Below, one piece after another: positions 1 to 64,000 of a stretch of DNA of 64,000 bases; the first letter of the stretch is position 1; every line of letters begins with the position of its first letter. Under the pieces are notes generated by a model that worked only from the letters and a program-made list of their open reading frames with translations, did no database searches and was not told where the DNA came from. The DNA comes from Macrostomum lignano (lineage: Eukaryota): positions 1 through 64,000 of the forward strand of contig NIVC01001901.1 of assembly GCA_002269645.1 (NCBI GenBank), written 5' to 3'. Both the position numbers and the translations under genes were made by a program.

Positions 1-326
1 TTTTTGGCCCGTTCAATAGCTTCTTCACGTACTTTTAGCCATTGAAAATAGAGAGTGAAACGAGGAAGAAGTGACGAGACTGCATATCTGTTTTGTTGAA
101 ATAGACTGGGAAAAGGCTTTTTAAAAAACTATGGAAAGTACGAGCGCGTATTGCTTTGCTTTCAGCCAACAAAAAGTACACAATACTCTCTGTCGGGAGT
201 AGCTCTTTAAAAACTGTTGTGTGCGCCGATGCGCGCTTATATCCAAAGCTTCTTTTTCAGGTTTTTTCGTCAAAGTCTGAGACTTCGACTGAGTTTTGAT
301 AGTTTGGCTTCAAAACGAAAGTAGAA

Positions 327-1472
327 ATGGCCAACTCAGATTTACCAAGTTTCTACTCGTGAGTGACTTTTTTAACACCACTAAGTCTCAGTTGTATTAA
401 TGACGCAATATTAGCCGTAATAATATTCACAATAACAATTTTTTGCCAGCTACTGGGTGTGACGCAAGCTGCTTCCGAGGCGGAAATTCTGAGAGCTTGG
501 CGCAAGCGAATGACGAACTATCATCCCGACAAGGCTGGCAGCGAGGCTGAAGACATGGCCAAGCTTCTGAATCAAGCCAAATCTGTCCTGTGCGATAAAA
601 CCGAACGAATGAAGTACGACGAACGTCGAGATGAAGCAACTGAGGATTACGAGAGTGGCGCTGATTTGCCTCGATTGCCAACTGGAAAGACACTATCGAA
701 GGACCTCATGAGCAGAATCGCTGCTTGGAGGGAGAGTTCCGAGACGGCTCATGGAGCGCAATGCGACCCAAACGGATTCGCAAATAAGTTTTTCGAGGAA
801 ACTCGTCAAGCAGTTCTGGATCTTCAGGAGAAGCTACGGGTTATTAAGAGGACGAGACGGTTAACTCTGCAAAGCCCGGTTTTTATTGAGAGTATCGCGT
901 CAGGCGAGCTTTCAGAAGAACATTTAGACGATGAAGTTCTCACCGAAGCCTGCAAATGGGCGAGAGAGACGCTAGAAAAAACGCTGAAAAGGAATACGCA
1001 GACGAAAGTTCCACCAGTTCAAGAAGGCGAACTAGTATGCTGCTATGACCTTTCCAGCTTGAAGGAAAGCGAATTGAGAAAACTCATGGTGATATTGATT
1101 CCTCCATCTGGCTCCAAGCCACTGTCAAGCGACCCCGAAAAGATGCGCCAAAGACTCAAAGATGTGTTACCCAAGTTTCGCGTCGACGTTAATAGAGAGA
1201 GAAGGGGTATAAAGAAGTTTTTCCTCGGTGCTCGTTGTGTGGTATGCAGTGCCGAGAAAGATTTATCCGAACGAAAATGCTTCCTTGTCGCAGGAGCCTG
1301 TCACGAGTTCAGACCTGTGTGTCTCACATGCTCTAAGCTTGAGTCCAAGAAGACTGCAGTTGTGGGAGGAGTTGGCAGCGACGCCTCAGACAGGATTTGT
1401 AGCTTCCTACGTGGCGACAGGAATTGCAAGTATCGAAAGAATGATGCACAATCTGAAGATAAATCAGCCTAA
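327..1472 (+). CDS. 5' part of a large multidomain gene: DnaJ (J-domain) followed by a degenerate FYVE-like Cys-rich zinc finger
   Basis: ORF 363-1472 contains LLGVTQAASEAEILRAWRKRMTNYHPDKAG...LLNQAKSVLCDKTERMKYD (HPD at 522-530). The probable start exon is ATG327 (MANSDLPSFYS), followed by an AT-rich intron GTGAGT 359...CCAG 449; the phase is off by 1 nt. The C-terminus reads CVVC...C-H...CLTCS...RIC. Confidence 0.8.
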
Positions 1473-4400
1473 GTCTGTGGTCGAAGCAACATTCGATCCT
1501 TCAATCGCTCTCACTACAAAACTTTTTCTTGCTGCTTCGGCGCTGTGGCTAGCTCTACAGAAGTCTCAACGCAATGAGCATGACATTGAGTCACTGCAGA
1601 GCCGTCAAACTGAGCTCGTACTGGAAATTTCAGAAGAAAAAGATCCTGACCAAGAGCTGCGCTTGCTGTTACTCTTGGTAGAAAATGAAGAGTCTGCCTT
1701 GGAAAGTAATGAAAATTTTCGATCTTTTTTAACACAAGAAGAAGCCCGGCTAAAGCTGATAGTTGACTCGGCCGATCTGAACAACTCGATTCACATTGCG
1801 TTCTCACAGTCACCGAGAGACAGGTTGCTGCTACGCCAGGCTAGCAAGTCAGCTAAGCTGGCTGACGAAGCACTTGCTAAAGCGAAACTTGAGTCAAGAA
1901 TTGTAGGTCTATTTCTGAGAGGTGCAGGGATCCTCAGCTGTTCAGGTGATGTAACAGCTCAACTCAGAGGTATGAAGGACCTCACACAAGCAGTGCTCGA
2001 AGGATACTCTGTCTTCTACCACTCAGATTTGATATCATCTGTAATGCGTATTGTCTCTAGATTCGGAGCTCTTTGTGGGACATTTCCGGTTCATGCGCTG
2101 TTCCATTTAATCGATAACCCATGGTCAGACTGCCAGGGAATGTTCAGTCGTCGGACTGCTTCGTCGGAAACACCAGCCAAAGCACAAGTCCCACTATTCC
2201 CAGGTATTTACGTACCGGGACACAGCGTGCAAGCGTTGAAGAAGAGCGAGATCGCTATCTCCAGAAGACTCGAAAAGGGCCAAATGACGCCACTGCAAGC
2301 GGCAATGAGCGCACTGGACCTTGCCATGGCTTGCGAAACGCTTGCTGAGGTCCTCGCCTGTTTTCTTGAGTGTGTAGCTCTGCTTCTACGAGCTCTGGAA
2401 ATAGAGGAGTCGCTCTACCAGAGATATGCGCTCAAAGAAGCCATGTTTGAAATCGGGATCGCTTCAGTGAGCATTTGTCTCAACAACTTTTCCGATTCAG
2501 CTTTGTTAAACTATTTATTACGCTATGCCTTTTGCTTGCTGAGAGATGCCGCTACGAAAGTTGGACGACCAGATGATGTTGAACGGCTCATTTCGATTCT
2601 AGAGATAGTAGCCTTCACTGGTCGTTTCTCACCATTTGTGTCGCTGCCTCTGGTTCGTCCGTCTGAGTCGCTGGTATTTTCAAATGTGCTCAAAAAGTGC
2701 GCAGGTCAGCTTCTCTGTGGTTTGTCTCAGCCAGAAAATTCCTATTTTCTTGAACTACCGAAGAGTATCATAGCTTACCAGAGCTTGGAATACAGCATCA
2801 GCAGCTCTGCATTCACTGAAAGTGAGACACGCCAGCTTGAGCTCTTAACTGCACGTGAGATGCTTAGAGAGCAGAATCTGGACTTTAACAACGTAGCCGC
2901 CCTGATAAATCCATGCTATCTTGACGTTCCAGAGGACGGTTGGCTTGTACCAAATCAGACACTTGATTTTTCAGGATGCGGAAACACGTATTTGAGCATT
3001 GACAAGGTCATTTTTAACAAAAATACGTTTCAAATTTCTGTCGTGGGCAGCAAAGGGAATCTTGTCAGCGATTTCGATGTGCTGACTGGTCTGCTAATGG
3101 ATCATCCGGGTGTGGCTTTTAGCCTTGACAAGCCCGCCAATCTTCACGAAGCTCGATTCCACCCGTTTCAAAAGTACTGGAGTAGCCAACCAGATCTGCT
3201 TAAAGGAACTCCACTCCTAGACACTCTTTTCAACACGGACTACATCATGAAGCAATTCAGTTCCGGATTAGAGATCTGCAGGAAGCCACCGTTCGATCGG
3301 AGACCATTGCTTAACGGTAGGGGTCTGTTCGCTGGACTGCCAGATCAGCTGCGCTGGCTGTTGAGACCTCTAAGCGAAAGAGGTGGGCAAAGATCTCGCT
3401 GCAGCAGATTCTGGATTGCAGCCACAGACATGGAGATGAAAGTGGAGGAAACACCTGACACGATTGAGTTCGTGTTTGGAAAGGTTCGCTTGGAAGTCAA
3501 AACGCACAGGATGGTAGCTTCAATGGGTGGCGAACACCAGGACGCTGAGACTGATGATGAAGATTCTCCAGAGAATCAGTTCGCAAAGGACATGACGGAG
3601 GCCCTTCCCAGCTTGGGTAGATTCTTTCCCGAGTTTGAAAGACTAAAAGAGCTAACAAAGATTCCGAAACTCTGCCTGATTATTAAGGCCATGCACCAAA
3701 GCCTCGGAGCAATGACCGTTCGCCAGGAGCAAGTAGAGCAAATTCTTGATCACGAACGAGCTGTTAGAATGGAAAAGAGTTATGAGATGGCGAAAAATGT
3801 TCTAGAGACACTGGATCGAGCTGAATCAATCCCTGGTGCAAGCCACTATGATTGTTGCAATCTGGCCACTGATCAATTGCTAAGCCAACTAAACTTAAAT
3901 AAGACCGAGACTGTCCGTGCCTTGCGTAGGCGAGATGTCAGAACGCTCCAGTACCTGTTGGCTGACAGTCTGCCATCAAGCTCTGCTGCGGATGTTAGGC
4001 AACAAATTCAAGATTTGATTGACTCGAAGAGAAGAGAATTTAGGAACTGGAACAGCAAGATACAGCATAAGTTAAATAGTAGCTTGCATCAGAGGCAACA
4101 GAAGATATCCGATTGTGATTGGGCACCCGCAGTGCTGAGCGCTAGTTCGGACGCAACAACACGATCGACAGTATACGGCGGTGTCTTACTGAATCCCAAA
4201 TCAGTGCATTCCAGTTTTCGTATGGAGTTTCCCCCGGGAAGCACCGTTCACAAGGTAGTATCATTTCTGATTCTCGGCGAACTGAATAGCAAGCAGTTCG
4301 CCTCCACGCGGACTTTTGACAGTTTAGATTTAGGGACTGTAAACGAACTTCTTGGGAATAATTTTCCCGAAATGGAGAGTTCCTCTGACTCAGAGCTGGG

Positions 4401-4689
4401 CGGACGTTCAGGCCGTGACAATGAAGGCGCTACCAGCTCTGCTGACAACCAACCCAGAACATCTAAAAACGACCAGTTTTTGAATGATGAAGGAAACTGG
4501 TCTCACATCTTTTCTGACAAGCCCGGCCATGTGGTTCCACGAAACGCAAAAGAAGAATGGGAGCTGCGAAAAAAACTTGTCAGTATTCGAGATCTGGCTC
4601 TCAAAAAAGATCCGAGGTGCATTGACGCTTCTCAGCAATTTGTGCACGTCGAGGGACGAAAAAATAATTGTCGATTTATCTTCTACAAG
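1400..4689 (+). CDS. Long intronless continuation of the same gene (helical region, DUF1598-like region, acidic/Ser linker, start of a toxin-like module)
   Basis: The frame is open from 1213 to 4710 (ORF 1228-4710) with protein-like composition. Motifs: FSLDKP..HPFQ..TPLLDTLFNTDYIMKQFSSG, SRFWI, FAKDMTEALPSLGRFFPEFERLKEL. It ends at a phase-0 donor AAG|GTAAGA at 4690. Confidence 0.75.
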
Positions 4690-4791
4690 GTAAGAAAAGA
4701 TGCCATTTAAGTTTTAAAAATGATTGACTTTAAAGATTATGAAAAAGAAAATTTTAATGCATCTATATTTTTTAACAATGGTAATTTCAAG

Positions 4792-5085
4792 GACGAGAGG
4801 GAGACAAGTAGCGACGTACTGCACCTAGCCTGGTGGATAAGAATCGATGGAAACGGGCGCATCGTCGGAGCAGGCTGCAACACGGTCCTAGCCAAGGAGC
4901 GAATTCCACAGTTGTTTCTGTTCTTGCGACCCATACCAACTGGCGAAGCTTTGATGGCATTTTTTCTGAGGGAGAAGCATAAGCTTCATGGCAAGAAAAC
5001 AGACGTGGAGTTTCATGATCACCTAAGCACCATTCGGAAAGGTCTGATTAATCAAATTAATTTAGTTAATCAGATCAAACCATAA
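4792..5085 (+). CDS. Terminal exon of the J-domain/DUF1598-like gene
   Basis: AT-rich 102-nt intron 4690-4791 (GTAAGA...TTTCAAG), phase 0 on both sides, joining FYK to DERETSSDVLHLAWWIRIDGNGRIVGAGCN...QIKP-stop. Confidence 0.7.
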   Translation, partial: DERETSSDVLHLAWWIRIDGNGRIVGAGCNTVLAKERIPQLFLFLRPIPTGEALMAFFLREKHKLHGKKTDVEFHDHLSTIRKGLINQINLVNQIKP

Positions 5086-5546
5086 AGATACTAGAAACCG
5101 TAGATGGGCGTCTCGCCTATTTCGGGATTAAACTACTTTCAAATAGGCATCTGTTTGGAGTTTTTTGGATATATTTGTGAACCAAATTAAATTAATTTTT
5201 TTGCTGATTGTTATTTAATATTAGGATTCAACACTTGGTTTTGAGTGCTTAAATGTCTATGGCACTCGTGACCAAATATCATCGCTTTTGACGATCGGAA
5301 TGGGAATTTGGGCAGTCGGAACGGGACGCCATAGACATTCAAGCCAGGCCACAGATCTCACCCTAGTCATGGACTTAAGCAGTTTAGCAAAGTCTACTGA
5401 GGGAGGCTAGGCCATAGGCTATAAATTTGAACATTCAGTGTGGGAAAAAGCCATTCAAATTAAACGGGAATCGGACTGAGATTTTACAGCTCTCTGTCCC
5501 TCTCTCCCCTGTTTGTTCGTCTTTGGCCTGAAAGCGACCCCATTGA

Positions 5547-5870
5547 ATGGCGCCACCAATTCCTGTAGCAGATCGCCAGCGGCTGATTGATGCGATTGAA
5601 CAAGGGTCATCCATCGCAGGAAGCTGCAAGAATCTTGTAAATCAAGAAAAAAACGGCATTCCGAATCGCTGCCAACTTTTGACTTGATGGCAAAGTGGAA
5701 TCCCTTCCTCGCGGTGGTCGTAAATAAGGATTGTGCAAGGCCGATCAGGAAATGAGAGAATTCTTGGTTGAGAAACTCGATGAAAATCCTTTCCTGACGC
5801 TCAAGGAAATGTCTGAACTGCTGACTGAGCGCTTTCCCAAGAAGCCGCATGTTCACCTTGTTCTTCACTT
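5547..5870 (+). pseudogene. Truncated IS630/Tc1-type transposase N-terminal HTH region with stop codons
   Basis: Manual translation: MAPPIPVADRQRLIDAIEQG...KTAFRIAANF*LDGKVESLPRGGRK*...EMREFLVEKLDENPFLTLKEMSELLTERFP. PRGG and ENP.LTLKE are typical of IS630/Tc1 DNA-binding regions. No DDE domain follows. Confidence 0.65.
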
Positions 5871-5947
5871 TTAAATATTCCAGTGGCCCTGAGATATAAA
5901 AATACATTAAATTAGGCGAATTCCCGTTTTCAATGGCTTTTTTCCCA

Positions 5948-6503
5948 TTTTGATTGTCAATTCCACATGCTATGGTTGTGTATTCCCAAGCAGCCCGAGC
6001 CTGTGGCCTGGCTTGAATTGAATGTCTATGACGTCCCGTTTTGATTGTCAATTCCACATGCTATGGTTGTGTATTCCCAAGCAGCCCGAGCCTGTGGCCT
6101 GGCTTGAATTGAATGTCTATGGCGTCCCGTTTTGATTGTCAATTCCACATGCTATGGTTGTGTATTCCCAAGCAGCCCGAGCCTGTGGCCTGGCTTGAAT
6201 TGAATGTCTATGGCGTCCCGTTTTGATTGTCAATTCCACATGCTATGGTTGTGTATTCCCAAGCAGCCCGAGCCTGTGGCCTGGCTTGAATTGAATGTCT
6301 ATGGCGTCCCGTTTTGATTGTCAATTCCACATGCTATGGTTGTGTATTCCCAAGCAGCCCGAGCCTGTGGCCTGGCTTGAATTGAATGTCTATGGCGTCC
6401 CGTTTTGATTGTCAATTCCACATGCTATGGTTGTGTATTCCCAAGCAGCCCGAGCCTGTGGCCTGGCTTGAATTGAATGTCTATGGCGTCCCGTTTTGAT
6501 TGT
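5948..6503. repeat. 91-bp tandem repeat, about 6 near-identical copies, inside the transposon right end
   Basis: TGATTGTC recurs at 5951, 6042, 6133, 6224, 6315, 6406 and 6497. Confidence 0.95.
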
Positions 6504-6890
6504 CCAAATTCCCATTTAGATTGTCAAAAGCGGTATTGCAATCAGGATATATATTTCTATTGCATTAAGTAAATAATAAACGTCGTTTAATTCACATTCC
6601 GAAGGACATTCTAACCATAGACTATGATGAATTAAACAGCGTTTATCATATATGAACTTCGATTGATCCTGATTTCGAGGAGGATTATATGATATACCGG
6701 TATTAAACCACTTTAAAGCTCACTTTCAGGGAGGTTATTGACATAGATTTATTTTGCGCGATTTAATCGATCACTTTCCCGGACATTTTGCAAGGATTAT
6801 TCTATGTATCTAAATAAGCGAGCTTCTGCCTTCTCTTCCTTCGTGACTCAAGAAATTTCTTAATGAAATTTTGTCTATGGTAAGAATGTG

Positions 6891-7140
6891 GGGGCTTTGC
6901 CCCCACATCCCCAGCAGGGGCTTTGCCCCCACATCCCCAGCAGGGGCTTCGCCCCACATCCCCAGCAGGGGCTTCGCCCCCACATCCCCAGCAGGGGCTT
7001 CGCCCCACATCCCCAGCAGGGGCTTCGCCCCCACATCCCCAGCAGGGGCTTCGCCCCCACATCCCCAGCAGGGGCTTTGCCCCCACATCCCCAGCAGGGG
7101 CTTCGCCCCCACATCCCCAGCAGGGGCTTCGCCCCCACAC
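6891..7140. repeat. 25-26 bp GC-rich minisatellite GGGGCTT(C/T)GCCCCCACATCCCCAGCA, about 10 copies
   Basis: Seen directly; each unit contains a GGGGC-TTC-GCCCC palindrome. Confidence 0.95.
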
Positions 7141-8330
7141 CCCATTCCCAACTTCAACCATAGACATACAAGTATGGCTCCGGGATTTATCTGAATACAT
7201 CGGCTTCGGCTCTCGGGATTTAATCACATACCGACCTCAAACCCATAGAATATCTCATACATATCCTAGTTTTTGTCAAAATTACCATAGACAACACATT
7301 CCCGGCTCAGAATAGTACAATTTTTAACGATAAAATGAGCAATCGTATTTTATATGACTAGCCAATATGCGATCACGAGCCATTTAAGCATGCTTTTTGT
7401 GTTTAATGCACGCTTTTACACATTTATATCCTGTTACAATAAGCACCTATTGGAAATGATTCAAAGTTCTGTGGGGTTGGCTACATTCCAAGGGTGTCAC
7501 GCACATTTCATCTGTATATTTGATGGAATGCAGTTTACGACGTATGAAAGTATTTTTTCTCTAATAATAAGAATACACATACGAGCATATAGAGGGCAAC
7601 TAGCAAGTGGAAAAGCATTGTCGTTTGACCAAATAGTGCAACAATGAGTTTAACCATGCAGGAATGCTTTAGTCTCACTTGAAAATAAACTACCGTAAAC
7701 TCTACCGACAATGCTATACTATGTTTCTAGCATCAATGGGTCAAACAAATCAAATTTGAACTAAAAAACAATTGCTTTTTTCAGAATTCAACATTGTATC
7801 GGAACGAGCAAATTCGGAGAGGCAGTACACTGCCGGAGCTCGACTCTCGGCGGCTGCCATTGCTGCTGCGGTGGAGGAAGGTCCGGAAGGATACGTTTTT
7901 GTAGAGTAGCTGTCTGGCTGCCTTTTAAGCTCCTTTACACTCAAGTGCAATCCCATTTCTGTGCGGATTTTTCGGATTTGCTTCCACTAAAATAGACATC
8001 ACTTTTTTGTCTGTTAGCCGGGGCTCTAGTAGATTCCCTGTCATAGACTTGGTTGAGTATATAAATTTAGGACAACTTAGAGATCAAACTATTAGTTTTG
8101 AAGAAACATTTTTGCAATTTGGGAACTTTTTGTAACTTCCGGGATCCCGATGCGCATGATTGGTAACTTGTCAACGGCAATTTTTTTCATTTTTTATAGT
8201 TTTATGTGAAATAATTGCATATCCAATTTGTATTTGATTTTCATTGTTAGTATTATACTTAGAGATTTAGCATATTTAGATAACTACTAAATAAGATATG
8301 TATTGGTATTGCTTTTGATTCTTACAATCA

Positions 8331-8970
8331 TGAGTGAGTGAGTGAGTGAGTGAGTGAGTGAGTGAGTGAGTGAGTGAGTGAGTGAGTGAGTGAGTGAGTG
8401 AGTGAGTGAATGAGTGAGTGAGTGAATGAGCGAGTGAGTGAGTGAGTGAGTGAGTGAGTGAGTGAGTGAGTGAATGAGTGAATGAGTGTGTGAGTGAGTG
8501 AGTGAGTGAGTGAGTGAGTGAGTGAATGAGTGAGTGAGTGAGTGAGTGAGTGAGTGAGTGAGTGAGTGAGTGAATGAGTGAGTGAGTGAGTGAGTGAGTG
8601 AGTGAGTGAGTGAGTGAGTGAGTGAGTGAGTGAGTGAGTGAGTGAGTGAGTGAGTGAGTGAGTGAGTGAGTGAGTGAGTGAGTGAGTGAGTGAGTGAGTG
8701 AGTGAGTGAGTGTGTGAGTGAGTGAGTGAGTGAGTGAGTGAGTGAGTGAGTGAGTGTGTGAGTGAGTGAGTGAGTGAGTGAGTGTGTGAGTGAGTGAGTG
8801 AGTGAGTGAGTGAGTGAGTGAGTGAGTGAGTGAGTGAGTGAGTGAGTGAGTGAGTGAGTGAGTGAGTGAGTGAGTGAGTGAGTGAGTGAGTGGGTGAGTG
8901 AGTGAGTGAGTGAGTGAGTGAGTGAGTGGGTGAGTGAGTGGGTGAGTGAGTGAGTGGGTGAGTGAGTGAG
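8331..8970. repeat. (GAGT)n microsatellite
   Basis: Seen directly. Confidence 0.98.
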
Positions 8971-9568
8971 AGTTTTGTGCTGGTTGTTACTGTTTTGCTA
9001 CAATGATTGATGACTGCAATAAAGGAAAGTTCTCTGAATCATGCGGCAGAAGAAAAATGAATCATGAGTATTTTTATCGTTCATATTTTTTCTTTTTTCA
9101 TCTGTTAGCCCATCCCGGTATTGAGGAACCTCCGGTATTTGGGACCCCTACGCAGAGCTAACTTTAACAATCTTTTTTAATCTTAACCTTGAAATCAAAA
9201 ACTGGTTTTCTGCAATCAACTTATAAAATATAGATCAAATCATTTCAACTGTACTCTCCATTTTAGATAGAATTTTTTCTATGCTGTCCTGACCTTTTTT
9301 AATTTGTCAGAGAATATACTGACCAGCATAATTTTTTCTGCCATGATTACTTCTAAGTAGGGTGATACGAAATCACATGGCAAACCTTGTTTCCATATTT
9401 TCCCATTTTGCTAAACACAAATCACCCACATCACAAGCGCTTACGACGGAATAAAGCCATTATGAGGCAATTTGAAACTTTGAGGAAGAATACAACCGTG
9501 GATACTTCTGAGGTAGATTCTCCCATTCTGATTCTCCCATTCTGTGTGTTCCCGAATTGCAAAAAGTC

Positions 9569-10397
9569 ACCTGTCTGTGGCTTCATTCACCTGTCTGTGG
9601 CTTCATTCATCTGTCTGTGGCTTCAATTATCTGTCTGTGGCTTCATTCATCTGCCTGTGGCTTCATTCATCTGTCCTGTGGCTTCATTCATCTGTCTGTG
9701 GCTTCATTCATCTGCCTGTGGCTTCATTCATCTGTCCTGTGGCTTCATTCATCTGTCTGTGGCTTCACTCACCTGTCTGTGGCTTCAATTATCTGTCTGT
9801 GGCTTCATTCATCTGCCTGTGGCTTCATTCATCTGTCCTGTGGCTTCATTCATCCGTCAGTGGCTTCATTCATCTGTCAGTGGCTTCATTCATCTGCCTG
9901 TGGCTTCATTCATCTGTCTGTCTGTGGCTTCATTCACCTGTCTGTGGCTTCATTCATCTGTCCTGTGGCTTCATTCATCTGTCAGTGGCTTTATTCATCT
10001 GTCTGTGGCTTCATTCATCTGCCTGTGGCTTCATTCATCCGTCAGTGGCTTCATTCATCTGTCTGTGGCTTCACTCACCTGTCTGTGGCTTCGTTTATCT
10101 GTCTGTGGCTTCACTCACCTGTCTGTGGCTTCATTCATCTTTCTGTGGCTTCATTCATCCGTCAGTGGCTTCATTCATCTGTCAGTGGCTTCATTCATCT
10201 GTCAGTGGCTTCATTCATCTGTCAGTGGCTTCATTCATCTGTCTGTCTGTGGCTTCAATTATCTGTCTGTGGCTTCATTCATCTGTCTGTCTGTGGCTTC
10301 AATTATCTGTCTGCGGCTTTATTCATCTGTCTGTCTGTGGCTTCAATTATCTGTCTGCGGCTTCATTCATCTGTCTGTTTGTGTCTTCATTTATCTG
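9569..10397. repeat. Variable 19-24 bp minisatellite, core CTGTGGCTTCATTCATCTGT
   Basis: Seen directly; it produces three overlapping repetitive pseudo-ORFs. Confidence 0.95.
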
Positions 10398-10708
10398 ACA
10401 GGTATTCACTGGGTCTCCCACTTGCCGTCTGAAATTCGTGGCATCTAATTAAACGCAGGGAAATTACCCCTCGCGCACGAAAGCCAATTATGTAAGGTCG
10501 GTCAGTAAAAGTACACAGTTGTTCGGGACCAAAAGCAAAATATGTCTCAGCTGTAGCAAAGTCGCTACAGAGCTGTTCAGGCGTGTGGCAGACTGCTCAT
10601 AGGAAAAAAGAGACCCGGAAAAGGAGTAAAAATAGATTGACTACTTGGCACTACTCATGAGCTCCTTTCCCTAATTCGATTGCTTTGATGAAGCCAGCAT
10701 GTACCAGA

Positions 10709-10940
<232 letters not shown>

Positions 10941-11053
10941 GCGATTGACTTCAGCTCCTTGCACTGCAAATGACGCAAGCTTTTCCAACTCTCGCTCAGG
11001 CTCACTGGGTCTGGGGTGGCGGCTTTCAATGTTGCTGAGTATAGATTGAAGCC

Positions 11054-11416
11054 GGGAGGCCGTAGCCTTTGTGTGCCAGCGGCCCAGGCTCGATTCCAAG
11101 TGCAGTCGCATGAATCCTATATACTAAAATTTGGGGCTAAATTTGAATCTCGGCTTGGCTCTGCTCGTGCAATTAACGGCCTTGAGGCCCAACCCCCAAG
11201 GCACAGTGAAGTGTACATGCCTAACGATAAATAAAGTCAGGGCCGCTGTACACTCCTGTGTGAGTGCCTGTGCGTATGACTGCGTACGTATCCGCGCGCT
11301 TGTGTGCCTGCTCAGGGGAGTCGGCGGAATGGGCAGTAATGCCTCTCGTCGGTTGTGTGTCTATGTCGCTTAAAGTGCGCCAGGGTGCACACAGCCCCCT
11401 GACTCTAGTAAAAGAA
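11054..11416 (+). mobile_element. tRNA-derived SINE, family A, copy 1 (head partly deleted)
   Basis: B-box-like GGCTCGATTCC, a body nearly identical to 43549-43918 and to the reverse complement of 46847-47205, and an A-rich tail. Confidence 0.8.
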
Positions 11417-11448
11417 TAGATCGAAGCCATAATCCATATTTGCATGGA

Positions 11449-11714
11449 TACCAGCCCTTCAATCCCTGCATCAATGCCAGCCCTTCAATCCCTGCATCAA
11501 TGCCAGCCCTTCAATCCCTGCATCAATGCCAGCCCTTCAATCCCTGCATCAATGCCAGCCCTTCAATCCCTGCATCAATGCCAGCCCTTCAATCCCTGCA
11601 TCAATGCCAGCCCTTCAATCCCTGCATCAATGCCAGCCCTTCAATCCCTGCATCAATGCCAGCCCTTCAATCCCTGCATCAATGCCAACCCTTCAATCCT
11701 TGCATCAATGCCAG
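11449..11714. repeat. 26-bp minisatellite CAGCCCTTCAATCCCTGCATCAATGC, about 10 copies
   Basis: Period 26 (11461, 11487, ...). Confidence 0.95.
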
Positions 11715-12387
11715 CTCACAACACGGCCATCCCTGATTAGTCCGACGCCACCTCCACCAAAAGAGAGCTCGCACCCAGCTGTTATTCCCTGCAAAATTGC
11801 TGCATGCAAACTCCAGTTCGCTTCACGCTTTTGATAAACGCATTTATCGAAAATTTCTGATTTAATTGAGGCAAAATTGTATTTAGCAAAGCCATCTCTC
11901 GATATTAATTGTCTGTACAATATAAAGATTCGAGGGAGAGATTTGGCAGGCAAGCCAATTACTTTGCCGTCGTGAAATTGGGCTATTTTTCCAAGTCCAT
12001 TTCCCTCTTTTTATCTCCTCTCAACAGCGTGCCCACTTGTTGTTTACCATGTAGGAATATTTCACCCGCCACTCAGCAACCCGGCCTTCTCCCATAGCTG
12101 GAGTGAGCTGAATACCTAAAATATTCTCGGAAATTCTAACTGAAAAATGTGTTCATTGAAATGCTGTGGAACAGGGAGGGGGAGGAGGCTAAAGACTAAT
12201 GAGAACCGGCTGCTGCTGGTGCCGATGCATCATTTTAATCAGTCGGCTGGCCTCACGGGCCACCCGCTCACCCGCCACCCCTAGGGCAACTACTCTGCTA
12301 TAGATTTCGTTGCAGCGTTAGTGTTCCTCCACACTAAACATTAATTACTTGCTTGAGCAAGGGGACCAAACAGAAATTTAGTGGTTC

Positions 12388-12821
<434 letters not shown>

Positions 12822-13401
12822 AAGATGATAAATTATAAAAATAAAAAGACAATTATAAAAAGTTTCACGCACAATCTCTACGTAAAAAAGAAGGCGGAGC
12901 CTCGAGGGGTCGTGACCCGAGCGTCTGATGAAGCCAACGAAGGCTGGAGAATGTTGAGCTGTAAAAATTACAGATAGGCAAATTTTTTCCCACACGAACT
13001 TTCATTAAGATGAGAGCAACATTTCTCTCGCTGATAGAGTTATTTTTTCCAGATTTAATAAGGCATCAAGGATTACAAATAAAAAGTGAAGCTGGGGAGA
13101 CATGCAGAGATAGGCAGGATCGCAGAAATGGATCGGCAGACAGAATCGTTGCGAGAGAACAGGAGAGAACAAGCAGAAAACAGAGCAGCCAAGCCGTCGT
13201 GTGCACGCACTCAGTCTCTGCCCTCCATCCCCCCGCTGGGAGTCTTGCACGTGACTCCGGGTGAGGATGTAAAATAACTCTATTGAAATCATGCACGGCT
13301 GATTGCCATTCTCCGTATATTTTCATCTCAGAAATGAATTCAAATCTTCTTCAAAAACGATGGCTGTGTCACGGGTTCGCGGACAAGGCAGAGTGCAGCA
13401 T

Positions 13402-13638
13402 CCGATCAGACCCTTCACTCCCTGCATCCTATCAGACTCTTCACTCCCTGCATCCGATCAGACTCTTCACTCCCTACATCCTATCAGACCCTTCACTCCC
13501 TGCATCTTATCAGACCCTTCACTCCCTGCATCTTATCAGACCCTTCACTCCCTGCATCCTATCAGACCCTTCACTCCCTGCATCCTATCAGACCCTTCAC
13601 TCCCTGCATCCTATCAGACCCTTCAATCCCTGCATCCT
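13402..13638. repeat. 26-bp minisatellite CAGACCCTTCACTCCCTGCATCCTAT, about 9 copies
   Basis: Period 26 (13441, 13467, ...). Confidence 0.95.
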
Positions 13639-13954
13639 ATTGATGCTATTAGTTAAAATGTAATTTTTTTAGTAAAGAAAATCAGTTAACAGTTTTCAGT
13701 ACCAGTTATTGGAGGCAAAACGAATAAAAAGTAAGGCGTTGACTGACAGCCAGAAGGTCACGTGGTGTCTTTTTATAAAAATTTTCAATTGGAAGGCAGA
13801 GATGATTTACTCATAGTTCAATCCTAATTAAAATGTCTCCAGCATTGGATCTGACTATCCTGTGGATTATTTGGCACGTGTTCCAGAGAATGGCAATGAG
13901 TTCTTTCATTCTAAACGGTGGAGAGTTCATTAGTCTAGCATCCACACGAACCCT

Positions 13955-14323
13955 ATCCTATCCTCCCTGCATTAATACCGACCCTACCCTCCCTGCATTA
14001 ATACCGACCCTACCCTCCCTGCATTAATACCGACCCTACCCTCCCTGCAGAAATACCGACCCTACCCTCCCTGCAGAAATACCGACCCTACCCTCCCTGC
14101 AGAAATACCGACCCTACCCTCCCTGCAGAAATACCGACCCTACCCTCCCTGCAGAAATACCGACCCTACCCTCCCTGCAGAAATACCGACCCTACCCTCC
14201 CTGCAGAAATACCGACCCTACCCTCCCTGCAGAAATACCGACCCTACCCTCCCTGCAGAAATACCGACCCTACCCTCCCTGCAGAAATACCGACCCTACC
14301 CTCCCTGCAGAAATACCGACCCT
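13955..14323. repeat. 26-bp minisatellite CCGACCCTACCCTCCCTGCAGAAATA, about 14 copies
   Basis: Period 26 (14041, 14067, ...). Confidence 0.95.
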
Positions 14324-15145
14324 GTTGTTGTTGTTTCACCCACGCCATACAATATATCCGAGTATAGTCTGTGCAATAAGTAGCGTCAATCAATGCAGAC
14401 AGGATTCTCTAGTCTGGCTCCCATAAATTACGGCAGCAGTAGCATCCTAATATTAACACAGTCTGAGGCATACTATACTGATCGTGAGTATAGACTCAAG
14501 AATTGATTCCAGGATTAGAGGACAGAAAGGATGTGAGAGGAGGATGTAGATGATTAAAGTAAGGAGAGTTCAGGTCAGGCCAAGGTAATGTTAGGCACTC
14601 AGACAGAATTGTAATCGATGATGGCGCCCGTGTCCCGTAAAGGAAGCTGTGTTTTGACTGTCTCCTCACGTAAAACTCCTCTCTCCTCTCGCCAGTTTGC
14701 ATAGCGGGCTTTAATGTCTGGCCTGCATGTCCTCACGTGACCCCAGGCTAAGCCGGCGTTGGCGAGACCGAGGCCGGGGTGGGGGAAGAGGCTGCAGCCC
14801 AGACCCGCATCTCCCATTCTACACTTCTACACTTTATAGCAATAGAAAACATTACCAATTCCCATATTAGGAACATTATTTAGAGAGAGGGGAAGAGAGG
14901 AACCATCAGGCTTAGGGGGAGTGCACTTCGGGACTGGGATATCGCCTCCTATGCATAATACAGCCTGCATAGTATAGGAAGTTGAATCTAATTTAGCCAG
15001 ACTCTGGTCCTCAGAGAAATCTCTTAACCTCTATGAACAGGGGGAATAGATAGATCTTCTCACAGTGTATATTCACTGATTGCAGATCTGCTTATCCATA
15101 AGATATAATAAGTCATATATTTAATCTGTAATTTAACGGACTGAT

Positions 15146-18100
15146 GTAGAGAGTAGACTGAGATGTAGACTGAAGTAGAGAGTAGACTGAGATGTAGACT
15201 GAAGTAGAGAGTAGACTGAGATGTAGACTGAAGTAGAGAGTCAAGTGAGGTGTAGACAGAAGTAGAGACTAGAGTGAGATGTAGACTGAAGTAGAGAGTA
15301 AAGTGAGGTGTAGACAGAAGTAGAGACTAGAGTGAGATGTAGACTGAAGTAGAGAGTAAAGTGAGGTGTAGACAGAAGTAGAGAGTAAAGTGAGGTGTAG
15401 ACAGAAGTAGAGACTAGAGTGAGATGTAGACTGAAGTAGAGAGTAAAGTGAGGTGTAGACAGAAGTAGAGAGTAAAGTGAGGTGTAGACAGAAGTAGAGA
15501 GTCAAGTGAGGTGTAGACAGAAGTAGAGACTAGAGTGAGATGTAGACAGAAGTAGAGAGTAAAGTGAGGTGTAGACAGAAGTAGAGAGTAAAGTGAGGTG
15601 TAGACAGAAGTAGAGACTAGAGTGAGATGTAGACTGAAGTAGAGAGTAAAGTGAGGTGTAGACAGAAGTAGAGAGTAAAGTGAGGTGTAGACAGAAGTAG
15701 AGAGTAAAGTGAGGTGTAGACAGAAGTAGAGACTAGAGTGAGATGTAGACTGAAGTAGAGAGTAAAGTGAGGTGTAGACAGAAGTAGAGACTAGAGTGAG
15801 GTGTAGACAGAAGTAGAGAGTAAAGTGAGGTGTAGACAGAAGTAGAGAGTAAAGTGAGGTGTAGACAGAAGTAGAGAGTAAAGTGAGGTGTAGACAGAAG
15901 TAGAGACTAGAGTGAGATGTAGACTGAAGTAGAGAGTAAAGTGAGGTGTAGACAGAAGTAGAGAGTAAAGTGAGGTGTAGACAGAAGTAGAGAGTAAAGT
16001 GAGGTGTAGACAGAAGTAGAGAGTAAAGTGAGGTGTAGACAGAAGTAGAGACTAGAGTGAGATGTAGACAGAAGTAGAGAGTCAAGTGAGGTGTAGACAG
16101 AAATAGAGAGTAAAGTGAGGTGTAGACAGAAGTAGAGAGTAAAGTGAGGTGTAGACAGAAGTAGAGAGTAAAGTGAGGTGTAGACAGAAGTAGAGACTAG
16201 AGTGAGGTGTAGACAGAAGTAGAGAGTAAAGTGAGGTGTAGACAGAAGTAGAGAGTAAAGTGAGGTGTAGACAGAAATAGAGAGTAAAGTGAGGTGTAGA
16301 CAGAAGTAGAGAGTAAAGTGAGGTGTAGACTGAAGTAGAGAGTAAAGTGAGGTGTAGACAGAAGTAGAGAGTAAAGTGAGGTGTAGACAGAAATAGAGAG
16401 TAAAGTGAGGTGTAGACAGAAGTAGAGAGTAAAGTGAGGTGTAGACAGAAGTAGAGAGTAAAGTGAGGTGTAGACAGAAGTAGAGAGTAAAGTGAGGTGT
16501 AGACAGAAGTAGAGAGTAAAGTGAGGTGTAGACAGAAGTAGAGAGTAAAGTGAGGTGTAGACAGAAGTAGAGAGTAAAGTGAGGTGTAGACAGAAGTAGA
16601 GAGTAAAGTGAGGTGTAGACAGAAGTAGAGAGTAAAGTGAGGTGTAGACAGAAGTAGAGAGTAAAGTGAGGTGTAGACAGAAGTAGAGAGTAAAGTGAGG
16701 TGTAGACAGAAATAGAGAGTAAAGTGAGGTGTAGACAGAAATAGAGAGTAAAGTGAGGTGTAGACAGAAGTAGAGAGTAAAGTGAGGTGTAGACAGAAGT
16801 AGAGAGTAAAGTGAGGTGTAGACAGAAGTAGAGAGTAAAGTGAGGTGTAGACAGAAATAGAGAGTAAAGTGAGGTGTAGACAGAAGTAGAGAGTAAAGTG
16901 AGGTGTAGACAGAAGTAGAGAGTAAAGTGAGGTGTAGACAGAAGTAGAGACTAGAGTGAGATGTAGACTGAAGTAGAGAGTAAAGTGAGGTGTAGACAGA
17001 AGTAGAGAGTAAAGTGAGGTGTAGACAGAAGTAGAGAGTAAAGTGAGGTGTAGACAGAAGTAGAGAGTAAAGTGAGGTGTAGACAGAAGTAGAGAGTAAA
17101 GTGAGGTGTAGACAGAAGTAGAGAGTAAAGTGAGGTGTAGACAGAAGTAGAGAGTAAAGTGAGGTGTAGACAGAAGTAGAGAGTAAAGTGAGGTGTAGAC
17201 AGAAGTAGAGAGTAAAGTGAGGTGTAGACAGAAGTAGAGAGTAAAGTGAGGTGTAGACAGAAGTAGAGAGTAAAGTGAGGTGTAGACAGAAGTAGAGAGT
17301 AAAGTGAGGTGTAGACAGAAGTAGAGAGTAAAGTGAGGTGTAGACAGAAGTAGAGAGTAAAGTGAGGTGTAGACAGAAGTAGAGAGTAAAGTGAGGTGTA
17401 GACAGAAGTAGAGAGTAAAGTGAGGTGTAGACAGAAGTAGAGAGTAAAGTGAGGTGTAGACAGAAATAGAGAGTAAAGTGAGGTGTAGACAGAAGTAGAG
17501 AGTAAGTGAGGTGTAGACAGAAGTAGAGAGTAAAGTGAGGTGTAGACAGAAGTAGAGAGTAAAGTGAGGTGTAGACAGAAGTAGAGAGTAAAGTGAGGTG
17601 TAGACAGAAGTAGAGAGTAAAGTGAGGTGTAGACAGAAGTAGAGAGTAAGTGAGGTGTAGACAGAAGTAGAGAGTAAAGTGAGATGTAGACTGAAGTAGA
17701 GAGTAAAGTGAGGTGTAGACAGAAGTAGAGAGTAAAGTGAGGTGTAGACAGAAGTAGAGAGTAAAGTGAGGTGTAGACAGAAGTAGAGAGTAAAGTGAGG
17801 TGTAGACAGAAGTAGAGAGTAAAGTGAGGTGTAGACAGAAGTAGAGAGTAAAGTGAGGTGTAGACAGAAGTAGAGAGTAAAGTGAGGTGTAGACAGAAGT
17901 AGAGAGTAAAGTGAGGTGTAGACAGAAATAGAGAGTAAAGTGAGGTGTAGACAGAAGTAGAGAGTAAAGTGAGGTGTAGACAGAAGTAGAGAGTAAAGTG
18001 AGGTGTAGACAGAAGTAGAGAGTAAAGTGAGGTGTAGACAGAAGTAGAGAGTAAAGTGAGGTGTAGACAGAAGTAGAGAGTAAAGTGAGGTGTAGACAGA

Positions 18101-21100
18101 AGTAGAGAGTAAAGTGAGGTGTAGACAGAAGTAGAGAGTAAAGTGAGGTGTAGACAGAAGTAGAGAGTAAAGTGAGGTGTAGACAGAAGTAGAGAGTAAA
18201 GTGAGGTGTAGACAGAAGTAGAGAGTAAAGTGAGGTGTAGACAGAAGTAGAGAGTAAAGTGAGGTGTAGACAGAAGTAGAGAGTAAAGTGAGGTGTAGAC
18301 AGAAGTAGAGAGTAAAGTGAGGTGTAGACAGAAGTAGAGAGTAAAGTGAGGTGTAGACAGAAGTAGAGAGTAAAGTGAGGTGTAGACAGAAGTAGAGAGT
18401 AAAGTGAGGTGTAGACAGAAGTAGAGAGTAAAGTGAGGTGTAGACAGAAGTAGAGAGTAAAGTGAGGTGTAGACAGAAGTAGAGAGTAAAGTGAGGTGTA
18501 GACAGAAGTAGAGAGTAAAGTGAGGTGTAGACAGAAGTAGAGAGTAAAGTGAGGTGTAGACAGAAGTAGAGAGTAAAGTGAGGTGTAGACAGAAGTAGAG
18601 AGTAAAGTGAGGTGTAGACAGAAGTAGAGAGTAAAGTGAGGTGTAGACAGAAGTAGAGAGTAAAGTGAGGTGTAGACAGAAGTAGAGAGTAAAGTGAGGT
18701 GTAGACAGAAGTAGAGAGTAAAGTGAGGTGTAGACAGAAGTAGAGAGTAAAGTGAGGTGTAGACAGAAGTAGAGAGTAAAGTGAGGTGTAGACAGAAGTA
18801 GAGAGTAAAGTGAGGTGTAGACAGAAGTAGAGAGTAAAGTGAGGTGTAGACAGAAGTAGAGAGTAAAGTGAGGTGTAGACAGAAGTAGAGAGTAAAGTGA
18901 GGTGTAGACAGAAGTAGAGAGTAAAGTGAGGTGTAGACAGAAGTAGAGAGTAAAGTGAGGTGTAGACAGAAGTAGAGAGTAAAGTGAGGTGTAGACAGAA
19001 GTAGAGAGTAAAGTGAGGTGTAGACAGAAGTAGAGAGTAAAGTGAGGTGTAGACAGAAGTAGAGAGTAAAGTGAGGTGTAGACAGAAGTAGAGAGTAAAG
19101 TGAGGTGTAGACAGAAGTAGAGAGTAAAGTGAGGTGTAGACAGAAGTAGAGAGTAAAGTGAGGTGTAGACAGAAGTAGAGAGTAAAGTGAGGTGTAGACA
19201 GAAGTAGAGAGTAAAGTGAGGTGTAGACAGAAGTAGAGAGTAAAGTGAGGTGTAGACAGAAGTAGAGAGTAAAGTGAGGTGTAGACAGAAGTAGAGAGTA
19301 AAGTGAGGTGTAGACAGAAGTAGAGAGTAAAGTGAGGTGTAGACAGAAGTAGAGAGTAAAGTGAGGTGTAGACAGAAGTAGAGAGTAAAGTGAGGTGTAG
19401 ACAGAAGTAGAGAGTAAAGTGAGGTGTAGACAGAAGTAGAGAGTAAAGTGAGGTGTAGACAGAAGTAGAGAGTAAAGTGAGGTGTAGACAGAAGTAGAGA
19501 GTAAAGTGAGGTGTAGACAGAAGTAGAGAGTAAAGTGAGGTGTAGACAGAAGTAGAGAGTAAAGTGAGGTGTAGACAGAAGTAGAGAGTAAAGTGAGGTG
19601 TAGACAGAAGTAGAGAGTAAAGTGAGGTGTAGACAGAAGTAGAGAGTAAAGTGAGGTGTAGACAGAAGTAGAGAGTAAAGTGAGGTGTAGACAGAAGTAG
19701 AGAGTAAAGTGAGGTGTAGACAGAAGTAGAGAGTAAAGTGAGGTGTAGACAGAAGTAGAGAGTAAAGTGAGGTGTAGACAGAAGTAGAGAGTAAAGTGAG
19801 GTGTAGACAGAAGTAGAGAGTAAAGTGAGGTGTAGACAGAAGTAGAGAGTAAAGTGAGGTGTAGACAGAAGTAGAGAGTAAAGTGAGGTGTAGACAGAAG
19901 TAGAGAGTAAAGTGAGGTGTAGACAGAAGTAGAGAGTAAAGTGAGGTGTAGACAGAAGTAGAGAGTAAAGTGAGGTGTAGACAGAAGTAGAGAGTAAAGT
20001 GAGGTGTAGACAGAAGTAGAGAGTAAAGTGAGGTGTAGACAGAAGTAGAGAGTAAAGTGAGGTGTAGACAGAAGTAGAGAGTAAAGTGAGGTGTAGACAG
20101 AAGTAGAGAGTAAAGTGAGGTGTAGACAGAAGTAGAGAGTAAAGTGAGGTGTAGACAGAAGTAGAGAGTAAAGTGAGGTGTAGACAGAAGTAGAGAGTAA
20201 AGTGAGGTGTAGACAGAAGTAGAGAGTAAAGTGAGGTGTAGACAGAAGTAGAGAGTAAAGTGAGGTGTAGACAGAAGTAGAGAGTAAAGTGAGGTGTAGA
20301 CAGAAGTAGAGAGTAAAGTGAGGTGTAGACAGAAGTAGAGAGTAAAGTGAGGTGTAGACAGAAGTAGAGAGTAAAGTGAGGTGTAGACAGAAGTAGAGAG
20401 TAAAGTGAGGTGTAGACAGAAGTAGAGAGTAAAGTGAGGTGTAGACAGAAGTAGAGAGTAAAGTGAGGTGTAGACAGAAGTAGAGAGTAAAGTGAGGTGT
20501 AGACAGAAGTAGAGAGTAAAGTGAGGTGTAGACAGAAGTAGAGAGTAAAGTGAGGTGTAGACAGAAGTAGAGAGTAAAGTGAGGTGTAGACAGAAGTAGA
20601 GAGTAAAGTGAGGTGTAGACAGAAGTAGAGAGTAAAGTGAGGTGTAGACAGAAGTAGAGAGTAAAGTGAGGTGTAGACAGAAGTAGAGAGTAAAGTGAGG
20701 TGTAGACAGAAGTAGAGAGTAAAGTGAGGTGTAGACAGAAGTAGAGAGTAAAGTGAGGTGTAGACAGAAGTAGAGAGTAAAGTGAGGTGTAGACAGAAGT
20801 AGAGAGTAAAGTGAGGTGTAGACAGAAGTAGAGAGTAAAGTGAGGTGTAGACAGAAGTAGAGAGTAAAGTGAGGTGTAGACAGAAGTAGAGAGTAAAGTG
20901 AGGTGTAGACAGAAGTAGAGAGTAAAGTGAGGTGTAGACAGAAGTAGAGAGTAAAGTGAGGTGTAGACAGAAGTAGAGAGTAAAGTGAGGTGTAGACAGA
21001 AGTAGAGAGTAAAGTGAGGTGTAGACAGAAGTAGAGAGTAAAGTGAGGTGTAGACAGAAGTAGAGAGTAAAGTGAGGTGTAGACAGAAGTAGAGAGTAAA

Positions 21101-24100
21101 GTGAGGTGTAGACAGAAGTAGAGAGTAAAGTGAGGTGTAGACAGAAGTAGAGAGTAAAGTGAGGTGTAGACAGAAGTAGAGAGTAAAGTGAGGTGTAGAC
21201 AGAAGTAGAGAGTAAAGTGAGGTGTAGACAGAAGTAGAGAGTAAAGTGAGGTGTAGACAGAAGTAGAGAGTAAAGTGAGGTGTAGACAGAAGTAGAGAGT
21301 AAAGTGAGGTGTAGACAGAAGTAGAGAGTAAAGTGAGGTGTAGACAGAAGTAGAGAGTAAAGTGAGGTGTAGACAGAAGTAGAGAGTAAAGTGAGGTGTA
21401 GACAGAAGTAGAGAGTAAAGTGAGGTGTAGACAGAAGTAGAGAGTAAAGTGAGGTGTAGACAGAAGTAGAGAGTAAAGTGAGGTGTAGACAGAAGTAGAG
21501 AGTAAAGTGAGGTGTAGACAGAAGTAGAGAGTAAAGTGAGGTGTAGACAGAAGTAGAGAGTAAAGTGAGGTGTAGACAGAAGTAGAGAGTAAAGTGAGGT
21601 GTAGACAGAAGTAGAGAGTAAAGTGAGGTGTAGACAGAAGTAGAGAGTAAAGTGAGGTGTAGACAGAAGTAGAGAGTAAAGTGAGGTGTAGACAGAAGTA
21701 GAGAGTAAAGTGAGGTGTAGACAGAAGTAGAGAGTAAAGTGAGGTGTAGACAGAAGTAGAGAGTAAAGTGAGGTGTAGACAGAAGTAGAGAGTAAAGTGA
21801 GGTGTAGACAGAAGTAGAGAGTAAAGTGAGGTGTAGACAGAAGTAGAGAGTAAAGTGAGGTGTAGACAGAAGTAGAGAGTAAAGTGAGGTGTAGACAGAA
21901 GTAGAGAGTAAAGTGAGGTGTAGACAGAAGTAGAGAGTAAAGTGAGGTGTAGACAGAAGTAGAGAGTAAAGTGAGGTGTAGACAGAAGTAGAGAGTAAAG
22001 TGAGGTGTAGACAGAAGTAGAGAGTAAAGTGAGGTGTAGACAGAAGTAGAGAGTAAAGTGAGGTGTAGACAGAAGTAGAGAGTAAAGTGAGGTGTAGACA
22101 GAAGTAGAGAGTAAAGTGAGGTGTAGACAGAAGTAGAGAGTAAAGTGAGGTGTAGACAGAAGTAGAGAGTAAAGTGAGGTGTAGACAGAAGTAGAGAGTA
22201 AAGTGAGGTGTAGACAGAAGTAGAGAGTAAAGTGAGGTGTAGACAGAAGTAGAGAGTAAAGTGAGGTGTAGACAGAAGTAGAGAGTAAAGTGAGGTGTAG
22301 ACAGAAGTAGAGAGTAAAGTGAGGTGTAGACAGAAGTAGAGAGTAAAGTGAGGTGTAGACAGAAGTAGAGAGTAAAGTGAGGTGTAGACAGAAGTAGAGA
22401 GTAAAGTGAGGTGTAGACAGAAGTAGAGAGTAAAGTGAGGTGTAGACAGAAGTAGAGAGTAAAGTGAGGTGTAGACAGAAGTAGAGAGTAAAGTGAGGTG
22501 TAGACAGAAGTAGAGAGTAAAGTGAGGTGTAGACAGAAGTAGAGAGTAAAGTGAGGTGTAGACAGAAGTAGAGAGTAAAGTGAGGTGTAGACAGAAGTAG
22601 AGAGTAAAGTGAGGTGTAGACAGAAGTAGAGAGTAAAGTGAGGTGTAGACAGAAGTAGAGAGTAAAGTGAGGTGTAGACAGAAGTAGAGAGTAAAGTGAG
22701 GTGTAGACAGAAGTAGAGAGTAAAGTGAGGTGTAGACAGAAGTAGAGAGTAAAGTGAGGTGTAGACAGAAGTAGAGAGTAAAGTGAGGTGTAGACAGAAG
22801 TAGAGAGTAAAGTGAGGTGTAGACAGAAGTAGAGAGTAAAGTGAGGTGTAGACAGAAGTAGAGAGTAAAGTGAGGTGTAGACAGAAGTAGAGAGTAAAGT
22901 GAGGTGTAGACAGAAGTAGAGAGTAAAGTGAGGTGTAGACAGAAGTAGAGAGTAAAGTGAGGTGTAGACAGAAGTAGAGAGTAAAGTGAGGTGTAGACAG
23001 AAGTAGAGAGTAAAGTGAGGTGTAGACAGAAGTAGAGAGTAAAGTGAGGTGTAGACAGAAGTAGAGAGTAAAGTGAGGTGTAGACAGAAGTAGAGAGTAA
23101 AGTGAGGTGTAGACAGAAGTAGAGAGTAAAGTGAGGTGTAGACAGAAGTAGAGAGTAAAGTGAGGTGTAGACAGAAGTAGAGAGTAAAGTGAGGTGTAGA
23201 CAGAAGTAGAGAGTAAAGTGAGGTGTAGACAGAAGTAGAGAGTAAAGTGAGGTGTAGACAGAAGTAGAGAGTAAAGTGAGGTGTAGACAGAAGTAGAGAG
23301 TAAAGTGAGGTGTAGACAGAAGTAGAGAGTAAAGTGAGGTGTAGACAGAAGTAGAGAGTAAAGTGAGGTGTAGACAGAAGTAGAGAGTAAAGTGAGGTGT
23401 AGACAGAAGTAGAGAGTAAAGTGAGGTGTAGACAGAAGTAGAGAGTAAAGTGAGGTGTAGACAGAAGTAGAGAGTAAAGTGAGGTGTAGACAGAAGTAGA
23501 GAGTAAAGTGAGGTGTAGACAGAAGTAGAGAGTAAAGTGAGGTGTAGACAGAAGTAGAGAGTAAAGTGAGGTGTAGACAGAAGTAGAGAGTAAAGTGAGG
23601 TGTAGACAGAAGTAGAGAGTAAAGTGAGGTGTAGACAGAAGTAGAGAGTAAAGTGAGGTGTAGACAGAAGTAGAGAGTAAAGTGAGGTGTAGACAGAAGT
23701 AGAGAGTAAAGTGAGGTGTAGACAGAAGTAGAGAGTAAAGTGAGGTGTAGACAGAAGTAGAGAGTAAAGTGAGGTGTAGACAGAAGTAGAGAGTAAAGTG
23801 AGGTGTAGACAGAAGTAGAGAGTAAAGTGAGGTGTAGACAGAAGTAGAGAGTAAAGTGAGGTGTAGACAGAAGTAGAGAGTAAAGTGAGGTGTAGACAGA
23901 AGTAGAGAGTAAAGTGAGGTGTAGACAGAAGTAGAGAGTAAAGTGAGGTGTAGACAGAAGTAGAGAGTAAAGTGAGGTGTAGACAGAAGTAGAGAGTAAA
24001 GTGAGGTGTAGACAGAAGTAGAGAGTAAAGTGAGGTGTAGACAGAAGTAGAGAGTAAAGTGAGGTGTAGACAGAAGTAGAGAGTAAAGTGAGGTGTAGAC

Positions 24101-25956
24101 AGAAGTAGAGAGTAAAGTGAGGTGTAGACAGAAGTAGAGAGTAAAGTGAGGTGTAGACAGAAGTAGAGAGTAAAGTGAGGTGTAGACAGAAGTAGAGAGT
24201 AAAGTGAGGTGTAGACAGAAGTAGAGAGTAAAGTGAGGTGTAGACAGAAGTAGAGAGTAAAGTGAGGTGTAGACAGAAGTAGAGAGTAAAGTGAGGTGTA
24301 GACAGAAGTAGAGAGTAAAGTGAGGTGTAGACAGAAGTAGAGAGTAAAGTGAGGTGTAGACAGAAGTAGAGAGTAAAGTGAGGTGTAGACAGAAGTAGAG
24401 AGTAAAGTGAGGTGTAGACAGAAGTAGAGAGTAAAGTGAGGTGTAGACAGAAGTAGAGAGTAAAGTGAGGTGTAGACAGAAGTAGAGAGTAAAGTGAGGT
24501 GTAGACAGAAGTAGAGAGTAAAGTGAGGTGTAGACAGAAGTAGAGAGTAAAGTGAGGTGTAGACAGAAGTAGAGAGTAAAGTGAGGTGTAGACAGAAGTA
24601 GAGAGTAAAGTGAGGTGTAGACAGAAGTAGAGAGTAAAGTGAGGTGTAGACAGAAGTAGAGAGTAAAGTGAGGTGTAGACAGAAGTAGAGAGTAAAGTGA
24701 GGTGTAGACAGAAGTAGAGAGTAAAGTGAGGTGTAGACAGAAGTAGAGAGTAAAGTGAGGTGTAGACAGAAGTAGAGAGTAAAGTGAGGTGTAGACAGAA
24801 GTAGAGAGTAAAGTGAGGTGTAGACAGAAGTAGAGAGTAAAGTGAGGTGTAGACAGAAGTAGAGAGTAAAGTGAGGTGTAGACAGAAGTAGAGAGTAAAG
24901 TGAGGTGTAGACAGAAGTAGAGAGTAAAGTGAGGTGTAGACAGAAGTAGAGAGTAAAGTGAGGTGTAGACAGAAGTAGAGAGTAAAGTGAGGTGTAGACA
25001 GAAGTAGAGAGTAAAGTGAGGTGTAGACAGAAGTAGAGAGTAAAGTGAGGTGTAGACAGAAGTAGAGAGTAAAGTGAGGTGTAGACAGAAGTAGAGAGTA
25101 AAGTGAGGTGTAGACAGAAGTAGAGAGTAAAGTGAGGTGTAGACAGAAGTAGAGAGTAAAGTGAGGTGTAGACAGAAGTAGAGAGTAAAGTGAGGTGTAG
25201 ACAGAAGTAGAGAGTAAAGTGAGGTGTAGACAGAAGTAGAGAGTAAAGTGAGGTGTAGACAGAAGTAGAGAGTAAAGTGAGGTGTAGACAGAAGTAGAGA
25301 GTAAAGTGAGGTGTAGACAGAAGTAGAGAGTAAAGTGAGGTGTAGACAGAAGTAGAGAGTAAAGTGAGGTGTAGACAGAAGTAGAGAGTAAAGTGAGGTG
25401 TAGACAGAAGTAGAGAGTAAAGTGAGGTGTAGACAGAAGTAGAGAGTAAAGTGAGGTGTAGACAGAAGTAGAGAGTAAAGTGAGGTGTAGACAGAAGTAG
25501 AGAGTAAAGTGAGGTGTAGACAGAAGTAGAGAGTAAAGTGAGGTGTAGACAGAAGTAGAGAGTAAAGTGAGGTGTAGACAGAAGTAGAGAGTAAAGTGAG
25601 GTGTAGACAGAAGTAGAGAGTAAAGTGAGGTGTAGACAGAAGTAGAGAGTAAAGTGAGGTGTAGACAGAAGTAGAGAGTAAAGTGAGGTGTAGACAGAAG
25701 TAGAGAGTAAAGTGAGGTGTAGACAGAAGTAGAGAGTAAAGTGAGGTGTAGACAGAAGTAGAGAGTAAAGTGAGGTGTAGACAGAAGTAGAGAGTAAAGT
25801 GAGGTGTAGACAGAAGTAGAGAGTAAAGTGAGGTGTAGACAGAAGTAGAGAGTAAAGTGAGGTGTAGACAGAAGTAGAGAGTAAAGTGAGGTGTAGACAG
25901 AAGTAGAGAGTAAAGTGAGGTGTAGACAGAAGTAGAGAGTAAAGTGAGGTGTAGAC
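15146..25956. repeat. 29-bp satellite GTAGAGAGTAAAGTGAGGTGTAGACAGAA, about 370 copies (10.8 kb)
   Basis: Seen directly. Variant monomers occur in the left part; the array is essentially invariant from about 18000 to the right edge. Confidence 0.98.
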
Positions 25957-26885
25957 TAAGTTAAAACATTCATTCAGAGCAGAAAATTTCAGCCAGTGCT
26001 GCACACGAATTTCTGTGAAATATCGCAGATTTTTATCGCCAAACTGTCAGATCCTGCGTAGGCTGCTGAATGCATAGACTTACCCGGAAGTGCTATTGGG
26101 TGCAGTTGCTGGGCGAGCTGTGGGTTAGAACGCCCTTAGGGTGCAAATATCTCAAATTTTTCAAATATCCCAAAAGACCCAGATTTTTCCCTGGGGTAAA
26201 CTGGTTCATAAAACAGGCTCGAGAACGGGGGGGTTTCGGGATAGATTAGGAGAAACCTTGAACAGAGTAGCAAGCTTTTGCCCAGTTCAAGTCAAGCGCC
26301 GAGAATGCATGACAATCAATCAAGCTGAACCCAAGCCGAGGCCCGGATCGGGCAACAGTCTCCGCGAGGAAGCGAAGGAGTAAAAAGAAGCTCTTGTTAA
26401 AAAAAATCTGGCCGTCCGGCAGCAGAGACCAAATTTCTGTATTGATGGCAGGGAGCGCTAGTGATAGAAGTCTGGATAGGAAACTATTTTACCTACAAAA
26501 CGAGACTAAAAATGGGTTCCTTTTCAGAAGCGATGCAAAATAGATTTGCACGAAATCTGTTTGGTTCAACTGTTATATTAATTATTAGTTTTACCAGTCA
26601 ATGTGACAGCAATCCAGATGCTGAATCAAGTATTCCCTGGCGCAGTGAATGCAAACAATAATTTTTCGATGCCTGGAAGATCTTAGCAACCACTTTCTCT
26701 GTCTAGGAATTTCACAATGGAAAAATAAGTAAAGATTTACGAGCGTATGAATAAACCGCTGCTTTTGTGAACAGTTTTTAGTTTCCTGTCCCGTCAGAAT
26801 CTAATAAGGTTCGCAGCAACGGTCATAAATCATTGCACGGCTGCGGTGAACTTTTATGCTGACTTATGCTTTCGGTCACTGAGTG

Positions 26886-27098
26886 CCTGACTGGCTGACT
26901 GCCTGCCTGACTGACTGACTGACTGACTGACTGACTGACTGACTGACTGACTGACTGACTGACTGACTGACTGACTGACTGACTGACTGACTGACTGACT
27001 GACTGACTGACTGACTGACTGACTGACTGACTGACTGACTGACTGACTGACTGACTGACTGACTGACTGACTGACTGACTGACTGACTGACTGACTGA
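26886..27098. repeat. (CTGA)n microsatellite
   Basis: Seen directly. Confidence 0.97.
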
Positions 27099-27961
27099 GC
27101 ACATTCATCCAGCTCTGAGCAGCTGCAGCAGCTGAGCAGGTCCCATCCCTCAAATTCGTTACAAATTGATTATCAGATGCCACTGGAAATCCTCTGGGTA
27201 GACTTGGCTGGGTGGAACAGTTGGAATTTCTTAAGACGCTCGGGCCTGCCCCAGTTTTATCTCCTTTAAGGCATCGGGTGGGATCGGCATTCCCGTCAGA
27301 AAATCCCCTTGGAGTTGGATACACGCCCTTGGCTTTATCATCTCTCACTGTGCTGGTCAGTTATGAGATTTATGCATATTTGCGATATAAATATACTCGC
27401 CACCTGACAAGGCATGCAAAAGTACAATTAGCTTGCCGGACGGGGGAGGTAAAGAAGCCAGGAAAGCAGAGCGACAAAGAATCCCAGCCCAAGCAGCCAT
27501 GTTTGCTACAGAACTGCCCTACAGGCCCAGTTCGTTTTCTGTACACGAGGGCCAGATGCAGTTTAGCCCAGAAGCAAAACTTGAGAGGCCCGAACGAAGC
27601 ACTGAAAACTCTTGACCCGAAAGTTTACGACCGACGAGAGGGGAAATTGGGAGTAATGGGCATAAAACAGGGAAGAGAGGCTAGGATTGTAGGGCATAGG
27701 AAACGCTTAGGAAAATATGCAAATTATGTGATATAAACAAATACTCCAGTGCGATGCTGTGTGCCTGCATTGCCCCTCAGCAATGCGTAAAATTTCTGCA
27801 TATCTAATCGTTCACACCATCCACAGGCTTTGATAATTCCGCAATATTTTATACTGCCCCGACCCGGGAGAGATGGCAGCGCAGATGTGCGAAAGCTGCA
27901 CCATCCAAAGGACTGCAATTGGCAAGGGGAGCCTCGTCAGCCGAGTGAAAGTGCATTGTGG

Positions 27962-29279
<1,318 letters not shown>

Positions 29280-30008
29280 AACAGTGCTTACATATTTAGC
29301 TCGTCAAAGAACAAAGGGATTAAACATCAGGTTGTATACATTAAGTTTTTTAATGTTTTAGCAAAAGCAAGTTTCTGCGCAGAACAGTCATTAGATGAGT
29401 AAATACTGTAGTTTTAACATAACAGAAAGCAGTCTTCACTGAGACCATAACCGCGGGCCCAGCGATCAGTTCATTGGGATACCTCCAAGCCAGCAAAGTG
29501 GGGCTTCAACATGACGGGAGCGGACTACAGTATTTACACTGCAGCTTCATGCAAATTCATTCAAATACGCGAGGGCGCACACAAAAGAAAACGGCACTCG
29601 GGCATGTATCCAGCGGGCACTTAAAACCAAGATGTAAATATTGATTTTTGTTGACAACTCCCAGCTGAAATTGGAATCCAACCAAATCACTAAGCATCAC
29701 TATGGCCTCAATCCACTCCCTCTAGCAGTTTCTGAAGAGTCGGGTACCAGAATTACCAGAACGGAATGATCTTTTCAGAGAAAAACAGAGTGCACGGACG
29801 GGACTGCGAGGCATATTTGATGGTGCCTGAAGCTGATGGGAAAAGTATAAATTATCCTGCTTGAACAGCCTACAGCCCATCGGGTCTGGTTAGACACTGG
29901 AAACTGGACTTTGCGTGTCACTTGGTCCAAGGCGGGAGATTACAGAGACGACCTGTGCTGGCTAAGGGTGGTTAAAGCTATACGAGGGGAAGGCTGCTGA
30001 GACTTGTA

Positions 30009-30012
<4 letters not shown>

Positions 30013-30082
<70 letters not shown>

Positions 30083-30226
30083 GTGGATGCCCTGAATTTG
30101 CATCATTCCATCTCGCTACAAAACTATTTTACAAACTCTTGATCTGGCCTTCTCTCAAAGTCCAACCTGCTTTGATCTGGGCCGACGCGTTAATAGTACA
30201 TTGGATAGAGGGAGAGAGAGAGGGAT

Positions 30227-30272
<46 letters not shown>

Positions 30273-30622
30273 AGAGAGAGGCAGAGAGGTAGAGAGGAGA
30301 GAGGGGGAGAGAAGGGGAGAGTGGGAGAGAGAGGGGGAGAGAGATGGGGAGAGTGAGAGAGAGAGAGGGGAGAGAGAGTGAGAAAGAGGGGAGAGAGCGG
30401 GAGAGAGAGGGGAGAGAGGGAGAGAGAGAGGGGAGAGAGCGGGAGAGAGAGGGGAGAGAGGGAGAGAGAGAGGGGAGAGAGGTAGAGAGAGGGAGAGAGA
30501 GTGAGAGAGAGAGGGGAGAGAGAGTGAGAGAGAGGGGAGAGAGGTAGAGAGAGAGAGAGAGGGGAGAGAGGGAGAGAGAGAAGGGAGAGAGGTAGAGAGA
30601 GGGAGAGAGAGTGAGAGAGGGG
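30013..30622. repeat. (AG)n tract and a degenerate AG-rich tract
   Basis: Seen directly at 30013-30079 and 30205-30622. Confidence 0.95.
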
Positions 30623-31206
30623 CAGAGTTCTGTAGCGACATGCAGGGGCCTGAGAAGCTGCCTTACAATACAGTCTATAACAATTTGAATTAATCATTAT
30701 AACACGCGAGGATAGGGAATGGGAGGGAGCATATAGATGATTTGTTTAAACAATTATGAAAGCATTTTTTCAATATGCACAAAAAGCATTGAACACAATA
30801 GCCAGACTGCTACCTGCATGTCTTAAAATAAATTGTCCAATAATAAACAGTGTGACGTTTAGAAGCAACAAAATCTGCTATTTATGATGTAAATACAGAA
30901 AACATGTGAGAATGCTGTTCGGCCAGGCGGGAAGTTCACGTCGGTCAGATATTGATTAGCAATTTTTTTGGTATGGGGATTAGGCGACACAGATAATACA
31001 GCTTCCCAATTAAGCATAAATACTCATATTAGCGTGTCTGTGCGCACGCGTCCAACAGACTTTGTAGAGTATTTTATCCAGACTGGACTAGATTCTAATC
31101 CAGACGAAATTCCAAATATTAGTAGTCCTTGCCTGAGCCCTGAGTGTGTTAGTATATATATATATATATATAATTCTAGTATCTCAGAGAGGCGCCCCAG
31201 CCTCCA

Positions 31207-34200
31207 TCACTGCGGCGAATGAAGCTGGTGGCCGTTGGAGGCGGCGCACTGCAGCTCCAGCGCCGGCGGCTCCTCTTCTGCCCCCTCCTCCTCGATCGCC
31301 GCTTCGACGCTGCCGTTACCAAGCTTGCCGTCGCCGTTGCTGCAGCCATTGACGTCGCCGTCGCCGTAGCCCTGGACCGCCGCCCGAAGCCGCTGCAGCT
31401 CCTCCTTCTGGGCGTCGTATTTCGCCCGCAGCCGCCGCACATCCGGCGAGCGAAGCTCCTCAACTTGCCGGCGAAGGCGCGCCAACTCGTCCCGATCGAC
31501 CTCGGCCTGGGCGCAGCGCCCCGTCAGCCGGTCGACGACCTGCTGCAGGCCGTCGATGCGAGCCTGATAACCCGACTTGACCTTCTCCACCATGGCCAGA
31601 AACTGCGGGGTGGCCTTCTCTGGCAGGTGGCCTTCGCCCCAGTCGGTAAGCGACTCCCAGTCGGATGCGATGGACTCTGCGAAGGAGTAGAGTGGGTTGC
31701 TAATCTCGCTAGTGGATTGCTAATCTCGCTAGTGGATTGCTAATCTCGCTAGTGGATTGCTAATCTCGCTAGTGGATTGCTAATCTCGCTAGTGGATTGC
31801 TAATCTCGCTAGTGGATTGCTAATCTCGCTAGTGGATTGCTAATCTCGCTAGTGGATTGCTAATCTCGCTAGTGGATTGCTAATCTCGCTAGTGGATTGC
31901 TAATCTCGCTAGTGGATTGCTAATCTCGCTAGTGGATTGCTAATCTCGCTAGTGGATTGCTAATCTCGCTAGTGGATTGCTAATCTCGCTAGTGGATTGC
32001 TAATCTCGCTAGTGGATTGCTAATCTCGCTAGTGGATTGCTAATCTCGCTAGTGGATTGCTAATCTCGCTAGTGGATTGCTAATCTCGCTAGTGGATTGC
32101 TAATCTAGCCAATCTCGCTCAGTTTTCTGTCAACCTGCTGCTTATTTCCGCTAACGTAAAAACATCCTTCTTCTAGCTATGAATACAAATGGCCTTGTCA
32201 AATGTAGCGCTAAGTCTCCCCAGTATCCAAGTGGCGGTAGGAGCTGCGCTGTAATCGAGGTTAGCTTTTTCTACACGGGCGGAGGTAACAGTTTGGTCTC
32301 GTGACTACCGCTTGTGTTCTCTATGTGTTGTTTTTGTGTCTGCATCTGGGCCTAGACTGGGAGTGCAGAGTGAAACAACAAGGGAGAGAGAGAGAGAGAG
32401 CTAAAGCCTCCATAGTATCGATTCTAGATTTCGCATTCTCTACGCGACAACAGCGGAGCCAGATGTGACTGCACCATTGGCTTCGCTACACTTAGAGTTG
32501 GAAAATTTCCTCGCCACTTTCCGAGCTCAGCTACGAAAATATGCGCCGACCAGCAAATGAGTCAAAGGTGAAGGAGAAGGGAAATGAGAGAGGGTAGATA
32601 GGAGTGATGGCTCCAAACAGGAACCAACTGCTTCTGCTCACCTTCGAGCGTCATCGGGCTGCTGGGCGCTTTCTCGGGCTTGAGCTGATCCAAGAAGGCC
32701 TCGGCCGACGATTTTGCCGCAGCCGAAGGAGGCGCCGGCCCGGCAGCCTGATTAAGTCGAATATTGGGCGCAAATTCCTGGGGTTGCACCTGGCTCGATT
32801 CTGCAGTTGCTGCTGCTGCTGCTGCAGTCTTCTGCACCTGCTGAGACGAGCTGTCGGGACTGAGCAGCGCCGATGGCTTCTCTTCGTCTTCTGGAACTTT
32901 TTGTTGCTGCTGCTGCTGCTGTGGCGGCTGCTTTTGCGACTGTTGTGCCGGACTAGTAAGGCCGTTGCTGCATCTAAATGAGATTCAACGGTATTCGATT
33001 GCGTTGTATTAAAAAGACAGCACTAAACAGCATCTGTAAAATTAATTTAGGAAGGAACTCACGGCGAAATCGGACGAATTGCCCCGGTGGCGATGCCGTT
33101 CTCAATGTGGCACCGTCTGCTGTTGTTGAGTAGCTTGTGCCGTTTTGCCTCTGACTCGGGACCGACTCCGTGATGGTTGCCATTGGCAACGGGCTGCGAT
33201 GACAGAATGCAATGAATTATATTCCAGGGATCTGATACCGAATGACCCGATACCGAAATGGCCCCAGTTGGCCCCGATACCGAAATGGCCCCAGTTGGCC
33301 CCGATACCGAAATGGCCCCAGTTGGCCCCGATACCGAAATGGCCCCAGTTGGCCCCGATACCGAAATGGCACCAGTTGGCCCCGATACCGAAATGGCATC
33401 GAATGGTTCCGATACCGAAATGGCACCGGTTGGTCCCGATACCGAAGTGGCACCAGTAAGTCCCGATACCGAAATGGCACCAGTTGGCCCCGATACCGAA
33501 ATGGCATCGAATGGTTCCGATACCGAAATGGCACCAGTTGGTCCCGATACCGAAATGGCACCAGTTGGTCCCGATACCGAAATGGCACCAGTAAGTCCCG
33601 ATACCGAAATGGCACCGGATGGTCCCGATACCGAAATGGCACCGGATGGTCCCGATACCGAAATGGCACCGGATGGTCCCGATACCGAAATGGCACCAGT
33701 TGGTCCCGATACCGAAATGGCACCAGTAAGTCCCGATACCGAAATGGCACCGGATGGTCCCGATACCGAAATGGCACCGGATGGTCCCGATACCGAAATG
33801 GCACCAGTTGGTCCCGATACCGAAATGGCACCAGTTGGTCCCGATACCGAAATGGCACCGGATGGTCCCGATACCGAAATGGCATTTAAATATGAATTTA
33901 GGGAACAACTCACCAGCAGCATCCCTGGCCGCTTCCTGGCCTCAAATCTGCCCTTCACAGCCTCCAGCGTTCTCTCCTGACTGTCCGACTCCCGCTCGGC
34001 CAGCCGCCTGTCCAGCATAAGGTACAGCCGCCACTTGGTCGAATCGAAGCCCCAGTGGCAGGTCTCCCGCTCCGGGCGCACGTGGACGTGTCCGACAAAC
34101 TGGGCTGGCGACAACAAGCCGGAGCAGCCCGAGCACACGATACACGGCGCCTCCGGGCAGGTGTACAGCCGGGGAATGAGGAAGCCGCGCTGCTTGCCGA

Positions 34201-35062
34201 AGCAGCGGTGGTAAACGCAGGCTCCATCCAGCCCGGTAAGCGAGCCTTGGTAGCGCGGCAGATCCGGGCTGTTAAGCAGCAGCCATTTGCACAGCCGTTC
34301 AGCGTCCGACTTTGTGATGAGGCCGCAGTTCTCTAGGCGAGGCCCGAACACGCGGCGCTGCTGCAGCAGGTTCATCTGGTTGCTGGTGCAGCGCTGGCAG
34401 TAGATGTTAAGCTCCTCGCAGACCCGGTTGATGTCCGCCAAGGTGACCCCCGCCCGCAGCAGCACATTGTTAAGCACCTGCGGCAGGCACAGTCGCTTTT
34501 CGCCTCCAACAACAAATGCGTAGATGGCTTTGTCTTCGAGAATTGTCTCGACAAAGTCGCCGGTCTCCCCTGAAGCTCTCGAGTCGGGCGGTTGGAGCGG
34601 TGGTGGCGGCGGTGGTGGAGGCGGAGGCGGCGGAGCGGCCCTGGCCGCAATCAGCCGGCCGTCCACTTGAGCTCCGATCGCGTGCAGCCCGGCCGGGAAA
34701 ACCTGCGCTGCCGCCAGCTTCAGCTGCGGAGGTGGCGGCGGCGGCGGTGCTTGTGGCGGTGGCGGCCGCGGCTGCCGCGGCGGGGGCTGGAGATGATGAT
34801 GAGGATGCGGCTGGCGCTGATAGGCATGGTGATGCTGATGATGCGGAAGTCGCTGTTGTTGCTGCTGCTGTTGCAGGTGCTGATGCCCATGTCCTGCCGA
34901 CTGCATATAGGGATAGGCGCCCAAAGGCTGGCCTGGCTGCATCTTCGCTGAGGCAGCAGCGGCGGCTGCAGCGGCGGCTGCCGCGTAGCCCTGCATGTTG
35001 TGCAGCATGGACAGCGAGGCCGAGGACGTCTGGTTGAACAAGTTGAATCCGTTCGAATTCAT
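31207..35062 (-). CDS. SKI: Ski/SnoN family transcriptional co-repressor (TGF-beta/Smad pathway), 4 coding exons
   Basis: Exons 35062-33914, 33193-33063, 32973-32642 and 31676-31207, all GT-AG with matching phases 0, 2 and 1. Contains the Ski/Sno (Dachshund-homology) domain (FVVGGEKRLCLPQVL...CGLITKSDAERLC), the SAND-like Smad4-binding domain (HRCFGK...CIVCSGC...TCHWGFDSTKWRLYL) and a C-terminal coiled coil. CHWGF indicates Ski/SnoN rather than SKOR. Confidence 0.92.
31699..32106. repeat. 20-bp minisatellite GCTAATCTCGCTAGTGGATT, about 20 copies (Ski intron 3)
   Basis: Seen directly. Confidence 0.97.
33247..33884. repeat. 27-bp minisatellite GATACCGAAATGGCACC(A/G)G(T/A)TGGTCCC, about 23 copies (Ski intron 1)
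   Basis: Seen directly; 9-aa periodicity in the ORF track. Confidence 0.97.
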
Positions 35063-35881
35063 TGCCAACCGCTTGCTGCTGTTGTCGCTTAATTAGTGGC
35101 TTAAGTGGCCAGGTATTGGCAGCAGACGGCTGTCGGCATGGGTAGCCAGAAATTCCTCCAGTCTAAATGTTTATTCCTCTATCCCCTTTTCTTCGTTTAG
35201 AAGAGAGAGAGAGAGAGAGAGGGGAGAGGTGGGGCGCAGGCAGTTCGAGGATGGCAGACTGGCGGAGGCTCTGGAGTGGCTAGTAAACACTGGACTTTAG
35301 AGTTTAACTGCGTTCGTTCTGAACCTAAGAGGAAGAGTTGGAGGACGGGGTGGGTGGCGCCGTCTCGGGGGTATCAAGTACGCTGCGCAGTTTTTAGCTT
35401 CGGTGGACTTCTCCCGCTTCTGCCTCTCTCTCTCTCTCTCTCTCTCTCTATTCCTGACCTCGGGGTAGGGACGGCCGGATTGTGAAATACTCGACTAGTA
35501 CGTGGCCGGGATCTGGAACGGCTACACCGGTTGGGTGAGAGGAGCGAGTGGAGAGAAGGGGGGGGGAAGGGGGAGGCCCAGTTGTTTCTGGCTGCTTCTG
35601 CACCAGAGGACACAGCGGGTCGCCTGGTGTGGAGTGGAACTATTGGCTGGCAAGGAACTGAGTGGAGGGGAGAGGGGAGTGAGGAAGGGAGATGGAGAAC
35701 ACAGAGACGGAATAGAGCAGAGGGGTTGGGGCAGGGTTGCTGTAGCAGTCTGAGCTCGATGCTCAGCGCCTAGACCGCCAGCCAACCTCAGTTCTCAACC
35801 CGCCCGTGTTTTCAGAGGTAACTGATGACATCAACAGGGCTGCTGAGGTAAATGAGGTCATTCCAAGGACTTAGGGCGCAG

Positions 35882-36046
35882 GCATAGTGCTAGTGGGGTA
35901 GCCAGCATAGTGCTAGTGGGGTAGCCAGCATAGTGCTAGTGGGGTAGCCAGCATAGTGCTAGTGGGGTAGCCAGCATAGTGCAAGTGGGGTAGCCAGCGT
36001 AGTGCTAGTGGGGTAGCCAGCATAGTGCTAGTGGGGTAGCCAGCAA
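35882..36046. repeat. 23-bp minisatellite GCATAGTGCTAGTGGGGTAGCCA, about 7 copies
   Basis: Seen directly. Confidence 0.95.
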
Positions 36047-36220
36047 GCAGTTTCTAGCTGAAAGTCGTCGAAAGAAAAATTATGCTAATAACTATCTGAA
36101 ATATTAATTCGTCGAAAAATTTAAATAAAGTTTTCCCATCTACTTACTAGCAGTAGGTACTTTCGAGGAAAAAGCTCCTGCTGCGCATTATTGGGCAGAA
36201 CTATAATCAAGAGCCACCCA

Positions 36221-37718
36221 TTGGTGCTGGCGCCCCTTGGTGCTGGCGCCCCTTGGTGCTGGCGCCCCTTGGTGCTGGCGCCCCTTGGTGCTGGCGCCCC
36301 TTGGTGCTGGCGCCCCTTGGTGCTGGCGCCCCTTGGTGCTGGCGCCCCTTGGTGCTGGCGCCCCTTGGTGCTGGCGCCCCTTGGTGCTGGCGCCCCTTGG
36401 TGCTGGCGCCCCTTGGTGCTGGCGCCCCTTGGTGCTGGCGCCCCTTGGTGCTGGCGCCCCTTGGTGCTGGCGCCCCTTGGTGCTGGCGCCCCTTGGTGCT
36501 GGCGCCCCTTGGTGCTGGCGCCCCTTGGTGCTGGCGCCCCTTGGTGCTGGCGCCCCTTGGTGCTGGCGCCCCTTGGTGCTGGCGCCCCTTGGTGCTGGCG
36601 CCCCTTGGTGCTGGCGCCCCTTGGTGCTGGCGCCCCTTGGTGCTGGCGCCCCTTGGTGCTGGCGCCCCTTGGTGCTGGCGCCCCAAGAGGGCCAAACCCC
36701 ATGAGGGCCAAACCCCATGAGGGCCAAACCCCATGAGGGCCAAACCCCATGAGGGCCAAACCCCATGAGGGCCAAACCCCATGAGGGCCAAACCCCATGA
36801 GGGCCAAACCCCATGAGGGCCAAACCCCATGAGGGCCAAACCCCATGAGGGCCAAACCCCATGAGGGCCAAACCCCATGAGGGCCAAACCCCATGAGGGC
36901 CAAACCCCATGAGGGCCAAACCCCATGAGGGCCAAACCCCATGAGGGCCAAACCCCATGAGGGCCAAACCCCATGAGGGCCAAACCCCATGAGGGCCAAA
37001 CCCCATGAGGGCCAAACCCCATGAGGGCCAAACCCCATGAGGGCCAAACCCCATGAGGGCCAAACCCCATGAGGGCCAAACCCCATGAGGGCCAAACCCC
37101 ATGAGGGCCAAACCCCATGAGGGCCAAACCCCATGAGGGCCAAACCCCATGAGGGCCAAACCCCATGAGGGCCAAACCCCATGAGGGCCAAACCCCATGA
37201 GGGCCAAACCCCATGAGGGCCAAACCCCATGAGGGCCAAACCCCATGAGGGCCAAACCCCATGAGGGCCAAACCCCATGAGGGCCAAACCCCATGAGGGC
37301 CAAACCCCATGAGGGCCAAACCCCATGAGGGCCAAACCCCATGAGGGCCAAACCCCATGAGGGCCAAACCCCATGAGGGCCAAACCCCATGAGGGCCAAA
37401 CCCCATGAGGGCCAAACCCCATGAGGGCCAAACCCCATGAGGGCCAAACCCCATGAGGGCCAAACCCCATGAGGGCCAAACCCCATGAGGGCCAAACCCC
37501 ATGAGGGCCAAACCCCATGAGGGCCAAACCCCATGAGGGCCAAACCCCATGAGGGCCAAACCCCATGAGGGCCAAACCCCATGAGGGCCAAACCCCATGA
37601 GGGCCAAACCCCATGAGGGCCAAACCCCATGAGGGCCAAACCCCATGAGGGCCAAACCCCATGAGGGCCAAACCCCATGAGGGCCAAACCCCATGAGGGC
37701 CAAACCCCATGAGGGCCA
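36221..37718. repeat. Two abutting 16-bp arrays: (TTGGTGCTGGCGCCCC)x29, then (ATGAGGGCCAAACCCC)x about 64
   Basis: Seen directly; junction at 36684/36685. Confidence 0.98.
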
Positions 37719-39749
37719 GACTCTCAAAAAAAGTTGAGCCGTTTTTTCTGAAATCTATCGCATTCCTACCCACATACAGACAACTCATTTTTAGTATATA
37801 GGATTAGCAATGTTTGTTCAATTAAATGACTAACTAAAAAAGTCCCCGCGCGGCCAATAAAATTGATTTTCGCCGATTCATTCCCCAATCCGCGCGGGAG
37901 TTTCGGTCTGGTTTTCGTATGCGCACCAACACGCCCTGGGCTCCATAGTGGCCTGAATGGGGAAAAGGCCAAACTGCTACTAAGACGAAGGAGCAGGAGA
38001 TGGGGGGGATTAAGTGGGACAGAAGAACACAGCTAAGGGGAAGAGAATTTCGGATAGAAAGAACTGGGAGAGACAGAAAAAAGCAGAGGCTCGCAAGCCA
38101 GTGTGCGGTCCGGGTGGGTGCGCAATGAAAGCCTGTTTTCGGACATATAATCAGGTCAAAAGTGCCGCCTGGGACTACGCCTACACCGCCGACTTTTCTC
38201 CCTCTCTCCGTCTCTGTCTCCCTCTATCGCACACTTCCATCCTCTCAGATTTGCCGCCTTCAGTTCTCTGTCTCTCAATAACTTTCTCTCTAACACTGTG
38301 TTTCTTGCTTGAGTTGTCATTTTAAAGAATCTTTCCTTTTGCTGTAGGCAGAGATAGGGAGAGAGAGAGAGAGAGAGAGAGAGACAGAAGGCGAGGGAGC
38401 GGCGCGTTGTGCGTCGTTTCACCATTCGAAATTCGAAGTCCAAGCCAATTTTGAGACAGGCTGAGCCGCTCTCAGCCTACGTTTTGTTTCTTCGGTTTCA
38501 TTTTTTATTAAAAAACTTTCTGCTGACCTCTCAGTCAGCCTAGCGGCAGTATCGAGTGCTGGTGAGTTGATTATATTGTGCGAACTTTGCTCTGTTCATT
38601 ATTGAGGCCGGTATGCACTGGTGCAGCATCTGTAGTGGATACGCGATCGTTCCCGAATTCGGTCCACCTGAACTGCTGCGTCATCCTCTGCCCAGGTTAG
38701 AAAATCTTCCTCAGCATCCCCATTCGCCCGGCTGTGAGCGACAAGTTCAGCTGTACACTGAAGTCCTCTCTTGACTACGCCATCGCCAACCCCATGCCTT
38801 CAATACTTGCTAGTCTTCTGCCACCGCCATTGCAGAATAAGGGGGGGATATTTAAGAGCAGTATCGTGTGGTTTGGGGGGATACAGCGACAGTAGTATCG
38901 TAGTCAAACTAGTAGTAATTGCAATATGTTATAATGCAAAACTACAACTGTCTGGGTCCAGCGAATAATGCTGAGGGTTCGGAAATGTAAAGATTTTCTA
39001 TGAGAGACGGAGATACGAGAGGGTAGGAAGATGGGGCCGCAGCAGCCAGGCAGCTTGCACGCTGATCAATAATCCCCTTACACGGGGAAGAAGATCCTCT
39101 CCGTGCTGGCAGTCCCGCCCCACAGCCACGGCAGTCTGAATCACCGTTCATCGGGTCTCCACCCCCCCCCCCCAAATCCCATCTGCGCAGCGCTTTCAGG
39201 CTGTCAAAAGCCCAAAAAAGGTGGGCAGCGAGCGAAGGTGCCGCTTGCTGTTTCCCTCTGCCCATTCTACCCCCGAGGAGGCTGGAATCCGCTCCATCCT
39301 TCCTCCGAAGGGCAATCCGCCTACGAAAGCCAAGGATGTGCTGGGCGAACCCAAAGAAAGTCAGCCAATCCAAACAGTTCGCGCTCAGTTAACGGCGCCA
39401 TGTTCACCGGGGGCGCAGCCGTTCTGCTTTTAAATTCGTCCAGATGGACAGCCGTCTCCTTTAAATACAACTTCTAGTCCCATCTCCGCCTTACTCTGCT
39501 TTCTTCCCATTTTGGCAGCCGAGGAGCGACGCTCCCCTTTCACCCCCCCCCCCAATTCTCCCTGACGCACGTCTTAATTCATCTGTCTTGGAAAGTTTTT
39601 GACTTTTCACGAATCGATTTCACTGATCGAAATCAACTGCGTGCATCCTGCAGCGACGGAGCCACCGAATTCGGGCGGCAATCTTCGCCGCCAGTCACTG
39701 CAGCAGGCAGCGGGGCTTCTAGGGTGCTGTTGAAATACCGGAGACGGCA

Positions 39750-42700
39750 ATGTCCAGCACTCAGCAGCAGCAACAACTGGAGCAGAAGGAAGAGGCTCCG
39801 CAGCCGACGCCGCAGCAGCAAACTGTTTCGGTAGCGGGCAAAAAGTCCGGCAAGGAGGGCGGCGGGCCGAAAGAGTGCCCGGGATTCGAGTCGCAGACTT
39901 GGCGGAGGAACGTCTGCAAGAATTGCTTCCGGATGAAGTCGCAGCACCCGGCTGGCAGCGCGTCAGGCGTCGGAGTGGCGGGCGGCGGCGGCGGCGGTGG
40001 CGGCGGCGGCAGCAGCGGAGCGCAGACGTCAGCAGCCGAGTCGCCTCCATCGGCTGCCTTTCGGAAACTGTCTGGCGGAGCCTCCGGCGGTGGTGGCAGC
40101 GGCGCTTCCGGCTCGCCGAGATCGTCGCGGAAGGCCACCGGCCTGGAGCGGACGCCATCAGGCAAGTCGCTGAGCTCTTCGCCGTCTGGGTCGCGGCGGA
40201 CCACGCCGGAGTCGAAGCGGAAGGACTATAAAGACGAGAGAGAGGGCGGCAGGAGCTTTGGCTATGAGGGTGAGCTCAGACTCCGCTTTCTCTCGTGTAA
40301 CATTTTTTAATAAAAACACTAAATTTCCTGCTTTCCTGTCGTTCAGGCTCAAGCAGATCCCGTTCAGCAAGCAAGGAGAGCCTCCGCTCCGCCACTGGAC
40401 GCAGCTACGGCGGAGGCAGCGGCGCCGGCGGCGGCAGTGGCGCCGGCGGGTCCAGCTTCGACGAGAAGTACGTCGAAGATCTGGAGAACGACCTGTTCGA
40501 CATGGAAGACAAGTACGAGACGTTGTGCCGCGAGAAGACCCAGCTGGAGACGCAGATGGAGGAGAGGCTGGGTGACATTGAAGACCTCGAGGCCGAGCTG
40601 GAGAGCTGCCGGGCCAAAATTTCCGGTTTAGAGAAGCGAGTAGCGCAGCTGGAGCAGGAGATCAAGAGCTACCGGGAGCGTCTCAAGCTGCCCGAGTCCG
40701 ACCAGAGCGGCCACCAGGAGGCGCCGACAACCACGGCGACCACTTCGGGGCAGGACGCCAGCGAGAGTCGAGCCCAGGAGCTCGAAGATCTCTGCCAAGA
40801 GCTCATGGAGGAGAATGACCAGCTAAAAGAAGAAGTCGAAGAGCTGCAAAAGGAGCTGAGCGAGATGCACGACTCGTTTCAAGACGAGGACAGCCAGGCC
40901 AACACTGTGAGAGAGCTTCAGCGGGAGCTGGACGCGGCCAACAAGAGCTACCGGGTGATCCAGTTCAAGCTGCGCAAAGCTGAGCGCCGCTTCGACCAAT
41001 GCGAGGCCGAGCGGGCCGACTTGGAGGACAAGTTCCGGCGGCTCGGCGAGCGGATGCTCTCCGGAGACGAGAGCGTGCAGGCGAGTGGCAGGGCTTGGGG
41101 AGCGGGAGTGGCTGAGGAGGGAGAAATGAGTTTTCTCTGCAGGACTGTGACTGACCTGCAGGACTGTGACTGACCTGCAGGACTGTGTGTGCTGTTGTGA
41201 CTGAGCTGCAGGACTGTGTGTGCTGTTGTGACTGAGCTGCAGGACTGTGTGTGCTGTTGTGACTGAGCTGCAGGACTGTGTGTGCTGTTGTGACTGAGCT
41301 GCAGGACTGTGTGTGCTGTTGTGACTGAGCTAACCCAAATAGACTCTGAGCCAGTGTCTACGAGCGTACAACCATCTGTCTAGCATCACAAAAGGAGTTT
41401 TCCGCGTAAAAAATCGTGACACAAAGTTTCTCGACAAAGTCTGCTTGGCTTTAGTGAACCAGTTCGAGTTTTTTCAGATGCGGCAGTGCTATCGGAGCTA
41501 CAAGGGCACGCAATTGCTGATAAGAAGCAGACCCCGGTTCCGTTCTGGATCGTGTGAATTGGCGAATCCAAAACAGAAACAAGTGAACTATTCAATATAA
41601 AGCTGTAGGACCAGAGACGGTTTCCACGTTCCCAGTTTCCATTATTTTGGGTTTTGGGTTTTGGGTTTAAAATAGATTCGTTATGGGGCACCCAAGCCAC
41701 AGACTTGGGAGTGAAAAACTGCCAGCCACAGGGCAGAGGAGGCCAGCGAAGAGAGGGAACTGTGACAGCTGTTTGTTGGCCCACGCGGGAGGCCAGATTT
41801 CCGACTGGGGGGAGCAAAGTCGGTTTCTCCTCTAATTGATGGAGAGCGAAAGATGCTGAAAGACTGAGAGAGAGAAATACAGACAGGAAAGAAAAGGTGC
41901 CCCCGCTCTCAGAAAGAAGAGGGCGTTCCTTCGTGTGGGCGAATTGTGACAAATTACAGGACCAGATCTTCCGTCTTGCCGCATGAGATTGGCCAAATTT
42001 GTCAAATTTTTCCTCTCGCCCTCCATCTGCTCGCCTGCTTGCGAGACTTTTTTCTGAGCTTTTTCCTTTTCACTTGTTTTAGGGAGAGATTTAGCCTTTG
42101 TAGCGTCAGGAAATTGCGCTGCAATTTAAACTGGGATGCATCTTTTCTATTGTACTCGTAAAATCTATTACCAACATCGGAAGTTTTCTTTGATTTTGAA
42201 GCAAACTATCCCTAGTCTCTTGTAGGAGACCTTTACTTTTCTATCCTCTATATGGAGAGGAATGTCATTCATTTCTAGATATTTAGATCTATGTCGTGTT
42301 TTTCTGGGAATCCTAGTCAGAGCCAAAAGAAAATAACCTAAAATCCGGAACCATATCGGTGTGTGTGCCTGCGAATTGGTGAGCGTGTGTACATATCGGT
42401 GTGCGTGTGTACATATCGGTAAGCGTGTGTACATATCGGTGTGCGTGTCTACATATCCGTGTGCGTGTGTACATATCGGTGAGCGTGTGTACATATCGGT
42501 GAGCGTGTGTACATATCGGTGAGCATGTGTACATATCGGTGAGCGTGTGTACATATCGGTGAGCGTGTGTACATATCGGTGAGCGTGTGTACATATCGGT
42601 GAGCGTGTGTACATATCGGTGAGCGTGTGTACATATTGGTGAGCATGTGTACATATCGGTGAGCGTGTGTACATATCCGTACATTGCTTGCCTCCTGCTG

Positions 42701-45700
42701 CAGGGCCCAAGAATCTCTGCGAAAACTCAAAATTTAATAATCACCGCCATCGTCTCCCTCGCCCCTTCCGCCAGATTCAAGAGCTCGAGGACGAGCTGCG
42801 CATGGCCAAGGAGGTGTCCGTGCGACTCCACGACGAGCTGGAGTTCATTGAGGAGAAGCGATCCCGGCTGGAGAATGAAAATCAGAAATTGAAATTTGAA
42901 CTGGAGTCGTCGGAGCGGGAGCGAATCCGATTGGAGAACGAAATCGACAGGGCCAGGCTGGAGGTGAGGCTCGTCCTAGGTCACGTGATTGCCTGACAGC
43001 CAATCAGAATCGAGGCAGATCGAACGTGATACGGAGGGCTAAGAGGGTGCAGCTCGCACGTGGGGGGAGGATTTAATAGAAAGTAAAGGACAACTTAATT
43101 AATTAATAGTGTAGCTTTGAATGGCTCACATAGAGTCAGAATGAAATTCACTGCAAGGATATTTTAGGGGTACACTCTCTCTGAATCTGAAACGCGATTT
43201 GCACTTGCGACTACTGAAGTTTCAAACAGTACACTGAGTAACCTCATAATAGACTAACCTCATTTTTGTTGCTAACGAAGTCATTTCGCATGCTGTAAAC
43301 TTGCTTATAAAACCAAACTTATCTGAAATTCAATTGTGCTCAAGTCCGGTCTGAGAAGCTCTGACTTTGCTCAAAGAGTTGGAATTGCCGAATAGTCGTC
43401 CGAAGCACCCTCGATTCGACTGTTTTTTGGGCTTGCAATTAGCGCCAATGAGGCGCGCAAACTCCAAGGCCAAGAGAGCTGTATTTGCCTGAAGATGAGA
43501 ATTCGGGGCTGCTGTACACTCTGTGTGAGTGCGTGCTGAGGGGTCAGCGGGGACCGTAGCCCTGACGCGGGTCTGACGCGGTGCCAGCGGCCCAGGCTCG
43601 ATTCCAAGTGCAGTCGCATTAATTTGGGGCTGAATTGGAATCTCGGCTTGGCTCTGCTCGTGCAATTAACGGTCTTGAGGGCCAACCCCCAAGGCGCAGT
43701 GAAGTGTACAATCGATAAATAAAGTTAGGGGCCGCTGTGCACTCCTGTGTGAGTGTGGGGCTGTGCGTATGACTGACTTTGTACGCATCCGCGCGCTTGT
43801 GTGCCTGCTCAGGGGAGTCGGCGGAATAGGCAGCAATGCCTCTCGCCGGTTGTGTGACAATGTCGCTTAAAGTGCGCCAGGGTGCACACAGCCCTCTTGA
43901 CTCCAAAAAAAAATAAAAGGAGGGTTAAGCTGGCCTTCTGCTGCTTTGATTTGTGACCAAGCCGCCTGTGCACAAACTCAACTTTATTTCAAAATCAAAA
44001 TACAAAATTTACAGCTCGACAAAGTGAGATCGGACGCGGGACTGTCAGACTCCGGGCCTCTCCAGGTGGTGGACAAGTCCAGTCCGAGGGTGAGTCGGAT
44101 TCGAGCATTTCTGGCCGGAGAATATTAGGGAAATAATAATTTTTGCTTCGCTGATTCCGCAGCCACGCCTTGGCACGGTGGTGTCGCGCGAGTCCTCAAT
44201 CGAGGAGGACCACCTGAAGCGCGAGCTCACGGCAACCAAGGAGCGCGAGACCGACCTGGTCGAGCAGCTGCGCTTCTCCAAGGAGGAGGCAAAAATTCTC
44301 AAACGGAAACTCGAAGAGGCTGAAGAGGAGAACGAGGGACTCACGGCCAAGCTGCACAAGATTGGCGGCGGCGGCAGCGGCGGGGGCGGTGGAGGCGGAG
44401 GCGGCAGCGGTTCCGGCAGCGGGGGCGGCGCAGGCGAAGGCGGCAGCGGAGGCAGCGGCGGCGGCCGAGGTCGCTACGGCAGCGACGAAAGCGTTGAGGC
44501 GGAGCTCGACGAACAGCTGGAACGGGAGGCGGCGGGACTGCGGCGCAAGATGGCCGAACTGGAGAGGGAGAATCGCGCGCTGCGGCGGGATGTCAACGAG
44601 CTGGAGGGCAGGCTGGAAGAGGGCGGCGAAGGCCACCAGCCTGCCCATGGCGAGCTCAGACAAAAGGCAGTGTATAAGTACAGTGAGTACTTCTATCTCG
44701 CAATCTCGGATATAGACGGGATAATTAGGTTTATTCTTACATACAAGAGTACACTTTCAATTGACGATCATTAAAGTACACGTAGACCTAACGAAGACAC
44801 ACGTCACACACTCATAAAAGTACACGTAGACCTAACAGAGACGCACACATTCATAAAAGTACACGTAGACCTAACGGAGACACACACATTCATAAATAAA
44901 AGTACACATACGCTCGTAAAATGAACTATCATAAAAGTACACGTAGACCTAACGAAGACACACATTCATTAAAGTAAACGTAGACATAACGAAGACACAT
45001 TTATAAAAGTACACCTACAATGAACTATCATTAAAAGTACACTTAAACCTTACGAAGACATTACATAAAAGTACACTTGCACTTTTTATTCCTAGATTTT
45101 TACTCCTGTTTGCTAGCTAACCAACATCAGAAACATCAAAAGCAAAATTCATGAACCCATGCGACTGCAGATTCGCCGGAGGCGCAGAGCCTGCTCTCCG
45201 AGATCGACAGGGACCTCGAAGACATGAAAACCAAAGTGACAGCCGCTGCACAGCTGGGCGCCGAAGACTTCGCCCTGCAGGAGAAATGGATCGAAGCCAG
45301 CGAAGCCAAGAAGCAGCTCGATCTGAAGGTTACCGAGCTGCGTCGACGAGTCGGCGAACTGGAGGGCGAGAATTCCAGCCTCAAGATGGAGCTGGACAAG
45401 CTGGCCGAGAAAAATTCCAATTCTCAGGCGCAGAAGAGCTCAGTGAAGAAAAGCATTCAAGAGTTGGAGAATGCCACCAAGGCGGAGCTTATTCGCGAGG
45501 TTGGCGACCTCGAGGACGAAGTTGGTGAGTGCAGCATGTTGGATGTAGCACAGGGGTCGGCAAACTTCTCAAGGGCCAGATGAGAGAGGAGAGGAGAGTT
45601 GAGAGAGGAGAGAGAAGAGGGGAGAGACGAGGAGAGAGAGCTAAAAAGAAACATGAACATTGAGCGGTTCAAGTTTGTCGACCCCTGATGTAGTACGAGA

Positions 45701-48700
45701 CCAAAGTCCCGGGTTCGATTCTGCGATGGTACGTCTACTTCAAGTTCGGGTTGAGGCCATCGACGACCCTAAATTAGCTGGACGCAAAAGTTCGTTTCTT
45801 AGAAAATCTTTGCAGGCTGCTTCTTTACCGAAAATAGAAGCTACGGTGGGACTGGGAGCTACATTAGTAGATCACCGGTGGGACTGGGAGCTACATTAGT
45901 AGATCACCGGTGGGACTGGGAGCTACATTAGTGGATCACCGGTGGGACTGGGAGCTACATTAGTGGATCACCGGTGGGACTGGCAGCTACATTAGTGGAT
46001 CACCGGTGGGACTGGCAGCTACATTAGTGGATCACCGGTGGGACTGGCAGCTACATTAGTGTGACCCAACGCGATTCCGCAGAGGATCTTCTGCTCGTCA
46101 TCAAGAAAAGCGACTCAAACGCGGAGAGCATGCAGGCCAGACTGAAATCGTTAGAGGAGGAGCTTCAAGAGAGCCGTCGCACCTACGAAGAGGACGAAAG
46201 ATTCTTCATCGAACAGCTGGAGAAGCTGCAGAAGCAGAATGAATTGTTGGGAGATCTGCTTTCGCTGGTGACCTTACGGCGCAGGTTTATGTACGAGTAC
46301 GAAAGGTGAGCACCGAGTTCGAAATGGGAGACCACTTCGAATTGTATCAACCTGAAATTGAAACCTCACCCTCAGAATCTCACCCCTTAGAATCTTACCC
46401 ATTGGAATCTCACTCCTCAGAATCTCACCCCTTAGAATCTTACCCATTGGAATCTCACTCCTCAGAATCTCAGCCCTCGGAATTTCACTCAAAATCTCAG
46501 TCTACTCAGAATCTCACCCTCAGAATCTCACTCCTCAGAACTTTACCCTCAGAATCTCACTCCTCAGAATTTTACCCTCAGAATCTCACTCCTCAGAATT
46601 TTACCCTCAGAATCTCACTCCTCAGAATTTTACCCTCAGAATCTCACTCCTCAGAGTCTCACCCTCAGAATCTCACTCATCAGAATCTCACTCATCAGAA
46701 TCTCACTCCTCAAAATCTCACCCCTAAAACTCACTCACACCCCTCAAAATCTCACTCCTCAGAATCTCACCCTCAGAATCTCACCCTTAGAATCTCACCT
46801 CATAGAATCTCACCCCTAATAATCTCACCCCTTGGAATCTCACCCCTTTTTTTAGAGGCAGGGGGGTTGTGTGCACCCTGGCGCACTTTAAACGACATAG
46901 GCACACAACCGGCGAGAGGCATTACTGCCCATTCCGCCGACTCCCCTGAGCAGGCATACAAGCGCGCGAATACGTACGCAGGCACACACTCACACAGGAG
47001 TGTACAGCGGCCCTAATTTTATATTAACGTTAGGCATGTACACTTCACTGCGCCTTGGGGGGTTGGCTCTCAAGGCCGTTAATTGCACGAGCAGAGCCAA
47101 GCCGAGATTCCAATTCAGCCCCAAATTAATGTGACTGCACTTGGAATCGAGCCTGGGTCGCTGGCACACCAGAGCAGCTGCGCTACCGCTGGGCTACGGC
47201 CCCCCTATCTCACCCCTTAGAATCTCACCTCTTATAATTCCACCCCTCAAAATCTCACCCTTGGAATCTCACCCCTTTAGAATCTCGCCCTTCAGAATCT
47301 CACTCCTCAGAATCTCAACCTTGGAATCTCAGTTGCGTTAGAAGCAATGGGTGAGAGAGAGCAACCAAAGCAAAGCAACCTGTTGACTTTTCATTTCTGC
47401 CCCACCCTCATTCCGTCTCCAGCTCAGCTGACTCCAGCAGCAGCGATGGAGGCAAACCGGCCTTGGCAGCTGCGGACAGCGGAAAGGCGGACAGATCAAC
47501 TGACAAGGATGAAGTCTTCGCTGCTGGCGGCGAGAAGCAGCTGCAGTCGGAGGTGCAAGATGTGCACTATTGGGATGTGAGTACCAGCTGATGTGGGTTT
47601 ACAGCAGATCCTTGTTTACGAGCGAGGGGGGAGAGGGGTCAAAATTATTTGTAAAGCTTGGGACTCACAAGGACAGCGGTGGTCTTGCATCTAGGGATCA
47701 CCGGTGGGACTTGGAGCAACATTATTGGATCACCGATGGGACTGGGAGCTGGTGCGGGATCACCAGTGATACTGGGAGCTGGTGCGGGATCACCAGTGAT
47801 ACTGGGAGCTGGTGCGGGATCACCAGTGATTCTAGGAGCTAGTGAGGGATCATCAGTGACGCTGGGAGTTGGTGCGGGATCACCAGTGATACTGGGAGCT
47901 CGTGAGGGATCATCAGTGATTCTGGGAGCTGGTGCGGGATCACCAGTGATACTGGGAGCTGGTGCGGGATCACCAGTGATACTGGGAGCTGGTGCGGGAT
48001 CACCAGTGATACTGGGAGCTGGTGCGGGATCATCAGTGATTCTGGGAGCTGGTGCGGGATCACCAGTGATACTGGGAGCTGGTGCGGGATCACCAGTGAT
48101 ACTGGGAGGTGGTGCGGGATCACCAGTGATACTGGGAGCTGGTGCGGGATCACCAGTGATACTGGGAGCTGGTGCGGGATCACCAGTGATTCTGGGAGCT
48201 AGTGAGGGATCATTAGTGACGCTGGGAGTTGGTGCGGGATCACCAGTGATACTGGGAGCTGGTGCGGGATCACCAGTGATACTGGGAGCTGGTGCGGGAT
48301 CACCAGTGATTCTGGGAGCTAGTGAGGGATCATTAGTGACGCTGGGAGTTGGTGCGGGATCACCAGTGATACTGGGAGCTGGTGCGGGATCACCAGTGAT
48401 ATTAGGAGCTGGTGCGGGATCGCCAGTGATGCGGGAAGCTACATGTAGATAATCCCAATCAAATGGGAGCTGAAAGACTCAGTTTGAGTCCATCAAGAAA
48501 ATCGTGAACAGCAAGAAATCAATCGTGCATCGAGTCCAAACATTCAGCACGAAATAATTCTAGAACAAATTTCGAGAACGACTGCAAAGCCTCGAATCGC
48601 TGCTCAAGGAGGAGAGACAGCGAACTCGGCACTATCAGAGACGACTGGAGACCCTGAGCGAGGATCAGAAACGGGAGGAGAAGGACAACGAGAAGTACCG

Positions 48701-51700
48701 GGTTATCGTGAGTCTGACTATCTTGCCAAAGTACCCTGGGTCCGATTCCATGCGCAGCACGAAAATTATCGCAGGGTTGGTCACGCCCGTGAGGGCCAAT
48801 CCCCAAAATGAACACGAGGTCGCTGTACACCCAGTGTGAGTGCGTGCCTGCGGAATGTGCCTGACTGCTCGCCTCCTCGCTTCACCGCCTCTGCAGACCA
48901 ACTGATCCTTCATCGTCATTCATCGTCATCCTTCATCCTTCATTGATCCTTCGACCCCCCCTTTACCAATGCAGATCAGCGACAAGGACGCTCAGCTGAA
49001 GGAGTGCCAGACCAAGCTGGACCAGAGCCGCAAGATGTATGAAGCGTTGAAGCTCCTAGTTGACGACGCCGACTCTGGCGAAGCCGCCGGATCGAGTCGA
49101 GCCGCGTCGACGCAGAGCCGCATCGAGGACCGGTCGCGGGCGCTGGACACGCAGCGCAATGAACTGATGGAGCTGAAGAAACGACACGACCAGTTGCTGG
49201 CCAAGGTGGCCAAGATGGAGAAGGACAAATCCGCGTCAGACAAGAACTTGCACATCCTCAACGAGGAGCTTCGCCTGCGCGAGGAGCACATATTTGAGCA
49301 GGATGACACGATCCGCGGACTGCAGCGCAAGCTTCAAGAGGCTGATAGGGAATTTGAACGGCTGAAAAATGAGCTGCATCTGCTCAAGAGCCAATTTTCG
49401 AGTGAGTGCTGGCGTCCCGAGCTTGGGTTCCCACTTCACAGTGCATGATGCCCTTCTACGAGCGTAGATTCCATTAACAAAGGTTTTCACTTGCATGTTC
49501 GAGCCTGAAATACAGTCATATGACTGACTAGCTGTCTCCGATTCGTGTCGCAGATTTGAAAGAGTGCTACAGTTCAGTCGGGTGAGCAACTGCGGTGGTG
49601 GTAAGACTCGTGATACACTTAAATGCAAACTTATTTCTCTACTTTAATTGCTTACTATGGTTTATGCAAGCTTTATTTATTTTTTACACCTGACTTATTT
49701 GTGGTCCATGGAACCAAATTTTTATCCTTGTGTCCTCTAGCTATCTCGTGGCAGCCGTCACGTTTCCTAAATTCCTTATCGTCAGTCTTATGATTAGTAG
49801 TTGTTTTTTATCGCGCGCTCTGTGCACTTTTGCACTGCAGGCGAGCAATTAATTCTGTCGTCTCATTTATACGAGCTAATTGTTTAAAACTGATTCCTCA
49901 ATTTACTGTTTTAATGTTGTAACAACCTTGTAACCTTAAATTATGCAATCAACCGAGAGTTATTTATGATTAACAACAAAATTAGGCAGCTTAACAACCA
50001 CTTAGCCCGCATTCGATTGCAGGCGTGCGGGAGAAGAACACGGAGAGCGCCAGACTAAAGGAGGAGCTGCACCGCAGCATCACCTCGGCGACGGACAAGG
50101 AGCGTCAGCTGGCAGAGCTGCGCGACCAGCTGGCCGAGCGCAAGGTGGAGCTGTCAGAGGCGGACGAGCGCCTTCGCGGCTACCAGGAGGCGGTGCGCAA
50201 CCGGGACGACCGGATCCGGGAAAAGGACGAGCTGATCGGCCTAATCAACACCAGGCTGGCCAACCGGGAACGCGAGATCTCCGACCTGGACGGAGTTCTG
50301 AAGCAAGCCAATCAGAAGCTCACAACAGCCGAGACGGAGCTGACGACGCTTCGTCAGCAGCTGGCGGAGCAGGAGAAGGAGGGCCGCAGCCTGCGCTGCC
50401 AGCTCGAGGAGGCCGAGGCCAGCCGCGACTGGCAGGCGGACGAGGCGGCGCAGCTGCGGCAGCGCAGCGAGCAGGCGGGGCGGAGCGCCGAGCAGGCCAG
50501 GGAGGAGGCGCAGCGGCGTTGCGCGGAGCTGCGCCAAGAGCGAGACGAGGCCAGGCGGGAGCTGGAATCGGCCAGGCGGGATCTGACTCTGCTGGCGGGC
50601 GGATCGGGCAACAACGGCAGCAGGCAGCGGACGGCCGCGGGGGACAGCGGCTTCCAGTCCGTGAGCTCGCCCGCCAGCCTGTTGGAGAGGGTAAGCAATT
50701 GAGTTCGAATTTCCAGGTGTTTGCGCTCTGCTCACAAAATCTAATTTCCCTGACATACAGGACACAGACACCCCGGTGCCCATGGATATTCAAGTTCGTC
50801 TGAAGCACCTGGAACAGGTGGAGAAGATCTACTTGCAGCTGACGCATCAGCAAATCACGCTGAAGCTGCAGGTTGAGGCCTACCAGCGCGAGGTTGAAGA
50901 ATTTCGCGAGCTGTACTACAGCACAAAGGAGCGTCTGAAGAATGACAGAGACTGCTGGGCACGCGAGAAGGACGCCCTGCAGCGGGCTTTGCATCGGGTT
51001 TGTGCCGCGTCTGAGAAGATAACTAGGAGGATATTTACACCTGCAACATAGCCAGTACCTTTTGTAGACAAGCTATATCTGTTTCTATAGTAGAAAGGGG
51101 AGAAGATGAGCTGCTCAGTGGTGACACTCTGGATTCCCTCGGGTTCGCCACATTAATTTAATGGATTCATGCTCTTTAGGTTCATTTAGGGCCGGTCCGC
51201 AAGGTATAAAGTATCCACATTTCTGACCATATGAGAAAGTCAGGTTGACTGTACCTGCATCGCCCTGATTTGCAACACTGCCAATAAAGCCCCCCCCCCC
51301 TGCAGACTAACTGAATTAGTAGGTAGACCCCAGGGTGTATTGATCTAACCAGCCTTTGTTACTCTTGGCAGATATATTAATAACACTCTCGCTCCAATCT
51401 CGGCTCCTTCCAGTCTGAGAAGTCCGGCACAAGCAAGGAACCGCAGGCGCAGGAGCTGTACGCGTCGCTTCTTGAACGAGACCGCAGTCTGGTTCAGCTT
51501 CAGCAGCAGCTCTCCAAGCAGACTCTGGACCACGACGAGGAGCTGTCCCGACTGCAGTTGGAGAATCTGGAGCTAAAATCCAAAGCCGGTGGTTTCGTTG
51601 AGGAGAAGAAAATTCCCAAAGTGTTGCAGCGCTTTGCGGGCAGCAAGAAGGCGCCTCCGATTGTTGCCGGGGCTGGAGACGCCGCGTTTGAAGCCGAGCG

Positions 51701-54577
51701 ATCCGAGTATCAGGTGCGCTTAGCTGAGCAAGATAAGAAATTGGACCGGCTGCGCAAAGAGGTCCGCGAGCTCACGGAGAAACTGGCCCAGAAGAGCATG
51801 GAGCATCTGGATCGATGGGGCCAGGAGGTCGTACAGCTAAGTCAGCGGGTGGAAGAGATGGAGTTGGTCTTCACTCAGGTGAGTCGATCATTGACTTTCT
51901 TGGCACGTTAACTTATTGTTGGCGCACTGTACTAGCGTACCTTTAAATGCGATTTTACGCTCCAGGCTGACAGCTTCCGTCAGGACGCGGTTGAGTGGCG
52001 CAGCCGAGCGGAGAGCCTACAGGACACGCTGCTGAGGGAGCGCAAGCGCTGGCAGGGCGAGAAAGTATCGCTACAGTTCTCCGCCGAGCAGTTCCGGGTG
52101 ATGCTGGACCAGTGGCTGGACCGATTTCTCAACGCTGTCGAAGATGCTGACGCTTTAAAACTGCAGGAGGGCTGTGAGGAGTTGCCAGCCAAGCAGGATG
52201 AGGTGCGGTGGGCACCCTGACGGTGACGGGTTTCCTGTTGAACATTCAGAAGTGTATCAAAATACAATGTATGCTTGACATTTCAGCTCAGGGCCTCCAT
52301 CAAGCTGATTGTTGACGACATTGTCAAATTCAAGAGTCGCGTCAGCGGACACGACAAATCAGCCGGCGGATTCGCTAAGCAGGGCAAGCTGAGGTGAGCT
52401 GAGTAGAAGCTCTGTGATGGTTAAAGAAAAATAGAACCGGTCTGAGACTCGGACAGGAGTCAGATAGTGAGTTCCCCACACAGATAATGAGTGTCCCCGC
52501 ATGGATAGTGAGTGTCTCCACATGGATAGGGAGTGTCTCTTCACGGATAGTGAGTGTCCCCACATGGATAGGGAGTGTCTCCACATGGATAGGGAGTGTC
52601 TACTCACGGATAGTGAGTGTCCCCACATGGATAGTGAGTGTCCCAACATGGATAGTGAGTGTCCCCACATGGATAGTGAGTGTCCCCACATGGATAGGGA
52701 GTGTTTCCACATGGATAGTGAGTGTCTATTCACGGATAGTGAGTGTCCCAACATGGATAGTGAGTGTCCCCACATGGATAGGGAGTGTTTCCACATGGAT
52801 AGTGAGTGTCTATTCACGGATAGTGAGTGTCCCAAGATGGATAGTGAGTGTCCCCACATGGATAGTGAGTGTCCCCACATGGATAGGGAGTGTTTCCACA
52901 TGGATAGTGAGTGTCTATTCACGGATAGTGAGTGTCCCAACATGGATAGTGAGTGTCCCCACATGGATAGTGAGTGTTCCCACATGGATAGTGAGTGTCC
53001 CCACATGGATAGCGAGTGTCCCCACATGGATAGCGAGTGTCCCCACACTCGTGTCGATCTCAAAAGGCTAACTTCGAAGACACAGTTGCGCATACACTGC
53101 TTATTTAAATGCACAAAGTTACTCAAATATGGCAGGATGTCACTGGAAACTGAATCTCTTGCACCAAATAACCGCATCGCAGCTACAGATCCGCTCTGAA
53201 CAGCGCCAGCAGCCTCAGCAACACGTCTGGCATCGGTGCTGGCGCCGCATCATCTACAGGAGCCGCCACCGCCTCCGCCGACGACCCGTTCGGTTCAATA
53301 GGCGCTGTCGCTGGATCATCCGGAGCTCAGCAGCAGCAGCAGCTCCAGCGCCCGCCGCAGCAGCCGCAGCTGGCTGGCTCAGGCAGTTTGGGCAACCGCT
53401 CCATCAGCATGGACTGGTCGGCCGCCCGCTCGCTACTCCGAGCCGAGAGTCCGTTCCGGTCCAAACGGTCCGCCAGTCCGGACGTCTCAGTCAAGAAGGT
53501 GACGGCCTACCCGGACCCGTCGCCCGGCTTCTGGATCAAGCCGTCGAGTCGGACCAACTCGCGGGAGAGTCTGGCCTCGTCGCAGACCAACCTGACCTTC
53601 CCGACTGTCCGCTTCTCGCCGCACGTGTCCTCGGCCGATGCGGACAGTTCGCTGTCCGGCTCCACCAGCAGCCTATCGAAGATGGCCAGCAGCAACGCCG
53701 CTGCCAGGAGGCGGTTCTATCAGGCCTACGATGAGCAGGTGAGCAAATGGGCAGATGGGCAACCGACAGCTCAGCTGCAGCTATTGCGCGGCGCATCTGA
53801 AGGCTCAGTCCAAGGACTGGGGGTCGCCACACACACACACCCTCAATTACCCCAGCTAATGCTGGCACCCATTTTACAGCTTGGGTGGGACTGAAGCAAT
53901 GCAGAGTCAAGTGTCTTGCTCAATGGGCACAAATTTTTCCGAGTTGGGTTCGGAATCGAACCTCCGACCTTTAAGACGTGAGTCTGGCGATCTAACAACT
54001 AGGCTGAAACCCCTGGTTAGTTGCAGTATCCACTGAGCCTAACCAATAACCACTAACAGTCGGTGGCTTCTGACTCAGCTCAAAATTGCCTAGACTCGAA
54101 ACTTTAACTAACGCTCCGATAAATTTGCAGGTCTACGCCAGCAGCGAGCGGCTGATGCCGTCAAGCGGCGGCAGCGTTGCCACCGGCGTCGTAGCAGCGG
54201 CAAAGTCCAAGCCGGACGATGATGATGCCGAACTGAAAGCTCAACCGGAGAAGCAGCCGCAGACTCAGACGCAGCAGCCGCAGCAGCAACAACAGAAACA
54301 AGAAAAGCAGCCGGAAAAGCAGCAGGCCCCGCAGACGCAACCAAAGCCGCAGCCGCAGCCGCAGCAGAAGCCGCCGCCGCCTCAGCCGGCTCCGAAGCCA
54401 GCAAAGGCGGGAACTTCAGCGTTACGAAACCCGTTCGGCGTGACGCTGAAATCTGTCAAGCCGGTGACGCAGGCTCAGCCGCAAGCGCAGGCGCAGCAAC
54501 AGCAGCAACAGCAGCAGCAGCAACCGCCACCGAAAGGTGCGACTGGCATTAAGAAATTCTTCCCGCGAAGCAGCTAA
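39750..54577 (+). CDS. SOGA/MTCL-family long coiled-coil protein (about 2016 aa, 17 coding exons)
   Basis: Phase-consistent exons: 39750-40269, 40347-41080, 42775-42963, 44015-44089, 44163-44682, 45171-45524, 46083-46305, 47423-47576, 48564-48707, 48975-49401, 50023-50690, 50761-50997, 51414-51878, 51966-52202, 52287-52393, 53189-53738, 54131-54577 (sum 6051 nt). SOGA/MTCL signatures: ELSEMHDSFQDED...ELQRELDAANKSYRVIQFKLRKAERR, ELEDELRMAKEVSVRLHDELE, DLVEQLRFSKEEAKILKRKL. AATAAA follows the stop. The exact vertebrate orthologue is not resolvable. Confidence 0.85.
41147..41331. repeat. 31-bp intronic minisatellite (GCTGCAGGACTGTGTGTGCTGTTGTGACTGA)
   Basis: Period 31 (41180, 41211). Confidence 0.9.
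42352..42680. repeat. 20-bp intronic minisatellite GTGTACATATCGGTGAGCGT
   Basis: Seen directly. Confidence 0.95.
43549..43918 (+). mobile_element. tRNA-derived SINE, family A, copy 2
   Basis: GGGGACCGTAGCC head, GGCTCGATTCC B-box, shared body and a poly-A tail at about 43905-43918. Confidence 0.8.
44775..45080. repeat. Degenerate intronic repeat, core AAAGTACACGTAGACCTAACGAAGACAC
   Basis: Several imperfect copies are visible. Confidence 0.75.
45845..46060. repeat. 32-bp intronic minisatellite GGTGGGACTGGGAGCTACATTAGTGGATCACC, about 7 copies
   Basis: Period 32 (45845, 45877). Confidence 0.95.
46366..47330. repeat. Degenerate 14-15 bp repeat AGAATCTCACCC(C)TC, interrupted by a SINE
   Basis: Visible at 46366-46846 and 47206-47330. 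Confidence 0.9.
46847..47205 (-). mobile_element. tRNA-derived SINE, family A, copy 3 (most complete head)
   Basis: The minus strand reads GGGGCCGTAGCCCAGCGGTAGCGCAGCTGCTCTGGTGTGCCAGCGACCCAGGCTCGATTCC, then the shared body and an A7 tail, flanked by ATCTCACCCCTT on both sides. Confidence 0.85.
47695..48450. repeat. 30-bp intronic minisatellite GGGAGCTGGTGCGGGATCACCAGTGATACT, about 24 copies
   Basis: Seen directly; 10-aa periodicity GAGAGSPVIL. Confidence 0.96.
52480..53047. repeat. 21-bp intronic minisatellite TGAGTGTCCCCACATGGATAG, about 27 copies
   Basis: Seen directly. Confidence 0.96.
53820..54013 (-). mobile_element. tRNA-derived SINE with a CORE-like central domain (family B)
   Basis: Minus strand: tRNA-like head GGGGTTTCAGCCTAGTTGTTAG...GGTTCGATTCC, then GTGCCCATTGAGCAAGACACTTGACTC...CTGTAAAATGGG, which resembles the CORE-SINE consensus. 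Confidence 0.7.
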
Positions 54578-55345
54578 ACTTTACTCTAATAAAAAAAATT
54601 CTCTCTAGCGTGCCTCCATGGACGCCCCCTCTCTCTCTTGATCTCTTGAGCTGCCTTTTTTTATATCACAATTTTTTTCTGATCAGTTTGTTTTTCGTCC
54701 TCGTGTCTTTTGCTGAGAGATGAGACGGGTAGCAACTTTTTATCGAACGTTTTTTTCAATAATCACGCATGATGTGAGCGGTTTTTTATTGTTATTAGAC
54801 TACTGTAAGTAGCACGTTTCGCTGACCAGCCGACATTGGTGCTGCAAACTGGTGAAGGACTGCAACTCGATTCATTTTTTTCTGAGGTCCGAAAATCCAA
54901 GCTGCACTGCTGAACTAATTGTACATTAGCTTGGCTTTTCTAATGTTAAGCAGATCCCTGGGCTAAAATGTCACTCACTTCATCGATTCTGTACCTTAAA
55001 TTATTCACTATGCAGTATTTGCTTATGAATTCCTGTCAAGTCGAAGGAACCCAAAGAACTGTACAAAAACAGGTCAGGTATTTTTAAAAGCTTTTCTCAA
55101 GACTTTTTTTAAAATTTTCTAACGGGTTTTTTAAGCTGCTAAGTTGCAAAATTTCGAGTGATTTATCCTTTAGCTCAAAGTGTGCTGAATTTCAGTATGG
55201 AACATTAAATATGCGAGAAATAAATTGCAATCAAATTCAGCGCATGCGATTGTACCTCGCTTCTAATTTTATTTAGCCAGCCCTTCGTGTCTGGATTAAA
55301 ACGAAGTTGCAAACTCACTCAGATTATAGATGAGAAACACGTGCT

Positions 55346-55780
<435 letters not shown>

Positions 55781-56129
55781 TGCAATAAGTTTCTATCGGC
55801 AGTACATGCTACAAAAGTATACTAGAAAAAAGTGCGGGATATGTGGCAGTTAGCAGCTGAGTAAGAGATTTGTAGCAAATTTTACCGGATAAAGCATGAC
55901 TGTTACAGATATTTTATTCATATCTGTCTGGCTCGTAGCTGTAAACATTTGGATCTGCTACTTCCACCGTAACGCTAACGTCTTGGAGTTCAAACTGCTA
56001 CGATGCAGAGAAACAGTTTTGTAACAGATGAGTTCCGTAATCACAAATAACATTTCCAGATGTAGAAGCATTTTGAACAGATCGTCCGGATTTCCTACAG
56101 CAGGTCACAGGGCCCTGTCGACTACTCTA

Positions 56130-59100
56130 TCAAGTAGCTCTTCGGTCCCTCTTCTGTCGAGTCCGGATGCATACGATGAGCATAGCGCTCACTGCGAGAA
56201 GCAACTGGAAAGGTAAATGTTTGGATACGTGGAGAAACATTGTCAGTCAATCAGTTAAGTGATATCTGCTGACGTGTCTAATTTTAACGTGCCCGCAGAT
56301 TTATTTGTATGCGGGTGGGTGAAGTGTCTGTGGGTAATAGAGTGTGCCAGGGTGACTTGTATGCGGGTGGGTGAAGTGTCTGTGGGTAATAAAGTGTGCC
56401 AGGGTGAATTGTGTGCGGGTGGGTGAAGTGTCTGTGGGTAATAGAGTGTGCCAGGGTGACTTGTATGCGGGTGGGTGAAGTGTCTGTGGGTAATAGAGTG
56501 TGCCAGGGTGAATTGTGTGCGGTTGGGTGAAGTGTCTGTGGGTAATAGAGTGTGCCAGGGTGAATTGTGTGCGGTTGGGTGAAGTGTCTGTGGGTAATAG
56601 AGTGTGCCAGGGTGAATTGTGTGCGGTTGGGTGAAGTGTCTGTGGGTAATAGAGTGTGCCAGGGTGAATTGTGTGCGGTTGGGTGAAGTGTCTGTGGGTA
56701 ATAGAGTGTGCCAGGGTGAATTGTGTGCGGGTGGGTGAAGTGTCTGTGGGTAATAGAGTGTGCCAGGGTGAATTGTGTGCGGGTGGGTGAAGTGTCTGTG
56801 GGTAATAGAGCCAGGGTGAATTTTCTAGGAATTGTCTGCGGCTGAAGTGTCTGGCTGACTTCTATAGTAGACGACCTAGAACAAGAAGTCAAATAGCAAA
56901 AGTTGAAATAACTACCTGCAGGCCAAGACAGCCACCAATGGAGGCATGTGTCTCCCTCAGTCCCATCCAACTGTTTATCAGGTCGGATAGTCGGTCAAAG
57001 CAGCCCTCCTGATACCAGCTAGTGCTCGGGTTGCTATTGTTGTAGCTGCAGTCGATGTCCACCGGTTTGAGAGTGGACATGTTGTACTTGCAACAGGTGA
57101 CCGGATAGGCGAGCCCTTGAAACGATTAATCAGGAGTACACAGATATTGAAGGTGATATGCATGGATACATCTAGCAACCAAGTTATAGTGCGAAGACTA
57201 ATTTGAATTGTTTGTAGAAACTTTCCAAACAAAAGAGACCCGTAGCGGACGAACTTCTTCGGAGCTTTTCTCGTTCCACATTCTCGGATAAAATTTCCTG
57301 GTTGAGACCTTTCGATGGTTCTTTCGAGAATCTTGCAATCCTCTGACCAAATCTTTAACTTTCGCACCTAACACACTTTTAACCTATTCTCTTCTTTTGG
57401 AACCGTTTTCTGGCCTATCAAAGCATACCTTTTACTGCAATCGTTGCTGTCTTTGGAAGAGAGGGTTGAGGGCCATTTGGTGCAGTGAAAGTCATGCATA
57501 CACTAAAGCTGGGGTCGGCAAACCTTTTACCTCAAGGGCCAGATAAAGAATCCAGCTCATGGCTGCGGGCCAGATGAGAGTAGAAAGGAGAGGGAATGGG
57601 GGAGAGAGAAGAAAGAGAAGATGGGAGATGATAAAAGAGAGGGGAGGTAAGAGGCGACATGAAGGAGGCTATGGGAGAAGAGATGATTGAGAAGAAAGGA
57701 GATAAGAGGAGAGGAGAGGGGAGATGAGATGAGAGGGGAGAGTATAGCAACTGAGAGGAGAGGACAGAGGAGAGGAAAGGGGAGAGGAGATGAGATGAGA
57801 GTAGACAGGAGTGGAGAGGAGAGGAGAGAAGAGGAGAAAGGAGAGAAGAGAAGAGGAGAGGAGAGAGGAGAGGAGAGGAGAGGATAGGAGAGGAGAGGAG
57901 AGGAGAGGAGAGGAGAGGAGAGGAGAGGAGAGGAGAGGAGAGGAGAGGAGAGGAGAGGAGAGGAGAGGAGAGGAGATGAGATGAGAGTAGACAGGAGTGG
58001 AGAGGAGAGGAGAGGAGAGGAGAGGAGAGGAGAGGAGAGAAGAGAGAAGATGAGAAGAGAGCAGGAGAGATAACTGAGAAGAGACAAACCTTGAGCGGGC
58101 CGGATTGGCATTCTAAAGTGTCCAAGGACCCGAGGGCCAGATAGAGAGGCTTTGCGTGCCGCATATGTCCCGCGGGCCGGAGTTAGCTCACCCCTGCGGT
58201 AAAGTCTCACGGACTACTTAATTGTCGTTTATCTACTTAAGTAGTCCATGTGAAGTCTATCGAGTTCGGTAAGAGTTCATGAGAAGCTTGAGGATAGAAG
58301 AGATTACGTAAAGAACGGTTGCAGTTGTTTAAGCCTAGATTTAGAACGTGGTGAACTACAGGTAGAGGGCATACGAAGCTGAAGATTAAAAAAGGAGAAA
58401 GCGATGGATGGAGAGCAAGATGACTTTGCCACAGAAGATTCCCTCTGCGGCCATGAGTGAGATCTAGAATTTTGGCAATTGGTTCTGTTGCTATTTGAAA
58501 TCCTCAAAAAGCTCACCATAGCTGATCGATCTGTTGTTCTCCTGATAGGTGTAGATTCTGTTCCAACGCGGACTAAGCGTTTGAAAGTCTGTGCCATTGT
58601 TGACACCGCAGCACCCAGCGAATATGTGCAGCAGATTCTGGGACAGAGTTTGCACATTGTCGCTGCCAAGGCCTGTGTACTTCTGCAGACCGTCCAGCAT
58701 GGCGCGTTTGATGAGCTGCTTGAACTGTTGAAGGGTTTTTTAATTGTAGTGCGCTGGGTTTTTTTAAGGTCGGAAATCCAGTTTCCAGCTGGCCCTTTGG
58801 GCTCAAAATCCAGTTGCCAATGGCTATTTTTGGTTGCCCATTGGCAACTAGCCCAATTCTCGAGGTTGGATATTTCCAAGGCTACGTTTGAAAAGCAGAA
58901 ATTTGTTCTCTCAACTCTAAGATTGCAATCTATGCTGCAAACAATAACAACTAACAATTCCATCATATCGATTTATATGGCACTTTTATTACATTTACAA
59001 AATCATATTTTGAATTTGGCATTCTGGCACGGGGAAAATGAAGTTGCCAGATTGGCCTCTGATTGCCAAAAATCCAGTTGCCAATGAGATTTTCAAGGGC

Positions 59101-60007
59101 CCAAAAAACCCCATATGGTCTAAAAAAACCCAGGTAGTGCGTTCGCCGTAAACTCATCGGAGCAAATACGAGACCGAAGTAAAGCTCCCAAACTCCCAAA
59201 ACAAACCGACTGACTGAAATCTCCTCAAAGTATCAAAGTATTCCCGCGCTTAATATGACATCGCCCTTTGGCATTTGACAAGTCACCCCATTGACTCGGC
59301 ACATTTGCAGCAGAGGCCGAGTCCGAGCTGCATCCATAATACTAGTAAAACTTGAGACTCTGGGTCCTCAAACCCAAATTATTGCTCTGCTGAAACATTT
59401 CGATATACTTAAAGACCAACTTACTTCGCCCCAGTGGCTATCTGTTCAGGTGAGACACATCTTTTTAAAAAGGATTCTTCAATGAAAGGTGTCAAGTAGG
59501 CGAATACATTGACATTAAAACAGAGAAAATAAAATTACTTGCCATTTCAAGCTTGGCGAACCACACCGCGACTAAAACCAGCTGACCATTGAGCAGCACC
59601 AATAGATAGGCTGCGTACTGAAAATTTCAGGTGCATTTTGCATGGAATGAGTCCATTACAGAGTGAGTAGCCTATACCCAGACCCTTCTCTGGCACCAAC
59701 AATGTATGCAGTGTCTCACAATGACCAGGCAGACACGGTTGCTGCAGCTGGCGCCCAGACAGCCCAGGCAGCTCAGGCCGACAAGCGCCAGACCGGCGCC
59801 AATAAACACGCCACCGATGGCGCCGGAAACCTCGCCCAGACCGGACAGCAGGCTGTCCAAGTCGATGTCAAGGCCCGGCGGTAGGAGGCCGTTGATGTGG
59901 TTGCCAAGCGAGCTGAGCACTCCGCTATCGGATTTCAACAGATCGCTAAGTCCGGCGAAGCCCCAGGCGAGCAGGCAGGCGATCAGGGTAAGAGCGATTC
60001 CGATTGG
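56130..60007 (-). CDS. Tetraspanin (first exon and start codon unresolved)
   Basis: Phase-consistent exons: 60007-59720 (TM1, EC1, TM2, LGCLGA..NRVCL), 59617-59543 (TM3; GC donor), 58724-58517 (EC2 with GCCG), 57115-56916 (PVTCC...DC...EGC) and 56204-56130 (end of TM4 and basic tail, stop). Six EC2 cysteines. The first half of TM4 is unusually polar (RETH). Confidence 0.85.
56305..56820. repeat. 52-bp intronic minisatellite, about 10 copies
   Basis: AGTGTGCCAGGGTGA recurs with period 52 (56341, 56393). Confidence 0.95.
57509..58196. mobile_element. hAT (Charlie/MER-like) MITE with an internal (GGAGA)n-rich expansion
   Basis: Ends CTGGGGTCGGCAAAC...AGTTAGCTCACCCCTG resemble the CAGGGGTCGGCAAAC-type hAT TIR. 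The 8-bp flanks CACTAAAG and CGGTAAAG match 6 of 8. GGGCCAGAT/GGGCCGG subterminal motifs are present. Confidence 0.65.
58754..59133. mobile_element. 380-bp MITE with 13-bp TIRs and a perfect 8-bp TSD
   Basis: TIR CTGGGTTTTTTTA...TAAAAAAACCCAG; TSD GTAGTGCG at 58746-58753 and 59134-59141; internal AAATCCAGTTGCCAAT repeats. Confidence 0.85.
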
Positions 60008-63000
60008 CTGGCGAGATTGGTACATCGTTAGAGGGAACTGTCAGCTCACAAGCTTATTTAATTGTCGTGAGCTATAGGGTTGATTAAATCGTATTTCTGG
60101 GACCGTCTCAATGATGTTGGCACTCGATCTTAAATAGCTCGTAGTTTGTGAATGTCAGCTGAGTAATAATATCATTGAAACAAAATAGACACTTTGACTT
60201 TGCTAATAAAGTTATGCTTAAGTAAGTTTGTACTTTCATATTGTATTAATTAGATTAGACCAGTCAAAGACAAGGAAAAGTATTCAGAGAAGTCTGCTGT
60301 AGATTTGATACGTAGACTGTAGACTGAACGAACTGTGAGTATTCTTGCTAACCAAGCCAAACAACTCCAACCATTTAAACACAGTCTTCAAATCGCTTAT
60401 CCCCACCCACTATAAAAGACTACTATACCGGTACTTACAATAAAAATCACGTTTAGCCCTGCTAGGAAGACGCAGCAAGCTGCCCTACAGGCTCTCAGAA
60501 CTTGACCGGCCATTTTTTGCACACGAATTCCGAAATAGTTGCGGTTATGATGTGGATCGATGCGTCGTTGTGCGCTGTATTTAACTGTTTGGCACGAAGT
60601 TCAGGGGTGTATATTATCCTCTAGATTGCCGTTGGCCAGTTCACCTCAAGCTTAAATGCCGTTCGGCAACAACTGAGCTATACTATACATGCAGCTGTAT
60701 TGCCACTGTCAGTCGATTTGGACCACGCCCATGTTATATTGATTAGCATGCCGCATAATTTGGACTGACTGCTCTGAATTTACATGTGTATATCCATATC
60801 GTCTGTGTACAAAGCAACAAAGGCAGCTGTGCACAAGGGATAGTGCTCGTAAATATAAATTCTTCATCTAAAATCACACCTGAAAGTTGATGGATTAGTT
60901 TTTCTGTGTATTACGTGCAATTTATACAATTGCTTTTGCATCAAACGCAGATAATTTACATGTACCACTACTGGAGCCTTGAAATTGAAATCGCTAGCAC
61001 ACTAGACGTATGAACATATCATGCATGCACCCTCCTACAAACTGCCAGCTGAAGTTTACATGTACATGTATAAACATGTCAGTTTGCATGTAAATGTAAC
61101 TATACATGTACATGTACAGTAAGTAGCTAATCTCCCATCGCTTCCTCAGTAACAAAATGCAGAATTTAAATGTCATTGGTCATTCAAAATGCAATGTATT
61201 ATTTAGCAGCCCTGGAAACACGATTTAGAATGATCAGAGTGATATGAAGGGTGTTAAAGTGTACCTGAGAGACCTGAACGATTTCCACAACAGATGTTAG
61301 GAAAATTAAAGTATTTTTTTCTATTGAATAAGATGCGATTTGATTTGATTTCGATGAGGTGATGATCGAGCAATGTAATGTATATTTATGCATTTGTCGA
61401 TCAATTGGATGTCAATTTCTTAGAAATATTTTTTCTACTACGTGTATGTGCTTCTTGTTATCCTTTGTGCATTTATTTTTTGCATTTATTTTGTGCATTT
61501 ATTTGTTATCTTCCTTCAATGTACGAGACAGAGTCATTCAGGGTACATGCGTAAAGCTTAAGCAAAACTTTTGGTCTCTTTCTGAGGTTTTTAATTACTG
61601 ATTTTGATACTTCTAGACATTTAAATGCAAGTTATATTGATTTTTAACAACACAATGTACTTAAGTTATAGTAGCTTTGTTAAACTCAATTTAATTGTTT
61701 TGTGCAATTTTAAATATCCAATATTCATTGCTTCGAGACTCTTCGCGTCATTCAAACTTTCTTTGTTCTATGAATTAACTTTGCATTCAATGCCTATTGT
61801 TCGATGTCTATGGTAAATTTTGTTTCTCGTTCTATAGTATAACCCAAATATACAACACCGACGAGAAAGCAGAGTACTGCTTCAGTGCTTATATTACTCT
61901 TGTATGGGCATTCTTTTGTCCTGCGATCACATACCAGTCCATTGTCCATGAGATATGAGTCAGGGCTTTTGTTATTCGATCCCAAGTAGTAATGGCCGAT
62001 GATCCTTAAAATCAGTTTAGAGTTGAAGAAGGCGTATATTATATTTGACTAACATCCTTCCAAACGGATCCTATATATACACTTTCGTTGTTAAGATAAT
62101 TTAAATGGGGAGATTGTAGGCCTATTGTAATTGTATGAAGGTGATCGCAGGACGAAACTGGAGGGAGATATCAGATATATATTTCGTTTTATGATCACAT
62201 CAGTGGTAAAATTACGGGTAGGGGATCATAGCACAAAATTAAGTGAAACTGATTGTAAACTAACAATTAATGTTATTCCTAAAAATCACTAGGTCTAATG
62301 ATCTGGAAATATTTTAGAAATAACTTAGATTCCTAGAAAAATCCTGGAAAACCCTAAAAAATCTAAAAATTTAAAATTAAAATTGTGTAGACACCCTGGC
62401 TTTAATGAAAATTTTATATTGTTGCTAATTAAAAAACTAAAGCCTACTACATAAAATAGGTCTATTGTTTATATGGTAAAGGCCTAACTATATATTTTCC
62501 TTAAACCATTTTGGCCAAAGATATTTTGCCCCTTGACCATTTTGCTTATAGACCATACATGACCAACCTCAAAATTTCACCTGTCCAGTGCAACTTAGTT
62601 TTGTCCAAATTTGCGACTTACCTATGTACCACCACACTAAAAGACCGGGGGGGGGGGTGGCATGCATTTCGTGCTTATGCTTATTGAAAAATGGAAATAC
62701 CTCATTTCTCTTCCCTTTTCCTACCTTTACTCTCTTTCTTGATTGATTTATCTTTTACTTATTCACTTATATGTAGTACTAAACTGCACTGTAGCCTGTA
62801 CCCTATAGGCTATACTGTACTGTATGTCTGGCAAACTAACTTGTATATATACACTCATGCACTCAATGGTATAAATTCTTTGAGTCATTATATACTTCAC
62901 TTAAAGATAGATCTGCACCTGACTATACGAGCGTATATTGAATCTTATACATGAATAGGATGAAAATGGCCATGAAGACTATTCCATCAACTAGTGTCCC

Positions 63001-63679
63001 CTTTCTGCAACTGAAGAGCAAAAGCCATTGCTCTTTATATGATGGAAACTTGGTCATGCGACTCTTGGAGAAGTTAATGATTGTTGTGATATGCATTGGA
63101 TATTAAAAGAAAATTTACCAGCAATCTTAAGTGCAGCCTGGGGGATCAGGTGATGGTGTAGCTGCAGCACATTCAATAGAACTAGAAGCACCACCATCCC
63201 AATGTTTAGCAAGCTTACACAGAGAGGGACTGTTAATGGCAGTACAAAATCCAGAGGTTGTTGTTTTTAATAAAGATCTATCTATGCAAAAAATTGAAAT
63301 TCATGGTGCAGATACAACAACATTACTCTTCTTGAGTAATGTCACTTAAAAAAGAAGCTGTTTTTGAAATAAAGAAGAAACTAGAAGTCTTGAGACAGAA
63401 TTTGTACGACGGTGCACTGCTCATGCTAAATCTATTGCTATAGAATCTTGACCATCAACTGATGCTAGTACTGAAGCGCAGATCCAACTACAACACAGCC
63501 ATTCATTTGGACTCAGATTCGGAGACTGCGACTGATGGCCAAAGAAGTGAGAGTCCTCCAAGAAAAAGATATATTTATAGTTTATCAAAAAGGATTTTGA
63601 TGAAGTTCAGTCTCATGAAGAGATTTTGATAGAGTTCATTTTTATGGAGAGAATTTTGATGGATTTGGCACATTAAATG

Positions 63680-64000
63680 AGTCAGAGAAAAAAATATAGA
63701 GAAGAATGAACAAATAGAGGAGAGATGATAGAGAAGAAAGTAGATATGAGAGAAGACAGATTAGAGATAACAGATGGGAGAGAAGAAAGGAGTAAGGTAG
63801 GAATGAAGAGGGAGAGAGAAGAGAAGACAAGAGAAGAGATGAGAGGGGAGTTATGAGATAGCAGAGAGGAGACAGGAGAGATTAGAGAAGAAAGGAGGGA
63901 TAAGAGCATACAGCTAAAATAAAAGAGAGGAGAGAGATAAAAGATCAGAGATGAGAGAGTTAAGAGAAGAAAGTAGTAAGGATAAAGAAAGAGGGTAAAG
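63680..64000. repeat. Degenerate AG-rich low-complexity tract running off the window edge
   Basis: Seen directly. Confidence 0.85.

Follow-up and report, generated by a model that had tools for sequence, protein, structure and literature searches.

Carriers with exchangeable C-terminal domains

Crinkler/RHS-type (CR) effectors of eukaryotes and their endosymbionts reportedly combine a constant N-terminal header with swappable C-terminal toxin or enzyme domains, and are said to be common to free-living eukaryotes and Legionella-like bacteria. The protein family described here resembles them in its eukaryotic constant header, its swappable C-terminus and its presence in Legionella-like bacteria. 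However, its header is a J domain plus a FYVE finger, continued by a conserved scaffold of ~1000 aa, and a Crinkler-type header is absent from the Pfam matches of the flatworm protein P0001 and 27 relatives.

Polymorphic toxins share the same plan, in which a conserved carrier, N-terminal and central, bears highly variable C-terminal toxins that are swapped among homologues (Zhang, de Souza, Anantharaman, Iyer, Aravind 2012; PMC3482391). One module, the listed polymorphic-toxin domain Ntox17, is literally common to both, and TNT-like NADase and GIY-YIG tips are also present in the family. By contrast, proteins of the family begin with a J domain, accompanied in some by a FYVE finger, and not with a T2SS to T7SS secretion or trafficking domain, and RHS or filamentous repeats are lacking. 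Its members are mostly eukaryotic and have no apparent signal peptide, its carrier core is in neither Pfam nor PDB, and no adjacent immunity gene has been identified.

DNAJC13/RME-8 is likewise a large J-domain protein, which recruits Hsp70, binds endosomes in a PI3P-dependent way and has long helical repeats (PMC11702692). However, sequence kinship with the flatworm protein is confined to the J domain. In RME-8 this domain is internal, a PH-like domain is responsible for PI3P binding, and there is no variable enzymatic C-terminus.

The locus compared here with these systems lies in a stretch of 64,000 nucleotides of Macrostomum lignano DNA (the window; contig NIVC01001901.1), where an earlier note had proposed a candidate effector gene. 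We hold with moderate confidence that Mlig017921.g3-type genes, to which it belongs, encode an invariant carrier and a variable, often cytotoxic C-terminal payload that together serve biological conflict.

Gene structure

The gene consists of four exons over 327-7909 of the (+) strand, on which all features below are located. Exons were placed by tblastn of P0001 and by splice sites read in the sequence. Exon 1 (327-359; MANSDLPSFYS) opens with the ATG at 327 and encodes the first residues of the J domain. A short intron comes next (intron 1, 360-449; GTGAGT ... TTTTTTGCCAG), and P0001 joins the flanking exons as ...FYS|LLGV.... Exon 2 (450-4689), the uninterrupted exon of about 4.2 kb in the first description, measures 4240 nt and is a single reading frame except for a 2-nt deletion. 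Intron 2 (4690-4791; GTAAGA ... TTTCAAG) is a GT-AG intron of 102 nt with an in-frame TAA at 4708, which places the start of exon 3 at 4792. Exon 3 (4792-5041; DERETSSDVLHLAWW ... STIRK, phase 1) is followed by intron 3 (5042-7784; 2743 nt), delimited by tblastn and sequence reading; tandem arrays occupy 5943-6504 and 6891-7144 within it. The gene had been thought to end at 5085, but 5042-5085 (GLINQINLVNQIKP*) is read-through into this 2.7-kb intron. The actual end is at 7909, where exon 4 (7785-7909; EFNIVSERANSERQYTAGARLSAAAIAAAVEEGPEGYVFVE) closes with a TAG stop (7907-7909).

M. lignano has several near-identical copies of Mlig017921.g3, a gene whose protein has 1549 aa; the locus is one of them and is 98.9% identical to this gene. 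Window positions 1-6515 and the copy L001 are 98.9% identical, introns counted too. The annotated homologue P0001, with its 1549 aa, agrees with the predicted length of about 1500 aa and is 97% identical to the window ORF. The Mlig_3_7 annotation of M. lignano, which is RNA-seq guided (PMC5730564), unites the segments in a single transcript model.

The constant part of the protein

The common layout in the family begins with a J domain and a FYVE finger, continues with helical repeats, core, coiled coil and beta module, and ends with a low-complexity linker and a variable C-terminal module. The HPD J domain recognized earlier is borne out by Pfam: its main part (450-620) matches PF00226 (E 4.4e-14 for the window ORF, 5.8e-15 for P0001), as well as ~50 PDB J domains (best E 1e-7). 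The HPD tripeptide is at nt 522-530 (aa 36-38). This domain forms the N-terminus of the flatworm protein, in which no signal-peptide-like sequence or hydrophobic leader is visible by eye.

A Cys-rich finger, CVVC-x13-C-x6-CH-x6-CLTC, follows at 1236-1331. In an alignment with relatives (A4) it occupies the column block of their FYVE fingers, after the J domain and ahead of the helical region. Its first CxxC lines up there with C1-C2 of those fingers, and its last with C7-C8. However, where a FYVE finger has eight cysteines in four pairs, only CVVC, C, CH and CLTC are retained and the central pairs are absent. The basic PI3P motif (R/K)(R/K)HHCR is absent from this alignment of the flatworm finger, and aa 197-383 have no Pfam FYVE match even at E<=10. 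The Cys-rich finger first described is thus confirmed, and is a decayed FYVE, descended from a FYVE finger. Since the central Cys pairs and RRHHCR are missing, membrane targeting is doubtful for this protein, and the possibly membrane-targeted scaffold proposed earlier becomes doubtful with it.

The alpha-helical repeat region (1351-2904; P0001 aa 313-830) was delimited by AlphaFold and HMMER, and its second half is conserved family-wide. Residues 1-520 of AlphaFold model mf48d60657b31 are all helices, with a pLDDT of 85-97 from residue 290 on, and HMMER matches to relatives begin near query residue 280.

The conserved alpha/beta core (2905-3684; P0001 aa 831-1090, ~260 aa) was defined by HMMER, alignment A6 and AlphaFold (pLDDT >90). 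Its motifs are GW, FSLD, HPFQ, TDYxxK, PPF..R, RFWI, G.L.D, SPE..FA and FPEF.RL.EL.K. All 18 invariant core columns of alignment A6 (G, D, L, P, T, D, K, P, R, R-W-I, G, D, P, R, L, K) are kept in the flatworm protein. The core has no Pfam match (core ORF at E<=1, 15 core segments at E<=10), no PDB sequence match and no Foldseek match in PDB at E<=1e-3. It is predicted to be an alpha/beta domain without a Pfam or PDB relative, whose modeled fold matches nothing solved. DUF1598 (Pfam PF07643), to which the core had been likened, was discarded: there is no match to it in the core ORF at E<=1, in 27 full-length relatives at E<=0.001 or in the 15 segments at E<=10.

Beyond the core, long helices or a coiled coil (3685-4113; model residues 740-916) lead to a small beta module (4114-4251; strands at model residues 924-967) with the motifs CDWAPAV and YGGVLL. 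The tail profile matches 128 relatives, and the beta module is the final family-wide conserved element upstream of the variable end. Its Cys is kept in 94 of 107 motif-bearing members. A catalytic-Cys role for the conserved part was rejected, as bacterial members lack this residue. The low-complexity linker described earlier lies at 4369-4494 (EMESSSDSELGGRSGRDNEGATSSADNQPRTSKNDQFLNDEG; 42 aa, Ser/Gly/Asp/Asn-rich, pLDDT <50) and, as described, is followed by a small terminal module; in relatives, Gly/Ser-rich linkers are also found upstream of the tips.

Distribution of the family

The family has no name, yet is large: HMMER searches reach 422 cluster representatives through the core at E<=1e-3, of which 84 remain at E<=1e-30, and the best E outside M. 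lignano is 5.6e-100. Its spread in eukaryotes is patchy (flatworm, Hydra, Amoebozoa, Rhizaria and marine metagenomes). The eukaryotic relatives with names are from Hydra vulgaris, the chlorarachniophyte Chlorarachnion and the amoebozoan Clastostelium, and one more is on a Tara Oceans metagenome scaffold. The same family is found in Legionellales/Coxiellaceae bacteria and in Tupanvirus, a J-domain protein of which aligns over 500 columns in Foldseek (E 1e-25). One bacterial relative, named 'polymorphic toxin type 17 domain-containing protein', lies amid ordinary bacterial genes in a Legionellales MAG; others come from Tatlockia, Coxiellaceae and an uncultured gammaproteobacterium, and one adjoins a gene with a Coxiella CBUA0006_C domain. 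Confinement of the bacterial members to Legionellales, Coxiellaceae and one related gammaproteobacterium is shared with the eukaryote-like effectors of Legionella and Coxiella, and export by Dot/Icm is putative.

Architecture was sampled in 27 full-length relatives picked for an N-terminal HPD, among which 26 have a DnaJ match and 13 a FYVE match (best E 1.7e-17). The motif RRHHCR is present in relatives (e.g., P0042, P0073 and P0088), and the fingers of relatives align mutually. The domain order that had seemed unfamiliar is thus genuine and conserved, since relatives combine DnaJ, a true FYVE and the same core. By its core sequence the flatworm protein is assigned to this unnamed J-FYVE-core family, which is defined here.

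The suggestion of bacterially derived parts is supported insofar as homologues occur in Legionellales and Coxiellaceae; a giant virus has one too. The FYVE finger is found in eukaryotic members and is missing from bacterial ones (A4), a pattern that transfer out of eukaryotes into bacteria explains no less well than the opposite direction. It also weighs against regarding the gene as a recently acquired or selfish element, either a transferred Legionellales or giant-virus effector or a toxin-antidote gene, that performs no host service. Such an origin would agree with one very large exon in a genome averaging ~5 introns per gene, with relatives that each occupy one unbroken ORF on a large eukaryote-like contig, with a family common to intracellular bacteria and an amoeba giant virus, and with the frequency of toxin-type tips. 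However, three GT-AG introns interrupt the flatworm gene, its G+C equals that of the surrounding DNA, and neither transposon ends nor an antidote gene were seen on a non-systematic look. We regard this origin as quite improbable.

The variable C-terminal module

The C-terminal ends of relatives form mutually unrelated clusters of 27, 17, 9, 8, 7 and 6 members, plus singletons. A GIY-YIG nuclease tip (E 1.7e-9) is found in the biggest cluster (27 members). Other tips are an Alpha_kinase (E 3e-24) and Ntox17 (E 1.3e-20), the latter in the final 107 residues of P0080, and several are uncharacterized domains. In one tip cluster, three of seven members match TNT (best E 0.0034), and in PDB this cluster comes closest to Tne2, an NADase effector (E 0.045). 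Unrelated tips are carried by cores with 62-72% identity, and by sequence comparison the variable module is exchanged between close cores. As these tips are unrelated classes swapped at the same place on cores so similar, the carrier-plus-tip logic first read from the flatworm locus holds for the family. Homologues do share the core and swap the tip, and do not constitute a single-copy housekeeping gene with an invariant C-terminus. Homologous carriers with unrelated C-terminal modules, some of them known toxins, make up a polymorphic-toxin-like architecture. In the bacterial locus L003, a 93-aa ORF without a Pfam match lies 17 nt past the Ntox17 tip. An immunity or antidote partner did not emerge; for the flatworm locus, the ORF list was inspected.

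The tip of the flatworm protein (aa 1361-1549) is split over exons 2, 3 and 4. Its first part (4495-4689; NWSHIFSDKPGH ... FIFYK) was delimited by sequence reading and P0001, exon 3 is its second part and exon 4 its end. It has no match in Pfam, PDB chains or PADLOC models, and no similarity to the tips of other family members. The word-indexed protein database also gave no match, in a search that missed even P0001 and is therefore weak evidence. The AlphaFold model of the tip is unreliable (pLDDT <50). It is a lineage-specific module; because it matches nothing, we infer from its position alone that it may be toxic. The toxin-like tip of the earlier note therefore survives as a terminal module at the predicted place, but not as a match to any toxin, Pfam family, PDB chain or family tip.

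The lack of a toxin signature in this tip would suit an ordinary endosomal Hsp70 co-chaperone or scaffold like RME-8/DNAJC13, in which trafficking would be the task of the conserved part and the C-terminal module would be a lineage-specific adaptor, at least in the flatworm. A J domain with a PI3P-type finger follows the logic of an endosomal Hsc70 recruiter (DNAJC13, PMC11702692), and the copies are under purifying selection. However, one and the same position repeatedly holds nucleases, Ntox17 or an NADase-like domain, close cores exchange tips, and the hallmarks of FYVE are gone from the flatworm finger. The patchy spread, with only Hydra, a chlorarachniophyte and an amoebozoan as named eukaryotes beside Legionellales and a giant virus, also argues against it, and we consider such a role unlikely.

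Proposed role

In the favored reading, a carrier with a conflict payload, the invariant part would act as carrier or regulator. The J domain would recruit Hsp70, and a FYVE finger, if intact, would target endosomes or phagosomes rich in PI3P. Together with the beta module, the core may hold, regulate or release the C-terminal module, which would be the active, often cytotoxic payload. In eukaryotes it could act on engulfed or intracellular microbes or viruses, or in infection-triggered cell suicide, while the Legionellales version would be an effector directed at the host. An immune or conflict role is plausible. The flatworm member keeps every invariant core residue, with a decayed finger and a lineage-specific tip.

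A more far-reaching proposal, to which we give rather little credence, is a new eukaryotic conflict system in which a carrier coupled to Hsp70 and tethered to endosomes or phagosomes, with a sensing or gating core of new fold, bears an exchangeable toxin (nuclease, NADase, RNase-like or kinase). If so, the toxin would kill engulfed or intracellular microbes or execute infection-triggered cell suicide, copies taken up by Legionellales and giant viruses would serve them as weapons or decoys, and the flatworm tip would be a new toxin domain.

State of the window copy

The window copy differs from the intact copy L001 by two frame-breaking deletions. At the exon-1 donor (359/360) it has one G fewer, TACTCG|TGAGTG against TACTCG|GTGAGTG (window TACTCGTGAGTG, L001 TACTCGGTGAGTG), so that exon 1 cannot join exon 2 in frame in the window as read. 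At 1350-1351, two nucleotides (AG) are deleted, AAGAAG--ACTG against AAGAAGAGACTG, and both P0001 and P0002 read KKRLQLWEE over this site. A single frameshift had been noted before; the frame change near 1350 is real, but the lesion at 359/360 was missed. The full protein is not encodable by the window copy as sequenced, and this copy may be broken. The two small deletions are either errors of the long-read assembly or signs of an inactivation that is very recent.

If inactivated, the locus would be a pseudogene of recent origin, one of the duplicates that this neopolyploid genome contains, and only other copies, e.g., the L001 copy, would be functional. The sole remaining GT donor, followed by hand, makes exons 1 and 2 read YSYWV and then a stop, and the M. 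lignano genome is documented as extensively duplicated (PMC5730564, PMC10733133). However, both deletions sit in short repeats (GG, AGAG) typical of long-read assembly errors, and single-base indels in both directions also separate the flanks of the window copy and L001. PacBio assemblies of M. lignano reportedly vary in their number of intact ORFs. P0002 carries mostly window-type variants and is nonetheless in frame through the 1350 site. The 4.65 kb of coding sequence have no further stop or indel, with a pN/pS of 0.37 between the window copy and L001. A dead copy is thus possible, though we lean against it. The tips of the two copies differ by 5 synonymous and 2 non-synonymous changes. The pseudogene reading is limited to this locus, and either reading of the family can stand beside it.

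A Conserved Scaffold with Exchanged C-Terminal Modules

The gene at 327-7909 of the window encodes a member of an unnamed family, here called the J-FYVE-core family, in which a J domain, a FYVE finger, helical repeats, a core, a coiled coil, a beta module and a linker precede a variable tip. Eukaryotes, Legionellales bacteria and a giant virus all have members of the family, and the enzymatic or toxin modules at the C-terminus are subject to exchange. An exhaustive HMMER search with aa 313-1425 of P0001, the annotated flatworm protein, returned 422 cluster representatives at E<=1e-3, 269 at E<=1e-10 and 84 at E<=1e-30. Conservation is highest at aa 831-1090. The core motifs are GW, FSLD, HPFQ, TDYLLK, PPF..R, HRFWI, G.L.D, SPE..FA and FPEF.RL.EL.K, and the flatworm protein keeps all of the invariant core columns (18/18). 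Past the core, a coiled coil and then a small beta module with the motifs CxWVPAA and YGGV are still conserved. The cysteine of CxWVPAA was considered as the residue of an autoproteolytic Cys protease and then rejected, since it is present in just 94 of 107 members, and bacterial members read LRVPAVF.

A DUF1598-like core had been proposed from the sequence alone. The core matches no Pfam family at E<=10, and the only model retrieved from NCBIfam and PADLOC is that of the J domain; DUF1598 and other named families were discarded on these empty scans. AlphaFold models of the conserved part, built with 65-66 homologues in the input, reach pLDDT >90 (pTM 0.71 and 0.64 for the two models) and predict helical repeats, an alpha/beta domain with long hairpins, long helices and a small sheet. 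The core found nothing in the PDB by sequence profile search, and Foldseek with both models found nothing there at E<=1e-3, giving helical-repeat noise and short NTF2-like matches (best E 0.08). By structure the core strongly matches only one protein, a "J domain-containing protein" from Tupanvirus soda lake (E 1e-25, 500 columns, 23% identity).

Alignability across the family ends past the beta module, and a profile of the flatworm tail matches 128 relatives only to about aa 1400. The tips beyond, many of them preceded by Gly/Ser-rich linkers (the flatworm tip included), fall into unrelated clusters of 27, 17, 9, 8, 7 and 6 members and many singletons. The 27-member cluster, the largest, is a GIY-YIG nuclease (E 1.7e-9), the homologue P0042 ends in an alpha-kinase (E 3e-24), and the last 107 residues of the Legionellales homologue P0080 form Ntox17 (E 1.3e-20), a known polymorphic-toxin domain (PMC3482391). 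The 9-member cluster shows TNT-type NADase motifs, Pfam TNT matches in 3 of 7 (best E 0.0034) and Tne2 as top PDB match (E 0.045), weak but concordant signals that suggest a TNT-like NADase. The clusters of 17, 8 and 7 members match no Pfam family at E<=1 except for a single PBECR4 match (E 0.017); by eye, the 7-member cluster has an HNH-like look.

Unrelated tips occur on cores of 62-72% identity, and tip sharing declines steadily as cores diverge. Such a pattern is what marks the exchange of modules on a carrier that is itself conserved. Both the unusual architecture and the carrier-plus-tip logic put forward in the earlier note are borne out. At the Ntox17-tipped Legionellales locus (L003), a 93-aa ORF at 9384-9665 starts 17 nt past the homologue, in the position of an immunity gene; it has no Pfam match.

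The flatworm tip (aa 1361-1549) is coding and under constraint. It has no meaningful match in Pfam or the PDB and no meaningful PADLOC model, and hhalign against every family tip cluster gave probabilities of at most 13%. The tail of the nearest relative, P0003, whose core is 37% identical, is unlike it. A word-indexed database search also returned nothing, a result of little weight since P0001 itself was missed. The term "toxin-like" for this tip rests only on position. Its AlphaFold model is unreliable (pLDDT <50); the prediction, a helix followed by four strands as in small RNase toxins, was not relied on. One stretch of the tip contains His residues (NWSHIFSDKPGH).

The J Domain and the Cysteine-Rich Finger

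The J domain that had been read from its HPD tripeptide is certain in the flatworm protein, with Pfam DnaJ matches at E 4e-14 and 6e-15 and about 50 matching PDB J domains. In members seemingly without one, it is probably encoded by an exon further upstream or in a shifted frame. At the locus of the homologue P0005 (L010), a separate 125-aa DnaJ ORF (582-959) lies immediately upstream of the 1336-aa core ORF.

The Cys-rich finger of the flatworm protein (aa 274-305) gives no FYVE match in Pfam even at E<=10. At the equivalent position the relatives have a true FYVE finger, matched in 13 of the 27 scanned (best E 1.7e-17) and including RRHHCR in several. Of this finger the flatworm protein retains the outer two CxxC, the first and the last, while the middle is gone. 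As a statement of descent "FYVE-like" is thus correct, and PI3P binding by the flatworm finger is doubtful.

Distribution of the Family

Besides the flatworm, the named animal member is Hydra vulgaris LOC136079363. Chlorarachnion reptans provides a chlorarachniophyte member and Clastostelium recurvatum an amoebozoan one; another lies on a Tara Oceans metagenome scaffold, and further members are found on large contigs where sparse, fragmented ORF calls look eukaryotic. Many eukaryotic members are one uninterrupted ORF of 1300-1700 codons. Two pattern sets found no relatives in IMG/VR viral contigs.

The bacterial link suspected earlier is confirmed by homologues in a Legionellales MAG, Tatlockia, two Coxiellaceae and one uncultured gammaproteobacterium. 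These members have the J domain and core without the finger, and the FYVE finger is confined to eukaryotic members. The gene of the Legionellales MAG has ordinary bacterial neighbours (argS, folB, hemE) and adjoins a gene with a Coxiella CBUA0006_C domain. The gammaproteobacterial homologue at locus L008 (3986-7542) is broken into a pair of ORFs (3986-5326 and 5335-7542), and an IS-type transposase HTH ORF (7589-7852) comes next; the homologue may be a decaying copy beside an insertion sequence.

Symbiont contamination as the source of the flatworm gene is ruled out by spliceosomal introns and repeat-rich eukaryotic flanks. The P0001 gene lies on a 531-kb contig next to a V-SNARE gene, which also counts against contamination. 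The gene could be selfish or of recent horizontal origin, but the three GT-AG introns and local base composition of the flatworm gene, together with the eukaryotic confinement of the finger, speak against it.

Proposed Function

The J domain would recruit Hsp70, intact FYVE fingers would place the protein on PI3P membranes, and the conserved core and beta module may hold the payload, control it or set it free. In eukaryotes the family may act in conflict, against microbes or viruses or through cell suicide; in Legionellales it may serve to attack the host. The chief competing reading makes the protein an RME-8-like trafficking co-chaperone whose adaptors are specific to each lineage. Its head fits this role, but the patchy distribution and the recurrent nuclease, NADase and Ntox17 ends do not.

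Proteins that join a carrier to swappable toxins are well known from bacteria and from a handful of eukaryotic effector classes. The logic of a carrier with exchanged C-terminal modules is that of bacterial polymorphic toxins and of Crinkler/RHS-type eukaryotic effectors, from which the family differs in its head and scaffold. What sets the family apart is the head, a J domain with a FYVE finger, and the long conserved scaffold, whose core lacks a Pfam or PDB relative. Both are unnamed, and a full-text literature search found no description of the family. Its members come from animals, amoebae, algae-like protists, a giant virus and bacteria associated with amoebae. Were the family to serve conflict or immunity, it would couple the recruitment of Hsp70 and targeting by phosphoinositides to the deployment of toxins, offer a new fold for structural work and several unassigned candidate toxin domains, and show clearly how genes pass among organisms associated with amoebae. 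Transgenesis and RNAi exist in M. lignano, so that the animal member is open to direct testing.

The Flatworm Gene and Its Copies

Close matches to the ORF at 1228-4710 form only two database clusters, both from Macrostomum lignano: P0001 ("hypothetical protein BOX15_Mlig017921g3," 1549 aa), 97% identical to the window ORF, and P0002 (A0A1I8GVL3). Window 1-6515 is 98.9% identical to L001, the intact copy encoding P0001 on contig NIVC01000575.1, introns and flanks counted, so the window holds either a further copy of this gene or a different assembly version of it. Exons were placed by tblastn of P0001 and by splice sites read from the sequence. On the + strand, exon 1 (327-359) holds the start codon and is followed by intron 1 (360-449), exon 2 (450-4689, 4240 nt), intron 2 (4690-4791, 102 nt, with an in-frame TAA at 4708), exon 3 (4792-5041), intron 3 (5042-7784, with two tandem arrays) and exon 4 (7785-7909, stop TAG at 7907-7909). 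The 3' end first assigned, 5085, lies 44 nt into intron 3, and the last 14 residues of that reading are intron read-through. The Mlig_3_7 annotation, the source of P0001, is transcriptome-guided (PMC5730564), which places the segments in a single transcript model, as had been supposed.

Relative to L001, the window lacks AG at 1350/1351 and one G at the exon-1 donor (TACTCG/TGAGTG vs TACTCG/GTGAGTG). The earlier note was right about the first of these, its single frameshift, but overlooked the second. The full protein is not producible from the window copy as sequenced. The two deletions could mark a pseudogene of very recent inactivation, a reading that is rather unlikely: short repeats lie at both, indels of one base, in either direction, occur in the non-coding flanks too, the 4.65 kb of coding sequence has no further indels or stops, and P0002, with mostly window-type variants, is yet in frame across the 1350 site. 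The alternative is assembly error.

Between the two copies pS is 0.019 and pN 0.007 (ratio 0.37), and the tip has 5 synonymous and 2 non-synonymous changes. Twelve substitutions crowd into 20 nt at 2515-2534 (LLRYAFC in the window vs VSRHAFA), and the 1.15 kb at 2722-3867, which contains the conserved core, has zero differences, synonymous ones included; patchy gene conversion between duplicated copies may account for this pattern. P0002, which lacks exon 1, is mosaic, with variants of both the window type and the L001 type, so at least three assembled versions of the gene exist for M. lignano.

Repeats in the Window

Intron 3 contains a 91-bp x6 array (5943-6504), whose copy number is unlike that of L001, and a 26-bp x10 array (6891-7144). 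In the same intron, a short ORF that begins at 5548 (MAPPIPVADRQRLIDAIEQGSSIAG...) resembles by eye the beginning of a Tc1/mariner-type transposase remnant. Short-period tandem arrays are unusually abundant across 8331-58069 (31 rows at TRF score >=200), among them (TGAG)n at 8331-8970, a 20-mer x40 at 9567-10378, (ACTA)n at 27962-29269 and two adjoining 16-mers at 36217-37718. A 10.8-kb satellite at 15139-25956 repeats a 29-bp unit, GACAGAAGTAGAGAGTAAAGTGAGGTGTA, about 373 times at 98% identity; its strand asymmetry is extreme (GC skew +0.83), and the array gives rise, on the minus strand, to a spurious ORF of 3017 aa.

Follow-up and report, generated by a model that had tools for sequence, protein, structure and literature searches.

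A two-motif module resembling a bacterial toxin tip in an orphan J-domain protein of Macrostomum lignano: genuine spliced host sequence with a motif likeness too weak to establish toxin descent

Does an animal gene of the flatworm Macrostomum lignano carry the toxic tip of a bacterial protein near its end? The question is raised by positions 4498-4881 of a 64,000-nt window (the whole stretch of DNA analyzed here, from contig NIVC01001901.1), in which a model reading the letters alone had recognized a C-terminal module with a HIF-x4-GH and a W-x5-G-x-I-x3-G-x-N pattern, split by a spliceosomal intron, and had assigned it to the C-terminal domains of bacterial Rhs/CdiA-type toxins, presumed to be nucleases, taking the intron as a sign that the module is domesticated host DNA (hereafter, the original prediction). 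In this work, we analyzed the gene that carries the module, the bacterial family with which it had been compared and the strength of the match between both. We give a probability of roughly 0.55 to the reading that the sequence is truly coding and spliced and specifies a small alpha+beta domain of a lineage-specific Hsp70 co-chaperone found in M. lignano only. The motif likeness is too weak to establish either toxin descent or toxin-like action.

The module is encoded on the + strand in two pieces (4498..4689 and 4792..4881) separated by a spliceosomal intron of 102 nt (4690..4791). Once spliced, 4498-4689 + 4792-4881 translates to WSHIFSDKPGHVVPRNAKEEWELRKKLVSIRDLALKKDPRCIDASQQFVHVEGRKNNCRFIFYK joined to DERETSSDVLHLAWWIRIDGNGRIVGAGCN, the gene reading from WSHIFSDKPGH across the junction of FIFYK with DERETSS to WWIRIDGNGRIVGAGCN; the predicted peptide and its coordinates were borne out exactly by translation. 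The predicted intron was likewise confirmed: it has GT..AG ends and phase 0, its G+C content is 20.6% compared with 47% in the exon sequence on its flanks, and two public gene models (P0001 and P0002) both join FIFYK to DERETSS at the same point. It also contains an in-frame stop, with the open reading frame (ORF) ending at 4710. The GenBank annotation (NIVC01) behind P0001 comes from a genome-guided RNA-seq transcript assembly (PMC5730564). In addition, three more copies of the gene (L062-L064, on contigs of 95 and 531 kb) show 99.1-99.7% identity to the window over exons and introns. Since there are an intron, four near-identical copies on M. lignano contigs of 95-531 kb and transcript-based models, the module region is host DNA with a true intron, and contamination is excluded. 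The host half of the "domesticated host DNA" claim is thus upheld, while the domestication of a toxin stays conjectural; the G+C content of the module is that of the remaining gene, with no compositional trace of a transfer.

The gene itself is already public as a hypothetical J-domain protein in which the C-terminal module is unannotated. The long + strand ORF of the window is 97-98% identical to two M. lignano proteins, P0001 (PAA80559.1, "hypothetical protein BOX15_Mlig017921g3", 1,549 aa) and P0002 (UniRef A0A1I8GVL3, "J domain-containing protein"), both with PF00226 (DnaJ) as their sole Pfam annotation. The first coding exon of this Mlig017921-type J-domain gene was located at 327..358 (+ strand; ATG, MANSDLPSFY..) by tblastn of P0001 and alignment with L062-L064. 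It is followed by a long exon (450 to 4689) that has the J domain, with ..NYHPDK.., at its start, and by a further exon (4792-5041). The J-domain segment of the long exon (450..1350, + strand, frame 0, LLGVTQAASEAEILRAWRKRMTNYHPDK..) matched DnaJ structures with E ~1e-7 in a PDB sequence search; the domain begins at residue 8 of the carrier protein and possesses the HPD tripeptide (..RKRMTNYHPDKAG..). The rest of the long exon 5' of the module (1351..4497, + strand) encodes an orphan region of ~1,050 residues, for which no homologues were detected beyond M. lignano. A search with 317 aa of this middle region gave zero matches, the M. lignano paralogues also failing to appear, and the whole-protein search returned M. 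lignano proteins as its only matches. No Rhs, FHA or HINT parts were found in the carrier protein.

The module occupies roughly residues 1,340-1,440 of the 1,549-aa protein. Its first part (4498..4689) comprises the WSHIFSDKPGH motif, a predicted long helix and predicted strands 1-2, and ends with FIFYK; the second part (4792..4881, DERETSSDVLHLAWWIRIDGNGRIVGAGCN) carries the second motif on predicted strands 3 and 4, so that the intron falls between strands 2 and 3. It therefore lies towards the C-terminus, as had been predicted, but not at its extreme end, as GAGCN, with which it closes, is followed by ~95 residues. These are encoded by the remainder of the exon (4882..5041, + strand, TVLAKERIPQLF...HDHLSTIRK, with a short predicted strand and two predicted helices, and a donor at 5042) and by the last coding exon (7785..7909, + strand, ..EFNIVSERANSERQYTAGARLSAAAIAAAVEEGPEGYVFVE, with a TAG stop at 7907-7909). 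The last intron between them (5042..7784, 2.7 kb) is repeat-rich; a tandem array of 6.2 units of 91 bp, a G+C-rich minisatellite of 26/51 bp and short ORFs resembling transposase remnants were observed in it.

As assembled, the copy of the gene in the window has its reading frame broken upstream of the module. Compared with the three other public copies, the window lacks 1 nt at the junction of exon 1 with its donor (~358), which puts exon 1 in a different frame from the J-domain exon (exon 2), and lacks a further 2 nt near 1350. The J-domain frame meets a stop near 1475, and the ORF called in the window is a protein of 343 aa (P0126). We analyzed the pieces of the window separately and joined them across introns only. 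A 43-nt GT..AG stretch (1207-1249) that could bridge the two frames of the window is unused by the public models and was dismissed as a coincidence. The two frame breaks and the 343-aa ORF call would fit a decaying pseudogene copy, that is, a non-functional segment whose motifs are biologically meaningless. This is very improbable, given that the full 1,549-aa frame is retained in the three other copies (P0001 and P0125 are intact examples), which are annotated from RNA-seq-guided transcripts, and that the module is intact in the window itself. Besides, both length differences coincide with short repeats (one a run of G, the other of AG). Short repeats are often miscounted in long-read assemblies, and for this reason an assembly error is a live alternative for both positions. 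When the window was compared with L062, the most diverged copy, the module showed 3 synonymous and 0 non-synonymous codon changes, against 11 synonymous and 19 non-synonymous changes in the rest of the long exon (Fisher p = 0.067), which suggests that the module is a constrained, functional domain.

The bacterial side of the comparison was investigated by back-translating the second motif (W[VI]xxRNGxIxNGGxN) and scanning it over 596 Gb of bacterial and archaeal genomes. The scan produced 61 loci, compared with ~0.13 estimated by chance. The first motif and a common core, HIFRxxxGHLxDTPxNRxLL..LGxDxxGNxWYA..DGxQxWVxVRNGxIxNGGxN, were present in ~50 of them, those where the ORF extends far enough upstream, the other matches being truncated ORFs or contig fragments. 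The domain mostly terminates its ORF, which may be long, as in two Burkholderia loci (L040 and L048) that encode filamentous-haemagglutinin-like proteins of 2,327 aa; among the other carriers, L027 has an end of the Rhs type and P0056 bears HINT. In 58 of the 61 loci, the toxin stop is followed within 126 nt by an ORF of 55 aa or more, which usually lies at 25 nt or less or overlaps the stop, and 44 short downstream ORFs (62-100 aa) constitute one conserved immunity family (~60-100 aa, consensus ..EAYxAMFxFLExYYERTxSDdlGaLLg...ADPAxWxDW..). As a conserved short gene family directly downstream is a hallmark of toxin-immunity pairs, this genomic arrangement argues that the bacterial family is a real polymorphic-toxin C-terminal domain. 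In this respect, the original prediction was correct. A profile search extended the family to 226 members; 119 of the 120 members listed had no Pfam domain, and the remaining one had HINT/intein domains only. NCBIfam names neither the toxin domain nor the immunity protein, the search of the toxin-family profile against PDB sequences found none related, and motif text searches of the survey of polymorphic toxins by Zhang et al. 2012 (PMC3482391) gave no entry matching the family. We also obtained an AlphaFold model from the 120-sequence alignment (pLDDT 96), with helices at 8-14 and 26-37 and four strands.

That the family is real and toxin-like favors the possibility that the module truly descends, with strong divergence, from the bacterial HIF-GH / NGG-N tip, having been acquired horizontally in the Macrostomum lineage, fused to a J-protein of the host and later interrupted by an intron and enlarged by loop insertions. 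We regard this as possible, if on the unlikely side, for the reasons that follow. In favor of it, the HIF-x4-GH block is kept in the flatworm (WSHIFSDKPGH, 4498-4530) with the family residues H, I, F, G and H, each at least 92% conserved among the bacterial sequences of the alignments defined here (A1 and A2). Against W-V-x-x-R-N-G-x-I-x-N-[GA]-G-x-N of the family, WWIRIDGNGRIVGAGCN conserves W, I/V, N-G, I, A-G and N, whereas R and the first N are missing and one residue is extra. These are the two best-conserved blocks of the family, and their order is correct. The first motif was thus described properly, whereas the second is not W-x5-G as had been written: counted from the second W, it reads W-x6-G-x-I-x3-G-x-N (x7 if the first W is taken) and exceeds the pattern of the bacterial family by one residue. 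Against common descent, the family continues after GH-L-x with D-T-P-x-N-R-x-L-L (D 98%, T 96%, N 92%, R 98%), and the flatworm sequence at this position, GHVVPRNAKEEWELRKKL, has lost D-T; its N-R can only be matched with 5-7 inserted residues and differs between alignments, so that this pair is ambiguous. Furthermore, the distance from GH to W, which is 40-43 residues in 131 of 131 family members, is 67 in the flatworm, an excess of 25 residues over a family of otherwise invariant length. The best glocal alignment required 9 indels (8 insertions plus the DT deletion) over 75 profile columns.

The statistics of this match depend on what is asked. When the family HMM was compared with the 1,278-residue flatworm protein alone, it scored 8.4-9.0 bits (E ~1e-4 in the one-sequence search), aligning only the HIF..GH block; hmmalign also placed block 1 and left block 2 unaligned, and hhalign gave probabilities of 34-43% (local) and 23% (global). 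A value of 91% obtained from hhalign with loosened gap penalties was disregarded because its statistics are uncalibrated. The family HMM score was reached in 2 of 20,000 shuffles of the flatworm protein and that of a block 1 sub-profile in 4 of 20,000. For block 2, the sub-profile selected NGRIVGAGCN as the best site in the whole protein, but with E = 0.26, and its score was matched in 1,424 of 50,000 (2.8%) random 110-residue segments, 110 residues downstream having been scanned. With a glocal score of our own (a gap-tolerant profile alignment, global in the profile), the module reached 36.7. None of 40,000 shuffles attained it (mean 8.3, SD 3.9, maximum 36.08), nor did 2,632 unrelated real windows (maximum 19.6) or 1,500 column-permuted decoy profiles (maximum 26.7). 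Finally, when the family was searched in all six frames of the window (952 segments), the best match was this gene, with E 0.082 compared with 3 for the runner-up. As a single comparison of one family with one protein, the likeness is therefore beyond chance, with P ~1e-4 to 1e-5.

This figure fails correction for the families and windows scanned. It was the sight of the motif that prompted this particular comparison, and the same family profile has chance matches of up to 13.8 bits among PDB sequences (interferon gamma and a lectin, for instance); for both reasons, the match is not beyond chance once all scannable families and sequence are allowed for. If one counts the hundreds to thousands of motif families that a reader may bring to a sequence, and about a hundred coding windows of domain size within 64 kb, roughly 0.1 to 1 chance matches of this quality are expected. 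The link to toxin families that the original prediction looked for in a profile search did not appear at database scale in either direction: an exhaustive phmmer search of 1.84 billion representative proteins with the module (166 residues) recovered the M. lignano cluster and two artefacts only, with no family member among them. The latter two (P0003 and P0004) were dismissed as repeat-junk proteins on reading. The module found nothing in NCBIfam, one chance-level row in PADLOC (a Type I specificity subunit, E 0.033) and four chance-level rows among PDB sequences (E 0.4 and above). On this profile evidence, the module cannot be filed as a member of the bacterial toxin family.

The immunity gene does not help the case for descent either. 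A profile built from the 44 short downstream ORFs found no match in the flatworm protein or in the 952 six-frame segments (best E 2.5); the absence of an immunity gene is unsurprising in a eukaryote. We also considered a toxin-immunity fusion, as the helix following the module (..TGEALMAFFLREKHKL..) resembles by eye the EAYxAMFxFLE with which the bacterial immunity protein begins, and rejected it since the immunity profile finds no match there. An R-x5-H (HEPN-like) motif in FFLREKHKLH was rejected as well, because a protein as large as this one should contain several such motifs by chance and no all-helical domain is present to accommodate it.

Predicted structures were compared to look beyond the motifs. 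The AlphaFold model of the flatworm module, built from a single sequence, has low confidence (pLDDT 43), and with this confidence the predicted secondary structure consists of a helix (36-56) and strands at 67-71, 77-82, 93-101 and 107-111. The same order of a helix and four strands is found in the family model, which adds a short N-terminal helix. The motifs fall on equivalent predicted elements, strand 3 carrying W, the turn NG and strand 4 I..G.N, and the alignment puts most of the inserted flatworm residues at loops of the family model. A confident superposition of the two models is not possible because that of the module is of low confidence. With this proviso, the concordance of the predicted secondary structures would add some weight to common descent.

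The Foldseek searches would be consistent with yet another possibility, namely that the module adopts some other known fold or belongs to another family, such as a small alpha+beta RNase-like or ligand-binding fold, its motifs being coincidental. The flatworm model had no PDB match with E below 0.18 and its weak matches (E 0.2-1) were mixed, comprising NTF2-like carotenoid-protein domains, RelE and ketosteroid isomerase; these matches, together with the orphan status of the module by sequence, speak for a different fold, and such a fold would be invisible to sequence methods since only near-identical M. lignano copies are available for a profile. We nevertheless consider it quite unlikely, as nothing positive points to any particular alternative and the profile statistics favor the bacterial family over random sequence. 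The family model did not match the PDB better than E = 0.74, its weak matches being Cami1/RelE-like proteins, XendoU and HigB (TM 0.33-0.38). The RNase toxins of the BECR fold (barnase, EndoU, colicin E5-D and RelE) likewise combine, in a small alpha+beta domain, an N-terminal helix with a sheet of four strands, and RelE, HigB, Cami1 and XendoU appeared weakly for both models (E of 0.25 or higher, TM 0.12-0.38, none of them significant). Judged from the models, this resemblance probably reflects no more than a shared general topology. The nuclease role and the BECR fold put forward in the original prediction thus stay putative for the flatworm module and for the bacterial family alike.

The captured domains already described in animals offer a measure for what a toxin origin should look like. 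Animals are documented to have received polymorphic-toxin domains by transfer, and domesticated examples include the Tox-GHH domain of teneurin/Odd Oz, the CIDE nuclease and ADP-ribosyl cyclase (Zhang et al. 2012, PMC3482391). If the toxin origin of the flatworm module were right, it would likewise have arisen when an animal gene captured the tip of a bacterial toxin, perhaps with a loss of activity. Two outcomes could then be envisaged: either the module would still be an effector inside the cell, RNase-like and dependent on histidine, with a role in defence or cell death for instance, or it would now serve for binding without catalysis, as happened to the toxin-derived domain of teneurin. 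However, the homology of those animal domains is significant at the profile or structural level, and teneurin was transferred together with Rhs/YD repeats, whereas the flatworm protein shows no such support and no other bacterial-type part. The comparison with the bacterial tip itself is similarly mixed. Block 1, most of block 2 and the order of blocks are common to both, as are the predicted helix and four strands and the location near the C-terminus of a large protein. In contrast, the bacterial tips end secreted carriers at the extreme C-terminus and have an immunity gene, whereas the flatworm module, with its missing DT, longer spacing and extra residue in block 2, belongs to an intron-bearing eukaryotic gene whose product continues beyond it and is apparently an intracellular J-domain protein lacking the secreted Rhs/FHA-type character. 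Altogether, we hold toxin ancestry as a possibility and do not lean towards it; the more elaborate proposal that the toxic tip of the contact-dependent/Rhs family was captured, fused to an Hsp70 co-chaperone, supplied with an intron and additional loops and put to intracellular use, such as that of a chaperone-gated RNase in defence or cell death, seems unlikely.

We return to the reading of the module as part of a lineage-specific co-chaperone. J-domain proteins deliver Hsp70 to whatever their non-J part binds, and since a J domain with HPD is the only recognizable part of the flatworm protein, it would deliver Hsp70 to the target of its non-J part. According to this model, the J domain would recruit and activate Hsp70, and the orphan middle region together with the C-terminal domain would provide specificity for a partner, a client or a site. 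The C-terminal module is then a candidate for the specificity or effector end of the protein, and we infer both the co-chaperone role of the non-J part and a function other than toxicity. The architecture is reminiscent of the DNAJC co-chaperones, with an N-terminal J domain with HPD and a large non-J part ending in a small separate domain. In sacsin, for example, a J domain is accompanied by HEPN at the C-terminus, and the HEPN fold also occurs in RNase toxins. Outside the J domain, however, the flatworm protein has no sequence similarity to sacsin or to other named DNAJC proteins, and the parallel with sacsin is an analogy.

The case carries a caution, in that a striking two-motif match can hold at the motif level and yet miss homology. 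As a side product of the comparison, a well-defined bacterial toxin-immunity pair without a name in Pfam or NCBIfam came to light, and the high-confidence predicted fold of its toxin has no PDB neighbor by Foldseek. If toxin ancestry were true, the flatworm gene would be another animal domestication of a bacterial warfare domain, and an unusual one, as the tether to a J domain would suggest an activity under chaperone control. For M. lignano, the gene represents a Macrostomum-restricted J-domain protein with ~1,450 functionally unassigned residues.

Set against each of the three further M. lignano copies in public databases (L062 to L064), the copy of the J-domain gene in the window is 1 nt shorter at about position 358 and 2 nt shorter at about position 1350. 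Because of these shortfalls, exon 1, the J-domain exon and the remainder do not share one reading frame as assembled. The ORF call on this copy (P0126) is a truncated J-domain piece of 343 aa. Either the window carries a pseudogene copy, or the assembly miscounted at these two sites, which lie in a run of G and in an AG repeat.

Compared with L062, the most diverged copy, the window shows 12 substitutions packed into 20 nt at 2515-2534, where the two read ..NYLLRYAFCLLRD.. (window) and ..NYVSRHAFALLRD.. (L062). As the gene is about 99% identical elsewhere, this cluster may represent a small gene-conversion or hypervariable patch. Further downstream, the middle of the protein (window positions ~3000-3760; ..GTPLLDTLFNTDYIMKQFSSG...RFWIAATDMEMKV...FAKDMTEALPSLGRFFPEFERLKEL..) looks like a separate domain of a conserved type; no homologues of this region were detectable in a focused search, which came back empty and missed even the M. 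lignano paralogues.

Within the last intron lie a 91-bp tandem array (5943-6504; 6.2 copies, 99% matches), the length of which varies among the gene copies, and a G+C-rich minisatellite with a 26/51-bp unit (6891-7144; about 10 copies). The same intron contains short plus-strand ORFs at 5547-5874 (MAPPIPVADRQRLIDAIEQGSS.., ..EFLVEKLDENPFLTLKEMSELLTERFPKKP..), which we take to resemble remnants of the helix-turn-helix region of a Tc1/mariner-type transposase. Opposite the toxin-like module there was no sign of an antisense gene, the minus strand carrying only short ORFs of 79 aa (4408-4647), 65 aa (4737-4934) and 57 aa (4787-4960).

In bacteria, the toxin tip (HIFRxxxGH...RNGxIxNGGxN) forms a pair with a short immunity gene located directly 3' of it (loci L001 to L061; for example, L006 3746-5372 and L040 769-7985). 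Neither the tip nor the immunity gene has a Pfam or NCBIfam name, and the predicted fold of the tip (pLDDT 96) has no significant PDB neighbour. Across these loci, the toxin-immunity pair is widespread, occurring in Proteobacteria, Firmicutes, Cyanobacteria, Myxococcota and other groups.
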